Shown here: positions 1 through 64,000 of the stretch, one piece after another
Layout of the letters: every line of letters begins with the position of its first letter
Numbering within the stretch: position 1 is the stretch's first letter
From: Clostridia bacterium
Lineage (GTDB): Bacteria; Bacillota; Clostridia; TANB77; CAG-465
Assembly (NCBI GenBank): GCA_045604405.1
Contig: JAZUNZ010000048.1
Span: forward strand, 25,939-89,938
Length of the DNA stretch: 64,000 bases
Direction of reading: 5' to 3'
Position numbers and translations under genes: made by a program
Notes under the pieces: model-generated
The model's database searches: none
What the model was told of the DNA's origin: nothing
What the model saw: only the letters and a program-made list of their open reading frames with translations

Positions 1-1
1 A

Positions 2-482
2 ACGACTAAACACATTATTGAAAAAGATCCAACAATAAAGAAAGACATTACAAACAGTATGACTGAAAAAGGAAATATAAAATACATTGTATTAAAAACT
101 GACGGACAGATTTACGAACAAGAATACAAGTATTCTTATGATGCATTCGGAATACAAATGTCGTTATTGAAAGAAAAAGTATTGTGTTCAAATGAAGAAT
201 ATGGACATATTACGGATGCGTTATATGATTATTATGGTGAAGAAGCAAAACAAAGACGGAATAGTTAGGATTGTAAGCGATAAAGGACTATTTTATATAA
301 AACAAACAAGTGAACAACAATATATTGATGTAGAGCCAACATATGAATTAGTTAAAAGTGAAATATATGATAAATATAAAACAGATGTAAAATATATAGA
401 TGCAAAATATATTTTTACAACAGACAATAATATTATAGAAACATATATATTATGCAGAGAGATAGATAAAGAGGTAAAATAA
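2..482 (+). pseudogene. Frameshifted paralog of the next gene (5' end lies outside the window)
   Basis: The frame is open from position 2 to 268 (..KYIVLKTDGQIYEQEYK..EYGHITDALYDYYGEEAKQ). The +1 frame (192-482) then continues DGIVRIVSDKGLFYIKQTSEQQYIDVEPTYELV..DKEVK. Joined together, the two pieces align along the C-terminal ~130 aa of the 507-1484 product. The shift lies in the A-rich run gcaaaacaaagac near 255-267. Confidence 0.6.
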
Positions 483-506
483 GTTAAATAAGTAAAGGGA
501 GATAAT

Positions 507-1484
507 ATGAAAAAACTGTTTAAAGTATTAAGTGTTATAGCAATAATTATAGTAATTTTAGTAGGGTTGGTTATTGGAGGAGCGTTTGCAATAGAAGGCA
601 TTAAAACATTAAAGATGCGAAACGACAGAATAAACAATTCAAATACATTGTCAAAATATGTTGAATATCACGGATGGGAATATATTGGCGGTACATTAAA
701 CGCGTTAGAGTTTTATGCTGAAGATATTAAGTGCGACCTATTAAAAGATAGAAATGTATTATATTTTAATGATAATTATATGGGGGAAATCTTAATCCTT
801 GATGATTACACAATATATGAAACAGCTTTCACAAGTGATAAAACGTATAGCAATGGTCAACAATATAAATTAATTGGAACAGATTTAAAAATAAAAAGGA
901 TACAAGTACAAACTGACACATTATATTTAATAAGTGAAGACGATAAATATTATACATTTAGTTATGGCGAGATAAAAGAAATTAATGAAAGAGAAAACGG
1001 GACTACATATCCTTTTTTGAAAAACAAAAATATAAAGAAAATTGTACAAATATATAAGGAAAGTAATAACGGAACAAATAAACAAACATATATTGTTTTA
1101 AAAGCTGATGGGCAAATCTATGAGCAAGAATATAAGAGAAACTATAACAGTAAACAAAGCAAGTGGGAATATACACTGTTAGAAGAAAAAGTGGTATTCT
1201 CTAAAAAAGATTATGGACATATAACAGACTTTACTTATGCAACTGGTGGAGATTATATTGGTATAGTAAAAGTTGTAAGCGATAAGGGACTATATTGGTT
1301 AAAACAAACAAATGAACAACAATATATTGATACAGAGCCAACGTATGAACTTGTATTAAGTGATATATATAATAAATACAAAAAAGATATAAAATTTATC
1401 AGCAGCGAGTATGTATTTACAACAGACAATAATATCATTAGGACAGATATGCTAAGTAGAGATATAGACAAAGAAGTAAAATAA
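507..1484 (+). CDS. Membrane-anchored hypothetical protein (N-terminal TM, C-terminal module shared with the upstream pseudogene)
   Basis: 325-aa ORF. An SD (aaagggaga) sits 6 nt upstream of the ATG. N-terminal hydrophobic helix VLSVIAIIIVILVGLVIGGAFAI. No family recognised. Confidence 0.7.
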   Translation: MKKLFKVLSVIAIIIVILVGLVIGGAFAIEGIKTLKMRNDRINNSNTLSKYVEYHGWEYIGGTLNALEFYAEDIKCDLLKDRNVLYFNDNYMGEILILDDYTIYETAFTSDKTYSNGQQYKLIGTDLKIKRIQVQTDTLYLISEDDKYYTFSYGEIKEINERENGTTYPFLKNKNIKKIVQIYKESNNGTNKQTYIVLKADGQIYEQEYKRNYNSKQSKWEYTLLEEKVVFSKKDYGHITDFTYATGGDYIGIVKVVSDKGLYWLKQTNEQQYIDTEPTYELVLSDIYNKYKKDIKFISSEYVFTTDNNIIRTDMLSRDIDKEVK

Positions 1485-1500
1485 GTAAGAGAGGTATAAA

Positions 1501-1535
1501 AAATATCTAGTAAACTATGGTTTACTAGATATTTT
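1501..1535. terminator. Bidirectional hairpin terminator of the host tRNA-Lys locus
   Basis: 14-bp stem aaatatctagtaaa / tttactagatattt with loop ctatggt. A homologous hairpin with a different loop sits at 8504-8538. Confidence 0.7.
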
Positions 1536-1546
1536 ACCATTTTAAA

Positions 1547-1593
1547 TGGTGCGACATCGGGGGCTCGAACCCCGGACCAATAGATTAAGAGTC
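1547..1593 (-). pseudogene. Displaced 3' half of the host tRNA-Lys(CUU), forming the attR junction
   Basis: The minus strand reads gactcttaatc-tattggtccggggttcgagcccccgatgtcgcacca: anticodon loop, T arm, acceptor 3' strand and CCA. No 5' half is adjacent. Its acceptor strand atgtcgc pairs with the orphan 5' half at 8656-8695, not with the intact tRNA at 8552-8627. Confidence 0.85.
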
Positions 1594-1801
1594 AATGGGC
1601 ATTGCAACAATTTTAGGTGAGCAATTTAACATTTTTTCATATCTATTAAACGCACTTTTGTTTCTTGAAAGCCTTTATTTTAAAGGGTTTTAAGAAATTT
1701 TATTATATGTGTTATTATAGCCAAATTTTTATTTTACTATCTTTTATTTTTTGTAAAAGGTGGCACAAAGGTGGCACTTTTTCAAAATTGTGTGTTTTTT
1801 A

Positions 1802-2905
1802 CTAAAAAATTGTTTGTAATTTGTTGGCAACTTCTTTTCGGTTTGCTTGAAATATATGTGAGTAAATAGACATAGTTACATTCATTGATGAGTGTCCTAA
1901 TCTATCTTGTATTTCCTTTGGGTGTATTCCTAATGCTATTTGCATACTTGCAGAAGTATGTCTTAATGCGTGAAAGTTAATTCGTGGCAAATTATATTTG
2001 TTTGCAACCTTTTGTAATATCTTTCCGCAAGTTGTAGGGTACATAGGCTTACCGCTTTTAGCTAAAAACAATTTATTTGTTTCTTTAAAGTTGTTTGTAG
2101 TAGTTTTTAATTCTTCGCGATATTGTTTTAATACCTCTAATGTTTGGGGAGTAAGTACCAAATTTCTATATGATGAGTTGTTTTTTAATTGCTTTTCAAA
2201 GAACTCGCCATTTATAACATCTATTGACTTATTTATTGTTGTAACTCCCGTATCAAAGTTTATATCTTGCCAAGTTAAAGCAAGTATTTCACTTTTTCTT
2301 GCGCCACTATCTATTGCAAGTCTTATCAGCGCTTGATATTTTAAGCACTCGTTATCTAGCCCATTTAAAAGTGTTTTAATTTGTTCTATATCATAACATT
2401 GTACTAGCTTTTTTTCTTTTTTAGGTCTTTTAATTTTTCTATTAGGGTTATAGTCTAGTATTTCAAAATCTATTGCTTGTTCAAACATAAGATTTATTAA
2501 GTTATAATAGTGTAGTAATGTATAATTTGAAATGCTTTTTACTCGGTCGCCTTTCTTTAATTTTATATATAATTCATTTAGAGTATATGTATCAATGTCT
2601 TTAAGTTTCCAATTTCCTATATAGTCATTTATTTTCTCTAACATTGATTTATAGCCTACAATGGTTTTTATACTTAAATTAGGCTCACAATATTTGCTTA
2701 CAAAAATATTTCCATACTCTTTAAAGGTTAGGTCGGTTATATTTATCTTATTACCTTTTTTTGAATATTTTTGTTTCATTTCAAATTCTATCATTTGGGC
2801 TTCTCTTTTTGTGCCATCGTGTACATAGGTTTTTCTGCGCCTATCTGCCTTTGTTCCAACATCTACAATTATTTTATATTTGTTCTTTGATAATGTTTGT
2901 ATCAT
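1802..2905 (-). CDS. int: Tyrosine recombinase / phage-type integrase
   Basis: 367 aa. Catalytic signature elements are present: DSGARKSE (box I Arg), HALRHTSAS (H-x-x-R) and LGHSSMNVTMSIYSH (His..Tyr). There is an N-terminal SAM-like core-binding region. Confidence 0.92.
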   Translation of the reverse strand: MIQTLSKNKYKIIVDVGTKADRRRKTYVHDGTKREAQMIEFEMKQKYSKKGNKINITDLTFKEYGNIFVSKYCEPNLSIKTIVGYKSMLEKINDYIGNWKLKDIDTYTLNELYIKLKKGDRVKSISNYTLLHYYNLINLMFEQAIDFEILDYNPNRKIKRPKKEKKLVQCYDIEQIKTLLNGLDNECLKYQALIRLAIDSGARKSEILALTWQDINFDTGVTTINKSIDVINGEFFEKQLKNNSSYRNLVLTPQTLEVLKQYREELKTTTNNFKETNKLFLAKSGKPMYPTTCGKILQKVANKYNLPRINFHALRHTSASMQIALGIHPKEIQDRLGHSSMNVTMSIYSHIFQANRKEVANKLQTIF

Positions 2906-3004
2906 TTCTTTTGACCTCCTTTTTTCGAAATGATAACCTCACTATCTGCTATATATTATATCAGTTTTTCCTTTATATTTCAAGGGTTTGAAGCAATTTT
3001 TATA

Positions 3005-3199
3005 TTAGCAAAATAGTGTGTGTTTACTTTCTTTTTCTTCTAAATTTTCAATCCATAAGTTAATGTGTTCTAAATCAAATTTAATTCGATTTCCAATTCT
3101 AAAATGTGGTATTCTTTTTTGCCATACTAGTTTTCTAATTTCAGAAACTGAAATTTTTAAATAAGATGATAATTCTTTTAAATTTAATATATTTTTCAT
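3005..3199 (-). CDS. xis: Excisionase-family helix-turn-helix DNA-binding protein
   Basis: 64 aa: MKNILNLKELSSYLKISVSEIRKLVWQKRIPHFRIGNRIKFDLEHINLWIENL. This is an HTH_17/excisionase-like pattern. An SD (agagagg) lies upstream of the ATG at 3199. The gene sits directly upstream of int on the same strand. The longer 3403 start of the track ORF has no support. Confidence 0.8.
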   Translation of the reverse strand: MKNILNLKELSSYLKISVSEIRKLVWQKRIPHFRIGNRIKFDLEHINLWIENLEEKESKHTLFC

Positions 3200-3521
3200 T
3201 TTATACCTCTCTTTTGGGCTACTAGTAAGCCCTTTGACTTGTGCACAAATAAAGAATACCAACTTTTTTATTTTAATTCTTGTACGAAAAAACAAAAAAA
3301 GTGTTCTAATTTCAAAAATAGACTTTCCGCTTCTATCAATGCTTTCAAAGATTTTGATAACCGATTTTTCGAGCAAATGGGCAAAAAAAATGCCTCTTTT
3401 CAAAGCAAAATTTTTCTGTTAATATCATCTTGTAAGAGCAAGACGCGTCCTCTTACAAATATAAAATTGGACTATATCTAATAAGGTTTTTGTGGTATAA
3501 TCTATGCGAGGTGTAAAAGGT

Positions 3522-4640
3522 ATGGGAAATATACACAAGACTTTAAAAGATGACAATTTTAGAAATAGTAAATATATAGAAATTGTTAATAAGCAAATGG
3601 GTTGTGAAAATTTTAGAAAAGACTACGAAAAAGAATATTATATAATGCTTGATATATTTCAAACATTTATCGATTTATATAATTGTTTCTTTGCAGATAG
3701 TAACGGGTCAAATATAGAAAGAGTCAAACAAGCCAAAAGATTATTAGCACAACTTTTCAAAATGAAAGATGAAGAAGAAATAGACTTAATCGGTGTAAAA
3801 TATAGTGTAAGAGATATAAAGAACTTACCAGAAAAAGAAGTTAGGCTTATATATAATCTTATGAAAGAGTGTTGTTATACCTTATATTTTATGGAAGAAA
3901 GCGAAAGAGAGAGTCAAACATTAAAAGAAACGAAAAAACTTATTAAGAAAAAAATGCAAATGTTAGAAAGTGTTGGTTTTGATAAATGGGTTAAAGAAAG
4001 TATTTCTTTTGACAAAAACAAAAATAGCAATTATAAGATTTTCGTTTGCGCTTTTGATACACTAAATAAGAACAATGAAGAATTTATAGAAGATTTTAAA
4101 AAAGGCTTTAATTTTGATTTTGATAAAGACTTTGGGGAAAGTGAGTTTGAAGAATTATTTTATATATATAATCTTGTGGCAAAAGCAAACAATGGTATTG
4201 TTAATGCGCTAGTCAATACACAAGACAAGCAATATAATTTAACTAGTAATTCTTCATCACAAGAGATATACAAAGCATATCTTGATACATTACACTTAAA
4301 TATAAAAGATACATATTCAAATTTAAGCGCATTACATTTTAGTTTGACCGCTTCGACAACTTATGAAAGCATACGCGAAATATATAATATATCTTTCAAT
4401 GAGATGATAAGTAACTTTGACTTATATTTCTTTCTTGATAAAATGAAAAATTGTGTTAATACAAATGAAATAACAATAAATAGCAATGTGACCGATAGTA
4501 TAATAAAGAAATTACAAGATATATATAATACTATTACAAATATACAAGACAAAGATATTAAGGAAACATATAAAGAAGCCTTTGATAAGGTACAAGAAAT
4601 TATTAAAAGAAACGCAAAATATTATATACGCGTTAGTTAG
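3522..4640 (+). CDS. Hypothetical protein, island cargo (predicted mostly helical, no recognised domain)
   Basis: An extended -10 tgGTATAAT at 3493-3501 places the TSS after the ATG at 3504. The ATG at 3522 with SD gaggtg is therefore preferred. No Walker, HEPN, nuclease or HTH motif is visible. Confidence 0.65.
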   Translation: MGNIHKTLKDDNFRNSKYIEIVNKQMGCENFRKDYEKEYYIMLDIFQTFIDLYNCFFADSNGSNIERVKQAKRLLAQLFKMKDEEEIDLIGVKYSVRDIKNLPEKEVRLIYNLMKECCYTLYFMEESERESQTLKETKKLIKKKMQMLESVGFDKWVKESISFDKNKNSNYKIFVCAFDTLNKNNEEFIEDFKKGFNFDFDKDFGESEFEELFYIYNLVAKANNGIVNALVNTQDKQYNLTSNSSSQEIYKAYLDTLHLNIKDTYSNLSALHFSLTASTTYESIREIYNISFNEMISNFDLYFFLDKMKNCVNTNEITINSNVTDSIIKKLQDIYNTITNIQDKDIKETYKEAFDKVQEIIKRNAKYYIRVS

Positions 4641-4652
4641 GAGAGGTTTAAA

Positions 4653-5051
4653 ATGGAAAAATTTAATGCTATAAAAATGTTAGAGAAAGAACAAGAGAAA
4701 GAAAATTTAGTAAATACAAATTCGGGGAAAGAGGAGTTTTATGATAAGTTATTCGCTTATATAGAAGATTATATAGAGCCTTACCTTATAGGCTTAAATA
4801 ATAAAGGACTAATACAATATGACCCTACAAGCGAAGATGAAGATGTTATAGTAAAAACTAATGAATTAGAAATCTTAACAAAAGACTTGTTAGAAAATTT
4901 GGCTTTGGGTTATACAATTAAAAATGGCGAAATGGTTGTTGATGATGATAACCCTAGTAAATACGAAAACTTTATATTTGGCGACAAGAATATAAAAACA
5001 GAGGTAGCCAATATGTTTAAAGCATATATCGAAGAAAGATTTTTAAAATAA
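4653..5051 (+). CDS. Small acidic hypothetical protein, co-operonic with 3522-4640
   Basis: 132 aa. SD ggagagg 6 nt upstream. 12-nt gap to the upstream gene. Followed by the hairpin gtgctaacac/gtgttggcac at about 5062-5088. Confidence 0.65.
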   Translation: MEKFNAIKMLEKEQEKENLVNTNSGKEEFYDKLFAYIEDYIEPYLIGLNNKGLIQYDPTSEDEDVIVKTNELEILTKDLLENLALGYTIKNGEMVVDDDNPSKYENFIFGDKNIKTEVANMFKAYIEERFLK

Positions 5052-5099
5052 TTACGAGCAGGTGCTAACACTTAATTGTGTTGGCACTTCTTATATTAT

Positions 5100-5510
5100 C
5101 TATATAAATATATATAGATATAGAGTATATTTATATAATTATTAAAATTGTATTCTTTAATTAAGTTATATACTAATAAGTATATTAAGTTAAATATATA
5201 TAATTATAAATATATATACTTAATTTATTTTATTTATATATATAACCTTTTGTAAAGATATATAATAAAATAATTTATTACAAGTATAATCTAATGTAAG
5301 TATATTACTTTCTACATTAGGTTATATATATAATTACTTATTCAATAGATGAATATATAATATCTTTCCATAAGACTATATATATTTCAATAGATTATAT
5401 TATTATATTACTTTTCATAAGACTAGATATTTATACTATACTCACTTACATAAGGCTTAATACTTACTACTAAATAATATAATATATTATAATTAGTTAT
5501 ATCTACCTCG
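5100..5510. repeat. Non-coding, extremely AT-rich block with iteron-like direct repeats and an inverted repeat
   Basis: Units ttcaatagat..(t)tt(c)cataagacta recur at 5341 and 5386, a period of ~45-47 bp. A third copy acataaggctt is at 5449. Inverted repeat taatctaatgta (5287-5298) / tacattaggtta (5313-5324). No ORF. Confidence 0.6.
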
Positions 5511-5821
5511 TGTCAAGATATGAAGCAAAAACTTTTTAAAATATTTTTTCCATAGCCTCTTTAAGTAAAATTCCGCTTCAGCATAAAAAATAACCTCGCT
5601 TTATTTCGATTTTAAGGCGCGTTATTTTTTTGACAAGTAATTTGTCGAATAAAAGATTTTCGGCAAAGTATGGTAGCGCATTTTGCTTTATAGAGCTATT
5701 TTACATATATGCAATGAGTGTTTATACAAATCAATGTATGAACATTCTTTTTTATTATATACATTTGCTATTTATATAAAAAACAAGAACGGCTACAAAT
5801 TCGCAACCGTTCTTGAAATGT

Positions 5822-6586
5822 TTAGTCTTTCCGCCACTCTTGATAGCAGTCATTTTCTTTGCACCATTCTTCAAGTGCTGGGGCATGTTCTTTTCTGAAC
5901 TCATCGTAAGTTTTTCCATCGACATCTTCGTAGGTAAACACCTTATATGTCTTTGCCTTAAACCGCTTCATTACTTCTTCAAGTGGGTATTGTCTTTGAC
6001 TATAAGTGTCGAAACACCAGTTATCATTGACATATAAAACATGCATTGTGTAAGCATTGTCGCACTTATCGTCCTCGTTGATATTACCGGTTTTTATTAG
6101 TTTAGTTGCTATAAACATCAATGTTCCTTTTTTTAGACATTTCAGTGTCTCGAAACATACAGCATAGCAATAACCATTAACCTGTTGTGTCATCATAAGA
6201 TAGTGCAGTTTTTCGTTTTCTTTCTTGATAACATCAAAATCATTTTTTGATATTGCATTTCCTTTGATAACATATCGAGAAGAAAAGATATTTGCAGAAA
6301 TTAACTCTTTAAAAGAGTGTATCGGTTCATTAAATTTTTTCATAAACCATACTGCAAAAATAACATACGCTACAATAAGAACAATACATTGAATTATATC
6401 ACTTAAAGTTTGCTCACAAGTAAGCAGTAATGTAAGTAAGCTTGTTAAGGGCAATGCTCCAAAAATTGAAATCAAAAATTGTGAGATAAAATCCGTTTTG
6501 ATTTTATCTTTTAGAAGCATTGCAGTTTCTTGGTCTTCCTTACTTAAAGTTCTAAAAACAGTCCTCCGAAGTACAAATTCAAACAT
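5822..6586 (-). CDS. Two-TM membrane protein with a cytoplasmic Cys..His..Asp domain (possible transglutaminase/papain-like fold)
   Basis: 254 aa. TM helices ISQFLISIFGALPLTSLLTLLL and CIVLIVAYVIFAVWF. C-terminal motifs GYCYAVCFE .. YTMHVLYVNDNWCFDTY resemble the G-x-C / H-x-W-x-E / W-x-x-D-P-T pattern of transglutaminase-like cores. The terminator caagaacgg..ccgttcttg at 5784-5815 follows the gene. Confidence 0.6.
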   Translation of the reverse strand: MFEFVLRRTVFRTLSKEDQETAMLLKDKIKTDFISQFLISIFGALPLTSLLTLLLTCEQTLSDIIQCIVLIVAYVIFAVWFMKKFNEPIHSFKELISANIFSSRYVIKGNAISKNDFDVIKKENEKLHYLMMTQQVNGYCYAVCFETLKCLKKGTLMFIATKLIKTGNINEDDKCDNAYTMHVLYVNDNWCFDTYSQRQYPLEEVMKRFKAKTYKVFTYEDVDGKTYDEFRKEHAPALEEWCKENDCYQEWRKD

Positions 6587-6615
6587 TTTTTCTCAACCTT
6601 TCTGTATTAGATTTT

Positions 6616-6671
6616 TGTGGTTACATAAGTCTATCATACCACATTTGTGTTTACATAAGTTTATTATACCA
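6616..6671 (-). promoter_or_regulatory. Tandemly duplicated 30-bp promoter-like unit upstream of the 5822-6586 gene
   Basis: The minus strand reads tggTATAATaaacttatgtaaacaca and then tggTATGATagacttatgtaaccaca. These are two extended -10 elements (TGnTATAAT type) 30 bp apart. The proximal one is ~47 nt from the ATG. Confidence 0.5.
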
Positions 6672-7044
6672 TCTTTTCCTTTAAATATCAACATTTACGC
6701 TATTTTTTAAAATAGATAGTTAATTTTAGTCGTTGCGATTTTGGGGTAATAGGCCTTTTTTCAATGTCAATTTGCCCGCTTACTAAACCCCACGCGCCCT
6801 ATATGTGTTTTTCAACCTCTTAAAATCGATTTTAAGCCCTGTTTCTTTTTAGAGTAGTAATTTATCATCTAGAACATTTACGAAGCGCATTTCGGTGTTT
6901 ATACGCGTTTTAGAGGTGTTACAACAAACTTGCGTTCGTTGCAAGTTATCGCCTTTTTACTATCTACCTACTATATACATATTATTGATAGCTTTTTGTA
7001 GTTTCCGCTTCTTAATTCCTCTTTATATATGAGGAGGCAAAAAT

Positions 7045-7224
7045 ATGGAAGATAAATTTTACAATTTAAAACAAGTAAGCGAATTACTTATAACTCCAAT
7101 TCCTTACTTGCGAAAACTAATTAAAGAAGAAAAACTAAAAGGTCGCTTTCTTGGTAGGCAATACATAATAAGCGAAAAGGAGTTAAAAGATTTTATAGAT
7201 ACTTTGGGGGTAAAGCAAATATGA
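7045..7224 (+). CDS. Second excisionase-family HTH protein (59 aa, absent from the ORF track)
   Basis: MEDKFYNLKQVSELLITPIPYLRKLIKEEKLKGRFLGRQYIISEKELKDFIDTLGVKQI. SD gaggagg 7 nt upstream. The stop overlaps the next ATG (ATGA at 7221-7224). Confidence 0.7.
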   Translation: MEDKFYNLKQVSELLITPIPYLRKLIKEEKLKGRFLGRQYIISEKELKDFIDTLGVKQI

Positions 7225-7571
7225 AGATAGAACTTGAAAAAGATATTTTAAAATCTCTTGGGCTATATGATACAACAATATCATTTGGACTTGATGAAGA
7301 TATACAAATTGCTATTGAAAGAAAGATAGATAACTACTTAAAGAAAATTGATGAAGAACAAAAACAAAAAGAAAGAATAGACTTTGTAAAACAAGAACAC
7401 GAGAATTTTAAAAAGAAAAATGAATTTGTTAATACCTTTAATGATAAATATGTTTATGGCAAAATAAAAAACAAGTTAATGCGTGACGGGTTTATTTATG
7501 GTTGTCCAACTTGTAGAATATTAGATGTATCACACGAATATATGAAACCGATTAAAAAGAAGCAAAGCTAA
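7221..7571 (+). CDS. Hypothetical protein (island)
   Basis: 116-aa ORF translationally coupled to the upstream HTH gene. Lys/Glu-rich. Single CPTC motif near the C-terminus. Confidence 0.6.
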   Translation: MKIELEKDILKSLGLYDTTISFGLDEDIQIAIERKIDNYLKKIDEEQKQKERIDFVKQEHENFKKKNEFVNTFNDKYVYGKIKNKLMRDGFIYGCPTCRILDVSHEYMKPIKKKQS

Positions 7572-7681
7572 AATTATCTAAAAATTTTTTTAAAAAGTTT
7601 TCACGAACTATTTAAATTTTTTATAATAATTTTATCAATTAAATAATTTAATTGAAATAAAGATTAGGAGGAATTTTAATA

Positions 7682-7990
7682 ATGGAAGAACTTTTAACAA
7701 AGGACACTTTTGAAACAATGGTTTATATTCAACTTTCTAGTGGTGATAATATCGTTATAAATCTAAATACAGCTTTTAGCGCTTTAAGTTATTTTATATC
7801 ACACGATATTACGCAGATAACTGAATTTTGCCAGATAGATGAATTAGTGGGAAAATATAATGAACTACTAAAAAAAAGAGGAAAAGACTCTATTACAGAC
7901 TTGCGTTATAATGATGAAGATGGAATAGCTTTTGCTATTATAACCGGTTTAAAATTAAAACTTGAAAAAGAACTTTTTACATATATGTAA
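7682..7990 (+). CDS. Hypothetical protein (island)
   Basis: 102-aa ORF. SD aggagg 8 nt upstream. Followed by the terminator aaagaggaata..tattcctcttt plus a T-run at 7995-8036. Confidence 0.6.
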   Translation: MEELLTKDTFETMVYIQLSSGDNIVINLNTAFSALSYFISHDITQITEFCQIDELVGKYNELLKKRGKDSITDLRYNDEDGIAFAIITGLKLKLEKELFTYM

Positions 7991-8034
7991 GATGAAAGAG
8001 GAATAGGCATTGTAGCTTATTCCTCTTTATTTTT

Positions 8035-8262
8035 TTACTTATCTAATAGGTCAAGTAATTTCTTTATTTCATTTGCATTGTTTTTTCTAAACTCTATTAT
8101 ATATTCGTTTTTTAATTCCTCTTGGTGTTTTTTCAAAAGGTCGATTTTGTCCGCTTCGACTTTTTCTTCTTCTAGCATTTGTTTAATAACTAACATTTCT
8201 AATATTAAATCTTGTATCTTTGGTGTTAGATTAAATCTTAAATCTTTTAATTCATTTTCCAT
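8035..8262 (-). CDS. Small coiled-coil hypothetical protein (island)
   Basis: The start at 8262 (MENELKDLRF..) has SD aaagga 8 nt upstream. The longer 8292 start has none. Confidence 0.5.
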   Translation of the reverse strand: MENELKDLRFNLTPKIQDLILEMLVIKQMLEEEKVEADKIDLLKKHQEELKNEYIIEFRKNNANEIKKLLDLLDK

Positions 8263-8551
8263 AAATAATTCCTTTCCATAACTAACTATCATAATAATAT
8301 TTAATTGCTTGTTATCATTTCAAATATATTTTTTAGATAGTGAGTGGCAAAGGTGTCACCAAAGTGGCAAAAAGGAAATAACCTTATAATACTTTATGAT
8401 AAGTTATAATACTTTTGTTTTTAAAAAAAATTTCTATATATAATTTTTAGGCGACACTTTTATATAAAAAGTGGCACAAATTTTTGCAAATCAAAGAACA
8501 AAAAAATATCTAGTAAATCGCGTTTTTACTAGATATTTCAACATTTCTAAA

Positions 8552-8627
8552 TGGTGGGTCATCGGGGACTCGAACCCCGGACCAATAGATTAAGAGTCTA
8601 CTGCTCTACCAACTGAGCTAATGACCC
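8552..8627 (-). tRNA. tRNA-Lys (anticodon CUU), island-borne complete copy
   Basis: 76 nt: gggtcattagctcagttggtagagcagtagaCTCTTAAtctattggtccggggttcgagtccccgatgacccacca. Perfect acceptor stem gggtcat/atgaccc. Anticodon loop CUCUUAA. Encoded CCA. Confidence 0.93.
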
Positions 8628-8655
8628 ATTTATTTTGTAATTTTGGTAAGCAACC

Positions 8656-8695
8656 GATTAAGAGTCTACTGCTCTACCAACTGAGCTAATGTCAC
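8656..8695 (-). pseudogene. Orphan 5' half of the host tRNA-Lys(CUU), forming the attL junction
   Basis: The minus strand reads gtgacattagctcagttggtagagcagtagactcttaatc (tRNA positions 1-40) and then breaks into unrelated ggttgcttacc. The acceptor strand gtgacat pairs with atgtcgc of the fragment at 1547-1593. Confidence 0.85.
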
Positions 8696-8709
8696 TTTTG
8701 ACAACATTT

Positions 8710-8738
8710 ATTATAACAAATATATCTTAATTTGTAAA
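8710..8738 (-). promoter_or_regulatory. Sigma-A-type promoter of the (now split) host tRNA-Lys gene
   Basis: The minus strand reads TTTACA-17 nt-TATAAT, ending 14 nt upstream of the 5'-half fragment. No promoter fits in the 28-nt gap before the island tRNA. Confidence 0.6.
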
Positions 8739-8809
8739 GTTAATAAGAATAAAAAAATAAAAATAACAATAAAAAGAAGCCGATTTTTTAAAATCGACTT
8801 CCTTAGGAA

Positions 8810-9265
8810 TTAGCAAGGCCTTGCTTTGAGAGTGTGTAGCTCAGCCAAAAGAGATTCTTTTGAAGGAGCACCTTCTTCTTCGATAAAATAGTCATCGTAA
8901 GATGCAATCTGAAACTCAATCTCTTCTATCCGGGATTTTTCTTCTTCAATCTTGGCTTGTTCTGCACGCATAGCAGCTAATTTCTTCTCCCTCCGAACAT
9001 CTAAAGGCTTTTCCCAACGTCTCGTACGTTGAGCTTTACCCTTGGGGAAGCAATTAATAGCTTTATTGGCAGCTCTTTCGGCAGTTATATCATCTACAAG
9101 CTCAGTATCCTCAAGAATTTCCAATATCGAATTGGAAATGAATTCTGGAGAAACATGCCACATAACGGCCATAGATTCAAAAGTTGCGAACTTGTTATAA
9201 GCGTAGTACTCAGCAAGATGGCGTTTAAATTGTTTGCTTACTTTGTGTTGGGTTTGTCTTGACAT
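8810..9265 (-). CDS. Hypothetical protein (charged, coiled-coil C-terminal half)
   Basis: 151-aa ORF. SD ggagga upstream of the ATG at 9265. By eye it is more GC-rich than its neighbours. No family recognised. Confidence 0.6.
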   Translation of the reverse strand: MSRQTQHKVSKQFKRHLAEYYAYNKFATFESMAVMWHVSPEFISNSILEILEDTELVDDITAERAANKAINCFPKGKAQRTRRWEKPLDVRREKKLAAMRAEQAKIEEEKSRIEEIEFQIASYDDYFIEEEGAPSKESLLAELHTLKARPC

Positions 9266-9461
9266 TTTTAAATCCTCCGTTTAATCAATTCAGTTTAATT
9301 GATTTAATAAATTTTAAATACAACTATATTATACCACAATTTGAAAAAGATTACAACAGTTTGAGATTACATAATTCAATAAAAATAATGTGCTGAGTTG
9401 AAATAATAAATTCCATGTGATATAATTCTAACGGTTACAATAAAATGTAATGGGTGAGATT

Positions 9462-10373
9462 ATGAATGTAAAATATACAGAAATTGAAAAATATATAGAA
9501 AGTACTAAGGTAAAATATGATGAACCAATGAGCAAATACACTACGTTAAAAGTAGGTGGAAATGCAGATGTTTTAGTATTACCGGAAAGTGTTCAAGATG
9601 TGGAAAACGTCCTTAAATATGCTAAAGAAAATAGCATTCAAGTTACTGTTATTGGTAATGGAAGTAAGCTTTTAGTGCTAGACAAAGGTATACGTGGAAT
9701 TGTTATAAAATTTGGAAGTAAATTTGCAAATATAGAGGTAGAAGGAGAATATATAACAGTATCTGCTGGAATGACATTACCACGTCTTGCAATTATAGCC
9801 AAAGACAATGCATTATCTGGATTAGAGTTTGCAGCAGGAATTCCAGGAAATGTTGGTGGAGCTGTATACATGAATGCAGGAGCATATGGCTCAGAAATGG
9901 CAAATATAGTAGAGGAAGTTACATATATAGATGAAGACTTAAATATTAAAACTATATCTGGAAAAGAGTGTAATTTCGGTTACAGAAGAAGCATGTTCAG
10001 AGGAACAAAAAATGTTATATTATCTGCAAAATTGAAATTAAATAGAGGTAATAAAGAAGAAATAGAAAGTTTAATGAAAGCAAATAATGAGGCAAGAAAG
10101 TCTAAACAGCCTTTAGAACATCCAAATGCAGGAAGTACTTTTAAAAGACCAGAGGGATATTTTGTAGGTAAACTAATTGATGATTTAGGATTAAAAGGAT
10201 ATAAAGTAGGAGATGCTCAAATTTCTACTAAGCACTCAGGATTTATTGTAAATACTGGAAAAGCGACAGCAAGTGATGTTTTAAAATTAATAAATCATGT
10301 AAAAGAGAAAGTACTTAAGGCAAATGGAGTAAAGCTTGAGGAAGAAATTATAGTACTTGGAGAAGGAGAATAA
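9462..10373 (+). CDS. murB: UDP-N-acetylenolpyruvoylglucosamine reductase
   Basis: FAD-binding PCMH-type N-terminus (TLKVGGNADVLVLPES) and C-terminal AGSTFKRP / ISTKHSGFIVN motifs. The ATG at 9462 has SD ggtgag; the ATG at 9450 has none. Confidence 0.92.
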   Translation: MNVKYTEIEKYIESTKVKYDEPMSKYTTLKVGGNADVLVLPESVQDVENVLKYAKENSIQVTVIGNGSKLLVLDKGIRGIVIKFGSKFANIEVEGEYITVSAGMTLPRLAIIAKDNALSGLEFAAGIPGNVGGAVYMNAGAYGSEMANIVEEVTYIDEDLNIKTISGKECNFGYRRSMFRGTKNVILSAKLKLNRGNKEEIESLMKANNEARKSKQPLEHPNAGSTFKRPEGYFVGKLIDDLGLKGYKVGDAQISTKHSGFIVNTGKATASDVLKLINHVKEKVLKANGVKLEEEIIVLGEGE

Positions 10374-10375
10374 AA

Positions 10376-11749
10376 ATGAAAACTTTTTTAGAATGGTTGA
10401 AACCAGGGGTAAGAGTAAAAAGATATATTATATTACAGCTTATATCAATAGGAACACTTATATATTCAATAATTTCTCTTACAATGAGAGATATACTTAC
10501 ACCTAATATACTTATTGCATATATAGCACTAATTACATTATCGTTATTTTTAACAGTATATTCGTTCTTTTTAGCACAAAGAAACATATTAAAAGTAACG
10601 TTAAAGAATATGGCATACAAGGATAAAAATATAGACATACGTAGATTGTTATATACAGAATCAATGCTTAAAAAAGGACCAAAAGTAGTAATAATTGGTG
10701 GTGGAAAGGGACTTTCTAACATATTAAGTGGACTTAAAGAATTTACCTCTAATATAACATCAATAGTTGCGGCTTTTGATGATGGTGGCTCAACAGGAAA
10801 ACTTATGGAGGAAATGGATATATTACCACCAGGAGATATACGTAGAAGCTTAATAGCACTTTCTTCATCAGAACCATGTATGGAAAAGCTATTAGGATAT
10901 AGATTTAAAAACGGAGCAGTGGACAATCATTCTTTAGGAAATTTAATGATAGTAGCGATGACAGAAATAATGGGTGGATTTGCACCAGCTATTGAAAAAC
11001 TATCTAGTATATTTAATGTAAAAGGGAAAATACTTCCAGTATCACTAGATAAAGCTAAACTGTGCGCAGGCCTTGAAAATGGTGAAATAGTTGTTGGAGA
11101 AGACAACATACGTCCAAGAGTATTAGAATCAAAAAGTAGAATAAAGCAAATATTCTTAAAGGATGTAGAAGCAAATCCAGCACCAGGTGTAATAGAAGCA
11201 ATAAATGAGGCAGATATCATAGTACTAGGACCAGGTAGTTTATATACAAGTGTAATTTGCAACTTACTAGTAAATGAAGTAGGTAAAGCTATAATACAAA
11301 GTAAAGCTAAGAAAGTAATGATATCTAACCTTATGAATGAACCAGGAGAAACATCAGGATATACATTAGCAAGACATGTAAATGAAATAGAGAGATATCT
11401 AGGCAAACATGTTTTAGATTATCTTATTGCAAACAATGGTGAAATAACTGAGGATATGATATATGATTTCAACCAAGGGGCATCAACTCCTGTAACGTTA
11501 GATTTACCAAATATACAAAATAGAACAATATCTGTTATAGAAGAAGATCTAGTTATAACTGCACCAAATGCTATACTTCATGATAACCTAAGAGTTGCTG
11601 AAATTATTATAGAAATAGCTAAAACTAAAAGAATGGGCTCTTTAAATTTGCTTAAAAGTAAAAATACAAAGAAAACAAAAAAGAGTGTAGCTGGCAAGGA
11701 AGTAAAAATTAAAAAAGACAACAATGCTTCAGAAAAACAAAGCAAGTAG
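10376..11749 (+). CDS. yvcK: YvcK/CofD-family gluconeogenesis and morphology factor with N-terminal TM extension and Lys-rich tail
   Basis: Core VVIIGGGKGLSNILSGLK .. DDGGSTGKL .. IVLGPGSLYTSV is typical of UPF0052/YvcK. About 90 aa of N-terminal hydrophobic segments and about 40 aa of C-terminal K-rich tail are extra. Confidence 0.85.
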   Translation: MKTFLEWLKPGVRVKRYIILQLISIGTLIYSIISLTMRDILTPNILIAYIALITLSLFLTVYSFFLAQRNILKVTLKNMAYKDKNIDIRRLLYTESMLKKGPKVVIIGGGKGLSNILSGLKEFTSNITSIVAAFDDGGSTGKLMEEMDILPPGDIRRSLIALSSSEPCMEKLLGYRFKNGAVDNHSLGNLMIVAMTEIMGGFAPAIEKLSSIFNVKGKILPVSLDKAKLCAGLENGEIVVGEDNIRPRVLESKSRIKQIFLKDVEANPAPGVIEAINEADIIVLGPGSLYTSVICNLLVNEVGKAIIQSKAKKVMISNLMNEPGETSGYTLARHVNEIERYLGKHVLDYLIANNGEITEDMIYDFNQGASTPVTLDLPNIQNRTISVIEEDLVITAPNAILHDNLRVAEIIIEIAKTKRMGSLNLLKSKNTKKTKKSVAGKEVKIKKDNNASEKQSK

Positions 11750-11774
11750 AAAACCTTAATTTAGGGGTGAATAA

Positions 11775-13598
11775 ATGATATACAAAAGAGTAAATAAAAG
11801 TTTAAAATCTGATTCTAAAGTAGAATATATAGAATCAAATAATCAAGGAATATATATAAATACTTCAATTACGGGTGCAAATTTTGCACCCTATCATGGT
11901 ATATACATATATCAAGAACCTAAAAAAGATGTTGTGTATTTATCTAAGATGATAGAATGTATACAAATAGGCCATGATAGATTCGATATATTGGATGTAA
12001 AAACAAGTGAAACTGTACATGGTGGTGTGCAGTTTTTAACAGAGTTTACAAACGTACCAGTTCCTACTTACACATATGATGTAAATGGTTGTATTATAGA
12101 GAAAAAATATAAACTTCATCCAACAGAAAAAATACTTTGTATAGATTATAAGATAACGAATAATACAGGAAAGCCAGTAAGATTTACCGCCAGTCCTTGT
12201 GTTACAAATAGAGGATTGTTTTCAAGCAAAAGACAAAGTGACATGAAGTTTACAAGTCTTGTTACAGCAAGTGCTACTAAGATAGCATTAAGTATTAGCG
12301 AGAAAAAGGATTTATATATTAAATCTTCAAACATGAAATACGATAAACATGAAAAATATCTGTGTGGTGTAAATTGTGATTTCGAAACAAGTGATGGAGC
12401 ATCAAAAACATACGTAGAGGATTTGTTTATACCAGGAGTTTTTGAAGGAAATATAAAGACAAGTAACACAAATACATTTAGTATATTTGTATCTATGGAA
12501 GATATAGATGTAAAACAGCACAAGTCAAATGACATAGAAGTAGATATAAAGAAACGAGACGAATATAGGTATGGCTCAATAGATAAAAGTTATCATGAGT
12601 TGTTTGGACTTGCAAAAACAGCATATAATCTACACTATATAGACAAAGAAAAGAAAAGACTAGTGCTTTTAGAATCAGTACCAGCAATCTATGATACAGA
12701 TGAATATGTAAAAAACATGATAGTATCTATAGAGGGAAATTATCTGCTACTTAAAAGATATAAAGAGGCACATAAGATATTAGAAAGCATGATGCTAAAG
12801 CTTAAAGATGAAACATATAAATTAAGTGATTTGGATAGATGCGAAGCAATGCTACTGTTTATAGAAGCGCTAAATAGATATCTTATGGAGGCAGATCCTG
12901 GCATAGAAGAAATTAGAGAGTTTTATGAATATATAAAAAGCAATATATATGAGTATTTAGATAGAAAAAACAAAGAGGCTTATGCAGATCAAGATTTTCT
13001 ACTTAAAGTAAATGGTAAAAAGTATATAAAGATAAACTCTCTTTGGTATAATGCACTAAGAATATTTGTAGATCTTGCGGACAAGTTCCATGAAGAATCT
13101 GAATTTATATATACTATATCTGAATCTTTAAGAGATAACATTGTAACAAGCTTTTGGGATGAAGCAAAAAGTGTATTAAAATTTGAAATAGAGGAGGCAT
13201 CATATTCTACTTTTGATATGATATATTCTTTAAGCTTATCCTATCCAGTACTTAAAGATAGTTCAATGTCTATGAAATTAATGGATACAGCTTTTAAAGA
13301 GTTATATACAGCTTATGGTATGAGGCTTGGAAATGTAAATGCAAAACAATATGACGGTTATGTATATCCTCATCTTATGGTACATTTCTTAAAGGCGAAC
13401 TTAAGACAAATGGGAGTAACTAGAGCAAGTCAAAAGCTTGCATATAACTTAGTAAAAGAAGTGCTAGGGGAGATAGGCAAAAATACTGTTGGAACAGTAA
13501 AATATAGATATAATGAAAAATTAAAAAAAGCATATGGTTATGAGATAAGTGCAATTACAAATGCCGAGCTTATACGCGCTTTTGACATGTTAACTTAA
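11775..13598 (+). CDS. Glycogen-debranching-enzyme-like (GDE_N/GDE_C, alpha/alpha-barrel) protein, divergent
   Basis: 607 aa. N-terminal NFAPYHGIYI resembles the RYHGLL motif of bacterial GDE N-domains. The C-terminal half is helical-repeat-like. I could not find the canonical WGRD catalytic motif. Confidence 0.45.
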   Translation: MIYKRVNKSLKSDSKVEYIESNNQGIYINTSITGANFAPYHGIYIYQEPKKDVVYLSKMIECIQIGHDRFDILDVKTSETVHGGVQFLTEFTNVPVPTYTYDVNGCIIEKKYKLHPTEKILCIDYKITNNTGKPVRFTASPCVTNRGLFSSKRQSDMKFTSLVTASATKIALSISEKKDLYIKSSNMKYDKHEKYLCGVNCDFETSDGASKTYVEDLFIPGVFEGNIKTSNTNTFSIFVSMEDIDVKQHKSNDIEVDIKKRDEYRYGSIDKSYHELFGLAKTAYNLHYIDKEKKRLVLLESVPAIYDTDEYVKNMIVSIEGNYLLLKRYKEAHKILESMMLKLKDETYKLSDLDRCEAMLLFIEALNRYLMEADPGIEEIREFYEYIKSNIYEYLDRKNKEAYADQDFLLKVNGKKYIKINSLWYNALRIFVDLADKFHEESEFIYTISESLRDNIVTSFWDEAKSVLKFEIEEASYSTFDMIYSLSLSYPVLKDSSMSMKLMDTAFKELYTAYGMRLGNVNAKQYDGYVYPHLMVHFLKANLRQMGVTRASQKLAYNLVKEVLGEIGKNTVGTVKYRYNEKLKKAYGYEISAITNAELIRAFDMLT

Positions 13599-13608
13599 GG
13601 AGAGTAAG

Positions 13609-14103
13609 ATGTATATTTTAGGAATAGACCCTGGTTTTGGAAGGGTTGGTTATGGAATAATAGAATATAAAAATAATAAATACAGACCAGTAGAATATGG
13701 TTGTATAACTACTCCTGCAGGAGAGAGCTTATCTAGTAGACTTAAGAAAATATATGAAGATTTAGAAGAAGTAATTTCTAGATACAATATAGATGCAGCT
13801 TCAGTTGAAGCGTTATTCTTTAATACAAACATAACAACAGGTATACAAGTTGCAGAGGCAAGAGGAGTAATATTACTTTCTTTAGAAAATCACAACATTC
13901 CAATAAGCGAGTATACACCACTTCAAGTAAAACAAGCACTAATTGGTTATGGTAGAGCAGACAAAATACAGATTAAAAACATGGTAAAAGATTTCTTAAA
14001 ATTAGAAAAGATGCCAAAACTTGATGACACAACAGATGCGCTAGCAATAGCAATATGTCATGCAAATAGTTGTAAATATAACAAGTATTTGGAACAAAAA
14101 TAA
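13609..14103 (+). CDS. ruvC: Crossover junction endodeoxyribonuclease RuvC
   Basis: MYILGIDPGFGRVGYGII .. VEALFFN .. DDTTDALAIAICHA. This is the RNase H-fold RuvC signature. Confidence 0.93.
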   Translation: MYILGIDPGFGRVGYGIIEYKNNKYRPVEYGCITTPAGESLSSRLKKIYEDLEEVISRYNIDAASVEALFFNTNITTGIQVAEARGVILLSLENHNIPISEYTPLQVKQALIGYGRADKIQIKNMVKDFLKLEKMPKLDDTTDALAIAICHANSCKYNKYLEQK

Positions 14104-14208
14104 AGTGTAAAACAAAAAGTAAAATAGGGGATTCGGCGTATGCAGAAACAGAAGGAACGACAAATATTGCATGAAAATAATTGGAAAACACCTTAAATGA
14201 ATTAACAT

Positions 14209-15186
14209 TTAGGGTGTTTTGCTTGTTATTTTCCGTATAAACATTGTAGAAATTACATAACCATAAGTATCACTTTTTTCTATTCCAATTCCTATGTAAT
14301 TGTATGAATTAGATAAAATGTTTTGCTTGTGAGTTGCAGAATTTAACCAGGCTGTTACAGCATCTTGTAGACTTGGATTTCCTGCAATATTTTCTCCTGC
14401 AACTTTATAACTTACTCCATATGTTTTCATCATATTAAAAGGACTTCCATACGTTGGTGATGTGTGTGAAAAATATGAATTTTTAACCATGTCTTGGGCT
14501 TTTAGTCTAGCAACTTTAAATAATGCGGCATCAGCTGAAAGTTTTGGAAGACCTGCATCTGTTCTTGCTTTGTTTAGAAGGTCAAAAATAGTTTTTTCAT
14601 TTGCACTCATACTAAATGAAGTAGTTGTACTATTTGAAGTACCTGTATTAGAAGAAGTTGTAGATATATTTAATAAATCTTTTCGTATGCAGCCTACTTG
14701 GTTGTTATTTGTAACTACTATATACCAATTATCTATGTAACCTACTGCTTTTAAACTAGTTCCTTTTGCAACAGTAGTAATTTTTGCAAAAGTTGTACCA
14801 GGACCTCGTCGTAAGTTTACTTTAGCATTGGTAGATACATTTTTTGTTCCTATACTAGTATATGTTTTTGCGCCTTTTGGAGCAGAAGAACTAGTCTTTA
14901 TATAGGATTTACTTAAAACACCAACTTCATTTGTTCCAAGTTGTACTATGTAAAAGTTATCTAGTGTTGCCACCATTTTAACAGTAGTGCCTTTGGAAAG
15001 CACACGTATTTTTCCGGTTGATGTAGATGCTGTGGTTCTAAAATTTACATTACTTGTTAAAGTACCATATTTGGGTTTGTAACTTGTAAGCGATGAATAT
15101 GCATATACGGTTATAGATGAAATGAATAGTATTATAATAACAACAATGGTTAGTAACACCTTGTTTTTTTGTATGTTTTTTTTCAT
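14209..15186 (-). CDS. Secreted protein with two SH3b domains and a C-terminal CAP/SCP (YkwD-like) domain
   Basis: Signal/TM VLLTIVVIIILFISSITVYA. Two copies of NVNFRTTAST../ KVNLRRGPGT.. SH3_3-like repeats. C-terminal ..AQDMVKNSYFSHTSPTYGSP..AGENIA..WLNSATHKQNIL. Confidence 0.8.
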   Translation of the reverse strand: MKKNIQKNKVLLTIVVIIILFISSITVYAYSSLTSYKPKYGTLTSNVNFRTTASTSTGKIRVLSKGTTVKMVATLDNFYIVQLGTNEVGVLSKSYIKTSSSAPKGAKTYTSIGTKNVSTNAKVNLRRGPGTTFAKITTVAKGTSLKAVGYIDNWYIVVTNNNQVGCIRKDLLNISTTSSNTGTSNSTTTSFSMSANEKTIFDLLNKARTDAGLPKLSADAALFKVARLKAQDMVKNSYFSHTSPTYGSPFNMMKTYGVSYKVAGENIAGNPSLQDAVTAWLNSATHKQNILSNSYNYIGIGIEKSDTYGYVISTMFIRKITSKTP

Positions 15187-15298
15187 ATGATTCCCTCCTG
15201 TTAATATATATGTACAAGCTATAAAATTTAGAACAAAAATTTCCTAAAAAATGTATATTATTATTTAAAATTAAAATAATATATTTGAGGTGTAAAAA

Positions 15299-16552
15299 AT
15301 GAATTTAACTCAAGGAAATATGTTTTGGAATGAGAATATAGGAATTATTAAAAAGTATCCGTATCTAAGTAGAGATAAAAAATGCGATGTGCTAGTAATT
15401 GGCGGAGGGATTGCAGGTGCCTTGACAGCTTTTATGCAAGCAAAGCAGGGAGTAAATGTTATAGTTGTGGATAAAAATATACTTGGGTTTGGAGCGACAC
15501 TGCAAACAGACGGAACGCTAGAAACAAGGGTGAATTTTAATCCTAAGCTTTCAAAAAATATGGATGAAAAAAGTATAGCCAAGTGTAACAGCTTATGTAT
15601 GCAAGCTTTGCAGGATATACAACAAATAATAAACGAGCTATGGGAAGATGAAGATTGTAAAAAATATATAGATAGTATTGGGTTTAAAAATGTAGACTTA
15701 ATGTATTTTTCCTATCATATAACAAATAAAATTGGCGTGTATAAAACTTTTGAAAAACTAGGAAAAGAAAATAATAATATAGAGTATTTAGAAGAAGATC
15801 CTTTAATTAATTTAAGAACAGGAATAATATTTCCAAATGCTGCTGGTATAATGAATCCATATTTACTTACGCAGCTTATATTTATATACTTAAGTAAAAA
15901 GGAAAATGTAGAAATTTATGAACATACAGATATAACAAGTATTTCTGTAAAAGATGAAATAGTAGAGTGTATTACAAATAATAGATTTAAAATTTTTTCA
16001 AAAAGCACAATACTTACAAATGGAATACATACTTTAGAATATTTGAGTGAGGATAATATAACACTAAATAAAACGTTTACAGTTATTACAGAAAGAGTGA
16101 CAAGTTTAGACGAAAACGTTATAAACGTTGTTGCAAAGGATATAAATTTCCCAAATACAACAATAGCATTTACAAAAGATAAAAGAATTATTGTGTGCGG
16201 CGAAGATGTAAAACAAAACGAGCGTATGATAAATGACAAGTATTTTATAAGTTATGCAAATGGTAAGTATAAAAAAATGTATTTAACACTTAGGAAATTA
16301 GTAAATATTCCAAGTAATGTGAAAATAACAAATTGTTTTTATGGAATGTATTTAGACACAAAAGATTCGCTTCCAATTATAGATGAATTAGAAAACATGC
16401 CAAATGTATATTGTAACTTGGGCACGGGAAAAAATGGAATTATTTTTGCAATGATGGGAGCCAGAATGCTTAAAGATGTATCTAAGCAATATCACACAAA
16501 GGATATGTATATGTTTAGAGAAAATAGGCAAAGAATAAGGAACAAGCAATAG
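15299..16552 (+). CDS. FAD-dependent oxidoreductase (DAO family)
   Basis: Rossmann dinucleotide motif DVLVIGGGIAGALTAF near the N-terminus. 417 aa. Confidence 0.75.
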   Translation: MNLTQGNMFWNENIGIIKKYPYLSRDKKCDVLVIGGGIAGALTAFMQAKQGVNVIVVDKNILGFGATLQTDGTLETRVNFNPKLSKNMDEKSIAKCNSLCMQALQDIQQIINELWEDEDCKKYIDSIGFKNVDLMYFSYHITNKIGVYKTFEKLGKENNNIEYLEEDPLINLRTGIIFPNAAGIMNPYLLTQLIFIYLSKKENVEIYEHTDITSISVKDEIVECITNNRFKIFSKSTILTNGIHTLEYLSEDNITLNKTFTVITERVTSLDENVINVVAKDINFPNTTIAFTKDKRIIVCGEDVKQNERMINDKYFISYANGKYKKMYLTLRKLVNIPSNVKITNCFYGMYLDTKDSLPIIDELENMPNVYCNLGTGKNGIIFAMMGARMLKDVSKQYHTKDMYMFRENRQRIRNKQ

Positions 16553-16567
16553 CTTGTTCCTTATTAG

Positions 16568-17374
16568 TTAGTTCATAAGTCTTATAAATTGAAGCTTCAA
16601 TCCGCGAGGATCTGCTCTGCGAACACGACATTCGATAAAGTCGCCGTATTTAAGAAGGGGAGTAAGTTCAGTGGTAGTCATAATACCAGTAATATTTGGA
16701 GAAATCTCTACAAAATATGCAGAACGCTCTTTGTCCAAAGGATTGCAAATTTTCGCCTTATATACGTCGCCGTGGTGAAAATCTTCAGGTTTGTATGCGG
16801 GAAAAGTTGACTTGTATGATACTCTGAATTGGCGAAGATTATCGTAGCTTAGGACGTTTACCCAAACATTGTCTTTGGGATGGAAATATTCGCTTATATT
16901 TTTGATACGCGTTTTGCAAACCTCCTTAATGTGCATACAAGCAACAATTCCGTCTCCTATATCTCCGAAGGCCATCGAAAGTGTTGTATTTGTGATGTTA
17001 AAAAGTACAGAAGAACAGTCCTTAAGATGTTCATAGGCTTCAAGCATATTTGATTTTCTAGACAATTTAATATTATTGCCGTCGCACTGAGTAATCTTCA
17101 CACGAACGTTTTTATGAAGCAGTGTGCATATCTGAATGGGAAGAGGGCGATTTGGATTTGAACTATATGAAAAAGGATATATTGTAACTTCGTCAAAAGG
17201 CAAACGACCAAATAATCCCTCTCCGAATTTGATAAGCAGCTCTCCAGAGTCTGTACATATTTTTTCAACAAAACCCAAAACGGTTAGGTTATTGTTAAAT
17301 GCATTTAACAGTTCCTCATAAGAAAGATCATTAAAAGTGTAATAGCTTTCGGGAAAAATTTTAGACTTCGACAT
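16568..17374 (-). CDS. S1/OB-fold RNA-binding-like protein
   Basis: Three segments resemble S1 motifs, for example GDVYKAKICNPL..AYFVEISPNITGIMTTTEL..GDFIECRV. 268 aa. Confidence 0.45.
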   Translation of the reverse strand: MSKSKIFPESYYTFNDLSYEELLNAFNNNLTVLGFVEKICTDSGELLIKFGEGLFGRLPFDEVTIYPFSYSSNPNRPLPIQICTLLHKNVRVKITQCDGNNIKLSRKSNMLEAYEHLKDCSSVLFNITNTTLSMAFGDIGDGIVACMHIKEVCKTRIKNISEYFHPKDNVWVNVLSYDNLRQFRVSYKSTFPAYKPEDFHHGDVYKAKICNPLDKERSAYFVEISPNITGIMTTTELTPLLKYGDFIECRVRRADPRGLKLQFIRLMN

Positions 17375-17568
17375 AATGTTTTACCTCCAAAAAATTATTT
17401 TTGTTCGTTAATTATACAACTGTTTAAATTATACCACAAAGTTTACATAAAAACAAGAGGGGGGAGAAAAAATAATAAAAGCGTTTAGAAAAAGCTTTAG
17501 TAACAAGTTATTTCTTTACTTATATAAGTTTTAATGATATAATAACTAAGATATATAGGAGGTATAAC

Positions 17569-18231
17569 ATGTACAGAGTGCGTGTAACTTATACCAAATC
17601 TAAAGAAGCAGCCTTCATACCTGAAAAGGATTTAAAAAAGGTATTAGAAACTGCTATGGTTAGAGCAGGTATATACATCATATATACAAAAGATAATGAA
17701 CCAGATATACAGTTTGCAGATAATATATCACTAGGAATAGAGAGTACATCAGAAATATGTGACATAGCAGTAAAGGAGCATGTTGAACCAGCCTTTATGA
17801 TAAAAGGCTTAAATCGTGAGCTGCCTGTAGGAATGGTAGTGCTTACGGCAGAATATTTGTCAGACAACGACATCCCTATTTCAAATAGTGCATATGCTGT
17901 AACATATGAAATAATACCAGATCTTGGTGACAGAACCAAGATGACAAACCGTGAATATGAAGATAGAAGAAAATGGTATAGATTTAGAATGGAAGAATAT
18001 TTATCTGAAGCAGCTATACTTGTTTTAGTAAAATCTATGGATAGAAGTGAGAGGATAGATATAAAACCAGCCATTTTAAGTTATGAAATGCATATAAACG
18101 ATGCATTAAGAATAACTATATCTAAAGATACACAGTACATATTTAACCCAAATTACATTATGGACGGGTTTAAAGAGTTTGTAAACAGTAACATAGATTA
18201 TACAATAAAAAGAACAAAAATATTGTTCTAA
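17569..18231 (+). CDS. DUF2344/TIGR03936-like radical-SAM-associated protein (tentative)
   Basis: 220 aa. The N-terminal MYRVRVTYTKSKEAAFI.. pattern and the size resemble this family. The assignment is from memory only. Confidence 0.4.
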   Translation: MYRVRVTYTKSKEAAFIPEKDLKKVLETAMVRAGIYIIYTKDNEPDIQFADNISLGIESTSEICDIAVKEHVEPAFMIKGLNRELPVGMVVLTAEYLSDNDIPISNSAYAVTYEIIPDLGDRTKMTNREYEDRRKWYRFRMEEYLSEAAILVLVKSMDRSERIDIKPAILSYEMHINDALRITISKDTQYIFNPNYIMDGFKEFVNSNIDYTIKRTKILF

Positions 18232-18249
18232 CAAAAGATTGGAGAAAAC

Positions 18250-21200
18250 ATGAATCCGCTAGTAAAAGAATTGCCAAAGCATAGCAAATTTAATGAGCTA
18301 TTAAAAAGCATTAAGAACAAAGAAAGTAATTTAAGTATAACAGGACTTACAGACGCATCAAAGGCACACGTTATATATAGTTTATACAACTATAGTGGCG
18401 TGCGCCCAGTTGTTGTGTGTCCAAATGTAACAACAGCTAAAAGATTTATTCAAGATTTGAAATTTTATACAGATAAAGAAGTTGTTTTTCTCCCTGCAAG
18501 AGAAGTTATATACTATGACGTAGATGTGCAAAGTAGAGAAACAAATAACGCCAGAGTATATGCTATATCTAAGCTTGTAAATGATGAAGATATTATACTT
18601 GTAACGACAATAGAGGCTATGTTACAACCAATGTTAGATATTACAGAATATGAAGGCTTGCATCTAAAACTAAAACTTGGAGATAAAATAGACTTAAACA
18701 ATTTAGTTGAAAGATTTTTAAAGCTTGGTTATTTGAGAGAAGAATTAGTAAGTGCAAAAGGACAATTTTCTATTCGTGGGGGAATTATAGACATATTTCC
18801 AATAGATAGCGACATGCCATATAGGCTTGAGCTTTTTGGTGATGAAATAGATAGTATAAGAACTTTTGATACACTTGACCAAAGGAGTAAAGAAACGGTA
18901 GAGGAATTTGAAATAAAATTTTCTACAGAATATGTAATAGACAAGAAAAATATAGAGGTGTTGCAAGATACATTAACAGCTGTGTTAGAGTCAGAAGCTT
19001 CGGAAGAAATTAAAAAGTCTATTGTGCAGGATTTAGACAAAATAGAAAACGGAAATAGCTTAGGACTAATAGATAGATATTTTGACATACTTGTACCAAA
19101 TAATGTAACACTTTTAAATTATTTACAAGATAAATATACAATATATTTTGATGACATATCTAAACAAATAAGTAGATCAGAGACAATAAATTTTGAAAAT
19201 GCAGAGGCTATAAAAGTAGCCGCAACATCCAACGTATATACTAAATATACGTTTAAATACGTTAGCTTCGAAACAATACAAGCGAAGCTAAAAAGCCTAT
19301 CTTCAGTATACTTAAGTAAACTAGGACAAGATAGAGTTTTGCATGCGAAAAGAAAAGAGTACAGCTTTAGCTGTAGGGAGGTCAACTTTTTTCGTAGCAC
19401 AATGGATCTACTTATTAAGGATGTCAAAAAATATAAAGAAGAAGGAAAAATAACAGTTCTTGTTTTTCCAACACAGACAAAAGCAGAAACAATAAAAAAT
19501 ACTTTAATAGATAATGATATACCTGTAAAATATATTTTGGATTTATCTATGATAGATGAACTTAAACCATCTATGGTATACATATGTGTAGGAATCATGT
19601 CATCAGGCTTTGCTTATGATAACATGGGCCTCGTTGTTATTGCAGAGAATGTATCTGGAATAGTAACGGATAAGAAGAAAAGCTCTAAAGATTTTATTGG
19701 CGACATACTAAACTCATATGAAGATTTAAAGGTTGGAGATTTTGTAGTTCATATAAATCACGGTATTGGAAAATATATGGGCGTGGAAACTGTGGAAACA
19801 GCAGGTGTAGTAAAAGACTACATGAAGCTTGAGTACAGAGATGGTGGAACGCTATATATCCCTATAACAAACTTAGACAGCATAAAAAGATATGTATGTG
19901 AAGAAGGCTTTAAGCCTAAGCTTAATAAGCTTGGAACGAAAGAGTGGGAGGCTACTAAACTTAAAGTTACAAAACATGTAAGCGATGTAGCCAAGGAGCT
20001 TGTTTTGCTTTACGCCTTAAGAAGTAGAGCACAAGGCTTTGCCTTTTCTTGCGACACACCTTGGCAAAAAGAATTTGAAGCAGATTTTGAATATGAATTA
20101 ACAGATGATCAAGCTCGCGCTATAAAAGAGATGAAGCAAGATATGGAAAGTGCACGTCCTATGGATAGACTACTTTGTGGTGATGTTGGATATGGTAAAA
20201 CAGAGGTTGCAATTAGAGGTGCTTTCAAAGCTGTTATGGATTCAAAACAGGTAGCATATTTGGTGCCTACTACAGTTCTATCTTTGCAACAGTATAATGT
20301 ATTTAAAGAAAGAATGGAAAAGTTTGGCGTTAAAGTAGAGATGCTAAGCAGGTTCAAAACAAAAAAGGAGCAAGAGCAAATAGTAAAAAAACTAGAATTA
20401 GGTGAAATAGACGTAATTGTTGGAACTCATAGAATTCTATCTAAAGATGTTAAGTTTAAAGACTTAGGTCTGCTAATAATAGATGAAGAACACAGATTTG
20501 GAGTTGAAGATAAAGAGAAAATAAAGAAGTACAAGAACAATGTAGATGTATTATCTATGACAGCAACTCCAATACCAAGAACACTTCATATGTCTATGAT
20601 AGGAATAAGAGATGTTTCAGTTATTTCTGAGCCACCACAAGAAAGACTTCCTGTGCATACATATGTATCAGAATATAATCCAGGCATGTTAAGTGAAGCA
20701 ATAGAAAAGGAGCTATCTCGAGATGGTCAGGTGTTTTATATTAGTAATAGGGTAGAAAATATAGAAAGTGTTGTAGCGAAAGTAAAGAGTCTAGCACCAG
20801 AAGCAAGAGTTGCATTTGCTCATGGAAAGATGACACCAAATCAAATAGAGGATACAATGCTAGATTATATGAATAAGAATACAGACATTTTGGTTTGTAC
20901 AACTATACTCGAATCTGGCATAGATATACCTAATGCCAATACAATAATTATAGAAAATGCGGATAAATTGGGACTAGCTCAACTTTATCAAATAAGAGGT
21001 AGAGTAGGACGCTCTAATAGGCTTGCTTATGCCTATGTTACATATAATAGAGGCTCGGTACTTACAGAGGAAGCATCAAAAAGACTTAATGCAATTAAAG
21101 ATTATAGTGAATTTGGTAGTGGCTTTAAGATAGCACTTCGTGACTTAGAAATAAGGGGTGCAGGAAATGTGCTTGGCGCTGAACAACATGGCCATATGAT

Positions 21201-21666
21201 GATGGTGGGTTACGATATGTATGCGGCTCTTTTAAACAAGGCGGTAGAAAAGGAAAAATTAAGGATAGATAGTACAGAACCTATAGAAAAAGGTGAGATA
21301 AAAATATCTTTAGATGTTTCTGCAAATATTCCAAATGACTATATATCTGATCCAATGATAAAGATAGAAATGTATCAAAAATTATCTAATGCAGAAGCTG
21401 AAGATGGTTTAGAGAATGTAACGGATGAATTAATAGATAGGTTTGGGGACATACCAAAAGAAACGTTAAATCTAATAGAGATAGTAAGAATAAGAAACAA
21501 ATGTAAAGTTATTGGTATCGATGAAATTAAGATCCAAGGAGACTTTATATGGTTTATCCAAAAACCAAAAAATCACATAAAGTATAGGTTGACAAATGAT
21601 ATTAAACATGATATATTGTCATTTGTAAATAGGACGCTTGATAGCATTATTAGGGATATTAAGTAG
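18250..21666 (+). CDS. mfd: Transcription-repair coupling factor
   Basis: 1138 aa. UvrB-homology N-terminus, CarD-like RID (DLKVGDFVVHINHGIGKY), SF2 helicase motifs (GDVGYGKTEVA, DEEHRFGV, TATPIPRTL) and a TRG region. Confidence 0.96.
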   Translation: MNPLVKELPKHSKFNELLKSIKNKESNLSITGLTDASKAHVIYSLYNYSGVRPVVVCPNVTTAKRFIQDLKFYTDKEVVFLPAREVIYYDVDVQSRETNNARVYAISKLVNDEDIILVTTIEAMLQPMLDITEYEGLHLKLKLGDKIDLNNLVERFLKLGYLREELVSAKGQFSIRGGIIDIFPIDSDMPYRLELFGDEIDSIRTFDTLDQRSKETVEEFEIKFSTEYVIDKKNIEVLQDTLTAVLESEASEEIKKSIVQDLDKIENGNSLGLIDRYFDILVPNNVTLLNYLQDKYTIYFDDISKQISRSETINFENAEAIKVAATSNVYTKYTFKYVSFETIQAKLKSLSSVYLSKLGQDRVLHAKRKEYSFSCREVNFFRSTMDLLIKDVKKYKEEGKITVLVFPTQTKAETIKNTLIDNDIPVKYILDLSMIDELKPSMVYICVGIMSSGFAYDNMGLVVIAENVSGIVTDKKKSSKDFIGDILNSYEDLKVGDFVVHINHGIGKYMGVETVETAGVVKDYMKLEYRDGGTLYIPITNLDSIKRYVCEEGFKPKLNKLGTKEWEATKLKVTKHVSDVAKELVLLYALRSRAQGFAFSCDTPWQKEFEADFEYELTDDQARAIKEMKQDMESARPMDRLLCGDVGYGKTEVAIRGAFKAVMDSKQVAYLVPTTVLSLQQYNVFKERMEKFGVKVEMLSRFKTKKEQEQIVKKLELGEIDVIVGTHRILSKDVKFKDLGLLIIDEEHRFGVEDKEKIKKYKNNVDVLSMTATPIPRTLHMSMIGIRDVSVISEPPQERLPVHTYVSEYNPGMLSEAIEKELSRDGQVFYISNRVENIESVVAKVKSLAPEARVAFAHGKMTPNQIEDTMLDYMNKNTDILVCTTILESGIDIPNANTIIIENADKLGLAQLYQIRGRVGRSNRLAYAYVTYNRGSVLTEEASKRLNAIKDYSEFGSGFKIALRDLEIRGAGNVLGAEQHGHMMMVGYDMYAALLNKAVEKEKLRIDSTEPIEKGEIKISLDVSANIPNDYISDPMIKIEMYQKLSNAEAEDGLENVTDELIDRFGDIPKETLNLIEIVRIRNKCKVIGIDEIKIQGDFIWFIQKPKNHIKYRLTNDIKHDILSFVNRTLDSIIRDIK

Positions 21667-21679
21667 AAAGAGGTATAAA

Positions 21680-22744
21680 ATGGGAAAAGATATTTATGAG
21701 GCAATAAAGCCAGGAAAAACAAGCGAAAAAACAAAAAAAGTTAAAAAACCAGTTAATAAAGATTCTTTAATAATTGGAATCGTAGTAGCTGTAGTATTAC
21801 TTTTAACAGTGGGAATAGTTGCATATTACTTCTGGGGAGTAAACAGCGAAATTTTAGTTTCATATAACGGTGGAAAAATAACAAGAGGAGAATACGAAGC
21901 AATATATAGATATTGGGCGCCACAATTAGTATATTACGGTTGGGATGCAAACGATGTTGATGCAATAGTAGTTGATGAAATATTATTAAATCAAGTAATG
22001 TATAACAAAGCTACAGAGGCTGGCTTTACATTAAGTGAAGAGGACAAAAAAACTGTAGATACTGAATTTGCAAATCAAGACAGTATAGCAGCGTTAAGAT
22101 CAAATGGTATAAATCCAGACATCTTAAAAGAATTTTTCTATAAAAACTCTGTAGTTTCTGCATACTTAGAAGATTATGAAAAAAAGGCTACAACAGAACA
22201 AGTTAAAAACTACATATTAGAAACAGAAGGCGAAGATGCAGATCTAAACCTATACAAAACTAGACACATATTAATTCAAGTAGCTGCTGGTGCTTCGGAT
22301 GATGAAAAAGCAAAAGCTAAAAAAGAAGCTGAAGATCTTCTTGCAAAAATTAAAAAAGGAGAAGACATGGCTAAACTTGCTGAAGAACATTCTGACGATA
22401 CAGGTACTGCTTCAGAAGGCGGAGCTTTCGATATGGTAAATAATGATACAGTAGATGAAGACTATAGAAAAGCAGCTTTATCTTTAAAAGAAGGTAAACT
22501 ATATGGTTCTGTAGTTGAATCAGATTTTGGTTACTTTGTAATCAAACTAGAATCAATTGAAAAAGATGGAAGACTTACAAATAGCACAGATGTAGATTAC
22601 TATGTAAATGATTATATAGATGATACAATAACTGTAGCGTTCAATCCAGAAACTGAAGAAAACAAAAAACAATTAGAGAAAGTAACAGCTGTTGCAAATA
22701 AATTAAATGCAGAGCTAGGAATAGTAACAAATAGTGAAGAATAA
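21680..22744 (+). CDS. prsA: Membrane-anchored parvulin-type peptidyl-prolyl isomerase (PrsA/SurA-like foldase)
   Basis: TM IIGIVVAVVLLLTVGIVAYYF. Rotamase core TRHILIQ..AEEHSDDTGTASEGGAF..FGYFVIKLE. The ATG at 21680 has SD agaggt. Confidence 0.8.
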   Translation: MGKDIYEAIKPGKTSEKTKKVKKPVNKDSLIIGIVVAVVLLLTVGIVAYYFWGVNSEILVSYNGGKITRGEYEAIYRYWAPQLVYYGWDANDVDAIVVDEILLNQVMYNKATEAGFTLSEEDKKTVDTEFANQDSIAALRSNGINPDILKEFFYKNSVVSAYLEDYEKKATTEQVKNYILETEGEDADLNLYKTRHILIQVAAGASDDEKAKAKKEAEDLLAKIKKGEDMAKLAEEHSDDTGTASEGGAFDMVNNDTVDEDYRKAALSLKEGKLYGSVVESDFGYFVIKLESIEKDGRLTNSTDVDYYVNDYIDDTITVAFNPETEENKKQLEKVTAVANKLNAELGIVTNSEE

Positions 22745-23553
22745 TGATAACAAGTAAAGAGAATTCAAAAATTAAATATATCAACAGTCTAAAAAACAAG
22801 AAATTTAGAGACAAATATAACAAATATATTTTAGAAGGAATTAAGCTTGTAGACGAATATATAAGCTCAGAGGGCGTTTCTGCCCCTGAGTTTATTGTGT
22901 TATCTAAAGAGGTTCTTTTAAACAACACTGGTGGAGAAAAAATATATGAAAAGATAAAGGATATGAGTCAACTAATAGAAGTAGATGTAACAGTATTTAA
23001 GTATTTGACAGATACTGAGACACCACAAGGTATTTTAATAGTAATAGATAAAAAGCTAAATTTTATGACTGATCTTTTGAAAGCTATAAATAAAAATGAA
23101 AAGATAATGATATTAGACATGGTATCTGATGCAGGGAATATGGGCACAATTATTAGAACCGCCGTATCATTTAATGTAAAAAACATAATATGCATAAAAG
23201 GCAGCGTAGACGTATATTGTAGTAAAGTAGTAAGAAGTACAATGGGCGCTATAAACAAGCTAAACATATTTTATTTAGACCATAACGAAATAAAGAACTT
23301 AAAAAATAGTTTAAATAGTAATGGCTACAAGTTAATAGCAACAGATTTGAAAGCTGAAAAATATCTAAATGAATATAACGTATCAGACAAACTTATTTTT
23401 GTTTTAGGTAATGAAGCAAATGGTGTGTCAAAAGAAATGAAATCTTTATGTGATGATTATATAAAAATACCAATGGAGATGACACAAGAATCACTAAACG
23501 TAGGTATTGCAGCTGCAATTCTTATGTATGATGTATATACAAGAGGTGAATAA
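22744..23553 (+). CDS. TrmH/SpoU-family RNA 2'-O-methyltransferase
   Basis: SpoU motifs MILDMVSDAGNMGTIIRTA, LGNEANGVS and IPMEMTQESLNVGIAAAILMY. Confidence 0.88.
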   Translation: MITSKENSKIKYINSLKNKKFRDKYNKYILEGIKLVDEYISSEGVSAPEFIVLSKEVLLNNTGGEKIYEKIKDMSQLIEVDVTVFKYLTDTETPQGILIVIDKKLNFMTDLLKAINKNEKIMILDMVSDAGNMGTIIRTAVSFNVKNIICIKGSVDVYCSKVVRSTMGAINKLNIFYLDHNEIKNLKNSLNSNGYKLIATDLKAEKYLNEYNVSDKLIFVLGNEANGVSKEMKSLCDDYIKIPMEMTQESLNVGIAAAILMYDVYTRGE

Positions 23554-23556
23554 ATT

Positions 23557-24651
23557 ATGCCAGCAAGGCTAGATATTAGTCTAAAAAATTTAAAACATAA
23601 TATAGCAGCTTTTAAAGAAAAAATGCTAGAGGGTCAAGAGCTACTTGTAATGGTGAAGGCTGATGCATATGGGGCAGGAATTATTCAATCAGCAAAATGT
23701 TTAGAAGAAGCAGGAGTTAGGCGTTTTGGAGTTGCTTATCTTAAAGAGGCAGTAGCCTTAAGAGAAAATGGAATAGCATCAGAAATTACTGTATTTTCCG
23801 GACTTGCGCCAGAGGAATACTCAAAAGCAATAAATATAGATGCGATATATAGCGTATCGGATTTTAATGTCTTGGAGACTTTAGATAAAGAGGCAAAAGC
23901 TATAGGCAAGAAAATAAAAGTAGAAATTGCTATTGATACAGGAATGACTAGACTAGGCTTTAATAAAGAGGATGTAGAAAGCCTTGCAAAAAATATTAAA
24001 AAATTAGAACATGTTGATATACATGGTGTATATAGTCATTTGTCTCAAGCTGAATCAAACGAAGGCTTTACAAGAAGACAACTTGAAGTTTTTGATAATT
24101 GTGTTGAGACTTTAAAAAACAATGGAATTAGTCCCAAGTATGTGCACATATTAAATAGTGTTGGAATAGTTAGATATAACAGTGAAAAATATAATTTAGT
24201 AAGACTAGGTATTGGGGCATATGGTTACATGCCAGATGATATAAAAAAAGAATTAAACTTAAAAGGAATGTTTAAGCTTACTGTTCCAGTATGTAATATT
24301 AGATGTGTAGAAGCTGGTAGAGAAGTAAGTTATGGTGGGACTTTTTTAACAAATAAACCTGCAAAGATTGCTGTGTTACAGATTGGATATGCAGATGGGC
24401 TTACAAGAACGTTATCTAATAAATATGATGTATTAGTTAATGGAAAACCTGCAAGAATTATAGGAAATATATGTATGGATGCATGTATGATAGATGTTAC
24501 AGATATTGATGTAAAAGTAGGAGATGAGGCAGTTATCTTTGATTTTACAGATGGTAGAATAGAAAAGCTAGCAGATTTTACATATACAATTGTCCATGAG
24601 ATTGCAACAAATATAGGAAAAAGAGTAGATAGATGTTATCATGATGAATAA
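23557..24651 (+). CDS. alr: Alanine racemase
   Basis: PLP-lysine motif VMVKADAYGAG, C-terminal beta domain, 364 aa. Confidence 0.92.
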   Translation: MPARLDISLKNLKHNIAAFKEKMLEGQELLVMVKADAYGAGIIQSAKCLEEAGVRRFGVAYLKEAVALRENGIASEITVFSGLAPEEYSKAINIDAIYSVSDFNVLETLDKEAKAIGKKIKVEIAIDTGMTRLGFNKEDVESLAKNIKKLEHVDIHGVYSHLSQAESNEGFTRRQLEVFDNCVETLKNNGISPKYVHILNSVGIVRYNSEKYNLVRLGIGAYGYMPDDIKKELNLKGMFKLTVPVCNIRCVEAGREVSYGGTFLTNKPAKIAVLQIGYADGLTRTLSNKYDVLVNGKPARIIGNICMDACMIDVTDIDVKVGDEAVIFDFTDGRIEKLADFTYTIVHEIATNIGKRVDRCYHDE

Positions 24652-24690
24652 ATTATAAAAAAGAGTAAAAAATATATACAGGTGACGATT

Positions 24691-25224
24691 ATGTTAGAAT
24701 GTATATATTTTTTTATTATTGGCGCATTTGCAGGTTGGATGTTAGAATGTGTGTTTAAGTTCGTATCTAAAAACTTTGAAAGAACGCCAGGAATATTAAA
24801 CACACCATTTTGTATATTGTACGGTTTAGGTACTGTAGCGCTATCTATGATTATAAATAAAGTTACAAACAATATTTTGTTGCTATTTTTACTTTCAATG
24901 ATTGTTTTAACTGCCATGGAATACGTTACTTTTATTCTCTTAAAGAAAATATATAATGTACAACTGTGGGACTATAAAGATATGACATTTAGCATAAATG
25001 AAAAAGTATGTTTAGAATTTGCTTTAGTTTGGGGTGTGCTTGGTGCGTTATATATAAAATATCTCTTGCCAATACTTACTAACTTTTTTGTAAATGCGCA
25101 AGGCCTAGCTTTAACATTTATGGTATACTTATTGTTTGCAATAATTATAGTAGACTTTATATATTCTAGCTATGTATTAATTAGCAAGAAAAAACGCATG
25201 GAATTAAGTGAAGAAAAAATATAA
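24691..25224 (+). CDS. Polytopic membrane protein (DUF1113 / putative ABC-transporter type IV-like)
   Basis: The ATG at 24691 has SD aggtga. Several TM helices. The MLECVFK pattern recalls PF06541. The terminator agatgtagtgt..acattacatct plus a T-run at 25247-25278 follows. Confidence 0.6.
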   Translation: MLECIYFFIIGAFAGWMLECVFKFVSKNFERTPGILNTPFCILYGLGTVALSMIINKVTNNILLLFLLSMIVLTAMEYVTFILLKKIYNVQLWDYKDMTFSINEKVCLEFALVWGVLGALYIKYLLPILTNFFVNAQGLALTFMVYLLFAIIIVDFIYSSYVLISKKKRMELSEEKI

Positions 25225-25291
25225 AAAGTATTAAATAAAAAATAAAGATGTAGTGTATAAAAACATTACATCTTTTTTAGACACAAAAAAT

Positions 25292-25440
25292 GAGATAACA
25301 GTAGATGATAAAACCCTTATATAAAGGTGGGTATCTGTTGCAACGTTTAGGATTCCCTAATAATTAGGGCATTCAACACCGGTTACAAATTCCTGATTCC
25401 CTATCAAATTGTTGTAGATTTTCATATAATCTGTTATCTC
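25292..25440. repeat. 129-bp segment bounded by perfect 10-bp inverted repeats, containing nested palindromes
   Basis: gagataacag (25292-25301) and ctgttatctc (25431-25440). Inside are GTTGCAAC, the 15-bp palindrome ccctaataattaggg (25355-25369), ACCGGT, and gattcccta at 25351 and 25395. Confidence 0.6.
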
Positions 25441-25579
25441 TATCGTTATTTTATCATGAGATGAATTTAATGTAAATAGTTTTTTAAAAATATACAAAAG
25501 TTGCTAAAAAGAATTAAAATCTATTTAATATATAGACGGTATTAGACATATAATGTCATCAGGGAGGATGATGTGTATT

Positions 25580-26566
25580 ATGAAAAGAACATTATTTATA
25601 GCAAGTCTCATCTTGTTCTTGTTATTTTGCCTTACAACAAATGTATTTGCTGCAGGAAATACTGCAAAAATAGGAAACGCAGAATATGAAACGTTAGATA
25701 AAGCCATTTCGGCAGCGGGAACTGCACAAACAACAATAACCCTTATAGACAATATAGACCTATCTGGGAAATTATCTTTTCCAAAAGGAAGTAATATTGT
25801 ATTAGATCTTAACGGCCAATCTCTTGACGTGCCAACTATTGAGAACAATTATGGAATTGTAGTTGCAGGGAATTTAACAATTAAAGGGAAAGGAACTGTA
25901 ACGCTTGGAATGTATGGAATAGGCGTAAGTGCTACAGGAAATTTAACAATAGAAGATGGTACATATAAATGCCAAACGGGAGATTATTTGTTAGGAAGTT
26001 GGGGTACTGCCACTATAAAAGGTGGGCTATTTGATGGGAATTATTGTATAGCTAATGGCTTTGATGGAGGAACAGTCAAAATTTTAGATGGAACATTTTA
26101 CTCAAAAGAATCAACTATTGTACTAGGTGGAACAGAAATATTTGGGGGAACATTTAATCATAACGTAGATGATTATCTAGCAGAAGGAATAGAAATGAAT
26201 CAATATAATGGACTGTATTATACAGGTAAAATGTACAAAATAACAGTTGCAGGTACAAAAAATGGAGTAGTAGAAACGCTAGCAGAAGCCGTTGCAGAAC
26301 AACCGGTAAAAGTTACTACCAAACCTAATAATGGATATGAAATAGAGCAAATAAAAGTAACAAGTGCAGAAGGCAAGATAATTGCAGTAGCTAGTGGAGA
26401 GTTTGTAATGCCTAGTAGCGATGTTGTAGTTGCAGTGACATTTGAAAAGGTATCGCTAGACAACACGCCAACAACGGGTGGAATAGACATAATAGTTATT
26501 GTATACACAGTTATTGCGCTTGTGTCACTAGCAATAATAATAGCAAAAAGAAAAATTGAAAATTAA
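25580..26566 (+). CDS. Sortase-anchored surface protein (beta-helix-like repeats, Ig-like region, C-terminal sorting signal)
   Basis: Signal peptide MKRTLFIASLILFLLFCLTTNVFA. GNLTIKGKGTVTLG / GNLTIEDGTYK repeats. C-terminal TPTTG + hydrophobic IDIIVIVYTVIALVSLAIII + AKRK. The start is ambiguous (25568, 25571 or 25580). Confidence 0.8.
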   Translation: MKRTLFIASLILFLLFCLTTNVFAAGNTAKIGNAEYETLDKAISAAGTAQTTITLIDNIDLSGKLSFPKGSNIVLDLNGQSLDVPTIENNYGIVVAGNLTIKGKGTVTLGMYGIGVSATGNLTIEDGTYKCQTGDYLLGSWGTATIKGGLFDGNYCIANGFDGGTVKILDGTFYSKESTIVLGGTEIFGGTFNHNVDDYLAEGIEMNQYNGLYYTGKMYKITVAGTKNGVVETLAEAVAEQPVKVTTKPNNGYEIEQIKVTSAEGKIIAVASGEFVMPSSDVVVAVTFEKVSLDNTPTTGGIDIIVIVYTVIALVSLAIIIAKRKIEN

Positions 26567-27299
26567 AGTAATATTTATTACGAGTTTAATAGCGCTAGCT
26601 TGTAGATTAACAGCAAATTATTTTAACTCTAGTGCAGATAGAAGCATAAGAAAAGAATTAATATTTGCATATGAACAAGCAGAACAAGAGGTGCCAAAAA
26701 TAAAGGGAAATATAAAAAAAGAAAAGTTAAAACAATTACAAAAAATAAATTCAGATATTATTGCAATATTAACAATAGAAGGAACCAACATAAACTATCC
26801 TGTTGTGCAGACAAAAGACAACAGTTATTATATGACGCATAATTACAAAAAGGAAAAATCGAAAGATGGAGCACTGTTTTTAGATAAATCTTATGACTTA
26901 GAAAAACCAAGTACTAATTTTTTAATTTATGGACATAACAACGTAGGAAGCAAAGAGATGTTTTCGGATCTTGTTAAATATAAAAAAGAGGACTTTTATA
27001 AAAAACATAAAACAATTAATTTGGTGACAAGTAAAGAGGATGCCTGTTATGAGATTATAAGTGTTTTTTTATCAAGAGTATATTACCAAACAGAAAAAAA
27101 TGTTTTTAGATATTACTATTTTATAGATGCATATAATAAAGAACAATTCGATAGCTTTGTAACAAGTGTAAAAAATGCCAGCCTATATAACACGGGGAAA
27201 TCTGCAGAGTATGGAGACGCACTAATTACCCTATCTACTTGTGACTACTCACAACCTAACGGAAGGCTTATTGTAATAGCAAAAAAGATAACAGATTAA
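26556..27299 (+). CDS. srtB: Class B sortase
   Basis: N-terminal TM. ILTIEGTNINYPVVQ, LIYGHN (His), TLSTCDY (Cys) and a conserved Arg region. TTG start overlapping the substrate gene by 11 nt. Confidence 0.88.
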   Translation: MKIKVIFITSLIALACRLTANYFNSSADRSIRKELIFAYEQAEQEVPKIKGNIKKEKLKQLQKINSDIIAILTIEGTNINYPVVQTKDNSYYMTHNYKKEKSKDGALFLDKSYDLEKPSTNFLIYGHNNVGSKEMFSDLVKYKKEDFYKKHKTINLVTSKEDACYEIISVFLSRVYYQTEKNVFRYYYFIDAYNKEQFDSFVTSVKNASLYNTGKSAEYGDALITLSTCDYSQPNGRLIVIAKKITD

Positions 27300-27411
27300 A
27301 ATTAAAAAATATAAAAACAAATACGTCTTTTTACTTAATTATTTTATATAAACGTGTAGCAATAAAATTTTACTTGTGATAATATATAATCATAGATTTT
27401 AGGAGGTACAT

Positions 27412-28230
27412 ATGAAAACAGTAGTAATAACTGGAAGCGCTAGAGGCTTAGGCTTTGAGATGGCAAAAGTTTTTAGAAAAAACGATGTAAATGTAATGTT
27501 AAGCGATTTAGATGAAAATAGATTAATTGCCGCCAAAAGCAAATTGGAAAAGATAGAAGGTAACGCTGGTGTAGCTTATGCAGTATGTAATGTAACTAAA
27601 GCAGAAGACATACAAAATTTAATAAAAGTTACAAAAGAAAACTTTTTAAAGATAGATATATGGATAAATAATGCTGGTGTAAATCAACCAGAAAAACCAA
27701 TTTGGGAGCTTTCTGAACAGGAAATCGATACGGTTTTAGATGTGGACTTAAGAGGAGCTATTTTAGGTTCTAAATATGCACTAAAGGAAATGATGGAAGA
27801 GCATGAAGGCGCAATATATAATGTAGAAGGATATGGTAGTAATGATGCTAAAATGTTAGGTTTATCTATTTATGGAACAAGTAAAAGAGCTATAACATAT
27901 TTTACTCAAGCTTTAGCAAAAGAATCTCAGGAGAAAGATACTGGGGTAATAATTGGAAGACTTAGCCCTGGAATTATGATAACAGATTTTATTTCCAATG
28001 CGCTAGGGGACAAAGAAAGAATAAAACTATCTGAAAAAACTAAAAAAGTATATAACATACTAGGAGATTATCCAGATGTTGTAGCAAACTTTTTAGTTCA
28101 AGAAATGTTACAAAATGATACTAACGATGTAAAGATAGAATGGCTTACAAACAAAAAGGCAATGTGGCGTTTTATGACTGCACCGTTTAATAAAAGAGAT
28201 TTTTTCTCTGATAAAAAAAGTATTGGATAA
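27412..28230 (+). CDS. Short-chain dehydrogenase/reductase
   Basis: VVITGSARGLGFEMA (TGxxxGxG), NNAG, and Y-x-x-x-K (YGTSKRA). Confidence 0.88.
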   Translation: MKTVVITGSARGLGFEMAKVFRKNDVNVMLSDLDENRLIAAKSKLEKIEGNAGVAYAVCNVTKAEDIQNLIKVTKENFLKIDIWINNAGVNQPEKPIWELSEQEIDTVLDVDLRGAILGSKYALKEMMEEHEGAIYNVEGYGSNDAKMLGLSIYGTSKRAITYFTQALAKESQEKDTGVIIGRLSPGIMITDFISNALGDKERIKLSEKTKKVYNILGDYPDVVANFLVQEMLQNDTNDVKIEWLTNKKAMWRFMTAPFNKRDFFSDKKSIG

Positions 28231-28336
28231 ATAAAGTTAAAGAAAATTATTGAAAACGCTTGTCAAAAAAAAATATATATGATATATATATCATATATTA
28301 TATATATATATAATAAAACAAGGAGGAAGAAAGAAA

Positions 28337-29503
28337 ATGAAATTAAACAAAAGAAGCGGAATATCATTAGTTGTTTTAGTAATAACAATAATTGTAATGA
28401 TAATCCTAGCAGGGACAGTTATTTTGTCTATAAGCAATACTGAAATAATAGACAGAGCAAATGAAGCTAAAGATGCCCAAGATGAAGCAACAAAGAAATA
28501 CCAAAATGCTTTAGATTACGCTAACATATTTATTGAAGGTTTAGCTTATACACAAAATAAAACAAGCATAACAAGAAGACAAGGACAAGAAACAATAACA
28601 TTAGCTGTTGGAGATACTGTAAATTATAATGAAGCAGTAAAAGATGATGGAAGCGCAGTAACAGGATTAAAAGATGTTAATTGGAAAGTTCTAGGAGTAG
28701 AAAACGGAAAACTATTACTCGTATCTGACGTAGCGGTAGATTTATTTACTGTTCATCCGCAGGGAATAAGCAGACAGGAAGCGGGAAATCAATATATTCA
28801 TATAATTAACACATTAAATAGTAAATGTGCGCCATATGGAAAAGGTAAATATGCTATAGGAGCTAGAAGCATTACAGTAGAAGACGTAAACAGAATAACA
28901 GGATATAATCCTTTAAAGACGGGGAATGGAAAGGCGTATAAAGATGGCGAAGAAGGAGAATATGGAAATGAAATAACTTATACAATAGATCCTTCTAATT
29001 ATATTGCAATTAGCACTACTAATGGTCTGACTGGTATTGCAAATGGAAGTAAAAATGGCACACTGACAGAAGCTGATACGGCGTGTTCTACATTTGAGTT
29101 GCCTAATGGAAAAGTGCTTGGAAAAGACATGCAATCAATTACAGTAAAATCAACATACTATAGATATTGGGCTAATACACTTACGTCTGATTTGACGGGG
29201 GCCACATTAGGTTTGGATATAGATAGTCCAGCACATGAGATGCTTTTTGAAAACTTAGAAACAGACCATCCAAACAATTCGTGTTGGTTGGCAAGTCAAT
29301 ATCAGTATACGCGTATAGGCCGTGTTGTGTACGGATTATTATATACGAGACTTGAGTCTGGCACAGGGAAGATTGATGGTTTTGCTATGTTCCAAACTAA
29401 TAAAGAAGGTAGTCATTCCACACAAGGAATTCGTGCGGTTGTTGAAGTTGATCCTTATGCAATATTAGAACCAGCCGGCGCTAATGCATGGACTTTAAAA
29501 TAA
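28337..29503 (+). CDS. Surface protein with a pilin-like (class III-like) N-terminus lacking Glu5
   Basis: MKLNKRS-G-ISLVVLVITIIVMIILAGTVILSI. The N-terminus is shared with the 62458 and 63455 genes. The 3' flank carries the conserved 24-nt motif. Confidence 0.75.
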   Translation: MKLNKRSGISLVVLVITIIVMIILAGTVILSISNTEIIDRANEAKDAQDEATKKYQNALDYANIFIEGLAYTQNKTSITRRQGQETITLAVGDTVNYNEAVKDDGSAVTGLKDVNWKVLGVENGKLLLVSDVAVDLFTVHPQGISRQEAGNQYIHIINTLNSKCAPYGKGKYAIGARSITVEDVNRITGYNPLKTGNGKAYKDGEEGEYGNEITYTIDPSNYIAISTTNGLTGIANGSKNGTLTEADTACSTFELPNGKVLGKDMQSITVKSTYYRYWANTLTSDLTGATLGLDIDSPAHEMLFENLETDHPNNSCWLASQYQYTRIGRVVYGLLYTRLESGTGKIDGFAMFQTNKEGSHSTQGIRAVVEVDPYAILEPAGANAWTLK

Positions 29504-29508
29504 AATTG

Positions 29509-29591
29509 GACTCTAAGTCAATAGTTGGGGTGCAAATGATGTAAAAGTCATTTGCATCTCTTTTTTTGACTCTAAGTCAATAATTGGGGTG
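29509..29591 (+). repeat. Two copies of the 24-nt motif GACTCTAAGTCAATA(G/A)TTGGGGTG, each followed by a terminator hairpin
   Basis: Copies at 29509-29532 and 29568-29591. The hairpin tgcaaatga-tgtaaaag-tcatttgca plus a T-run lies between them. A third copy is at 63625-63648. Confidence 0.8.
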
Positions 29592-29732
29592 TATAACACC
29601 TTATATTTTTTGCTCTAAAACATATAAAATTGCTATAAATTAACTGTTAAAAATGCTCGAAAAATGTTGAAAACAAAAGATATTTGTGATACTATATATA
29701 GAGTAAATTATGTAAATAAAGGGGATAGTAAT

Positions 29733-31715
29733 TTGGAAGAAAAACATGAGTTGAGAAATAAGCTTATAAGAAAAGGAATATTAGTAATAATAGATGCGAT
29801 TTTAGTTGTGATTTCCTATGCGCTAGCTAATTTTTTTGTAGGGGAAAGCTATTTATTAAAAGGACCGGTTGATATATATATAATAGCTATAATAGTACAT
29901 ATTTCAGTCTATTTGTTTGTTAAAGTGTATAGAAGTATTGCTAAATATACAGGAGCAAGAGAGTATGCAATATATACATTTGCAACTTTGGTTGCAGGAC
30001 TCGTTTCTGCTCTTGTTGTAAAATTGTTGGGTATAGCTGGTTATACTATAAGAATTGTGCTATTATCTTCACTTTTTATGGCAGGACTTATGATTAGTGC
30101 AAGAGTAGGGTTTAGATTTTTAAATTCTTTTTTACACACTGTAAAATTAAGAAAAAAACAAATAGAAAAAGTTCTTATAATAGGTGCTGGCAAGACGAGT
30201 TTACAAGCTATAAAGAATATGCTATTAAATATTAATAGAAGGTACAAAATTGTTGGAGTAATAGATGATAGTAAAAAGAAGCAGAATTCTTATATAAACG
30301 GTATGAAAGTAATAGGTGGAAGAGAAAATATTATTCCAATTTGTGAGAAAGAAAAAGTGGATATTATATTATTTGCTATTACAAATATAAACAAAGTTCA
30401 AAGAAAAGAGTTGCTTAATATTTGTAGTGAAACAAAGGCAAAAATAAAAGAAATACCTAATTTAACAAGATTGTTACTTTCAGATGAACCTATTAAAGTA
30501 GAATCTTTTAAAGATGTTCAAATAGAAGATTTATTAGGTAGAGATCCAATCGAATTAGAAGACGCACAAATAAAACGTTACATATTTGGCAAAACCGTTT
30601 TAGTAACAGGCGGTGGAGGGTCTATTGGTTCGGAACTATGTAGACAAATAGCAGCCTGTGGCGCTAAACAATTGTTGATGGTTGATATATATGAAAACAC
30701 ATTATATGAAATTGAGCTAGAGCTTAGAAAAAAACATTCTGAATTAGATTTAACAGCAATAATTGCTAGTGTTAGAGATAGCAAGAGAATAAACGAAATA
30801 TTTGATAAGTATAAACCGGAAATAGTATTCCATGCAGCAGCGCATAAGCATGTACCTTTAATGGAGACAAGCCCTATTGAGGCAATAAAAAACAATGTAT
30901 TTGGAACATATAATGTTGCAAAAGCAGCACACACACATTCAGTAGATAAATTTATATTAGTATCTACAGATAAAGCGGTTAATCCTACAAGCATAATGGG
31001 AGCGACTAAGAGAATTTGTGAGATGATTATTCAGATGCAAAATGCAAAATCAAAAACAAATTATGTTGCTGTAAGATTTGGTAATGTTTTAGGAAGTAAT
31101 GGTTCTGTTATACCAATATTCAAAAAACAAATTGCAGCAGGAGGACCTGTTACAGTAACTCATAAAGATATAACAAGATACTTTATGACAATACCAGAGG
31201 CGGTAGGTCTTATACTTCAGGCAATTACTTTTGCAGAAGGTGGAGAAATATTTGTTTTGGATATGGGAGAACCGGTAAAAATATATGATTTAGCATATAA
31301 AATGATAAAATTGAGTGGTTATGAACCAAACGTAGATATACCAATTCAAATAACGGGATTAAGACCGGGAGAAAAACTGTATGAAGAGTTATTAATTTCA
31401 GAAGAAGGACTATCTAAGACATTACACGAAAAAATAATGGTAACAAAAATAATGGATTTTGAACCAAAAGAAGTAGAAAATGATTTAGATATGCTTAAAA
31501 AACTTATTAACGCAAAAGAAGTAGCAGATAAAGAAAAAGTTAAGAGCATAATTAAGAAAATAGTACCAACATTCATAGAGACAGAAAAACATACCAAAAT
31601 GGTTGAAAACTCAATGGGAAAAGAAAATAAAGTTGAGTACGTAATTACGGTAGATAAGAAAACAAGAACAAGAAATATGGAACATAAAAAGAGCAAGAAA
31701 AAAGTTGCTAAATAA
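29733..31715 (+). CDS. Membrane-bound UDP-GlcNAc 4,6-dehydratase (CapD/PglF/EpsC family)
   Basis: Four N-terminal TM helices. Two Rossmann motifs (VLIIGAGKTS; VLVTGGGGSIGSEL). The promoter TTGAAA-17-TGaTACTAT at 29667-29695 lies inside the track ORF, so the TTG at 29733 with SD aagggga is preferred over 29664. Confidence 0.85.
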   Translation: MEEKHELRNKLIRKGILVIIDAILVVISYALANFFVGESYLLKGPVDIYIIAIIVHISVYLFVKVYRSIAKYTGAREYAIYTFATLVAGLVSALVVKLLGIAGYTIRIVLLSSLFMAGLMISARVGFRFLNSFLHTVKLRKKQIEKVLIIGAGKTSLQAIKNMLLNINRRYKIVGVIDDSKKKQNSYINGMKVIGGRENIIPICEKEKVDIILFAITNINKVQRKELLNICSETKAKIKEIPNLTRLLLSDEPIKVESFKDVQIEDLLGRDPIELEDAQIKRYIFGKTVLVTGGGGSIGSELCRQIAACGAKQLLMVDIYENTLYEIELELRKKHSELDLTAIIASVRDSKRINEIFDKYKPEIVFHAAAHKHVPLMETSPIEAIKNNVFGTYNVAKAAHTHSVDKFILVSTDKAVNPTSIMGATKRICEMIIQMQNAKSKTNYVAVRFGNVLGSNGSVIPIFKKQIAAGGPVTVTHKDITRYFMTIPEAVGLILQAITFAEGGEIFVLDMGEPVKIYDLAYKMIKLSGYEPNVDIPIQITGLRPGEKLYEELLISEEGLSKTLHEKIMVTKIMDFEPKEVENDLDMLKKLINAKEVADKEKVKSIIKKIVPTFIETEKHTKMVENSMGKENKVEYVITVDKKTRTRNMEHKKSKKKVAK

Positions 31716-31732
31716 ACATAAGGGGGATAAAT

Positions 31733-32923
31733 ATGAATATAAAATTTTCACCACCAGACATATCAGAAAAGGAAATAAACAATGTAGTTGAGGTTTTAAA
31801 GTCGGGTTGGATAACAACAGGACCAAAAACAAAATTGTTTGAACAAAAAATAGCAGAATATGTAGGAACAAATAAAGCAGTATGTTTAAATTCTGCAACA
31901 GCTTGTTTAGAAATGATATTAAGAGTTTTAGGTATAGGACCAGGAGATGAAGTTATTACGTCAGCCTATACATATACCGCATCAGCAAGTGTAGTAGAAC
32001 ATATAGGAGCAAAAGTTGTACTAGTAGATGTAAAAGAAAATTCATTTGAGATGGATTATGATAAATTGGAATTAGCAATTAACGAAAAAACAAAAGCAAT
32101 AATACCAGTAGATATTGCAGGTATACCATGTGATTATGATAAGATTTTTGAAATTGTTAATAGAAAGAAAGCGTTATTTAATGCAAACAATGATATACAA
32201 AAATTATATAATAGAATAATTGTAGTAGCAGATGGAGCACATTCTATTGGAGCTGAATACAAAGGAATAAAAACAGGAAATGTAGCAGATTTTACAAGCT
32301 TTTCTTTCCACGCAGTTAAGAACTTAACAACAGCAGAAGGAGGGGCTTTAACCTGGAAAACAGTAGAAGGTTTAGATGATGAAAAACTATATAAAGAGTT
32401 TATGTTATTAACGTTACATGGTCAATCAAAAGATGCTTTAGCTAAAAATAAGCTAGGTGCATGGGAATATGACATTGTGTACCCCGCTTTTAAATGTAAT
32501 ATGACTGACATAATGTCAGCGATAGGTTTAGCTCAACTAGAAAGATATAATGAAATTGTAGAACAAAGGCATGAAATTATAAAAAGATATACAGAAGGCA
32601 TTAAACATCTTAATGTGACATGTCCAGTTCATATTAACGAGAATATGAAGTCTAGTGGTCATTTATATTTATTACGTGTAAATGGTATTACAGAAGAACA
32701 AAGAAATGAAATAATTATAAAGCTAGCTGAAAAAGGTGTGGCTACAAATGTACATTATAAACCACTACCTATGATGACAGCATATAAAAATATGGGTTTT
32801 GATATTAAAGATTATCCAAATGCATATAATCAATATAAAAATGAAATATCATTGCCATTACATACATTACTTACAGATGAAGAAATAGAATATGTTATAA
32901 ATTCAGTTAAAGAGGTATTGTAA
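31733..32923 (+). CDS. DegT/DnrJ/EryC1-family sugar 4-aminotransferase (PglE-like)
   Basis: PLP-lysine context FSFHAVKNLTTAEGGAL. N-terminal ..VLKSGWITTGP... 396 aa. Confidence 0.9.
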   Translation: MNIKFSPPDISEKEINNVVEVLKSGWITTGPKTKLFEQKIAEYVGTNKAVCLNSATACLEMILRVLGIGPGDEVITSAYTYTASASVVEHIGAKVVLVDVKENSFEMDYDKLELAINEKTKAIIPVDIAGIPCDYDKIFEIVNRKKALFNANNDIQKLYNRIIVVADGAHSIGAEYKGIKTGNVADFTSFSFHAVKNLTTAEGGALTWKTVEGLDDEKLYKEFMLLTLHGQSKDALAKNKLGAWEYDIVYPAFKCNMTDIMSAIGLAQLERYNEIVEQRHEIIKRYTEGIKHLNVTCPVHINENMKSSGHLYLLRVNGITEEQRNEIIIKLAEKGVATNVHYKPLPMMTAYKNMGFDIKDYPNAYNQYKNEISLPLHTLLTDEEIEYVINSVKEVL

Positions 32924-32925
32924 AA

Positions 32926-33621
32926 ATGTTATTAAAGTGGGAAAAACTTCCGGAAGAATTTAAAAATGATGCTTGTAAAGAATACTATGATGTTTTAAGT
33001 AAGAAAAAGGTGAGTTTATTCATTAAAAGATTATTTGATATAGTTGTTAGTATGTTCATGTTATTACTAACATCGCCTGTCTTGATTATACTTGCCATAG
33101 CTATAAAAATAGATTCAAAAGGAACTGTTTTTTACAGACAAGAAAGAATAACAAAGTATAACAAAAAATTTAGAATATTTAAATTTAGAACTATGGTTCA
33201 AAATGCAGATAAAATAGGCTCATTAATAACAATTGGGCAAGATAGCAGAATAACAAAAGTTGGCAAACTGATTAGAAAATGTAGACTAGATGAATTACCA
33301 CAACTAATAAATGTTCTAAAAGGGGAAATGACTTTTGTTGGTACACGACCAGAAGTTGAAAAATACACTACTTGTTATACTGATGAATTGATGGCTACTT
33401 TGCTTATGCCAGCAGGTATTACATCAATTGCTAGTATAAAATATAAAGATGAAGATGAAATAATAGATGAATATATAAAAAAAGGTGAAACTATTGATGA
33501 TATATATGTTAATAGAGTTTTACCAGAAAAAATGAAGTATAATTTGGAATATATAAAGAAATTTAGCTTTTTAGGGGATATAAAAATTATGATAAAGACG
33601 GTTATAGAAGTCTTAAAGTAA
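32926..33621 (+). CDS. Small monotopic phosphoglycosyl transferase (bacterial sugar transferase, PglC/WcfS-like), the initiating enzyme
   Basis: KRLFDIVVSMFMLLLTSPVLIILAIAIK..GTVFYRQERI..FRIFKFRTM..DELPQLINVLKGEMTFVGTRP. Confidence 0.9.
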   Translation: MLLKWEKLPEEFKNDACKEYYDVLSKKKVSLFIKRLFDIVVSMFMLLLTSPVLIILAIAIKIDSKGTVFYRQERITKYNKKFRIFKFRTMVQNADKIGSLITIGQDSRITKVGKLIRKCRLDELPQLINVLKGEMTFVGTRPEVEKYTTCYTDELMATLLMPAGITSIASIKYKDEDEIIDEYIKKGETIDDIYVNRVLPEKMKYNLEYIKKFSFLGDIKIMIKTVIEVLK

Positions 33622-33631
33622 GGAGAGCAAA

Positions 33632-34627
33632 ATGTTAGTATCATTTGTTATAGTAGCATACAATGCAGAAAAGTTTTTAAACAATAGTTTAGAATGTATA
33701 AAAAAACAAGATTACAATCACAAAAGCATTGAAGTGATTCTAGTAGATAGCAATTCTAGTGACAATACAAAAAATATAATGAACGATTTTAAAAAGAAAC
33801 AAGAAAATAATTTTCACAGAATTGAAGTTCTAGATAATCCTAAAAGGACATTGCCTTGCGGGTGGAATGTAGCTTTAAAAGAAGTTACAGGAGAAGTAGT
33901 CCTTAGAGTAGATGCACATACATTTTTTGATGATAATTTTATAACTAACAATGTACAAGCAATAGAAGAAGGAGAGAATATTGTTGGTGGTAAATGTATA
34001 AGTGTAACACAACAAGATAACTGGAAAGAAAAGCTTCTATTAATTGCAGAAGAATCAATATTCGGTTGTGGTATAGCAGACTTTAGAAGAAAAGAAGAGA
34101 AAGAATATGTTAGTACTTTGGCATTTGCCATGTATAGAAAAAAGGTTTTTGATGATGTAGGACCATATAATGAGAATCTTGCAAGAACAGAAGACAATGA
34201 AATGCATTATAGAATGAAACAAAAAGGATACAAGTTTTTGTTATCACCTAATATAAAATCATATAGATATGCAAGAAGTGATTTAAAGGGAATGATAAAA
34301 CAAAAATATGGTAATGGAAAATGGATAGGAATAACTTTAAAATATTGCCCTAAATGTTTTTCAATATATCATTTTGTACCATTTTTGTTTGTATTAGGCA
34401 TAATTTTTTCTGCTATTATGGCAGCAATAGGACTACCTATATTTGCGTATTTGCTAGCAGGAGCTTATGGACTATTTAATATAGCAAACATAATTTTAAT
34501 AACAATAAAAAATAAATTTAGTATAACATATTTATTATTACCGTTTATTTTCTTTATGTTGCATTTTAGTTATGGCTTTGGAACAATAGTGGGGATACTA
34601 AAAATACTATTTAATAGGGTGAGATAA
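33632..34627 (+). CDS. Family 2 glycosyltransferase with C-terminal TM segments
   Basis: VSFVIVAYNAEKFL..VILVDSNSSDNT..DAH..TEDNEM. Three hydrophobic helices at the C-terminus. Confidence 0.85.
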   Translation: MLVSFVIVAYNAEKFLNNSLECIKKQDYNHKSIEVILVDSNSSDNTKNIMNDFKKKQENNFHRIEVLDNPKRTLPCGWNVALKEVTGEVVLRVDAHTFFDDNFITNNVQAIEEGENIVGGKCISVTQQDNWKEKLLLIAEESIFGCGIADFRRKEEKEYVSTLAFAMYRKKVFDDVGPYNENLARTEDNEMHYRMKQKGYKFLLSPNIKSYRYARSDLKGMIKQKYGNGKWIGITLKYCPKCFSIYHFVPFLFVLGIIFSAIMAAIGLPIFAYLLAGAYGLFNIANIILITIKNKFSITYLLLPFIFFMLHFSYGFGTIVGILKILFNRVR

Positions 34628-35595
34628 TGATAAAAGTAAGTATAATTATTCCAATGTATAATGTAGAGAAATATATTGGGAGATGTTTAGATTCGCTAGT
34701 AAATCAAACATATAAAAACATTGAAATATTGGTTATAGATGATGCATCGAAAGACAACGGAAAAGATGTTGTAAAGGAATATATAAAAAAACATGAGAAT
34801 GTAATATTGATAGAATCAGAATCAAACAAGGGAGTGTCAAATGCTAGAAATATAGGAATAATGAAATCCACCGGAGACTATATAATGTTCTCTGATTCTG
34901 ACGACTGGTATGAACAAAATGCAGTAGAAACATTTGTAAATGTAGTAAATACAACAGGGGCAGATTTTGTAACAGCAAATTATTTTATTAGTTATGATGA
35001 TAATAAAGTAAAAGTTGATACTACTAGATATTTTTCACAAGAACATATAACAAAAGAGGAAATAATTAGTTATATGACATTAACTTCTTGTTCAAAGGTG
35101 ATAAAAAAGGAATTGTTTACAAACAATAATGTTTTTTATCCTACTGACATAAAAAGATGTGAAGAAATGACTGTTATTCCTGTTGTTGCATATCTTGCAA
35201 AAAAACCAGTAGCGATAAAAGATGTGTTATATAATTATTATCAAAGAGCGGGTTCAGCATCAAACAAAGTTGAAAAAGATATTTCTTTTTATGAAACAAC
35301 CTTTAATAGATTCGAAAAATATTTAGATTCTGAAAAGTATAAAGAAGAAGTAGAATTTAGAGCAATAGAACATTTAGCATATGGAAAGGTTTTAACTATG
35401 TTAAAATCTGATTTTGATAACAAGAAAATAAAACAATATATAGCAGATTTTTCACGTAAATACAAAAAGTTTAAAAAAAATAAATATTTAGCAACATTTA
35501 GTGTGCCAAAAAGAGTATTTATTAAATTATTAAATTCTAAGGTTTTGATATTACATAGAATTTTTGCGTATTTGCATAAAAAAGTAACTGCATAG
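34627..35595 (+). CDS. Family 2 glycosyltransferase
   Basis: VSIIIPMYNVEKYIGRCLDSL..ILVIDDASKDN..FSDSDDW (DxD). Confidence 0.88.
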   Translation: MIKVSIIIPMYNVEKYIGRCLDSLVNQTYKNIEILVIDDASKDNGKDVVKEYIKKHENVILIESESNKGVSNARNIGIMKSTGDYIMFSDSDDWYEQNAVETFVNVVNTTGADFVTANYFISYDDNKVKVDTTRYFSQEHITKEEIISYMTLTSCSKVIKKELFTNNNVFYPTDIKRCEEMTVIPVVAYLAKKPVAIKDVLYNYYQRAGSASNKVEKDISFYETTFNRFEKYLDSEKYKEEVEFRAIEHLAYGKVLTMLKSDFDNKKIKQYIADFSRKYKKFKKNKYLATFSVPKRVFIKLLNSKVLILHRIFAYLHKKVTA

Positions 35596-35604
35596 GAGGA
35601 AAAA

Positions 35605-36588
35605 ATGAAAGTAAGTATAATTGTCCCTATATATAATGTAGAGCAATACATAAAAGAATGTTTAGAATCGATATATGATGGGAATTTATCTGATTTTGAA
35701 GTTATTTGTATTGATGATAGGGGAAAAGATAATAGTATAGAAATCGTTAAACAATTTGTTATAGATAACAAGATTGATAATTTATCAATTATACAACATG
35801 AACAAAATAAAGGCCTAAGTGAAGCAAGAAATACTGGAATTAAGCTTGCAAAAGGTGAATATATAGTATTTGTAGATAGCGACGATATGATAATAGCTAG
35901 AAACCTAAATAGTTTAATAGATCATGCAAAAGCTAATAATTTAGATATTATAGAAGGTGAAATAGAAGAAATATATGAAACAGAATTAGATATAAAAGTT
36001 GATTCTGCAAAAGAAAGAAGTAATACAGACATTTTAAGTGGTTCAGAGTATTTTTCTTATACAAATAAAAACTCTGAATATGCACCAATGGTTTGGTGCA
36101 GAGCATATAAAACAGAATATATACGTGACAATTACTTCTTTGAGCCTAATTTAAAATTTGAGGATGAACAATTTTCACCAAGAGTAATAATTGGAGCAAA
36201 AAAAGTTCAATATATGAATCAAAAAATATATGTATATAGAAGAAGAGACAATAGTATTACAACTAATATTGTTAAAGATTCTTCTTGGATGAAACACTAT
36301 TTTAGAATTATAGAAAGTTTGTCAGAATATTTACAAACCATTGAAGATAAAGAGACGTATAATGCTTTGAAAGATAGAATAGATAATTTAGTATTATCTC
36401 TTATAAAAAATCCAATTGCTTATGAAGCGAATGATGATGTTTTAAACGAGACAATTAATATTATCAAAGAGAAGAAAATATATAGATTACCTATTAAAAG
36501 TAAAAACTTATTTATTAAATTACAAGGTTTTTTAATGATGTATCCAAAACTTTTTATTTTATTATATAAGACGAAAGGGAAAAAATAA
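35605..36588 (+). CDS. Family 2 glycosyltransferase
   Basis: VSIIVPIYNVEQYIKECLESI..VICIDDRGKDNS..FVDSDDM. Confidence 0.88.
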   Translation: MKVSIIVPIYNVEQYIKECLESIYDGNLSDFEVICIDDRGKDNSIEIVKQFVIDNKIDNLSIIQHEQNKGLSEARNTGIKLAKGEYIVFVDSDDMIIARNLNSLIDHAKANNLDIIEGEIEEIYETELDIKVDSAKERSNTDILSGSEYFSYTNKNSEYAPMVWCRAYKTEYIRDNYFFEPNLKFEDEQFSPRVIIGAKKVQYMNQKIYVYRRRDNSITTNIVKDSSWMKHYFRIIESLSEYLQTIEDKETYNALKDRIDNLVLSLIKNPIAYEANDDVLNETINIIKEKKIYRLPIKSKNLFIKLQGFLMMYPKLFILLYKTKGKK

Positions 36589-36590
36589 AA

Positions 36591-38270
36591 ATGAAAGAAA
36601 AATTTAAAACGACATTCAGTAAGATGAGAGAAAAACTTAAACCACTATTTAATAAAATAAAAGAACAAACAAAAATAGTATTTGGTAAAATAAAAGAAAA
36701 TGAGTTTTTAAGAATTATTCTAGAACTTATTTTATTAGTGAATGTTTTTGCTTTAAATACTTATATAGGACTAGCTATTTTATCACTTATATTGGTAGAA
36801 ATAGTATTGTCTAAAAAGAGTGAAATGTCACTATGCATATATTTATTTTTATCATTTTTTGATGAGGTCCTTATATGGGAAACAATAGGTGGCTCTATAT
36901 CAAGAATAGTAATGGCAGTTATAGGGATGAAATTGTTATTTACTATTATAAAAAATAGAATATTACCAAACAAAGTACAGATTGGAATAGCAGCATTTTT
37001 AATAGCATCTTTTGTTATAGGAATAATAACAATGGGCTTTAATTTTGAGGCAATTATATCATTGACGAATGTAGGCATGTTTGTGTTATTCTCAATGTGT
37101 ATAAAATATGAAAATATAGAAGATGCAAATAAATATATTGAAAAAATATTTTTTACAATTGTTATTTCAGTAGTAAATAGTATATTTTATGGAGTATTGA
37201 CCAATAGCTATCTTGTACAAATTACAGATTATTATACAATGGAAAAGGCATATAGATTTAGTGGAATATATGAACCAAACTTCATGTGTATGTATATAAA
37301 TCTTGCAATTATGTCTTTAATTGCTTTAAAAGAAAATTTGAATAAAATAATATATTATTTATTAGCTGGATTATTATTCGCATTTGTAATTGAAACTTCT
37401 AGTTTAACAGGATTAGCGGCTATATGTATTGTAATAGGCATATATATTATAATCAGTATAAGAAGAAATGGTATTAAGCTAAAAGGAATTATTTCATGTG
37501 TTATTATTGCAACAATAACATTTGTTGTACTGTTAACTAACAAAACAGTAAATCTCTTCTTGTATGAATATAAAAATAAACCAAATGATGTACAAGTAGA
37601 ACAAAACGCGACACCAGAACTACCAGTGGAAATACCAGAACAAAACGCGACACCAGAACTACCAGTGGAAATACCAGAACAAAACGCGACACCAGAACTA
37701 CCAGTGGAAATACCAGAACAAAACGAGACGCCAGAGCTACCAGTGGAAATACCAGAACAAAACGAGACGCCAGAGCTACCAGTGGAAATACCAGAACAAA
37801 ATGAACTGCCAACTGAAGAAAAAGAAATCCCTGATAATCAAAAAATATCATTATTACAAAGATTTGAAGAAATAAAGAAGTTTATAGAAAATGGAGAGTT
37901 AGATAAGATTTCATCTGGAAGACTTCCTCTGATTAGAACTTTTGTAAAAGCAGCTTTTGATAGACCTATATTTAATATTCTTTTTGGCAATGATATAACA
38001 ACGAAAAAGATATATTGTAGCTTTTTTGATAGAGAATGTTTAGCCCACAATTCATTCATAGACTTCTTATATAATTTTGGAGTAGTGGGATGTTTAATTA
38101 TAATAGTTTATATGGTGGGTATAACTAGAAAAAATATTTTCTTGAATATGGATTTTTCTAATAGTAAATATTCAACTGATATTAAACTTATAAGAATAAT
38201 GTTAATAATATTTGCATTCTGTTTAACATTATATACTAAAAGAATGTTTTTAATATTCTTCATATTATAA
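36591..38270 (+). CDS. Wzy_C-family polytopic membrane protein (repeat-unit polymerase / O-antigen-ligase-like) with a tandem-repeat insertion
   Basis: About 10 or more TM helices. Large loop followed by the AHNSFIDFLYNFGVVG motif typical of Wzy_C/WaaL/PglL proteins. Five copies of PEQN(A/E)TPELPVEI lie in the loop. Confidence 0.75.
   Translation: MKEKFKTTFSKMREKLKPLFNKIKEQTKIVFGKIKENEFLRIILELILLVNVFALNTYIGLAILSLILVEIVLSKKSEMSLCIYLFLSFFDEVLIWETIGGSISRIVMAVIGMKLLFTIIKNRILPNKVQIGIAAFLIASFVIGIITMGFNFEAIISLTNVGMFVLFSMCIKYENIEDANKYIEKIFFTIVISVVNSIFYGVLTNSYLVQITDYYTMEKAYRFSGIYEPNFMCMYINLAIMSLIALKENLNKIIYYLLAGLLFAFVIETSSLTGLAAICIVIGIYIIISIRRNGIKLKGIISCVIIATITFVVLLTNKTVNLFLYEYKNKPNDVQVEQNATPELPVEIPEQNATPELPVEIPEQNATPELPVEIPEQNETPELPVEIPEQNETPELPVEIPEQNELPTEEKEIPDNQKISLLQRFEEIKKFIENGELDKISSGRLPLIRTFVKAAFDRPIFNILFGNDITTKKIYCSFFDRECLAHNSFIDFLYNFGVVGCLIIIVYMVGITRKNIFLNMDFSNSKYSTDIKLIRIMLIIFAFCLTLYTKRMFLIFFIL
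37599..37793 (+). repeat. 39-bp in-frame tandem repeat, 5 full copies plus a degenerate sixth
   Basis: The unit gaacaaaacgcgacaccagaactaccagtggaaatacca occurs three times identically. The variant ..gagacgccagagcta.. then occurs twice identically. The encoded peptide is EQN(A/E)TPELPVEIP. Confidence 0.95.
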
Positions 38271-38296
38271 AACTATTCACATATTGGAGGGACAAA

Positions 38297-40900
38297 TTGG
38301 AAAATATACAAGATATTAAAATGAAAACTATTTCAGGAGTAATATGGAAAATGTGTGAGCGTGTTACTTCTCAATTAGTAAGCTTCGTTGTTTCCGTAAT
38401 ATTAGCACGTATTTTATTACCAGAAGATTATGGAATAGTTGCAATAGTTACATTATTCATAACAATAGCGGATGCTTTCGTTAATAATGGATTGGGTTCA
38501 GCGCTTATTCAAAAGAAAAATGCAGATGAAAAAGATTTTTCTACTATGTTTTATGCAGGTATTATACTTGCTCTAATATTATATGGTATTTTATATTTCA
38601 TAGCGCCATTTATATCTAGCGTCTATGCAAAGACAGATATAACATTGGTTTTGAGAGTAATGGGCATAAGGTTACCTATAGCAGCAATGAATTCAATTCA
38701 ACAAGCATATGTTGCAAGAAAAATGATATATAAAAAATTTTTCCTATCAACATTATTAGGTACTGTAATTTCAGGAATTGTAGGAATAATTATGGCCATA
38801 ACTGGATATGAAGTATGGGCATTAGTATCGCAATATTTATTAAATACGATAATTAGCACAATTGTATTATTTATAACTGTTAGTTGGAGACCAAAGTTGT
38901 TTTTTTCAGTCGATAGATTTAAAAAAATGTTTTCATTTGGCTCTAAAGTAATGTTAAGTGGGGTAATTGGTACAATTTTTGATCAATTAAAAAGTTTTTT
39001 TATTGGTTTTAAATATACAGCTACAGACTTAGCATATTATAACAGGGGAGAACAAATACCATCATTATTATATAACAATATAAATACGACTTTTGAAGCG
39101 GTATTATTTCCTGCGATTTCTAAAATGCAGGATAACAAGTTAGCAGTGAAAAATTCATTAAGAAGAATGATAAAGCTTACAAGTTTTATAATTGTACCTA
39201 TTATGTTTGGACTAGCTGTAGTGGCAGAATCGTTAGTAGAAGTTATTCTTACAGATAAATGGTTAGAGAGTGTTCCATATCTTGTAATTGTTTGCTTACA
39301 ACAATGTATATCTGTTATTAGTAATGTTAATTTACAAGCGTTAAAAGCAATTGGAAGAAGTGATGTATTATTAAAATTAGAAATGGTAAAAAAACCATTA
39401 TTTTTACTATGTATTATAATAGGTATGCAAATTAGTCCGTTGGCAATAGTTGTAGCAAATTTCATTTATGGTTTTTTTGCACTAATTATAAATAGTGCGC
39501 CAAATAAAAAGTTGTTAAATTATAGTATGAAAGAACAATTAAAAGATGTTAAACCAGCTATACTATTATCATGCATAATGGTAATAGGATGTATTTTAAT
39601 ACAATATATAAAAATGTCAGTAATAGTAACATTAATAATGCAAGTTTTAACTGGGGTAATGATATATATTGGTTTGTCAATAATATTTAAAGTAGAGGAG
39701 TTTTATTATATTTTAGATATAATAAGGAATATATCAGTGTTAGATAGAATATGGGTAAAAATAAAAAGAATTTTAAAAAAAATGAGCTCATATTTCTTTA
39801 CATCAAATATTTTTAAAATAAAGAATAATAAAGTTGTTTTTGATAATTTTTGCGGGAAAGGATATGGATGTAATCCTAAATATATATGTGAAGAAATAAT
39901 TAGACAAAATTTGGATTTTGATTTAGTATGGTTAGTTAATGACATGAATGAAGAAATGCCTAAACAAGTAAGAAAGGTAAAGTATAATACTTTAAAGGCT
40001 TTTTATGAATTGGCGACTGCTAAAATATGGATTGATAATGTAAGAAATTATAAAGGCATCGGAAAGAAAAAAGGACAATACTATATACAAACATGGCATG
40101 GCGCAATAGGTTTGAAATCAATAGAAAAAGATGCAGCAAGTACATTGTCAGAAAGTTATATACAAGAAGCTAAATATGACAGTACTTTAACGGATTTAAT
40201 TATTACTAATAACAAAGCACAAGAAAAATACATAAAGAAGTATTTTTGGTATGATGGAGAGGTCGCTTGTTGTGGCACACCTAGATGTGATATTATATAT
40301 AAACAAGATGAAAAAATAATAGAAAAAGTATACGATTATTTTAAAATCGATAAGAGTAAAAAAATTGTATTATATGTTCCAACATTTAGAGCAGATGAAA
40401 CTACAGACGTTTATAAATTTGACAATATTAAATGTTGTGAAGTTATGAAAGAAAAATTCAACAATGAATTTGTAATGTTGATTAGATTGCACCCAAATGT
40501 TTCTAATAAGTGTAATTATATTGAATATAACGATAGCATAATCAATGCGACACCTTATCCGGATGTACAAGAATTAATTGCAGCTTCGGATGTGATAATT
40601 TCTGATTATTCTAGTATTCCTTTTGAAGCGGCATTGGTTTATAAACCATCCTTCTTGCTAGCTAAGGATTATGACGGATATAGTAAAAGTGAAAGAAAGT
40701 TTATTTATACATTAGAAGAGGTGCCTTTTCAATTAGCTAGAACCGAGGAAGAACTGTATAAAAATATATTGAATTTTTCAAAACAAGAATATGAAGAAAA
40801 ATGCAAAGAGTTTTATAATAAAATAGGCATAGTTAATAATTCGGAATCTGCGAAAGATATCGTGAATATAATAAAGAAAGAGATGAGAAAACATGAATAG
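38297..40900 (+). CDS. Fusion protein: Wzx/MOP-family flippase (N-terminal ~480 aa) plus CDP-glycerol glycerophosphotransferase (TagB/TagF family, C-terminal ~380 aa)
   Basis: Single 867-aa ORF. The N-terminal half has ~12-14 TM helices of polysaccharide-biosynthesis-protein type. The C-terminal half carries YYIQTWHGAIGLK, LYVPTFRAD, IRLHPNV and SDYSSIPFEAAL, which are TagF-family signatures. TTG start with SD ggaggg. Confidence 0.8.
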   Translation: MENIQDIKMKTISGVIWKMCERVTSQLVSFVVSVILARILLPEDYGIVAIVTLFITIADAFVNNGLGSALIQKKNADEKDFSTMFYAGIILALILYGILYFIAPFISSVYAKTDITLVLRVMGIRLPIAAMNSIQQAYVARKMIYKKFFLSTLLGTVISGIVGIIMAITGYEVWALVSQYLLNTIISTIVLFITVSWRPKLFFSVDRFKKMFSFGSKVMLSGVIGTIFDQLKSFFIGFKYTATDLAYYNRGEQIPSLLYNNINTTFEAVLFPAISKMQDNKLAVKNSLRRMIKLTSFIIVPIMFGLAVVAESLVEVILTDKWLESVPYLVIVCLQQCISVISNVNLQALKAIGRSDVLLKLEMVKKPLFLLCIIIGMQISPLAIVVANFIYGFFALIINSAPNKKLLNYSMKEQLKDVKPAILLSCIMVIGCILIQYIKMSVIVTLIMQVLTGVMIYIGLSIIFKVEEFYYILDIIRNISVLDRIWVKIKRILKKMSSYFFTSNIFKIKNNKVVFDNFCGKGYGCNPKYICEEIIRQNLDFDLVWLVNDMNEEMPKQVRKVKYNTLKAFYELATAKIWIDNVRNYKGIGKKKGQYYIQTWHGAIGLKSIEKDAASTLSESYIQEAKYDSTLTDLIITNNKAQEKYIKKYFWYDGEVACCGTPRCDIIYKQDEKIIEKVYDYFKIDKSKKIVLYVPTFRADETTDVYKFDNIKCCEVMKEKFNNEFVMLIRLHPNVSNKCNYIEYNDSIINATPYPDVQELIAASDVIISDYSSIPFEAALVYKPSFLLAKDYDGYSKSERKFIYTLEEVPFQLARTEEELYKNILNFSKQEYEEKCKEFYNKIGIVNNSESAKDIVNIIKKEMRKHE

Positions 40901-41798
40901 AAAAACAACATTTAAAATGTTAAAAAGCGGAGAACTTTTTTTTAAGGTGAAGGAAAAATTAAGCGTTTGTAATATAAATAATGAAATTATAAAAAATAAG
41001 CAACTACAATACAGAGAGTACTGTAGATTAAATAGAAAATACAAGAAAACAATAAATAGTATTAAAAAGAGAAGTAAAGATATTAATACAATCCCTTCGA
41101 ATAAAGTTTGGGTTTTCTGGCTTCAAGGTGAGAAAAATGCGCCAGAATTAGTGAAAAGATGTATAGACTCAACAAGAAGAGCATTTAAGGATAGAGAAGT
41201 CATCGTGTTAGATAAAGATAATTATAAAGAATATGTTGATTTTCCGGATTATATAGAAGAAAAATTTGCTAAGGGGATAATTCCGTTTGCACATTTCTCA
41301 GACTTAATAAGAATTGAATTGTTAGCAAAGCATGGAGGAATATGGTGCGATGCAACATTATATATTACAGGTGAAATACCAGATTATGTAAAAAATGCTA
41401 ATTTGTTTGTATTTAAAAACATAAACTTAGATAGAACAGATGAAGAAATAATAGTTGCATCAAACTGGTTCTTATCAGCATATGCAAACAATAATATAAT
41501 TGTTGCAACAAGGGACTTGCTATTTGAATATTGGAAGCATGAAAGATTTTTAACAAATTATTTCAATTTTCATATTTTGTTTAAAATAGTTGTAGACATA
41601 TATAAGGAAGAGTGGGAAAATATTCCGACATTTACAAATGTAAACCCTCATATTTTACAATTTGAACTGTTTGATGAATTTAGCGAAGAAAGATTTGAAC
41701 AAATAAAGTCAATTTGTTTTATGCACAAATTAAATAGACATATTGAAAATAAAGATTTAGAAAGAAATAATTTTTATAATTATATTTTAAAAAACTAG
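40893..41798 (+). CDS. Capsular polysaccharide synthesis protein family glycosyltransferase (Caps_synth / OCH1-like)
   Basis: VWVFWLQGEKNAPELVKRCIDS..FAHFSDLIRIELLAKHGGIWCDATLY matches my recollection of the PF05704 pattern. Confidence 0.7.
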   Translation: MNRKTTFKMLKSGELFFKVKEKLSVCNINNEIIKNKQLQYREYCRLNRKYKKTINSIKKRSKDINTIPSNKVWVFWLQGEKNAPELVKRCIDSTRRAFKDREVIVLDKDNYKEYVDFPDYIEEKFAKGIIPFAHFSDLIRIELLAKHGGIWCDATLYITGEIPDYVKNANLFVFKNINLDRTDEEIIVASNWFLSAYANNNIIVATRDLLFEYWKHERFLTNYFNFHILFKIVVDIYKEEWENIPTFTNVNPHILQFELFDEFSEERFEQIKSICFMHKLNRHIENKDLERNNFYNYILKN

Positions 41799-41864
41799 AA
41801 ACATTGTATTAGTTATATCTTGTTTATTTATGAATAAGATATAAAAAGCTAATGGAGGATAATT

Positions 41865-43370
41865 ATGAACCCGATAAGAAGGAAAAATAATATAACCAAT
41901 AACGAACAATCTAGAAGAGAAAACAAAATTAACATAAGTAAAAAGGGTATATTGAGATTAATAGTAAAAATACTCTCAATAGTATTTGCTGTAATGACTG
42001 GTGTGTTTTTTGGTAAAATTGTAGGATTTAATATGTTGCCTACTGTATATTTAGTAATATTGGCGGTAGCATTGTTATTAATTAGCTTTTTTATAGCTTT
42101 TATGCTTTGGAAAAAGAAAGGCATAGCATCAAAGATAATTATAGCTATACTTTCAATCGCAATTATATTTGTATATAGCTATGCAATAAATTACATGTCT
42201 GCTACAGAAACATTTATAAAAGAGATGACAACAGAGATTGAGGAGACAGAAGACTATTATGTCATAACTTTGAAAAATAGCAAATATGCAAGTATGGAAA
42301 AATTAGAAAATATAAACATACATACATTTATGTCAGGAGAAGATTTTACTGATGTTAAAGAGGACGTATTATCTAAGGCTAAAGTATATTTTAAAGATGA
42401 TGAAAGTTTAAGTGAACTTGCCACTAATTTGTTAAACAAGAAAATATATGCAATATTAGTTAGTAATTCGCAATATGTAATGTTAGTAGATGAGAATGCA
42501 GAATTTGAGACCAAAACAACAATAATAAATACTTCAACACATAAAATAAAGAAACTAGAAGAAGCAGAATCTAATAAACAAGAAAAATATACAATAAATA
42601 CAGGTTCATTTAATATATATGTAAGTGGTATTGATACAGCTGGAAGAATATCAAATGTATCAAGAAGTGATGCAAATATTATAGTTACAGTAAATCTAGA
42701 TACTCATAAAATTTTACTTACATCAATACCAAGAGATTATTATGTTAAATTGCATAGTAAAAAGAAATTAGACAAACTAACTCATGCAGGTATATATGGA
42801 ATAAAAGAAACATATAAAACAGTAGAAGATTTATTAGATATAGATATAAATTATTATGTAAGAGTTAACTTTACGACATTACAAAAACTAGTAGATGCTT
42901 TAGGCGGAATATATGTATATTCTGATTATACATTTACAAGTAGTGAAGGTTACCAATTTTATAAAGGAAGAAATTATTTAAACGGAGAAGAAGCGTTAGC
43001 ATTCAGCCGTGAAAGATCTGCATTTGCCTCTGGAGACAGACAAAGAGGACTTAATCAACAGGCTGTTATAAAAGGCATAATGGATAAAGCATTATCACCA
43101 ACAATATTAAACAAATATACCAAAATATTAAAATCATTATCTGGCACTTTCCAAACAAATATTTCAAATGACGAAATTAGTAGCATAGTAAGGGGCCAAT
43201 TAGAAAACATGTCTGGTTGGGATTTTGAAAGCAACTCGTTAGATGGTGAGGGCACATATGGAAAAACATATTCAGGTGGTTCAACACAACTTTATGTTAT
43301 GAAACCTAATGAAACATCTGTTGTTAATGCAATGAAAAAAATAAACCAAGTTTTAGAAGAAAAAAATTAA
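41865..43370 (+). CDS. LytR-CpsA-Psr (LCP) family glycopolymer-to-peptidoglycan transferase
   Basis: N-terminal TMs. FNIYVSGIDTAGRISNVSRSDANIIVTVNLDTHKILLTSIPRDYYV..ALAFSRER. Confidence 0.9.
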   Translation: MNPIRRKNNITNNEQSRRENKINISKKGILRLIVKILSIVFAVMTGVFFGKIVGFNMLPTVYLVILAVALLLISFFIAFMLWKKKGIASKIIIAILSIAIIFVYSYAINYMSATETFIKEMTTEIEETEDYYVITLKNSKYASMEKLENINIHTFMSGEDFTDVKEDVLSKAKVYFKDDESLSELATNLLNKKIYAILVSNSQYVMLVDENAEFETKTTIINTSTHKIKKLEEAESNKQEKYTINTGSFNIYVSGIDTAGRISNVSRSDANIIVTVNLDTHKILLTSIPRDYYVKLHSKKKLDKLTHAGIYGIKETYKTVEDLLDIDINYYVRVNFTTLQKLVDALGGIYVYSDYTFTSSEGYQFYKGRNYLNGEEALAFSRERSAFASGDRQRGLNQQAVIKGIMDKALSPTILNKYTKILKSLSGTFQTNISNDEISSIVRGQLENMSGWDFESNSLDGEGTYGKTYSGGSTQLYVMKPNETSVVNAMKKINQVLEEKN

Positions 43371-43488
43371 TAATATTATTAAATATAATTAGAAAAGAAT
43401 GTATAAGAAAAATACAAGGTATGTATAATCCCTTGTATTTTTTTCAAAAAATGCTAAAATACTAATTACGAATGAAATGGGAGAAAAT

Positions 43489-43797
43489 ATGTTTAAATTA
43501 CATTCAGAATATAAACCAACAGGAGATCAACCACAGGCTATAAAAGAGCTTGTTGAGGGAATAAAGAATGGAGATAGTGCACAAACATTACTTGGAGTTA
43601 CAGGTAGTGGTAAGACTTTTACTATAGCTAATGTTATAAGCAATGTAAATAAGCCAACAATTATAATGGCACATAATAAAACACTTGCAGGACAACTTTA
43701 TTCGGAATTTAAAGAAATGTTCCCTGAAAACGCGGTTGAGTATTTTATATCATATTATAAAAATGGCTTAAAAACTGTATTATTTAGTACCATTTAA
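43489..43797 (+). pseudogene. uvrB: Truncated 5' end of uvrB (first ~90 codons, then unrelated tail)
   Basis: [62 protein letters not shown], then [12 protein letters not shown]. Homology to the full gene at 46200 stops at 43758. Confidence 0.9.
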
Positions 43798-44027
43798 TAT
43801 TATTTAATCCTTAAAGAACAAATTAAATAATACAAGATAACATTTAATAACACTAAAATATAAAAAATAAATTTGTGACTTTTATTCGTTCCTAGGCAAA
43901 AAGTTTACTATTAACCAAGTGATTTTATGATGAACAACCTGTACATAAATACGGGTTGTTTATATTTGGATTGTCGAAATGTGTCACGTTTTGCGATGAA
44001 AAGTATAAATATATAAGAAATAAGCGT

Positions 44028-44056
44028 TGACAAACAAATGTTTGAAATATATAATA
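44028..44056 (+). promoter_or_regulatory. Consensus sigma-A promoter for the KilA-N gene
   Basis: TTGACA-17 nt-TATAAT, a perfect match. It lies ~160 nt upstream of the ATG at 44217. The leader contains the palindrome cacatgttcc-attta-ggaacatgtg (44141-44165). Confidence 0.7.
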
Positions 44057-44216
44057 TGTACAAGTAAATGTAAGAGATTAAACTTTGTTAGTATTTTATA
44101 CAACAAAATGTATTTAATGATGATAAATTTGGTAAAAAACCACATGTTCCATTTAGGAACATGTGTCAATGTATAGTGGTTTATATAATATAGATTTTAT
44201 AAGAGGAGAGAAAGAT

Positions 44217-45104
44217 ATGGATAATAAAATCACAACAATTATGAATGTTAATGAAAACGAAATTAGAGCAATGAGAATTGATAATGAAGATTATATTTCT
44301 TTAACGGATTTAGCAAGATACAAAAATCCTAATGATCCTTCTGATGTGATTAAGAAATGGTTAAGTAATTATGATACAATAGAATTCTTAGGTTTATGGG
44401 AAGAACTTAGTAATGAAGATTTTAATTCGGCGGAATTCGGCCTAATTAAAATAGAAGCGCCTAAGAAATCTTTTACAATGACTCCAAGTCAATGGTGTAC
44501 TCGAGTAAATGCAAAAGGTATCACTTATTCTAAGGGAAAATATAGTATAGGAACATTTGCACATTCTGATATTGCTTTAGAATTTGCATCATGGATAGAT
44601 AATTTATTCAAATTATATTTAATTAAAGAATTTAAGAGATTAAAATACAATGAAAGTTATCAGGCAAAAATAGAATGGTCGGTTAGAAGAAGTTTATCTA
44701 AGACAAATTATAGAATACACACTGATAGTATTAAAGAAAATATTGTTCCTAAGCTTACAGAAAAGCAAAAACAATTTGTATATGCAAATGAAGCGGATGT
44801 TATAAATGTAGCATTGTTTGGAATGACTGCTAAAGAGTGGAGAGAAAGCAATCCCAATTTAGAAGGAAACATTAGAGATTATACGGATATACTTCATTTA
44901 ATTGTATTAAGTAATCTAGAAGTATTAAATGCTAGTATGATTGATAATAATATTTGTCAAAGTGAAAGACTAGAAAAACTGAATATCACAGCAAGAAAAG
45001 AGTTAAGCATATTAGCAAATGATAAAAATATAATTGATATTCAAAAATTAGATGAAAAATACGATAAATCACTAATTGAATCGGGAAAAATAGAAAATAA
45101 TTAA
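44217..45104 (+). CDS. KilA-N domain-containing protein (phage antirepressor-like)
   Basis: N-terminal ..IRAMRIDNEDYISLTDLARYKN..TIEFLGLWEEL..GTFAHSDIALEFASWI fits the KilA-N DNA-binding domain. SD aggagag upstream of the ATG at 44217. Confidence 0.8.
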   Translation: MDNKITTIMNVNENEIRAMRIDNEDYISLTDLARYKNPNDPSDVIKKWLSNYDTIEFLGLWEELSNEDFNSAEFGLIKIEAPKKSFTMTPSQWCTRVNAKGITYSKGKYSIGTFAHSDIALEFASWIDNLFKLYLIKEFKRLKYNESYQAKIEWSVRRSLSKTNYRIHTDSIKENIVPKLTEKQKQFVYANEADVINVALFGMTAKEWRESNPNLEGNIRDYTDILHLIVLSNLEVLNASMIDNNICQSERLEKLNITARKELSILANDKNIIDIQKLDEKYDKSLIESGKIENN

Positions 45105-45249
45105 AATAGAATGGGATACAGGCGGATTTATATGAATACATTATGTTGAAAAAAGCAATAATTGTGGTATAATATATTTACTTTAATTTTTTACCTTGCT
45201 ACTTTTAAGTAGTTTAACATAAAATAATTATTTTAAGGAGAAGAAAAAA

Positions 45250-45852
45250 ATGAAAAATGTATTACTAAATCTTTGGCGGTTTATAGTTGGCTCGGAAGCT
45301 GGATTTTTTGGTGAGGGAAATGAGCAATGGTACTATTTTTTGTCCCTTGCAATTAACGTAATGCTTGTGGCATGGCTTAAGCCAGAAGTAGCGGTGTGGT
45401 TTATCTTGCTTATGGTTATCCACTTTGTAATGGTATGTATTTATGGTTATAATGACTTAAGTGATTACGGTTCAGAATATTCGTATATATATTTTGGTAT
45501 TCATTTAATTCTAGGGATAATTGCAATTATTGTAAGTCCTTTTTGGGCATTAATAACAACTGCTATTTCTGTTGCAGCATTCTTTATGGCGCCAGATTGT
45601 ACGGGCAATAACATATTGTTGCGGAAAAAATCATATAGCAAATTAGCGTTGATTTTCAATACTATAATTTTTGCAGCTTTTGTTACTGTCGCAGTTATGC
45701 TTCCGATTGCACTTTGGTTAAGAATTTTGATAATTATAGGTGTGATGATTGTTCATCCTATAATTGACTATTTTGCTGGTGAATGTATAATTATTTCCGA
45801 TGTTACTTATGAGGCATGGGATAACATCAGACAATATAGAAAGAAAAAGTAA
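45250..45852 (+). CDS. Polytopic membrane protein, unknown function
   Basis: 200 aa with about 5 hydrophobic helices. Own promoter TTGAAA-16-TGgTATAAT at 45146-45173. SD aaggaga. Confidence 0.7.
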   Translation: MKNVLLNLWRFIVGSEAGFFGEGNEQWYYFLSLAINVMLVAWLKPEVAVWFILLMVIHFVMVCIYGYNDLSDYGSEYSYIYFGIHLILGIIAIIVSPFWALITTAISVAAFFMAPDCTGNNILLRKKSYSKLALIFNTIIFAAFVTVAVMLPIALWLRILIIIGVMIVHPIIDYFAGECIIISDVTYEAWDNIRQYRKKK

Positions 45853-45858
45853 TTGTTT

Positions 45859-45895
45859 AAAACGACCTGCTGACTTGTAATCAGCAGGTCGTTTT
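45859..45895 (+). terminator. Rho-independent terminator
   Basis: 15-bp stem aaaacgacctgctga / tcagcaggtcgtttt with loop cttgtaa. Confidence 0.85.
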
Positions 45896-46199
45896 GTGTG
45901 TAAAGTACATGTTTGTCTAATTATTTATGTTATGACTAGTACTTGTATTTTGATACAAAAAATGTTATTATTTTAAAGAGTTTTATGACTTTGTATTATC
46001 CCATTTTACCTAGTGTTATCTAGTGCTCACGGGGTGTTAAAAAAATAAATTTGTGACTTTTATTCGTTCCTGGGGAAAAAGTTCACTATTAACCAATAGG
46101 GAAAGGTGTTTGGGAACGAACTTGGGAACGAATTTTTCCAAAAAACTGGTTGAAAGTAAACCTTTTTTACTATGGAATTTTACAAAAAAGGAGAGAAAA

Positions 46200-48155
46200 A
46201 TGTTCAAACTTCATTCAAATTTTAAACCAACAGGAGACCAACCAGAAGCAATAAAAACTTTGGTGGAAGGTGTTAAAAGTGGCTTAAATGCTCAAACTTT
46301 GCTAGGTGTCACAGGTAGTGGAAAAACATTTACAATAGCAAACGTTATCAAAGAAGTAAATAAACCAACTATAATTATGTGTCACAATAAGACACTAGCT
46401 GGGCAGTTGTATTCGGAATTCAAGGAGTTCTTCCCTGAAAACGCGGTTGAGTATTTTATATCGTATTATGATTATTTCCAACCGGAAGCATATATTGCTG
46501 CAACTGATACATATATAGAAAAAGATAGTAGCATAAATGATGAGATAGATAGACTTCGTCATTCAGCTACTGCAGCTGTTTTTGAAAGAAAAGACGTAAT
46601 AATAGTTGCATCTGTATCTGCTATATATTCATTGGGTTCTCCAGACGAATATAAAGGACATACTTTGTCTATAAGACCAGGCATGAAGAAAACTCGTGAA
46701 GAGGTCATGGAAAAATTAATAGAAATGCAATATACAAGAAGTGATATAGAATTCTTGCGAGGTACATTTAGAGTTAAAGGAGATATAATAGATGTATACG
46801 AAGTTGGAAACAATGAACATGCACTAAGAATAGAATTTTTTGGAGATGAAATAGAAAAGCTTACATTTATTGAGCCAATAAGTGGTAAAACAATAGCAAG
46901 AATAGATCATGAACTTATATATCCAAAATCTCACTATGTAACATCTAAGGATAAAGTAAATGAAGCCATATATAAAATAAAGAAAGAATTAGATGAAAGA
47001 CTAGCAGAACTAAGGAGTCAAGATAAGATAGTTGAAGCATATCGCTTAGAACAACGTGTTAATTTTGATATCGAAATGTTGCAAGAAACAGGATTTTGTC
47101 AAGGAATAGAAAACTATTCTGTATATATGTCAGATAGAGAACGTGGAAGTACGCCATATTGTCTTTTCGACTTCTTAGGCGATGACTTTTTAACTGTTGT
47201 AGATGAATCGCATGTAACAATTCCTCAAATAGGAGGAATGTATAATGGAGATAGAGCAAGAAAAGAGTCCTTAGTAGAGCACGGATTTAGACTCCCATCA
47301 GCAATGGATAATAGACCTTTAAACTTTAAAGAATGGGAAGCAAGAGTTCCGCAAGTAATATTTGTAAGCGCAACACCAGGAAATTATGAAATAGATAGGT
47401 CTACTAAGGTTGTAGAACAAATTATTCGTCCAACAGGACTTTTAGACCCTAAGATTGTTGTAAAAGAGACTTCAAGTCAAATTGATGATTTAATTTCTAA
47501 TATTAATGAAAGAGTAGAAAAAGGCGAAAGAGTCCTTGTTACTACTTTAACTAAAAAAATGTCTGAGGAGCTTACAAGTTATCTTGAAAATCAAGGAATT
47601 AAAGTAAGATACATGCATTCGGATATAAAAGCACTAGATAGATTAGAAATAATAAGAGATTTAAGACTTGGAAAATTTGATGTATTAGTAGGAATCAACC
47701 TGTTAAGAGAAGGATTAGATATTCCAGAAGTATCTTTAGTAGCTATATTAGATGCAGATAAAGAGGGCTTCTTAAGAAGTGAACGCTCGCTAATACAGAC
47801 AATAGGTAGAGCGGCAAGAAATTCTCAAGGTCAAGTTATAATGTACGCAGACGAATTGACTGATTCTATGGAAAGAGCAATAAAGGAAACAAATAGAAGA
47901 AGAAAGATACAAGAAGCATATAATGAGAAGCACGGAATTGTTCCTAAGAGTATTGTAAAAGATGTTCGCGATAGTATTAAAGCTGTGTTTACCGAAGAAG
48001 AAGCTCCAAAGGTAGAATTAAATCATGAAGAAACATTAGAGGAAACTGTAGAGAGACTTACTGAAGAGATGTTTACATATGCAAGAGCGTATGAATTTGA
48101 AAAGGCGGCGGTGCTACGAGACCTAATAAATGAGCTGAAAAACGCAAATTCTTAA
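46200..48155 (+). CDS. uvrB: Excinuclease ABC subunit B
   Basis: Full-length 651 aa: [10 protein letters not shown] Walker A, DESH, beta-hairpin region, helicase motifs, and the C-terminal UVR domain ([18 protein letters not shown]). The ATG at 46200 with SD aaggagag is used. The 46053 extension of the track ORF is spurious. Confidence 0.95.
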
Positions 48156-48234
48156 CACAAAATTTCCCACGGAATTTACTTGAATTACGTGGGAATATAT
48201 AATATAATTATCTTGTTGAATAAAGGAGATTAAT

Positions 48235-48894
48235 ATGAAGAAAGAAAATGTAGAAGAAAAAATAGAAACAAAAGATAGGGCAGAATTAGTAGAAAAGGGG
48301 AAAAAAGTTAATTTACCCAATATATTAACAATAGTTAGAATAATACTAGTACCTATATTTGTAATACTTATGTTATTACAAGGAACATGGGAATACATGA
48401 AATATATAGCGCTTGGTGTTTTTGTTTTAGCATCAGTTACAGACTATATAGATGGAATAATAGCAAGAAAATACAATCTAATTACTAGATTTGGTAAGCT
48501 AATGGATCCTCTAGCAGATAAAATTCTTGTAGCATCAGGGTTTATAATGCTAACAGGAGCAGGAGTTGTACCTGCATGGTTAACAGTTATTGTAGTTGTT
48601 AGAGACTTTTTACTTAACACTTTAAGAATGTTTGGAACAGAAGCAGGAGAAACAATTGCAGCAGGAGCATCAGGGAAGATAAAAACAGCTTTCCAAATGT
48701 TAACAATTATACTTGGAATGCTAGATACCCAAGGATTATTCCAATTTGTTCAAACTGGTAGAGTAATGGGATTTGGTACATTGTTGTTAAATGTAGGATT
48801 TAGCTTATCACTTGTATTTGCTGCAATATTTACATTGTGGTCTTGTATAGAATATTTTATAAAATACAGAAAATATATAGATATAACTGAATAA
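48235..48894 (+). CDS. pgsA: CDP-diacylglycerol--glycerol-3-phosphate 3-phosphatidyltransferase
   Basis: CDP-alcohol phosphatidyltransferase motif DYIDGIIARKYNLITRFGKLMDPLADK. Confidence 0.9.
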   Translation: MKKENVEEKIETKDRAELVEKGKKVNLPNILTIVRIILVPIFVILMLLQGTWEYMKYIALGVFVLASVTDYIDGIIARKYNLITRFGKLMDPLADKILVASGFIMLTGAGVVPAWLTVIVVVRDFLLNTLRMFGTEAGETIAAGASGKIKTAFQMLTIILGMLDTQGLFQFVQTGRVMGFGTLLLNVGFSLSLVFAAIFTLWSCIEYFIKYRKYIDITE

Positions 48895-48915
48895 TTATAT
48901 AACAAGGGGAAATAT

Positions 48916-50952
48916 ATGAATAATCAACTAAATCTTTTTGGGGATATAGATAATAAGGCGGATGAAGAATTAGAACAAGCTAAAAAAGAAATTGCAGCTT
49001 TAAGAAAAGAAATAAATTATCATTCGGACTTGTATTATAATCAAGATGCTCCAGAAATTTCAGATTATGATTTTGACATGTTAATGAAAAAACTAAAAGC
49101 ATTGGAAGCAAAATTTCCAATGCTTATAACTGTTTCTTCACCAACACAAAGAGTTGGAGGAGAGGCTAAATCTAATTTAGATAAAGTAGAACACATGGTT
49201 CCTATGCAAAGTTTAAATGATGTATTTTCATATAGTGAAGTAGAAGATTTTGTAACTAAGATAACTGAAGAATATGGAGAAAATACTGAATTTGTAGTAG
49301 AAACAAAAATAGATGGACTATCTGTATCTTTGGAATATGAAAATGGGGTATTGAAAAAAGGTTCTACAAGAGGAAATGGTCTTATAGGAGAAGAAATAAC
49401 TAAAAACCTTCTAATGTTAGAAGATATAAAAGAAAAACTTACAACAGATGACACTATAGAGGTAAGAGGCGAAGTTTATTTATCTAGAGAAAATTTTGAA
49501 AAGCTAAATGAGGAACTTGAAAAAGAAAATAAACCATTAATGGCAAATTCTAGAAATGCTGCTGCAGGAACATTAAGACAATTAAATCCAGAGATTGTAA
49601 AAGAAAGAGGTCTTAATATATTTGTTTTTAATGTGCAAAAATCTGAAAGAAAGTTTGTTAAACATAGTGAAACAATAGAATATTTAAGAAATATTGGTGT
49701 TAGTACAATAGCATATTCTAAAGTAGCCGTTGGAGTTAAAGAAGTTTTAGAGCATATAGAGGAAATTGGTAGTATGCGTGACACGCTCCCTTATGATATA
49801 GATGGAGCGGTTGTAAAAATTAATGATTTATCTTTAAGAGAAACATTGGGGACAACAACTAAAGTTCCTAAGTGGGCGGTTGCATATAAATATCCGCCAG
49901 AGGAAAAGGAAACTGTAGTAAAAGATATAACAATACAAGTAGGAAGAACAGGACAGGTTACACCACTTGCTCAAGTAACACCAGTAAGAGTAGCTGGTTC
50001 ATTAATATCTAAATGTACACTACATAATTTTGATTATATCAAAGAAAAAGATATACGAGTTGGCGATACAGTAAAAATAAAAAAAGCAGGGGATGTTATA
50101 CCTGAAATTGCAAGTGTAGTGCTTTCTAAAAGAAAGGTAGACTCAGTAGAATATATTCCACCTGTAAATTGTCCAATATGTGGTGAGGTTTTAGAAAAAG
50201 AGCAAGGCCAGGTAGCATTACGCTGTACAAATGGCGAATGTGAGGCGTTAAAATATAGGTCAATTACACATTTTGCGTCTCGTGATGCAATGAATATAGA
50301 AGGAATGGGAGATGCGGTTGTAGAACAGCTAATAGATGAAGGTCTGTTAAATGACATTTCAGATATATATTACTTAAAATATGAAGACATAAAAGGCTTA
50401 GAAAATTTCGCTCACAGATCGGCTATGAATTTAATAAATGCAATAGAGAAAAGCAAATCCAATCCGTTAGATATGTTAATATTTGGTCTTGGAATAAGAC
50501 ATATTGGAAGAAAAGCGGCAGAAGTATTAGCTAAAAATATAGATTCCATTCATGATTTAGAACATATGATTGTAGAAGATTTAACTAATATAGATGATAT
50601 TGGAGAGAAGATGGCAGAAAGCGTTATAGAATTTTTCTCCAAAGCAAAAACTATGGAAATAATAGAAAGATTAGAAGCAGCCGGAGTAAATACTAAAGGT
50701 ATAAAAGAGGAAAAAATATCTGAAATACTACATGGCATGACTATAGCTATAACAGGTTCGTTTGAAGAAATTTCTAGGAATGATTTATCTAAGATAATAG
50801 AACTAAACGGAGGAAAAACATCTAGTACAGTTTCTAAAAAAACATCTTTTGTTATAGCTGGAGAAAATGCAGGCTCTAAATTAGATAAAGCAAAAACATT
50901 AGGAGTACAAGTTTTAACATATAACGAATTTATGGAAAAATATAATATATAA
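48916..50952 (+). CDS. ligA: NAD-dependent DNA ligase
   Basis: Adenylation motif ETKIDGLS, OB fold, Cys4 zinc finger CPICG..CTNGEC, HhH repeats and a C-terminal BRCT domain. Confidence 0.96.
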   Translation: MNNQLNLFGDIDNKADEELEQAKKEIAALRKEINYHSDLYYNQDAPEISDYDFDMLMKKLKALEAKFPMLITVSSPTQRVGGEAKSNLDKVEHMVPMQSLNDVFSYSEVEDFVTKITEEYGENTEFVVETKIDGLSVSLEYENGVLKKGSTRGNGLIGEEITKNLLMLEDIKEKLTTDDTIEVRGEVYLSRENFEKLNEELEKENKPLMANSRNAAAGTLRQLNPEIVKERGLNIFVFNVQKSERKFVKHSETIEYLRNIGVSTIAYSKVAVGVKEVLEHIEEIGSMRDTLPYDIDGAVVKINDLSLRETLGTTTKVPKWAVAYKYPPEEKETVVKDITIQVGRTGQVTPLAQVTPVRVAGSLISKCTLHNFDYIKEKDIRVGDTVKIKKAGDVIPEIASVVLSKRKVDSVEYIPPVNCPICGEVLEKEQGQVALRCTNGECEALKYRSITHFASRDAMNIEGMGDAVVEQLIDEGLLNDISDIYYLKYEDIKGLENFAHRSAMNLINAIEKSKSNPLDMLIFGLGIRHIGRKAAEVLAKNIDSIHDLEHMIVEDLTNIDDIGEKMAESVIEFFSKAKTMEIIERLEAAGVNTKGIKEEKISEILHGMTIAITGSFEEISRNDLSKIIELNGGKTSSTVSKKTSFVIAGENAGSKLDKAKTLGVQVLTYNEFMEKYNI

Positions 50953-51009
50953 TAAAGGGGCAAGGGAATCTTGCTCTTTTGTTACAATAGTAGTATAATA
51001 TGTGTGCGA

Positions 51010-51084
51010 TGGGGTATCGCCAAGTGGTAAGGCCTCGGACTCTGACCCCGATATGCGTAGGTTCGAATCCTACTACCCCAGCCA
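51010..51084 (+). tRNA. tRNA-Gln (anticodon CUG)
   Basis: tggggtatcgccaagtggtaaggcctcggaCTCTGACcccgatatgcgtaggttcgaatcctactaccccagcca. Clover-leaf with acceptor tggggta/tacccca, T arm gtagg-ttcgaat-cctac, anticodon loop CUCUGAC, and encoded CCA. Confidence 0.88.
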
Positions 51085-51274
51085 CATTGTCTGTAGATGT
51101 ATTATGCATTTACAGATTTTTGTTTATATTATATTTATTAACAAATTTCGACAAGATTTCCCTTTTGAAAGTAGTATATTTGCAAGAAATATTGACATTT
51201 TATACCCTAAAATGATATTATTTAAGAGCAACAAGGAAAGACTTGAAATGTAAAATATTATGTGGGGGAAATAT

Positions 51275-52414
51275 ATGAAAGTATTATTGTTATATGCAAA
51301 AGTAGGAAATGGACATTTAAAAGCTGCAGAAAGTATAAAAGCAGCATTAGAAGCTATAGATAAAGATATAGAAATAGTTTATGAGGACGGGTTAGAGTAT
51401 TCATCAGCATTAACTAATAAACTAATAGTAAAAGGATATACATCACTTGCAAAGCGTTTACCTAAATTTTATGGCGCAATGTATAATAGATCAGACAAAC
51501 AAGATAAAAATACCTTTGGGGAAATAAACAAAATGGTAAATAAAGCGTTAACCATTAGGTTAAAGAAGATGTTAAGAACAGAAAAACCTGATGTTATAAT
51601 TTCTACGCATCCATTCGTATCTCATATGTGTGCTTATTTAAAAAGAAAAGGAAAGACTAAAGCAAAAATAGTAAGTGTACTTACAGACTATGGAATACAC
51701 AACATGTGGCTTGAAGAAAATGAACATGTAGATAAATTTATGGTTGCAACAAGTGAGATGAAAGGTGACTGTGTAAGAGAATATAACGTGCCAGAAGATA
51801 AAATAGTTGTAACAGGAATACCAATATCTACAAGATTCCAAGAAACTTTTGATAAACCAGAGATATTAAAGGAACTAGGTCTAGAACAAGACAAAACAAC
51901 TCTATTGTTTTTTGCTGGTGGAGGATTAGGACTTGGAAAATCTGAAGGTATATTTGAAGAGCTAGTAAATTCTGAGTATGATTTTCAACTTATAGCTGTA
52001 ACAGGCAAAAATGAAAAACAAAAAAAGAAGTTTGAAAAGATTGCTAAAAAGACAGATAAAAAAATAGTGGTAATGGGGTATACAAATAAAGTTCCAGAGC
52101 TTATGAGTGCATCAGACTTTGTTATAACTAAACCAGGGGGACTTACATCAACTGAGTGTTTAGCTATGAAGAAACCTATGATTATAATAAACCCAATACC
52201 AGGACAAGAAGAACAAAATTCAATCTATTTTACAAATAACGGAACAGCATTAAGAACATATAAATATGAACCTATTGAACACGTTCTAGATATAGCTGTA
52301 AATAACAAAACAAGAGTAAAACAAATGGTTGAAATGTGCGGATTAATAGGAAAACCAAATTCTTCAAAAGATATCGCACAAGAAATAATAAAGCTATATA
52401 ATGAGGAAAAATAA
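51275..52414 (+). CDS. Diacylglycerol glycosyltransferase (MGDG-synthase/UgtP-like, GT28)
   Basis: MKVLLLYAKVGNGHLKAAESI N-terminal motif. C-terminal ITKPGGLTSTECLAMKKPMII..GQEEQN. Confidence 0.8.
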   Translation: MKVLLLYAKVGNGHLKAAESIKAALEAIDKDIEIVYEDGLEYSSALTNKLIVKGYTSLAKRLPKFYGAMYNRSDKQDKNTFGEINKMVNKALTIRLKKMLRTEKPDVIISTHPFVSHMCAYLKRKGKTKAKIVSVLTDYGIHNMWLEENEHVDKFMVATSEMKGDCVREYNVPEDKIVVTGIPISTRFQETFDKPEILKELGLEQDKTTLLFFAGGGLGLGKSEGIFEELVNSEYDFQLIAVTGKNEKQKKKFEKIAKKTDKKIVVMGYTNKVPELMSASDFVITKPGGLTSTECLAMKKPMIIINPIPGQEEQNSIYFTNNGTALRTYKYEPIEHVLDIAVNNKTRVKQMVEMCGLIGKPNSSKDIAQEIIKLYNEEK

Positions 52415-53703
52415 TGAAGGTCGCTTTTTTAACTTTAGGTTGTAAAGTGAATAAATACGAAACTGACTTGCTAAAAGAAAAATTCGAAATGGCAGGTCAT
52501 TTTGTCGTAGATTTTGATACCAAGGCAGACATGTATTGCATAAATTCTTGTTCAGTAACCAATATGAGCGACAGAAAAACAAGACAAATGCTGTCAAAGG
52601 CTAGAAAGCAAAACAAAGATGCAATAGTAGCTGTAGTAGGCTGTAGTGCTCAAAGTAGTGAAAATGAACAAGATTTTTTAGAAGCAGATATTATACTTGG
52701 TAATGATGAAAAAATGAATTTGCTTGAAGTAGTACAAGATTTTAAAAAGCAAAAAGGAATTAAGAAAATAGCACTTCAAGATATATCTAAAGTTAAAAGA
52801 TATAAAGAAGTCGGCTCGTTAAACAAAGGTTATGACTTAAGAGAACAAGTAAAAATAGAAGACGGCTGTAATAATTTCTGTTCTTATTGCATAATTCCAT
52901 ATATTCGTGGTAGAGTGAGAAGTAGAGCTTTAGAAGATATAAAAAAAGAGGCAACGACGCTTGTAAAAAACGGAGTAAAGGAAATAGTACTTGTTGGAAT
53001 TGAGGTTGCTTCTTATGGAAAAGATTTAGAAAATACAGATTTATTTGATGTATTAGATGCATTAGATAAAATTTCTGGTCTTGAAAGAATAAGATTAAGC
53101 TCTATGGAACCAAGATTTTTAACACTGGACAATATTAAAAAACTATCAGGTTATAAAAAATTGTGTCCGCATTTTCATATATCTATGCAAAGCGGAAACG
53201 ATGAAGTACTAAAAAGAATGAATAGAAAATATTCAAAACAAGATTTAATAAGAGTATGTAAAGATTTAAGAAGTCATTTTGAAAATCCGTATTTAGCATC
53301 AGATGTTATTGTAGGGTTTCCAAAAGAAACAGAGGAAGAATTTTTAGATACACTAAATACTATAAAACAAATGAAGCTTTGTGAAGTACATGTATTTAAG
53401 TATTCAAAGAGAAAATACACCTTGGCAAGTAAAATGGATGGACAGGTGGATGGAAATACAAAAAAACAAAGAAGTAATGAAGTGCTTAAGTTAAGCAAAA
53501 AACAAAATAGTGAATTTTTAACAGCATATATAGACAGAAAGGTTAAGGTTTTATTTGAAAATTATACAGACGGAATTTTAACAGGATATACACCAAATTA
53601 TATAAAAGTAAAGACGAAGGGAGATAAAAAGTTATGTGGCACAATACAAGACGTGGTCATAACCTCATTAGAAAAAGATATAACACTAGGCGATTTAGAT
53701 TAA
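52414..53703 (+). CDS. mtaB: tRNA (t6A37) methylthiotransferase MtaB (MiaB-like radical SAM)
   Basis: UPF0004 N-domain VAFLTLGCKVNKYE, radical-SAM CxxxCxxC (CNNFCSYC) and a TRAM-like C-terminus. Confidence 0.88.
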   Translation: MKVAFLTLGCKVNKYETDLLKEKFEMAGHFVVDFDTKADMYCINSCSVTNMSDRKTRQMLSKARKQNKDAIVAVVGCSAQSSENEQDFLEADIILGNDEKMNLLEVVQDFKKQKGIKKIALQDISKVKRYKEVGSLNKGYDLREQVKIEDGCNNFCSYCIIPYIRGRVRSRALEDIKKEATTLVKNGVKEIVLVGIEVASYGKDLENTDLFDVLDALDKISGLERIRLSSMEPRFLTLDNIKKLSGYKKLCPHFHISMQSGNDEVLKRMNRKYSKQDLIRVCKDLRSHFENPYLASDVIVGFPKETEEEFLDTLNTIKQMKLCEVHVFKYSKRKYTLASKMDGQVDGNTKKQRSNEVLKLSKKQNSEFLTAYIDRKVKVLFENYTDGILTGYTPNYIKVKTKGDKKLCGTIQDVVITSLEKDITLGDLD

Positions 53704-54881
53704 GCGTAGTAAACGTTTGCATAATAATTGCATCTATATTTGTTACAGGTTTTGCAGGACTTGGAATATATAAACTAGCAGACAATATGAACCTACTAGA
53801 TAGAGCAGATAAAGACATATTAGAAACTAATGCAAGTGTTAACGAAAATAAAAACGAAGATAAAGTTGAAGATAAAACTGAAACAGAAAACAATAATGAC
53901 AGCAACAAAGATGAGATATATGAGGAGGAAAATAATACTCAAGTAGAAGAGAAAACATTTAGCATTGCCTTTCTAGGTGAACTTATGATGGGCGGCGAAA
54001 TAGGAAAAAATTTAAATTACAATTATATGTCTGCATTTAAGAGTATAGCAGAATATACTAGCAAGGCAGACTATACAACTGTAAATTTAGTTACAAATGT
54101 TATAGATTTAGAGAAACTAGACAATACAAAATCTAAATATATAGTAACTAAGAATATAGAGAATGCATTTAGCGCATTAGGAGTAGATGGAGTAAATATA
54201 GCAAGCGATCATATGGTGGACTTTGGTGAAGAAGTGTTTAAAGATACCGTAAGCATATTAAAAGAAGATTATGACTTAATAGGCCTTAAAGATACAATAG
54301 TATATGCAGAACGCGATGGAATAAAGGTTGCAATAATTGGTGTTTGTAATGAGGTTATTGGAACAGAAGGGAAATATACTAGCGCTGGAATAATGATGTA
54401 TAACATGAAGAAGTTACAGTCAATGATAAAAGAGGCTAAGAAAAATGTTAATACTGTAATCATGTTGACTCACCTTGGATTAGAAAATACACATACTGTT
54501 ACAAGCATTATGTCTTGGTTTTATAGAGAACTTGTAGATGCAGGAGCGGATATTGTGTTAGGGTCACATGCTTTAGGACTATATCCTGTAGAGATATATA
54601 AAGGCAAACCTATAATCTACAGCATGAGTAATTTGATGAGTGATACAGATTATTTAAAGGGCAAAGAAACGGGAATATTTACAATTACTTTAGATGAAAA
54701 GGGATATATATATACTTTAGATATATTACCTCTATATGTTAATGCTAAGAAGCAAACGGTTTTATATAGTGATTATAACAGTGAAAGTAGTGGCCTTCTT
54801 GTAAACTATTTAACTCAAAATTTAAATAAAAATTCATATAGTATTTCAGATGGAATAATAAGTATATCTGTAAAAGATTGA
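53634..54881 (+). CDS. CapA/PGA_cap-family metallophosphatase-like membrane protein
   Basis: N-terminal basic segment plus TM VVNVCIIIASIFVTGFAGLGIY. FLGELMMGG, NIASDHMVDFG and LTHLGLEN motifs. The ATG at 53634 overlaps mtaB by 70 nt, so the start is uncertain. Confidence 0.75.
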   Translation: MWHNTRRGHNLIRKRYNTRRFRLSVVNVCIIIASIFVTGFAGLGIYKLADNMNLLDRADKDILETNASVNENKNEDKVEDKTETENNNDSNKDEIYEEENNTQVEEKTFSIAFLGELMMGGEIGKNLNYNYMSAFKSIAEYTSKADYTTVNLVTNVIDLEKLDNTKSKYIVTKNIENAFSALGVDGVNIASDHMVDFGEEVFKDTVSILKEDYDLIGLKDTIVYAERDGIKVAIIGVCNEVIGTEGKYTSAGIMMYNMKKLQSMIKEAKKNVNTVIMLTHLGLENTHTVTSIMSWFYRELVDAGADIVLGSHALGLYPVEIYKGKPIIYSMSNLMSDTDYLKGKETGIFTITLDEKGYIYTLDILPLYVNAKKQTVLYSDYNSESSGLLVNYLTQNLNKNSYSISDGIISISVKD

Positions 54882-54906
54882 CATAAAACTCAAAAGATGC
54901 TATAAT
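54878..54906 (+). promoter_or_regulatory. Perfect consensus sigma-A promoter of the first Spo0A_C-like gene
   Basis: TTGACA-17 nt-TATAAT. The -35 overlaps the capA-like stop codon. Confidence 0.75.
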
Positions 54907-54963
54907 ATTAGTGATGTTTAAAATACATTAATATTTAAAAAAATTTTTAAAGGAGTACTAATT

Positions 54964-55437
54964 ATGAAAAAGTTGGCATGCGTTGTATTTGAGCTAGAAG
55001 AAGGTGAGAGTGTAGAAGAATTTATGCTCAAACTCGAATCACTTGGTGACAACGAAAAGGTAAATCCCCGGATGGTAAATACTTTTGATGAGGGCGTGAC
55101 ATGGCGGAATAAACTAAAACAGATTTTAAACAATCTGGGCATTACAAAGACTTCAAAAGGCTATAGTATGCTTTTCTATATGATGGAAGAGATAGAAAAT
55201 GATCCGTCTCAAAGAGAACACATTTATCTTAAATCGCTATATGCAGGTGTAATGGAAAAGACAGGAGCAACTTATATACGCATAGAAAGAAGAATAAGAA
55301 CGGTTATAGATAAAATCTATACTCACAACGCAAGAGAATATGCTAACAATGTGTTAAATATTCCTGATGAGTACAATGCAGAAATAACAACTTCCTATTT
55401 TATTTCAGTATTGGCTAATCTCTTATTTGACAACTAA
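54964..55437 (+). CDS. Orphan Spo0A C-terminal (effector/DNA-binding) domain protein, no receiver domain
   Basis: The C-terminal ~105 aa (LGITKTSKGYSMLFYMMEEI..LYAGVMEKTGATYIRIERRIRTVIDKIY..ITTSYFISVLANLL) parallel the remembered Spo0A segment [57 protein letters not shown]. Confidence 0.7.
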   Translation: MKKLACVVFELEEGESVEEFMLKLESLGDNEKVNPRMVNTFDEGVTWRNKLKQILNNLGITKTSKGYSMLFYMMEEIENDPSQREHIYLKSLYAGVMEKTGATYIRIERRIRTVIDKIYTHNAREYANNVLNIPDEYNAEITTSYFISVLANLLFDN

Positions 55438-55516
55438 ACATTTAAACGGTTATACTAAAATATAACCGTTTATTTATGTATTTCATAGACAAATAAAGAG
55501 AAAACCTTAAGAAGGA

Positions 55517-55545
55517 TTGACATAAAAAAGAATAACGGGTATAAT
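55517..55545 (+). promoter_or_regulatory. Perfect consensus sigma-A promoter of the second Spo0A_C-like gene
   Basis: TTGACATAAAA..-17 nt-TATAAT. The -35 context is the same as at 54878. Confidence 0.75.
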
Positions 55546-55603
55546 AATAAGTACGTAGTAGTCGTAAATATTAAAAATAATTTTTTAAAGGAGAATGAAC
55601 ATA

Positions 55604-64000: not shown

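Follow-up and report, generated by a model that had tools for sequence, protein, structure and literature searches.

The window, the whole 64,000-nucleotide stretch of Clostridia DNA that was analysed, contains a host tRNA-Lys(CUU) gene in two pieces, separated by an island that carries a complete tRNA-Lys(CUU) of its own. The features of the split gene and of the island end bearing the tRNA are as follows.

1501–1535, minus strand: terminator of the host tRNA-Lys gene, homologous to the island terminator
1547–1593, minus strand: displaced host 3' fragment (GACTCTTAATCtattggtccggggttcgagcccccgatgtcgcacca), made up of the core and tRNA positions 41–76 including CCA; acceptor strand atgtcgc
1594–8655, minus strand: island proper, 7,062 bp between the two junction cores
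8504–8538, minus strand: island terminator hairpin, aaatatctagtaaa...tttactagatattt followed by a T run; −14.1 kcal/mol; conserved across the island family
8552–8627, minus strand: complete island tRNA-Lys(CUU), acceptor gggtcat/atgaccc; called by ARAGORN and by Rfam (tRNA, 74.6 bits)
8628–8655, minus strand: island spacer on the P' side of the core, 28 nt, ggttgcttaccaaaattacaaaataaat; identical in L031–L039, from a different host
8656–8695, minus strand: host tRNA-Lys(CUU) 5' fragment, tRNA positions 1–40 (the 40 nt gtgacattagctcagttggtagagcagtaGACTCTTAATC); acceptor strand gtgacat
8710–8738, minus strand: host tRNA-Lys promoter, TTTACA-17-TGnTATAAT, 14 nt upstream of the 5' fragment; consensus match 11/12, extended −10

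The two host pieces have an 11-bp core in common, gactcttaatc (GACTCTTAATC), which forms the last 11 nt of the 5' fragment at attL (8666→8656) and recurs at attR (1593→1583). The core comprises the 7-nt anticodon loop and 2 bp of stem on each side, indicating that the crossover most likely lies inside the loop. The displaced 3' fragment at the distal end of the island forms a direct repeat (1547–1593). When the pieces were joined through the core, they gave a 76-nt sequence that ARAGORN called as tRNA-Lys(ctt), as the initial annotation had proposed; its acceptor stem is fully paired, with pairs including G1-C72, U2-G71, G3-C70 and A4-U69. ARAGORN called no tRNA in either host piece alone or at the attL or attR junction, and the tRNA at 8627→8552 was the sole intact tRNA that ARAGORN and Rfam detected in the region. 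The positions and sequences of the host pieces, the core and the intact tRNA were all found to be correct on rechecking.

The island tRNA begins 28 nt past the left junction and differs from the rejoined host tRNA at positions 2, 4, 60, 69 and 71. The acceptor strand of the host 3' fragment pairs with that of the host 5' fragment and not with the island tRNA, and swapping the halves gave two acceptor mismatches either way (the host 5'–island 3' hybrid included), in agreement with the covariation described earlier. Beyond the core the island continues as ggttgcttacc..., which is not tRNA, so the 3' half that canonical island DNA supplies is missing at this point; the ggttgc immediately after the core is kept in every lineage directed at tRNA-Lys. 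The island tRNA itself holds the core for a third time, in identical form (8588–8598). The 14-nt stem arms of the two terminators are identical (8538→8504 and 1535→1501), which bears out the claim that the island has a homologous downstream terminator, and homologs of this terminator were found in L015, L016, L022, L031 and L058. Given the homologous host and island terminators, it is plausible that the island tRNA locus was captured from an earlier host.

The rejoined 76-mer proved identical (76/76) to intact genes in three related Clostridia metagenome-assembled genomes, L001–L003, whose first 40 nt match the host 5' piece in the window exactly. These genes sit at a YvcK-MurB-p151-tRNA locus syntenic with the upstream flank of the window, and each such island-free locus holds a single intact gene. 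Identity over the full gene at a syntenic locus is far beyond what chance would give. The empty sites come solely from related species, as searches for the species of the window yielded no island-free genome; likewise, no attP circle junction was found in viral and JGI metagenome contigs.

The strongest comparison was provided by L031, a nearly identical island from another host, with 99.7% identity between the integrases. Spacer (28 nt) and tRNA are the same in both islands, but L031 splits a different host allele, gcgccat/atggcgc. Homology between the two islands is 92–95% and ends at the ends of the tRNA fragments; the segment at about 5710–6720 of the window island differs. At the level of sequence comparison this is decisive evidence that the spacer and tRNA travel with the island, and it upholds the earlier statement that the intact tRNA is island DNA. 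The design recurs in related lineages, in at least five host alleles besides those of the window and L031. The lineages with 72% (L027) and 68% integrase identity share it in at least four further host alleles: L027 has the same layout with its own tRNA, and the 68% lineage combines a single spacer and a single tRNA with three host alleles resolved in full, two more 3' alleles being seen at attR only. In the lineage with 46% integrase identity (L041), the target is tRNA-Arg(CCU), and a complete tRNA-Arg(CCU) comes with the island. Pairing follows one rule in all seven host alleles that were resolved: the host 5' strand pairs with the host 3' strand and the island 5' strand with the island 3' strand, while host 5' with island 3' gives 1–4 mismatches. 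Across the family, elements are 7–10 kb long and the tRNA, flanked by the core and the candidate arm-type repeats, sits 28–65 nt away from the crossover. One relative, L016 (integrase 90% identical, truncated), is canonical, with a 47-bp direct repeat, so the split-and-replace design is not universal in the clade. Judged from these comparisons, a whole family of small islands in gut Clostridia-like bacteria normally splits its target and brings a replacement tRNA.

The remaining features of the island body are listed below.

1760–1777, minus strand: two tandem candidate arm-type repeats of the P arm, between the int stop and the core; minus-strand gtgccacctttgtgccac
1802–2905, minus strand: tyrosine integrase of 367 aa, reading toward attR; Pfam match to PF00589 (8.4e-28) and to SAM-like N domains; PHROG 1
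3005–3205, minus strand: HTH_17 excisionase-like gene directly upstream of int; Pfam PF12728 (1.4e-11); PHROG 66, excisionase/regulator
3504–7990, no single strand: cargo and regulatory genes, with 378-aa and 132-aa ORFs (plus), a 254-aa ORF (minus), an HTH_17 gene at 7045–7224, and 116-aa and 102-aa ORFs
8035–8262, minus strand: conserved 75-aa left-end ORF of the island backbone; more than 200 homologs
8344–8477, minus strand: candidate P' arm-type integrase-binding repeats, minus-strand GTGCCAC/TGCCAC at 8471–8477, 8364–8369 and 8344–8349, with variants at 8451–8457 and 8353–8359

The integrase contains the HxxR, GH and Y motifs (...HALRHTSAS...LGHSS...SIYSH) and is the predicted catalyst of the integration. 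The repeats on both arms are candidate arm-type integrase-binding sites, and L015, L021, L027 and L041 have comparable GGCAC-type motifs on each arm. Searches of the cargo ORFs against Pfam, PHROG and PADLOC gave no assignment except HTH_17. In Pfam and PHROG searches, the island gave no match to capsid, tail, terminase, lysis or repressor genes, only to the integrase, the Xis-like protein and HTH proteins. No near relative of the island was found among deposited phages or plasmids, and no deposited phage integrase exceeds 32% identity to that of the island. Its size of 7 kb and lack of phage genes mark the element as an island or possible satellite and not a temperate phage. The more than 200 homologs of the backbone protein were found on gut metagenome contigs, those of Hadza and HMP among them; in the loci examined, the 75-aa ORF always adjoins the island tRNA.

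In a simple consensus scan the spacer contained no promoter-like site, and the host tRNA promoter was the only one upstream of the island tRNA; L031 and L041 likewise have an equivalent promoter upstream of the 5' fragment and none in the spacer. With no promoter predicted in the spacer, transcription of the island tRNA probably starts at the host tRNA promoter. When the fold of the precursor was predicted, the acceptor, anticodon and T arms of the island tRNA took exactly the form they have in the stand-alone fold.

Taken together, these data make it very probable that the 7.06-kb island inserted site-specifically into the host tRNA-Lys(CUU) gene, split it and carries a full tRNA as its replacement. 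This supports the central reading of the initial annotation (integration in the anticodon loop, a host gene that is not rebuilt, and substitution by the island tRNA) through L031, the recurrence among lineages and the island-free syntenic loci. The integrase would recombine attP with the core in the host tRNA-Lys(CUU) gene, leaving that gene as a 5' and a 3' piece; it stays split because attP has no tRNA 3' half beyond the core. Integration would place the island tRNA behind the host tRNA promoter, a 68-nt leader presumably being removed by RNase P, and the island tRNA would functionally replace the host tRNA. Carrying a whole tRNA would free the island from matching the acceptor stem of each host, a reading favoured by the mismatched hybrid stem in every host allele seen. 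If Int and Xis excised the island at the outer pair of cores, the host gene would be restored; the third core inside the island tRNA means that precise excision is not the sole possible outcome of recombination.

Other histories of the locus were weighed against this one. The host could have carried the 5' half beside a gggtcat-type tRNA-Lys as an ancestral tandem, with a canonical 3'-half island entering the intact gene. The canonical relative L016, with its 47-bp repeat, would fit such a history, as would the island-side terminator, which directly follows the tRNA as in canonical relatives. However, the displaced atgtcgc pairs with gtgacat and not with gggtcat, the identical spacer and tRNA stand behind a different 5' fragment in the L031 host, the syntenic loci in L001–L003 are single intact genes identical to the rejoined sequence, and the same pairing logic holds in all seven resolved alleles. 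The tandem arrangement is therefore highly improbable and, on present data, effectively refuted. A two-step history is also very unlikely. In this scenario a full-tRNA island was excised through the core of its own tRNA, leaving a scar of 5' fragment, spacer and hybrid tRNA that a canonical 3'-half island then entered, so that the mobile unit would lack the tRNA 5' half. The identical core within the island tRNA makes recombination there conceivable, and canonical relatives such as L016 exist. Yet the same sequence of events would be needed independently in each host, while spacers are identical within a lineage (two hosts in the window lineage, three in the 68% lineage); moreover, a full-tRNA island is still presupposed, and a scar-only locus was not seen among the loci examined. 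A chimeric join of tRNA repeats during assembly can practically be dismissed. Short-read assemblies can break or be joined wrongly at repeated tRNA halves, and contig L015 starts inside the tRNA, but at least nine independent assemblies from JGI and ENA contain the attL junction of the window lineage, and nine more contain that of the 68% lineage.

It is less far-fetched, though still unlikely, that the structure is as described and the island tRNA is dispensable or redundant, a neutral or mildly beneficial passenger that imposes no addiction. Both targets of the family are C34 isoacceptors (Lys-CUU and Arg-CCU), whose codons can often be read by U34 isoacceptors through wobble decoding, and the window shows only part of the host tRNA set. 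Against this, a complete cognate tRNA beside the core is conserved down to 46% integrase identity, and its identity switches with the target, which argues for selection to keep it; an equivalent tRNA is required in mycobacteriophages (PMC10865867). The host dependence suggested in the initial annotation would be weaker than in mycobacteria, since the C34 tRNA-Lys(CUU) may be dispensable if tRNA-Lys(UUU) reads AAG.

By analogy, the replacement of a split host tRNA by an island tRNA matches a known mechanism, tRNA-dependent lysogeny, which provides an experimental precedent. It was described for the actinobacteriophages Fionnbharth (K4), Cluster L, Cain (K6), Gaia (X) and Gordonia CQ2/DL, to which the experimental work is largely confined (Guerrero-Bustamante & Hatfull, mBio 2024, PMC10865867). 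Hence, of the initial annotation's view of an unusual strategy, what stands is that the host tRNA is not rebuilt and a full allele is carried; the strategy itself had been published in 2024. In both systems the element encodes a tyrosine integrase and attB overlaps a host tRNA gene. In both, too, the shared core is short (8–17 bp in the phages, 11 bp in the island), leaving no functional tRNA at attL or attR, and the element carries the cognate tRNA, which here moves with the island into a second host and is Arg(cct) in the L041 lineage. The trait recurs with different target tRNAs in both, and phage relatives with 43–49 bp cores rebuild the tRNA, paralleling L016 among the islands. Unlike the actinobacteriophages, the element is a 7–10 kb island without detectable phage structural, lysis or repressor genes, and it resides in gut bacteria that are low in GC and Clostridia/Bacilli-like. 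In Fionnbharth the tRNA is located at another place in the genome, overlaps protein-coding gene 37 and has a demonstrated promoter (PMC10865867), whereas the island tRNA lies next to the crossover with no predicted promoter of its own. The island targets are C34 isoacceptors, which may not be essential, and the tRNA requirement shown for mycobacteriophages is no more than a possibility for the island.

With canonical tRNA islands and prophages (Williams 2002; Islander, PMC4383910) the element shares a tyrosine integrase, the anticodon-loop crossover sublocation, a displaced 3' tRNA fragment at the far end and a Xis-like gene adjoining int. It departs from them in the following respects: the core in attP is not followed directly by a 3' tRNA half, the split gene leaves a 5' fragment behind as well, the intact tRNA at the island end consists entirely of island DNA, and int adjoins the displaced 3' fragment and not the intact tRNA. 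The accounts in PMC10865867 and PMC11476347 describe the Lactobacillus johnsonii prophage Lj965 and phage-related sequences of Sinorhizobium meliloti as replacing the inactivated tRNA. There, too, the host tRNA is reported as not rebuilt or as inactivated and the element has a cognate tRNA, Lj965 being in a Firmicute; these elements are prophages or phage-related sequences, unlike the island, and those accounts hold no family-wide, multi-host evidence.

A tentative generalization, which may well hold but falls short of probable, is that the family carries a portable module. A promoterless cognate tRNA inside attP, between the core and the P' arms, would be placed under the host promoter by the same integration that destroys the host gene, making expression integration-dependent. 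Only the anticodon loop would have to match, in keeping with the seven acceptor alleles resolved, and the module would have been re-targeted at least once, from Lys-CUU to Arg-CCU, with integrase specificity and tRNA cassette switching together. For gut Firmicutes that are poorly tractable, the compact int-attP-tRNA unit offers a possible broad-host integration vector, a use proposed earlier for mycobacteria. Island finders that look for a regenerated tRNA and a single displaced 3' fragment will set the left boundary wrongly and score the island tRNA as a host gene. One island lineage across several hosts offers a natural series, in which the hybrid acceptor stem would be incompatible, and this speaks directly to why the island brings a whole tRNA. 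In summary, these findings extend tRNA-dependent integration to widespread small non-phage islands of human-gut Clostridia/Bacilli-like bacteria, in which horizontally moving tRNA alleles would replace those of the host.

We found that the host tRNA-Lys(CUU) gene was divided into two pieces separated by 7,062 bp of island DNA (1594–8655), with the 3′ piece displaced downstream of the 5′ piece, and that the host gene was left unrebuilt after insertion. The junctions and recombination features are:

8695→8656, minus strand: host 5′ fragment, gtgacattagctcagttggtagagcagtaGACTCTTAATC
8627→8552, minus strand: intact tRNA-Lys(ctt), acceptor gggtcat/atgaccc, the sole intact tRNA in the region
8344–8477, plus strand, past the intact tRNA and its terminator: GTGCCAC-type repeats, candidate arm-type integrase sites
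3205→3005: HTH_17 excisionase-like gene, immediately upstream of the integrase gene (int)
2905→1802: tyrosine integrase, 367 aa (PF00589, 8.4e-28), with SAM-like N-terminal domains and HxxR, GH and Y motifs
1760–1777, plus strand, int side: GTGCCAC-type repeats, candidate arm-type integrase sites
1593→1547, minus strand: displaced host 3′ fragment, GACTCTTAATCtattggtccggggttcgagcccccgatgtcgcacca

ARAGORN called no tRNA in either fragment singly, and Rfam gave no score to either on its own. When the fragments were joined via their common 11-bp core, GACTCTTAATC, which spans the anticodon loop and the 2 adjoining stem base pairs on either side, ARAGORN called a tRNA-Lys(ctt) of 76 nt whose acceptor stem is paired throughout, in agreement with the initial annotation, which had proposed that the halves rejoin into a perfect tRNA-Lys. 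The intact gene begins 28 nt past the junction and differs from the rejoined one at positions 2, 4, 60, 69 and 71. Exchanging halves between the two genes gave two acceptor mismatches in either combination, as expected from the claim that the fragments cannot pair with the intact tRNA. The terminators of the island (8538→8504) and the host (1535→1501) share identical 14-nt stem arms, bearing out their proposed homology. Re-examination of the sequences, junction, acceptors and terminators found every factual statement of the annotation correct; the observation of a split host tRNA together with a complete island tRNA is confirmed, and its interpretation as inactivation and replacement of the host gene is supported.

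When the 40-nt 5′ fragment was searched against a single genome for each species, it matched three Clostridia metagenome-assembled genomes (MAGs; L001–L003), and in all of them an intact gene has precisely the rejoined 76-nt sequence. Next to this tRNA lie homologs of the window's YvcK (87% identity), MurB (71–76%) and 151-aa protein, in an order that matches the window. The loci represent the orthologous site, without an insertion, in species related to that of the window. Neither a second tRNA nor a lone 5′ half was seen at the three loci. Since each has a single intact gene, both counter-explanations raised at the outset fail, namely that a truncated half beside a complete tRNA is an ancestral tandem arrangement and that the rejoined sequence never occurs intact in a relative. 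The search for an empty site thus succeeded in related species and gave none in the window's own species: exact look-ups of the 151-aa flanking protein and of P0121 found no record, and a second metagenome scan, aimed at intact GYGMCAT-type genes, yielded two kinds of hit only, loci of related species (L054, L055) and marine tRNA clusters that are unrelated. We also observed that a 325-aa gene flanking the island is preceded by a partial copy of its own 3′ part (window 59–482 and 507–1484, ~80% identical, repeats 1,002 nt apart), which is either a tandem paralog or a pseudogene; it has no homolog at syntenic loci L001–L003.

Homologs of the conserved 75-aa left-end island protein led to the same island in another host, on a 111-kb JGI contig (L031), and to eight more left-junction contigs in other JGI and ENA assemblies. 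The island on these contigs is near-identical to that of the window (integrase 99.7%, DNA 92–95%), and its genomic neighbours are different: AddA lies upstream, an AAA_28 gene downstream. Its host 5′ fragment reads gcgccat...GACTCTTAATC, and its far end reads gcccatt-GACTCTTAATC followed by a 3′ half ending atggcgcacca; these host fragments pair perfectly together, and ARAGORN called the rejoined sequence as tRNA-Lys. L031 and the window have the same 28-nt spacer and the same gggtcat tRNA, and homology between the islands ends where the tRNA fragments end, indicating that the spacer and whole tRNA travel with the island and upholding the assignment of the intact tRNA to island DNA. The displaced L031 3′ fragment (16371–16405) has a T-stem mismatch, U50·C64, that is absent in intact relatives and may reflect decay of the orphaned piece.

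The window integrase belongs to a large family. In those islands that split the host gene, a cognate tRNA followed by its terminator is found 28–65 nt inside the junction.

Related islands, with integrase identity and tRNA target
L015: 91%; tRNA-Lys(CUU); left-end tRNA with C28-G42, displaced 3′ half with A41/A42
L016: 90%, gene truncated; tRNA-Lys(CUU); canonical, with one intact tRNA and a 47-bp direct repeat
L027: 72%; tRNA-Lys(CUU); host 5′ fragment gtctcgt, core, 30-nt spacer beginning ggttgc, complete island tRNA-Lys (ggggcgt/acgcccc), matching host 3′ fragment acgggac after int
68% lineage: 68%; tRNA-Lys(CUU); single island spacer and single tRNA across hosts; three fully resolved host alleles, ggactgt/acagtcc, gtctcct/aggggac (NCBI genome) and gggctgt/acagccc; two further 3′ alleles visible at attR only
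L041–L048: 46%; tRNA-Arg(CCU); same backbone, split at the anticodon loop; 5′ fragment, 65-nt spacer, complete island tRNA-Arg(CCU), matching 3′ fragment after int

Seven host alleles were resolved, and in each the host 5′ half pairs with the host 3′ half and the island 5′ half with the island 3′ half, and combining host 5′ with island 3′ halves introduces one to four mismatches. L015 is probably of the full-tRNA type; its contig begins within the tRNA. The canonical L016 island (5755–5830 and 11051–11097) occupies the host allele gggctgt/acagccc, which the 68% lineage splits in L061, so both integration styles coexist in one clade. Among the tRNA-Arg islands, the tRNA on the island departs from the core at the flanking positions; in L041 the split lies at 1776–1957 and ~11160, and the islands of this lineage additionally encode a DnaB_C/AAA_25 ATPase. 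At another locus (L049, ~1390–1440) an island with this left-end backbone, its 75-aa protein being 87% identical, borders a tRNA 3′ fragment on the other strand and has no tRNA-Lys, which suggests that the backbone can also be coupled to another integration module.

The island of the window contains a second HTH_17 gene and no phage structural or lysis genes, and several cargo ORFs had no match in Pfam, PHROGs or PADLOC. The integrase reached at most 32% identity in deposited phages (tblastn) and found only 30–34%-identity relatives in viral contigs; the island had no megablast match to plasmids. The integrase gene is the neighbour of the displaced 3′ fragment and reads in its direction. If the GTGCCAC-type repeats are arm-type sites, the island tRNA would lie inside attP. 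Separately, a 64-nt direct repeat (5599–5662 and 6819–6882, 72% identity) flanks a segment (~5710–6720, including a 254-aa ORF) where the window and L031 islands diverge, the remainder being 92–95% identical; this segment may be a cargo-exchange hotspot, and the adjacent 5001–5500 has only 16.6% G+C.

The crossover probably falls within the 7-nt anticodon loop. By eye, the four core-flanking half-sites (GCAGTAGA, CCAATAGA, CCCATTGA and GCAACCGA) resemble one another, as core-type sites should. The island tRNA is presumably transcribed from the host tRNA promoter, TTTACA-17-TGnTATAAT (8738→8710, 11/12 match); in L031 and L041 the 5′ fragments are likewise preceded by a corresponding promoter, and none of the spacers contains a promoter-like site. 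In the predicted fold of the precursor, the spacer is base-paired with the orphan 5′ fragment, and the island tRNA retains its acceptor, anticodon and T arms as in the stand-alone fold. This 5′ fragment–spacer hairpin lacks a U tract and was rejected as a terminator.

Were the island to excise through the two outer cores, the host gene would be intact again. A third identical core lies within the island tRNA (8588–8598) with tRNA-type flanks, a potential attB-like site that would permit alternative products: if it recombined with attR, the excised circle would be of the canonical type, carrying the core and a 3′ half, and the 5′ fragment, the spacer and a hybrid tRNA would stay behind as a scar. 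No direct sign of excision was found, the attP circle junction GCCCATTGACTCTTAATCGGTTGC being absent from JGI metagenome contigs and the junction 17-mer from viral contigs.

As to origin, a 68-nt tandem duplication giving rise to the 5′ fragment and spacer was rejected because the spacer is unlike the sequence after the island tRNA 5′ half. A spacer derived from a collapsed tRNA 3′ end was also discarded, having only a weak '..tacca' resemblance that is absent in L027 and L058. Capture of the tRNA cassette from an earlier host, as first proposed, is plausible on sequence grounds because the window host terminator shares homology with the terminator found across the island family, while those of the L031 host and L001–L003 are unrelated to it. 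The homology between 1501–1535 and 8504–8538 could mean that the cassette came from a relative of the window host, or that the terminator in this host is what remains of an earlier island.

tRNA-dependent lysogeny has been described experimentally (PMC10865867) for phages whose tyrosine integrase uses an 8–17 bp core in a host tRNA; the tRNA is not reconstructed and the cognate phage tRNA is needed for lysogen survival, whereas close phage relatives do rebuild the tRNA. That paper cites Lj965 of Lactobacillus johnsonii as similar, and a Sinorhizobium study (PMC11476347) describes similar tRNA replacement. The island shares every defining feature of tRNA-dependent lysogeny that can be read from sequence, but it is a small island rather than a temperate phage, and its family occupies a different host group. 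Whereas the Fionnbharth tRNA is encoded elsewhere in its genome and is driven by a promoter of its own, the island tRNA abuts the crossover without a recognisable promoter. In this family a change of target from Lys-CUU to Arg-CCU was accompanied by a change of tRNA cassette. Because both targets are C34 isoacceptors, their essentiality is uncertain. Split-and-replace integration is thus not new in principle and is well documented here by several independent insertions. Carrying a whole tRNA aboard would free integration from the acceptor-stem sequence of the host.

Follow-up and report, generated by a model that had tools for sequence, protein, structure and literature searches.

Organization of the uvrB locus

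In the window, meaning here the whole 64-kb stretch of DNA under analysis, codons 1–90 of uvrB occur twice (Table 1), and every feature of this duplication listed in an earlier interpretation (hereafter the sequence-only reading) was found where it had been placed. A repeat search delimited the copies as 43485–43758 and 46196–46469, corresponding to 274 nt at 76% identity with a spacing of 2711 bp. As had been described, the left copy comes after the hairpin terminator of an LCP gene (Pfam PF03816 match) and then breaks off. The by-eye estimate of 75–80% nucleotide identity with a conserved protein agrees with the computed values of 205/270 nt (76%) and 78/90 aa (87%), the mismatches being distributed 11/7/47 over the three codon positions. 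The dN was 0.12 and the dS, which is saturated, 2.7, giving a dN/dS of 0.045. This indicates that the two copies diverged as functional genes in separate lineages and did not arise by duplication in place. Neither a stop nor a frameshift was found in the left stub, and its conserved positions carry no surplus of changes, which indicates that, compared with the divergence of the copies, the insertion is a recent event.

Both copies end with the same 32-nt block, TTCCCTGAAAACGCGGTTGAGTATTTTATATC. An identical run of this length has a probability of about 0.002 when the mismatch count per codon position is kept. The sequence-only reading regarded this perfect block as a recombination core; the crossover region does lie inside it, but strand exchange by a tyrosine recombinase would concern only a few bases near its 3′ end. 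A second direct repeat, overlooked in that reading, brackets the cargo (57 nt, 95% identity). Both of its copies resemble hybrids of left-type and right-type motif contexts, which suggests that sequence has been exchanged to some extent between the motifs, a step that the simple model does not need.

The left arm contains three ATTTA(G/A)T repeats at 10-bp spacing (43782–43808) followed by three ATAAYAYNN 9-mers (43827–43855). The 9-mers reappear in inverted orientation in the right arm, at 45960–45968, 45991–45999 and 46011–46019, and relatives with integrases have TGTTATTTAGT repeats to which the right-arm sequence TGTTATCTAGTG is related. The two further inverted 9-mers located before the uvrB ribosome-binding site may bind a protein, serving as arm sites for an integrase or as an operator.

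Table 1. Features of the uvrB locus and of the inserted element (positions in the window).
Feature	Position	Strand	Remarks
Hairpin terminator of LCP (LytR_cpsA_psr) gene	43408–43442	+	Host DNA; inverted repeat I8, 15-nt arms, 93% complementary
Left copy, probable original uvrB 5′ end of the host, codons 1–90, cut by the insertion	43489–43758	+	ORF stop at 43797
attL core	43727–43758	+	32-nt block identical to 46438–46469; family-wide break at same codons
Left arm of element	43759–43861	+	Homologous to post-break segment in L082, L085, L089, L092, L123 and others
D2L, left copy of 57-nt repeat	43862–43918	+	Family motif AAATTTGTGAC-TTTT-ATTCGTTCC; 9-mer at 43884–43892
Terminator-like hairpin 3′ of left arm	43930–43963	+	–
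Sigma-70 consensus promoter TTGACA-17-TATAAT of KilA-N gene	44027–44055	+	12/12; kept in L158
Cargo gene 1, KilA-N domain protein, 295 aa	44217–45104	+	Alternative GTG start 44163; Pfam PF04383, E 3.6e-17
Promoter-like site TTGAAA-16-TATAAT with TG, for cargo gene 2	45146–45173	+	11/12
Cargo gene 2, 200-aa multi-pass membrane protein	45250–45852	+	Hydropathy; no family match
Intrinsic terminator 3′ of cargo gene 2	45859–45895	+	Perfect 15-nt inverted repeat I7
Right arm, portion upstream of motif	45940–46039	+	87–92% identical to L158
D2R, right copy of 57-nt repeat	46040–46096	+	Family motif; 9-mer ATTCGTTCC at 46062–46070
Two inverted copies of motif 9-mer (GGGAACGAAC, GGGAACGAAT)	46112–46133	+	Between motif and uvrB ribosome-binding site
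Right copy, probable element-borne surrogate uvrB 5′ end	46200–46469	+	attR core 46438–46469; in-frame fusion to host gene
Host part of uvrB, codon 91 to stop	46470–48155	+	Pfam UvrB_inter, Helicase_C, UvrB, UVR

Two cargo genes are present, as proposed. The KilA-N protein, encoded behind a perfect consensus promoter, matches PADLOC PDC-S22 over its full length (E 8e-112) as well as PHROG 2657 (transcriptional regulator) and has more than 8000 homologues; these matches place it in the defence candidate family PDC-S22. The second cargo protein, predicted as a 5-TM membrane protein, has three long hydrophobic blocks and roughly 5–6 membrane spans by hydropathy, and gave no match in Pfam, PADLOC or PHROG. 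The absence of a recombinase was also borne out: none was found in 43759–46199, nor any integrase of the family described below in the 64-kb window, whose sole tyrosine recombinase (1802–2905, minus strand) is Xer-like and 25–27% identical to the family integrases. Look-ups of the exact LCP, UvrB and KilA-N proteins returned no match.

A family of elements inserted in uvrB

The same layout was observed in about 25 metagenome and MAG contigs. It consists of a truncated uvrB 5′ end, a conserved arm of about 100 bp, a motif, a variable cargo, the motif again, a leader of approximately 110–150 bp and a full uvrB gene. The conserved motif is AAATTTGTGAC-N5-ATTCGT; it is absent upstream of the left uvrB copy in the window. 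In about 25 independent contigs uvrB is broken at the same point, which follows codons …EYF(I/V)S, and the ends of the elements are homologous. The homologous left arm was found with this break point at 21 loci belonging to different families of bacteria, the boundary being placed within a few bases, and the homologous right arm and leader at 26 loci. The motif AAATTTGTGACNTNNATTCGT was detected in 66 metagenome contigs, with a uvrB 5′ end within about 150 bp in approximately 45 of them; among 80 uvrB loci of related species it was present only in L049, the sole locus with the duplication. The 9-mer class of the motif covaries with the downstream inverted copies in 21/28 loci.

Larger relatives carry two tandem tyrosine integrases, of about 400 and 430 aa, directly upstream of uvrB and preceded by a small Xis-like HTH gene. 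Such pairs adjoin uvrB in L086, L099, L094, L010, L148, L149–L151 (Blautia producta), L152–L155 and L156–L157. The uvrB-proximal integrase of the full-size members, Int2, is the one with an arm-type DNA-binding domain (domains Arm-DNA-bind_4, SAM_3 and Phage_integrase). These members exceed 8–11 kb, and ahead of the integrases they show, in this order, an HTH_3 gene on the minus strand, a sigma-70 region-4-like gene (Sigma70_r4), a small gene or, often, a MazF-type toxin, and a gene of 65–70 aa for which HTH_17 was recorded only in L156 and L157. With flanks of up to 10 kb, none of the full-size elements recovered combined intact integrases with a visible left end. L092, with both ends and truncated remnants of both integrases, is probably a decay intermediate, and tandem arrays (motif, uvrB 5′ end, motif) occur in L090, L098, L106, L123 and L145. 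Taken together, these loci represent a widespread family of gut-Firmicute mobile elements all inserting at one exact spot in uvrB. No description of such a family was found in the literature.

Three of the loci, L152, L153 and L155, encode an identical Int2 in three different hosts, as judged from the differing genes downstream of uvrB. Their DNA is 100% identical from position −1600 to approximately nucleotide 263 of uvrB and about 70% identical beyond. This drop indicates that the 5′ end and the upstream region travel with the element, with a crossover at codon 88. By analogy, the right copy in the window is most likely an element-borne surrogate.

Mini-elements in different hosts

The element of the window was found at the same site in L158. 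The arm, repeat, promoter and KilA-N gene are 93–100% identical per 60-nt window (about 96% overall), compared with about 81% for the host uvrB body, and both flanks are unrelated. This difference argues for a horizontal spread of the element. The left copy is about 80% identical between the two loci, equal to the uvrB body, and the identity rises to about 0.95 from position 43759. The right boundary is not sharp, the surrogate 5′ end being about 87% identical. The second cargo gene has been swapped without a motif at the left boundary of the swap, an unrelated 119-aa gene taking its place in L158. In a similar manner, L049 and L136 have in common a mini-element with LRR cargo at 90–100% identity, with uvrB bodies only about 65% identical; the two uvrB 5′ copies of L049 are nearly identical to each other. 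Neither an excised form nor an empty site was found in the same species.

Origin of the element

The segment 43759–46469 (2711 bp) is very probably an integrase-less member of a site-specific integrative family of gut Firmicutes whose attachment site lies at uvrB codons 88–90. The sequence comparisons document the architecture, the family, its site specificity, the travel of the 5′ end with the element and the same mini-element in another species. The proposal that an element integrates inside uvrB and brings a surrogate 5′ end with its upstream region thus finds support in the recurrent break point, the adjacent integrases and the identity up to nucleotide ~263; the relatives with the tandem arrangement do carry foreign cargo. 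In the mechanism that we propose, the attachment site of the element would include a copy of uvrB nucleotides 1–263 and about 150 bp of upstream leader. A crossover at the end of this copy would turn the host 5′ end into a dead stub of 90 codons on the left, and would fuse the 5′ end and leader of the element to the remainder of the host gene, so that an intact uvrB starts in element DNA. The hairpin 3′ of the left arm would halt read-through from the cut-off gene. The element would have lost its recombination and transfer genes while retaining both 32-nt cores, both arms with their 9-mers and the motif on either side of the cargo; each of its two cargo genes has its own strong promoter sequence. 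The repeated 9-mers may bind the integrase or Xis, and excision and integration could be performed by the integrases of a full-size relative.

It is possible, though we consider it rather unlikely, that the element is instead a dead leftover of a full-size member, fixed after deletion of its recombination genes, immobile and inherited only vertically. Neither the element nor the window encodes a suitable integrase, and L092 illustrates the decay of integrases in place. In L002, the closest relative at the UvrB level, a KilA-N gene lies at the same place next to an 8-codon uvrB stub, with no motifs and with further deletions, and is clearly immobile; its nucleotide identity to that of the window (75%) equals that of uvrB (74%). 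Vertical inheritance is difficult to reconcile with the nearly identical integrase-less copy in L158 and with the LRR mini-element, likewise common to diverged hosts. Moreover, the att cores are still identical over 32 nt, the non-functional left stub is undecayed and the family repeats persist in both arms. An improbable alternative for the spread is that the cassette moves within larger fragments (by transformation, conjugation or transduction) through RecA-dependent crossovers in uvrB homology, with no site-specific recombinase acting on the mini-element and the 32-nt block being merely the longest pairing stretch. The uvrB sequences on both sides could act as homology arms, and the diffuse right boundary, the exchanged second cargo gene with no motif on its left, and the near-identical copies of L049, indicative of gene conversion, are all consistent with such a route. 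However, homologous crossovers would scatter, whereas the left boundary is constant within a few bases in 21/21 loci from different bacterial families, and identity among L152, L153 and L155 falls at one defined position. The left stub keeps a host-like sequence all the way to the core, and the mini-elements have kept arms with conserved, covarying putative protein-binding repeats that this route does not require.

Two other scenarios are contradicted by the data, and we give them hardly any weight. If the uvrB 5′ region had been duplicated locally in tandem and unrelated genes had later entered the space between the copies, with no uvrB-targeting element involved, this would account for two direct copies 2.7 kb apart with no recombinase between them. 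This scenario conflicts with the saturated synonymous sites and conserved amino acids, which assign the copies to different lineages, with the identity pattern of L152, L153 and L155, and with the identical layout around unrelated cargo and integrases in many taxa. A reversed polarity, with a native right 5′ end and an element on the left that brought the left copy and the DNA following it, is equally improbable. At the protein level, L001 and L002 match the right copy marginally better, but the left copy is nearer to L001–L003 at the nucleotide level, with a slightly better match to the uvrB 5′ ends of relatives (80/78.5/74% vs 76/73/73%), and shows host-level, not element-level, identity to L158. 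What precedes the left copy is an ordinary cluster of capsule/LCP genes with a terminator at its end, and in the family, the DNA that is 100% identical and carries the integrases runs without a break into the right copy. The left copy therefore appears to be the native one, as had been suggested; the host part of uvrB is 76–78% identical to L001–L003 in amino acids.

In the preferred reading, that of an integrase-less member of the family, uvrB would now be transcribed from the element leader; a search of the surrogate leader (46097–46199) gave no convincing sigma-70 promoter. Since no recognisable damage-response (SOS) box was seen upstream of either uvrB copy, and since uvrB genes of this clade in general seldom have such a box in front of them, the rewiring of nucleotide-excision-repair control by the element is put forward as a hypothesis.

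Comparison with known integrative elements

In Firmicutes, some tyrosine-integrase elements insert at the end of housekeeping genes, for example at the 3′ end of guaA, fda, rpsI or rpmG, and restore the gene with their own copy. The uvrB elements resemble them in their site-specific insertion, direct repeats at the ends, intact target and integrase beside one att site. They differ by replacing the 5′ end, including the start codon, the Walker A motif and the upstream region, by which transcription initiation of a core repair gene would pass to the element, and by an unusually long surrogate.

The Tn916 module comprises an HTH repressor, the sigma-like Orf7, Orf8, Xis and an Int with an N-terminal arm-binding domain. 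Full-size members of the uvrB family are similar in gene order and domains (HTH_3, Sigma70_r4-like, small genes, arm-binding integrase). In contrast to Tn916, with one integrase and AT-rich semi-random sites, they have two integrases and a strict single target, and none of the Tn916 conjugation genes was seen in their recovered parts. The Tn554 family, with the adjacent tyrosine recombinases TnpA and TnpB plus TnpC, uses one chromosomal site in radC. The layout is comparable: two tandem tyrosine recombinases and a single, highly specific site inside a DNA-repair-related gene. However, Tn554 carries no surrogate gene end, its recombinases differ in size from those of the uvrB family, and we know of no arm-type repeats in it.

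Integron gene cassettes are likewise short and variable, often with a single gene, flanked on both sides by a conserved repeat and oriented like the conserved gene that lies downstream. This assignment was rejected: an IntI-type integrase is lacking, the flanking motif is repeated directly and has no attC-like imperfect palindrome, and where cargo was exchanged between the window and L158, the motif did not serve as the boundary.

With no integrase but both att cores and both arms kept, the element fits the definition of a cis-mobilizable element (CIME) on its sequence features. CIMEs derive from ICEs/IMEs and were first defined for islands related to ICESt1/ICESt3 in Streptococcus thermophilus (PMC5704250, which also covers gene-end-targeting integrative elements in general). 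We found no paper reporting uvrB as an attachment site, and it has 0 mentions in PMC5704250. CIMEs target the 3′ end of fda or a tRNA gene; the uvrB element targets the 5′ part of its gene and for this reason carries a 263-nt coding surrogate and a leader. Its parent family has two integrases; the interspecies transfer of the mini-elements is deduced from sequence, and their cis-mobilisation is hypothetical. As with CIMEs, its relatives include an apparent decay intermediate (L092) and tandem arrays, the arrangement expected from the accretion of a second element at an att site.

Duplication of the uvrB 5' End

Codons 1–90 of uvrB occur twice in the window, as the sequence-only reading had claimed and as both a repeat finder and our own count confirmed. 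The repeat finder delimited a 274-nt repeat with 76% identity and a spacing of 2711 bp. The left copy lies 3' of the terminator of an LCP-family gene and then breaks off, reading into a stop codon; the right copy runs on as a complete UvrB. The identity, put by eye at about 75–80% with a conserved protein, was counted as 205 of 270 nucleotides and 78 of 90 amino acids, with 11, 7, and 47 mismatches by codon position. Both copies end in the same perfect 32-nt block, which supplies the inserted DNA with terminal direct repeats of the att-core kind. When the number of mismatches per codon position was held and their places were randomised, a run of 32 nt appeared by chance in 0.2% of the shuffles (P = 0.002). 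The left stub contained no stop and no frameshift, and was changed at 3 of 57 conserved positions, the same as the working copy (3/57). A second direct repeat of 57 nt and 95% identity, which had escaped the first reading, brackets the cargo approximately 104 bp inside each uvrB copy. An Rfam search found no RNA family in this region.

The cargo was as first described: a KilA-N gene with a promoter matching the consensus at 12 of 12 positions, and a multi-pass membrane protein (200 aa), whose gene has its own promoter. Two terminators are present in the element. The KilA-N protein was a full-length match (E 8e-112, residues 7–278 against profile positions 5–276 of 281) to PDC-S22, a PADLOC phage-defence candidate family, which marks it as a candidate only. 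The stated absence of a recombinase between the two uvrB copies was borne out, and no integrase of the uvrB-targeting family was found anywhere in the 64-kb window. An Xer-like tyrosine recombinase of 367 aa, noted in the window together with a tRNA, had its best NCBIfam scores under the XerC/XerD cut-offs and was only 25–27% identical to the uvrB-targeting integrases, that is, unrelated to them.

Coordinates of the features in the window and in the comparison loci (L numbers; related genomes, metagenome or MAG contigs)
Locus	Feature	Coordinates	Remarks
Window	Xer-like tyrosine recombinase	1802–2905 (-)	
Window	tRNA	8555–8627 (-)	
Window	Surface-polysaccharide cluster	40893–43370	Caps_synth glycosyltransferase, LCP family protein
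Window	uvrB codons 1–90, left copy	43489–43758	
Window	32-nt block, left	43727–43758	
Window	Element	43759–46469	
Window	Stop ending the left copy	43797	
Window	57-nt repeat, left	43862–43918	
Window	KilA-N gene	44217–45104	
Window	57-nt repeat, right	46040–46096	
Window	Inverted 9-mers	46112–46133	GGGAACGAAC, GGGAACGAAT
Window	uvrB codons 1–90, right copy	46200–46469	
Window	32-nt block, right	46438–46469	
L158	57-nt repeats	7693–7751; 9636–9693	
L002	KilA-N gene between uvrB remnant and full uvrB	8900–10001	
L002	Extra C in the Walker A codons	10115–10150	
L049	uvrB 5' copies	8539–8811; 9992–10262	
L090	Internal truncated uvrB 5' copy	256–735	Motif on both sides
L098	Internal truncated uvrB 5' copy	2047–2557	Reverse-complemented; motif either side
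L106	Internal truncated uvrB 5' copy	4188–4737	Reverse-complemented; motif either side
L123	Internal truncated uvrB 5' copy	2285–2820	Reverse-complemented; motif either side
L145	Internal truncated uvrB 5' copy	4753–5988	Flanking motifs
L089	Internal truncated uvrB 5' copy	6–975	Flanking motifs
L156	uvrB codons 1–90	11591–11860	Intact; region 11293–12208
L156	Start of uvrB gene call	12208	495 aa
L160, L161	KilA-N/PDC-S22 gene	8001–8870	No uvrB nearby

The Same Architecture in Other Genomes

Searched with the UvrB protein, a set of one genome per species yielded 80 loci; the nearest are only 76–78% identical to the window UvrB, all from uncultured gut Clostridia. Exact-sequence look-ups of the window LCP protein, UvrB, and KilA-N protein gave no match on record, and no insertion-free genome of the window's species is on record. 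The surface-polysaccharide cluster to the left of the insertion is host DNA; an LCP homologue was found near uvrB in 0 of the 80 related loci, so the uvrB neighbourhood is not conserved in the group.

One locus of the 80, L049 (Acutalibacteraceae), showed a layout like that of the window: a truncated uvrB broken at the same codons, approximately 90 bp, the motif AAATTTGTGACTTAAATTCGT, a single leucine-rich repeat (LRR) cargo gene, the motif again, approximately 100 bp, and the full uvrB. Among the 80 loci and the window, this motif was present only in these two, twice in each and in the same orientation. Scanning metagenome contigs for AAATTTGTGACNTNNATTCGT yielded 66 contigs, of which about 45 had a uvrB 5' end within about 150 bp of the motif, located either 90–110 bp 3' of a truncated uvrB copy or 110–150 bp 5' of the start codon (approximate distances). 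Viral contigs gave one chance match, on an unrelated contig and within coding sequence. Both element ends were visible in L092, L121, L124, L136, L138, and L145, with the uvrB copies 4.4, 3.9, 3.3, 1.45, about 1, and 1.2 kb apart, respectively, and likewise in L095 and L087. The segment following the break could be aligned across 21 loci, including the Acutalibacteraceae locus, the break always falling after the ...EYF(I/V)S codons; that from 5' of the right motif to the start codon could be aligned across 26. The window sub-group comprises L082 and L085 by the left arm and L086, L148, L152, and L141 by the right arm.

Internal truncated uvrB 5' copies with flanking motifs were observed in L089, L090, L098, L106, L123, and L145; these loci have tandem arrays of at least two elements at one site. 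In L106 there is cargo on both sides of the internal copy, a YhcG nuclease and then RhuM. The motif–uvrB 5' end–motif order of L090, L098, L106, L123, and L145 is the product that tandem accretion would be expected to give. The window itself contains no tandem array. In L049 the two uvrB 5' copies are, by eye, near-identical from codon 11 or so on, and the stub has an N to I change in the conserved AHNKTL. The host uvrB of L049 is strongly unlike that of L136, though the same mini-element is present in both. Gene conversion between stub and surrogate seems to occur in L049.

Crossover Point and Integrases

An identical integrase, P0035 (P numbers are homologous proteins found by search), is encoded in L152, L153, and L155, and the genes 3' of uvrB differ among the three. 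Their sequences are 100% identical from position -1600 to about nucleotide 263 of uvrB (...TACTTTGTTTC) and approximately 70% identical beyond. Because the identity stops there, the upstream region and the first 263 nucleotides of uvrB belong to the element. The alignments place the crossover at codon 88, where the 32-nt block of the window ends and the left copy breaks off. The same site is occupied in unrelated hosts, as seen from the break point in 21 loci and from the identical element in three hosts. The proposal of the first reading, an element integrating inside uvrB and bringing a surrogate 5' end and upstream region, is supported by the family-wide break point and by the identity of these three loci.

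An integrase gene inside the element and beside an att site, lacking in the element of the window, was found in the relatives L086, L099, L010, and L148–L157. In L086 and L099, the two genes directly 5' of the right motif encode tyrosine recombinases of about 400 and 430 aa, and in the uvrB-proximal one (Int2) the domains Arm-DNA-bind_4, SAM_3, and Phage_integrase were identified. In L092, where both element ends are present, the two integrases survive at this place as truncated remnants, and the locus is apparently an intermediate. The genome locus L010 possesses a pair at 47–50% identity abutting uvrB. Approximately 960 relatives of the uvrB-proximal integrase were retrieved at E <= 1e-20, and the pair stood directly 5' of uvrB in all the contexts fetched: P0001 (99% identical), P0011 (77%), P0035 (71%), and P0109 from Blautia producta (55%). 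Farther 5' are a Sigma70_r4-like gene, a MazF/PemK-type toxin or small ORF, and a gene of 65–70 aa, with in most contexts an HTH_3 gene on the opposite strand as well. The 65–70-aa gene has an HTH_17 (excisionase family) match on record only in L156/L157. NCBIfam and PHROGs gave generic integrase matches only. No left end, that is, no second uvrB 5' copy 5' of the integrases, was found within the flanks available for L010 and L148–L157. In L156 the uvrB gene call begins only downstream of codons 1–90 although these are intact, and the gene may be disrupted after its surrogate part.

Probable Horizontal Movement and Origin of the Two Copies

A KilA-N protein 96% identical to that of the window (P0121) is encoded on L158. 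There, a truncated uvrB is followed by an arm, a 57-nt repeat, the consensus promoter as in the window, KilA-N, a second gene unlike that of the window, a 57-nt repeat, the leader, and uvrB. The flanking genes, 5' as well as 3', have no relation to those of the window, and the uvrB body is about 81% identical. The identity between the two loci rises from about 0.80 in the left uvrB stub to 0.93–1.0 from the first base of the window's element on. Similarly, the LRR mini-elements of L049 and L136 share 90–100% identity, against about 65% for the uvrB bodies of their hosts. From these comparisons we infer that the mini-elements spread horizontally. In L002, the closest relative by UvrB, the KilA-N gene is only 73–75% identical to that of the window. 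It is flanked 5' by a uvrB remnant of 8 codons (ATGTTTAAATTACATTCACAGTTTTAA), preceded by TTGACT-17-TATACT and a GAACGCACGTTT box, and 3' by the full uvrB; motifs and a second cargo gene are absent. L002 is, judging from this arrangement, a fixed deletion derivative, and its KilA-N gene seems to have joined the transcription unit of uvrB. As the left stub of the window is undecayed, the window insertion is much younger than the split from L002.

A local tandem duplication would have left two copies diverging neutrally within one genome. This is excluded by the mismatch distribution over codon positions together with a dN of 0.12, a saturated dS of 2.7, and a dN/dS of 0.045 between the left and right copies; with such values, the two copies have long evolved as working genes in different lineages. 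The reverse polarity, in which the right 5' end would be native, was rejected on the comparisons with L152/L153/L155, L001–L003, and L158. That the motif is an ordinary uvrB operator was also rejected, for among the 80 loci it occurs only at the duplicated one, and it is found 3' of truncated copies as well.

Putative Binding Sites and Hybrid Repeats

In its 3' half the motif consists of a 9-mer, of which there are three classes, ATTCGTTCC, ATTCGTCCC, and ATTCGTGTA. In 21 of 28 loci, the stretch from the right motif to the uvrB ribosome-binding site contains one or two inverted 9-mers of matching class; the window has two. The left arm contains three ATTTA(G/A)T repeats with 10-bp spacing, and three ATAAYAYNN 9-mers found again inverted in the right arm. 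Given the arm-binding domain of Int2, the 9-mers and arm repeats look like arm-type integrase sites and Xis sites. A different assignment, of the region 5' of the right repeat to a degenerate core and left arm copy, was unsupported, only short inverted 9-mers being in common.

The 57-nt repeats of the window and L158 are all hybrids, with a 5' context as in the left-arm motifs of L082/L085 and a 3' context as in the right-arm motifs of L086/L152. Simple integration leaves them unexplained; on these contexts, some exchange between two motifs must presumably have happened in an ancestor of the window/L158 sub-group.

Cargo across the Family

The cargo was variable and mostly co-oriented with uvrB. 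KilA-N was present in the window, L002, L089, L120, and L158; RhuM, a match to the PADLOC candidate family PDC-S05, in L103 and L106, with the same N-terminus in L085; a YhcG/DUF1016 nuclease in L106 and L083; HEPN and Schlafen/AlbA_2 in L124; leucine-rich repeats in L049 and L136; lipoproteins in L121; MarR in L098; and BREX BrxL in L148. The cargo of L082, more than 11 kb in total, comprised beta-lactamase-like, ParA, ParB, 1200-aa SpaA pilin, and sortase genes. Against phage genomes, blastn matched the element weakly (65–75%) and only in the KilA-N gene. L160 and L161 encode a KilA-N/PDC-S22 protein 90% identical to that of the window, with small HTH genes 5' and DUF218 3'. This family has more than 8000 close homologues, and the gene circulates on other vehicles too.

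Regulation of uvrB

A scan of the surrogate leader found no convincing sigma-70 promoter. Of 80 native regions 5' of uvrB, 6 had a GAAC-N4-GTTC box, as against 0 of 24 element-borne ones; such boxes are too rare in the clade for the comparison of native and surrogate LexA/SOS boxes to yield a conclusion. A box is present in the native promoter of L049 (that of the left copy) and of L002 (that of the remnant) and missing from their element-side leaders, two anecdotes that point toward a possible rewiring of uvrB damage control.

In the uvrB of 12–14 related species, one extra C was observed in the Walker A codons (GGN TCN C GGA AAA ACN): in L002, L003, L027, L034, L045, L053, L058, L062, L067, L068, L071, and L072, and by split tblastn matches in L035 and L066. 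Frame 0 meets a stop about 6 codons on and frame +1 gives a normal UvrB, with synonymous variation in the flanking codons, each side in its own frame. Rather than an error or an inactive gene, the extra C seems to mark a conserved programmed +1 frameshift at a rare CGG codon. It is absent from both uvrB copies of the window, and a literature search on a +1 frameshift in the uvrB Walker A codons found nothing.

Discussion

The uvrB gene is a universal, single-copy repair gene, and its codon 88 is the landing site of an element family widespread among the Firmicutes of human and animal guts, whose hosts range from uncultured Clostridia to Blautia producta. Every insertion swaps the uvrB start, the Walker A motif, and the upstream region for element DNA, and a mobile element may gain control over nucleotide-excision repair. 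The first 263 nucleotides of uvrB are horizontally acquired in many genomes, which matters for phylogenetic markers, MAG binning, and gene calling. The site is a hotspot gathering candidate defence genes, singly or in tandem arrays, so that gut anaerobes can conveniently be searched there for new defence systems. Mini-elements without an integrase are numerous, and some are near-identical across species; they offer a clean natural case for studying how recombinase-less cargo is mobilised in trans.

Cis-mobilizable elements (CIMEs) have no integration or transfer genes, keep attL and attR, derive from an ICE or IME by deletion, and are mobilised with or by an element integrating at their att site, that is, by accretion (PMC5704250). 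The window element encodes only the KilA-N and membrane proteins. In sequence it retains the parent family's attL and attR: the two cores are identical, its left arm can be aligned with L082, L085, L092, and others, and L086, L099, L148, and L152, which bear integrases, align with its right arm, motif, and inverted 9-mers. Among the relatives there are many mini-elements whose ends are neat and whose single cargo gene varies; they could equally be ICE/IME deletion products or a self-standing class of hitchhikers. A more far-reaching proposal, which we think unlikely to hold, is that the integrase-less units are hitchhiking cassettes, often with candidate anti-phage genes (KilA-N/PDC-S22, RhuM/PDC-S05, HEPN with Schlafen), which would have kept only the att arms and be moved between species by the two-integrase family. 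Excision proteins would then also control uvrB via the leader 9-mers, tying nucleotide-excision repair to the state of the element and not to the host damage response.

Among known systems, an integron cassette array was rejected: there is no IntI, the NCBIfam integron-integrase scores are far under the cut-off, and the motif on either side of the cargo is no more than a direct repeat. The comparison of the window with L158 likewise led to the rejection of an integron-like exchange at the motif. No description of uvrB as an attachment site was found in a literature search with incomplete coverage of journals or in the IME review (PMC5704250). The mechanism, site-specific recombination by tyrosine integrases with decay to CIMEs, is a conventional one. 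In having two tandem tyrosine recombinases and one site, the family resembles Tn554-like transposons. What appears to be new is the family itself: the site that it targets, the length of its 5' surrogate, the pair of integrases, and the abundance of mini-elements.
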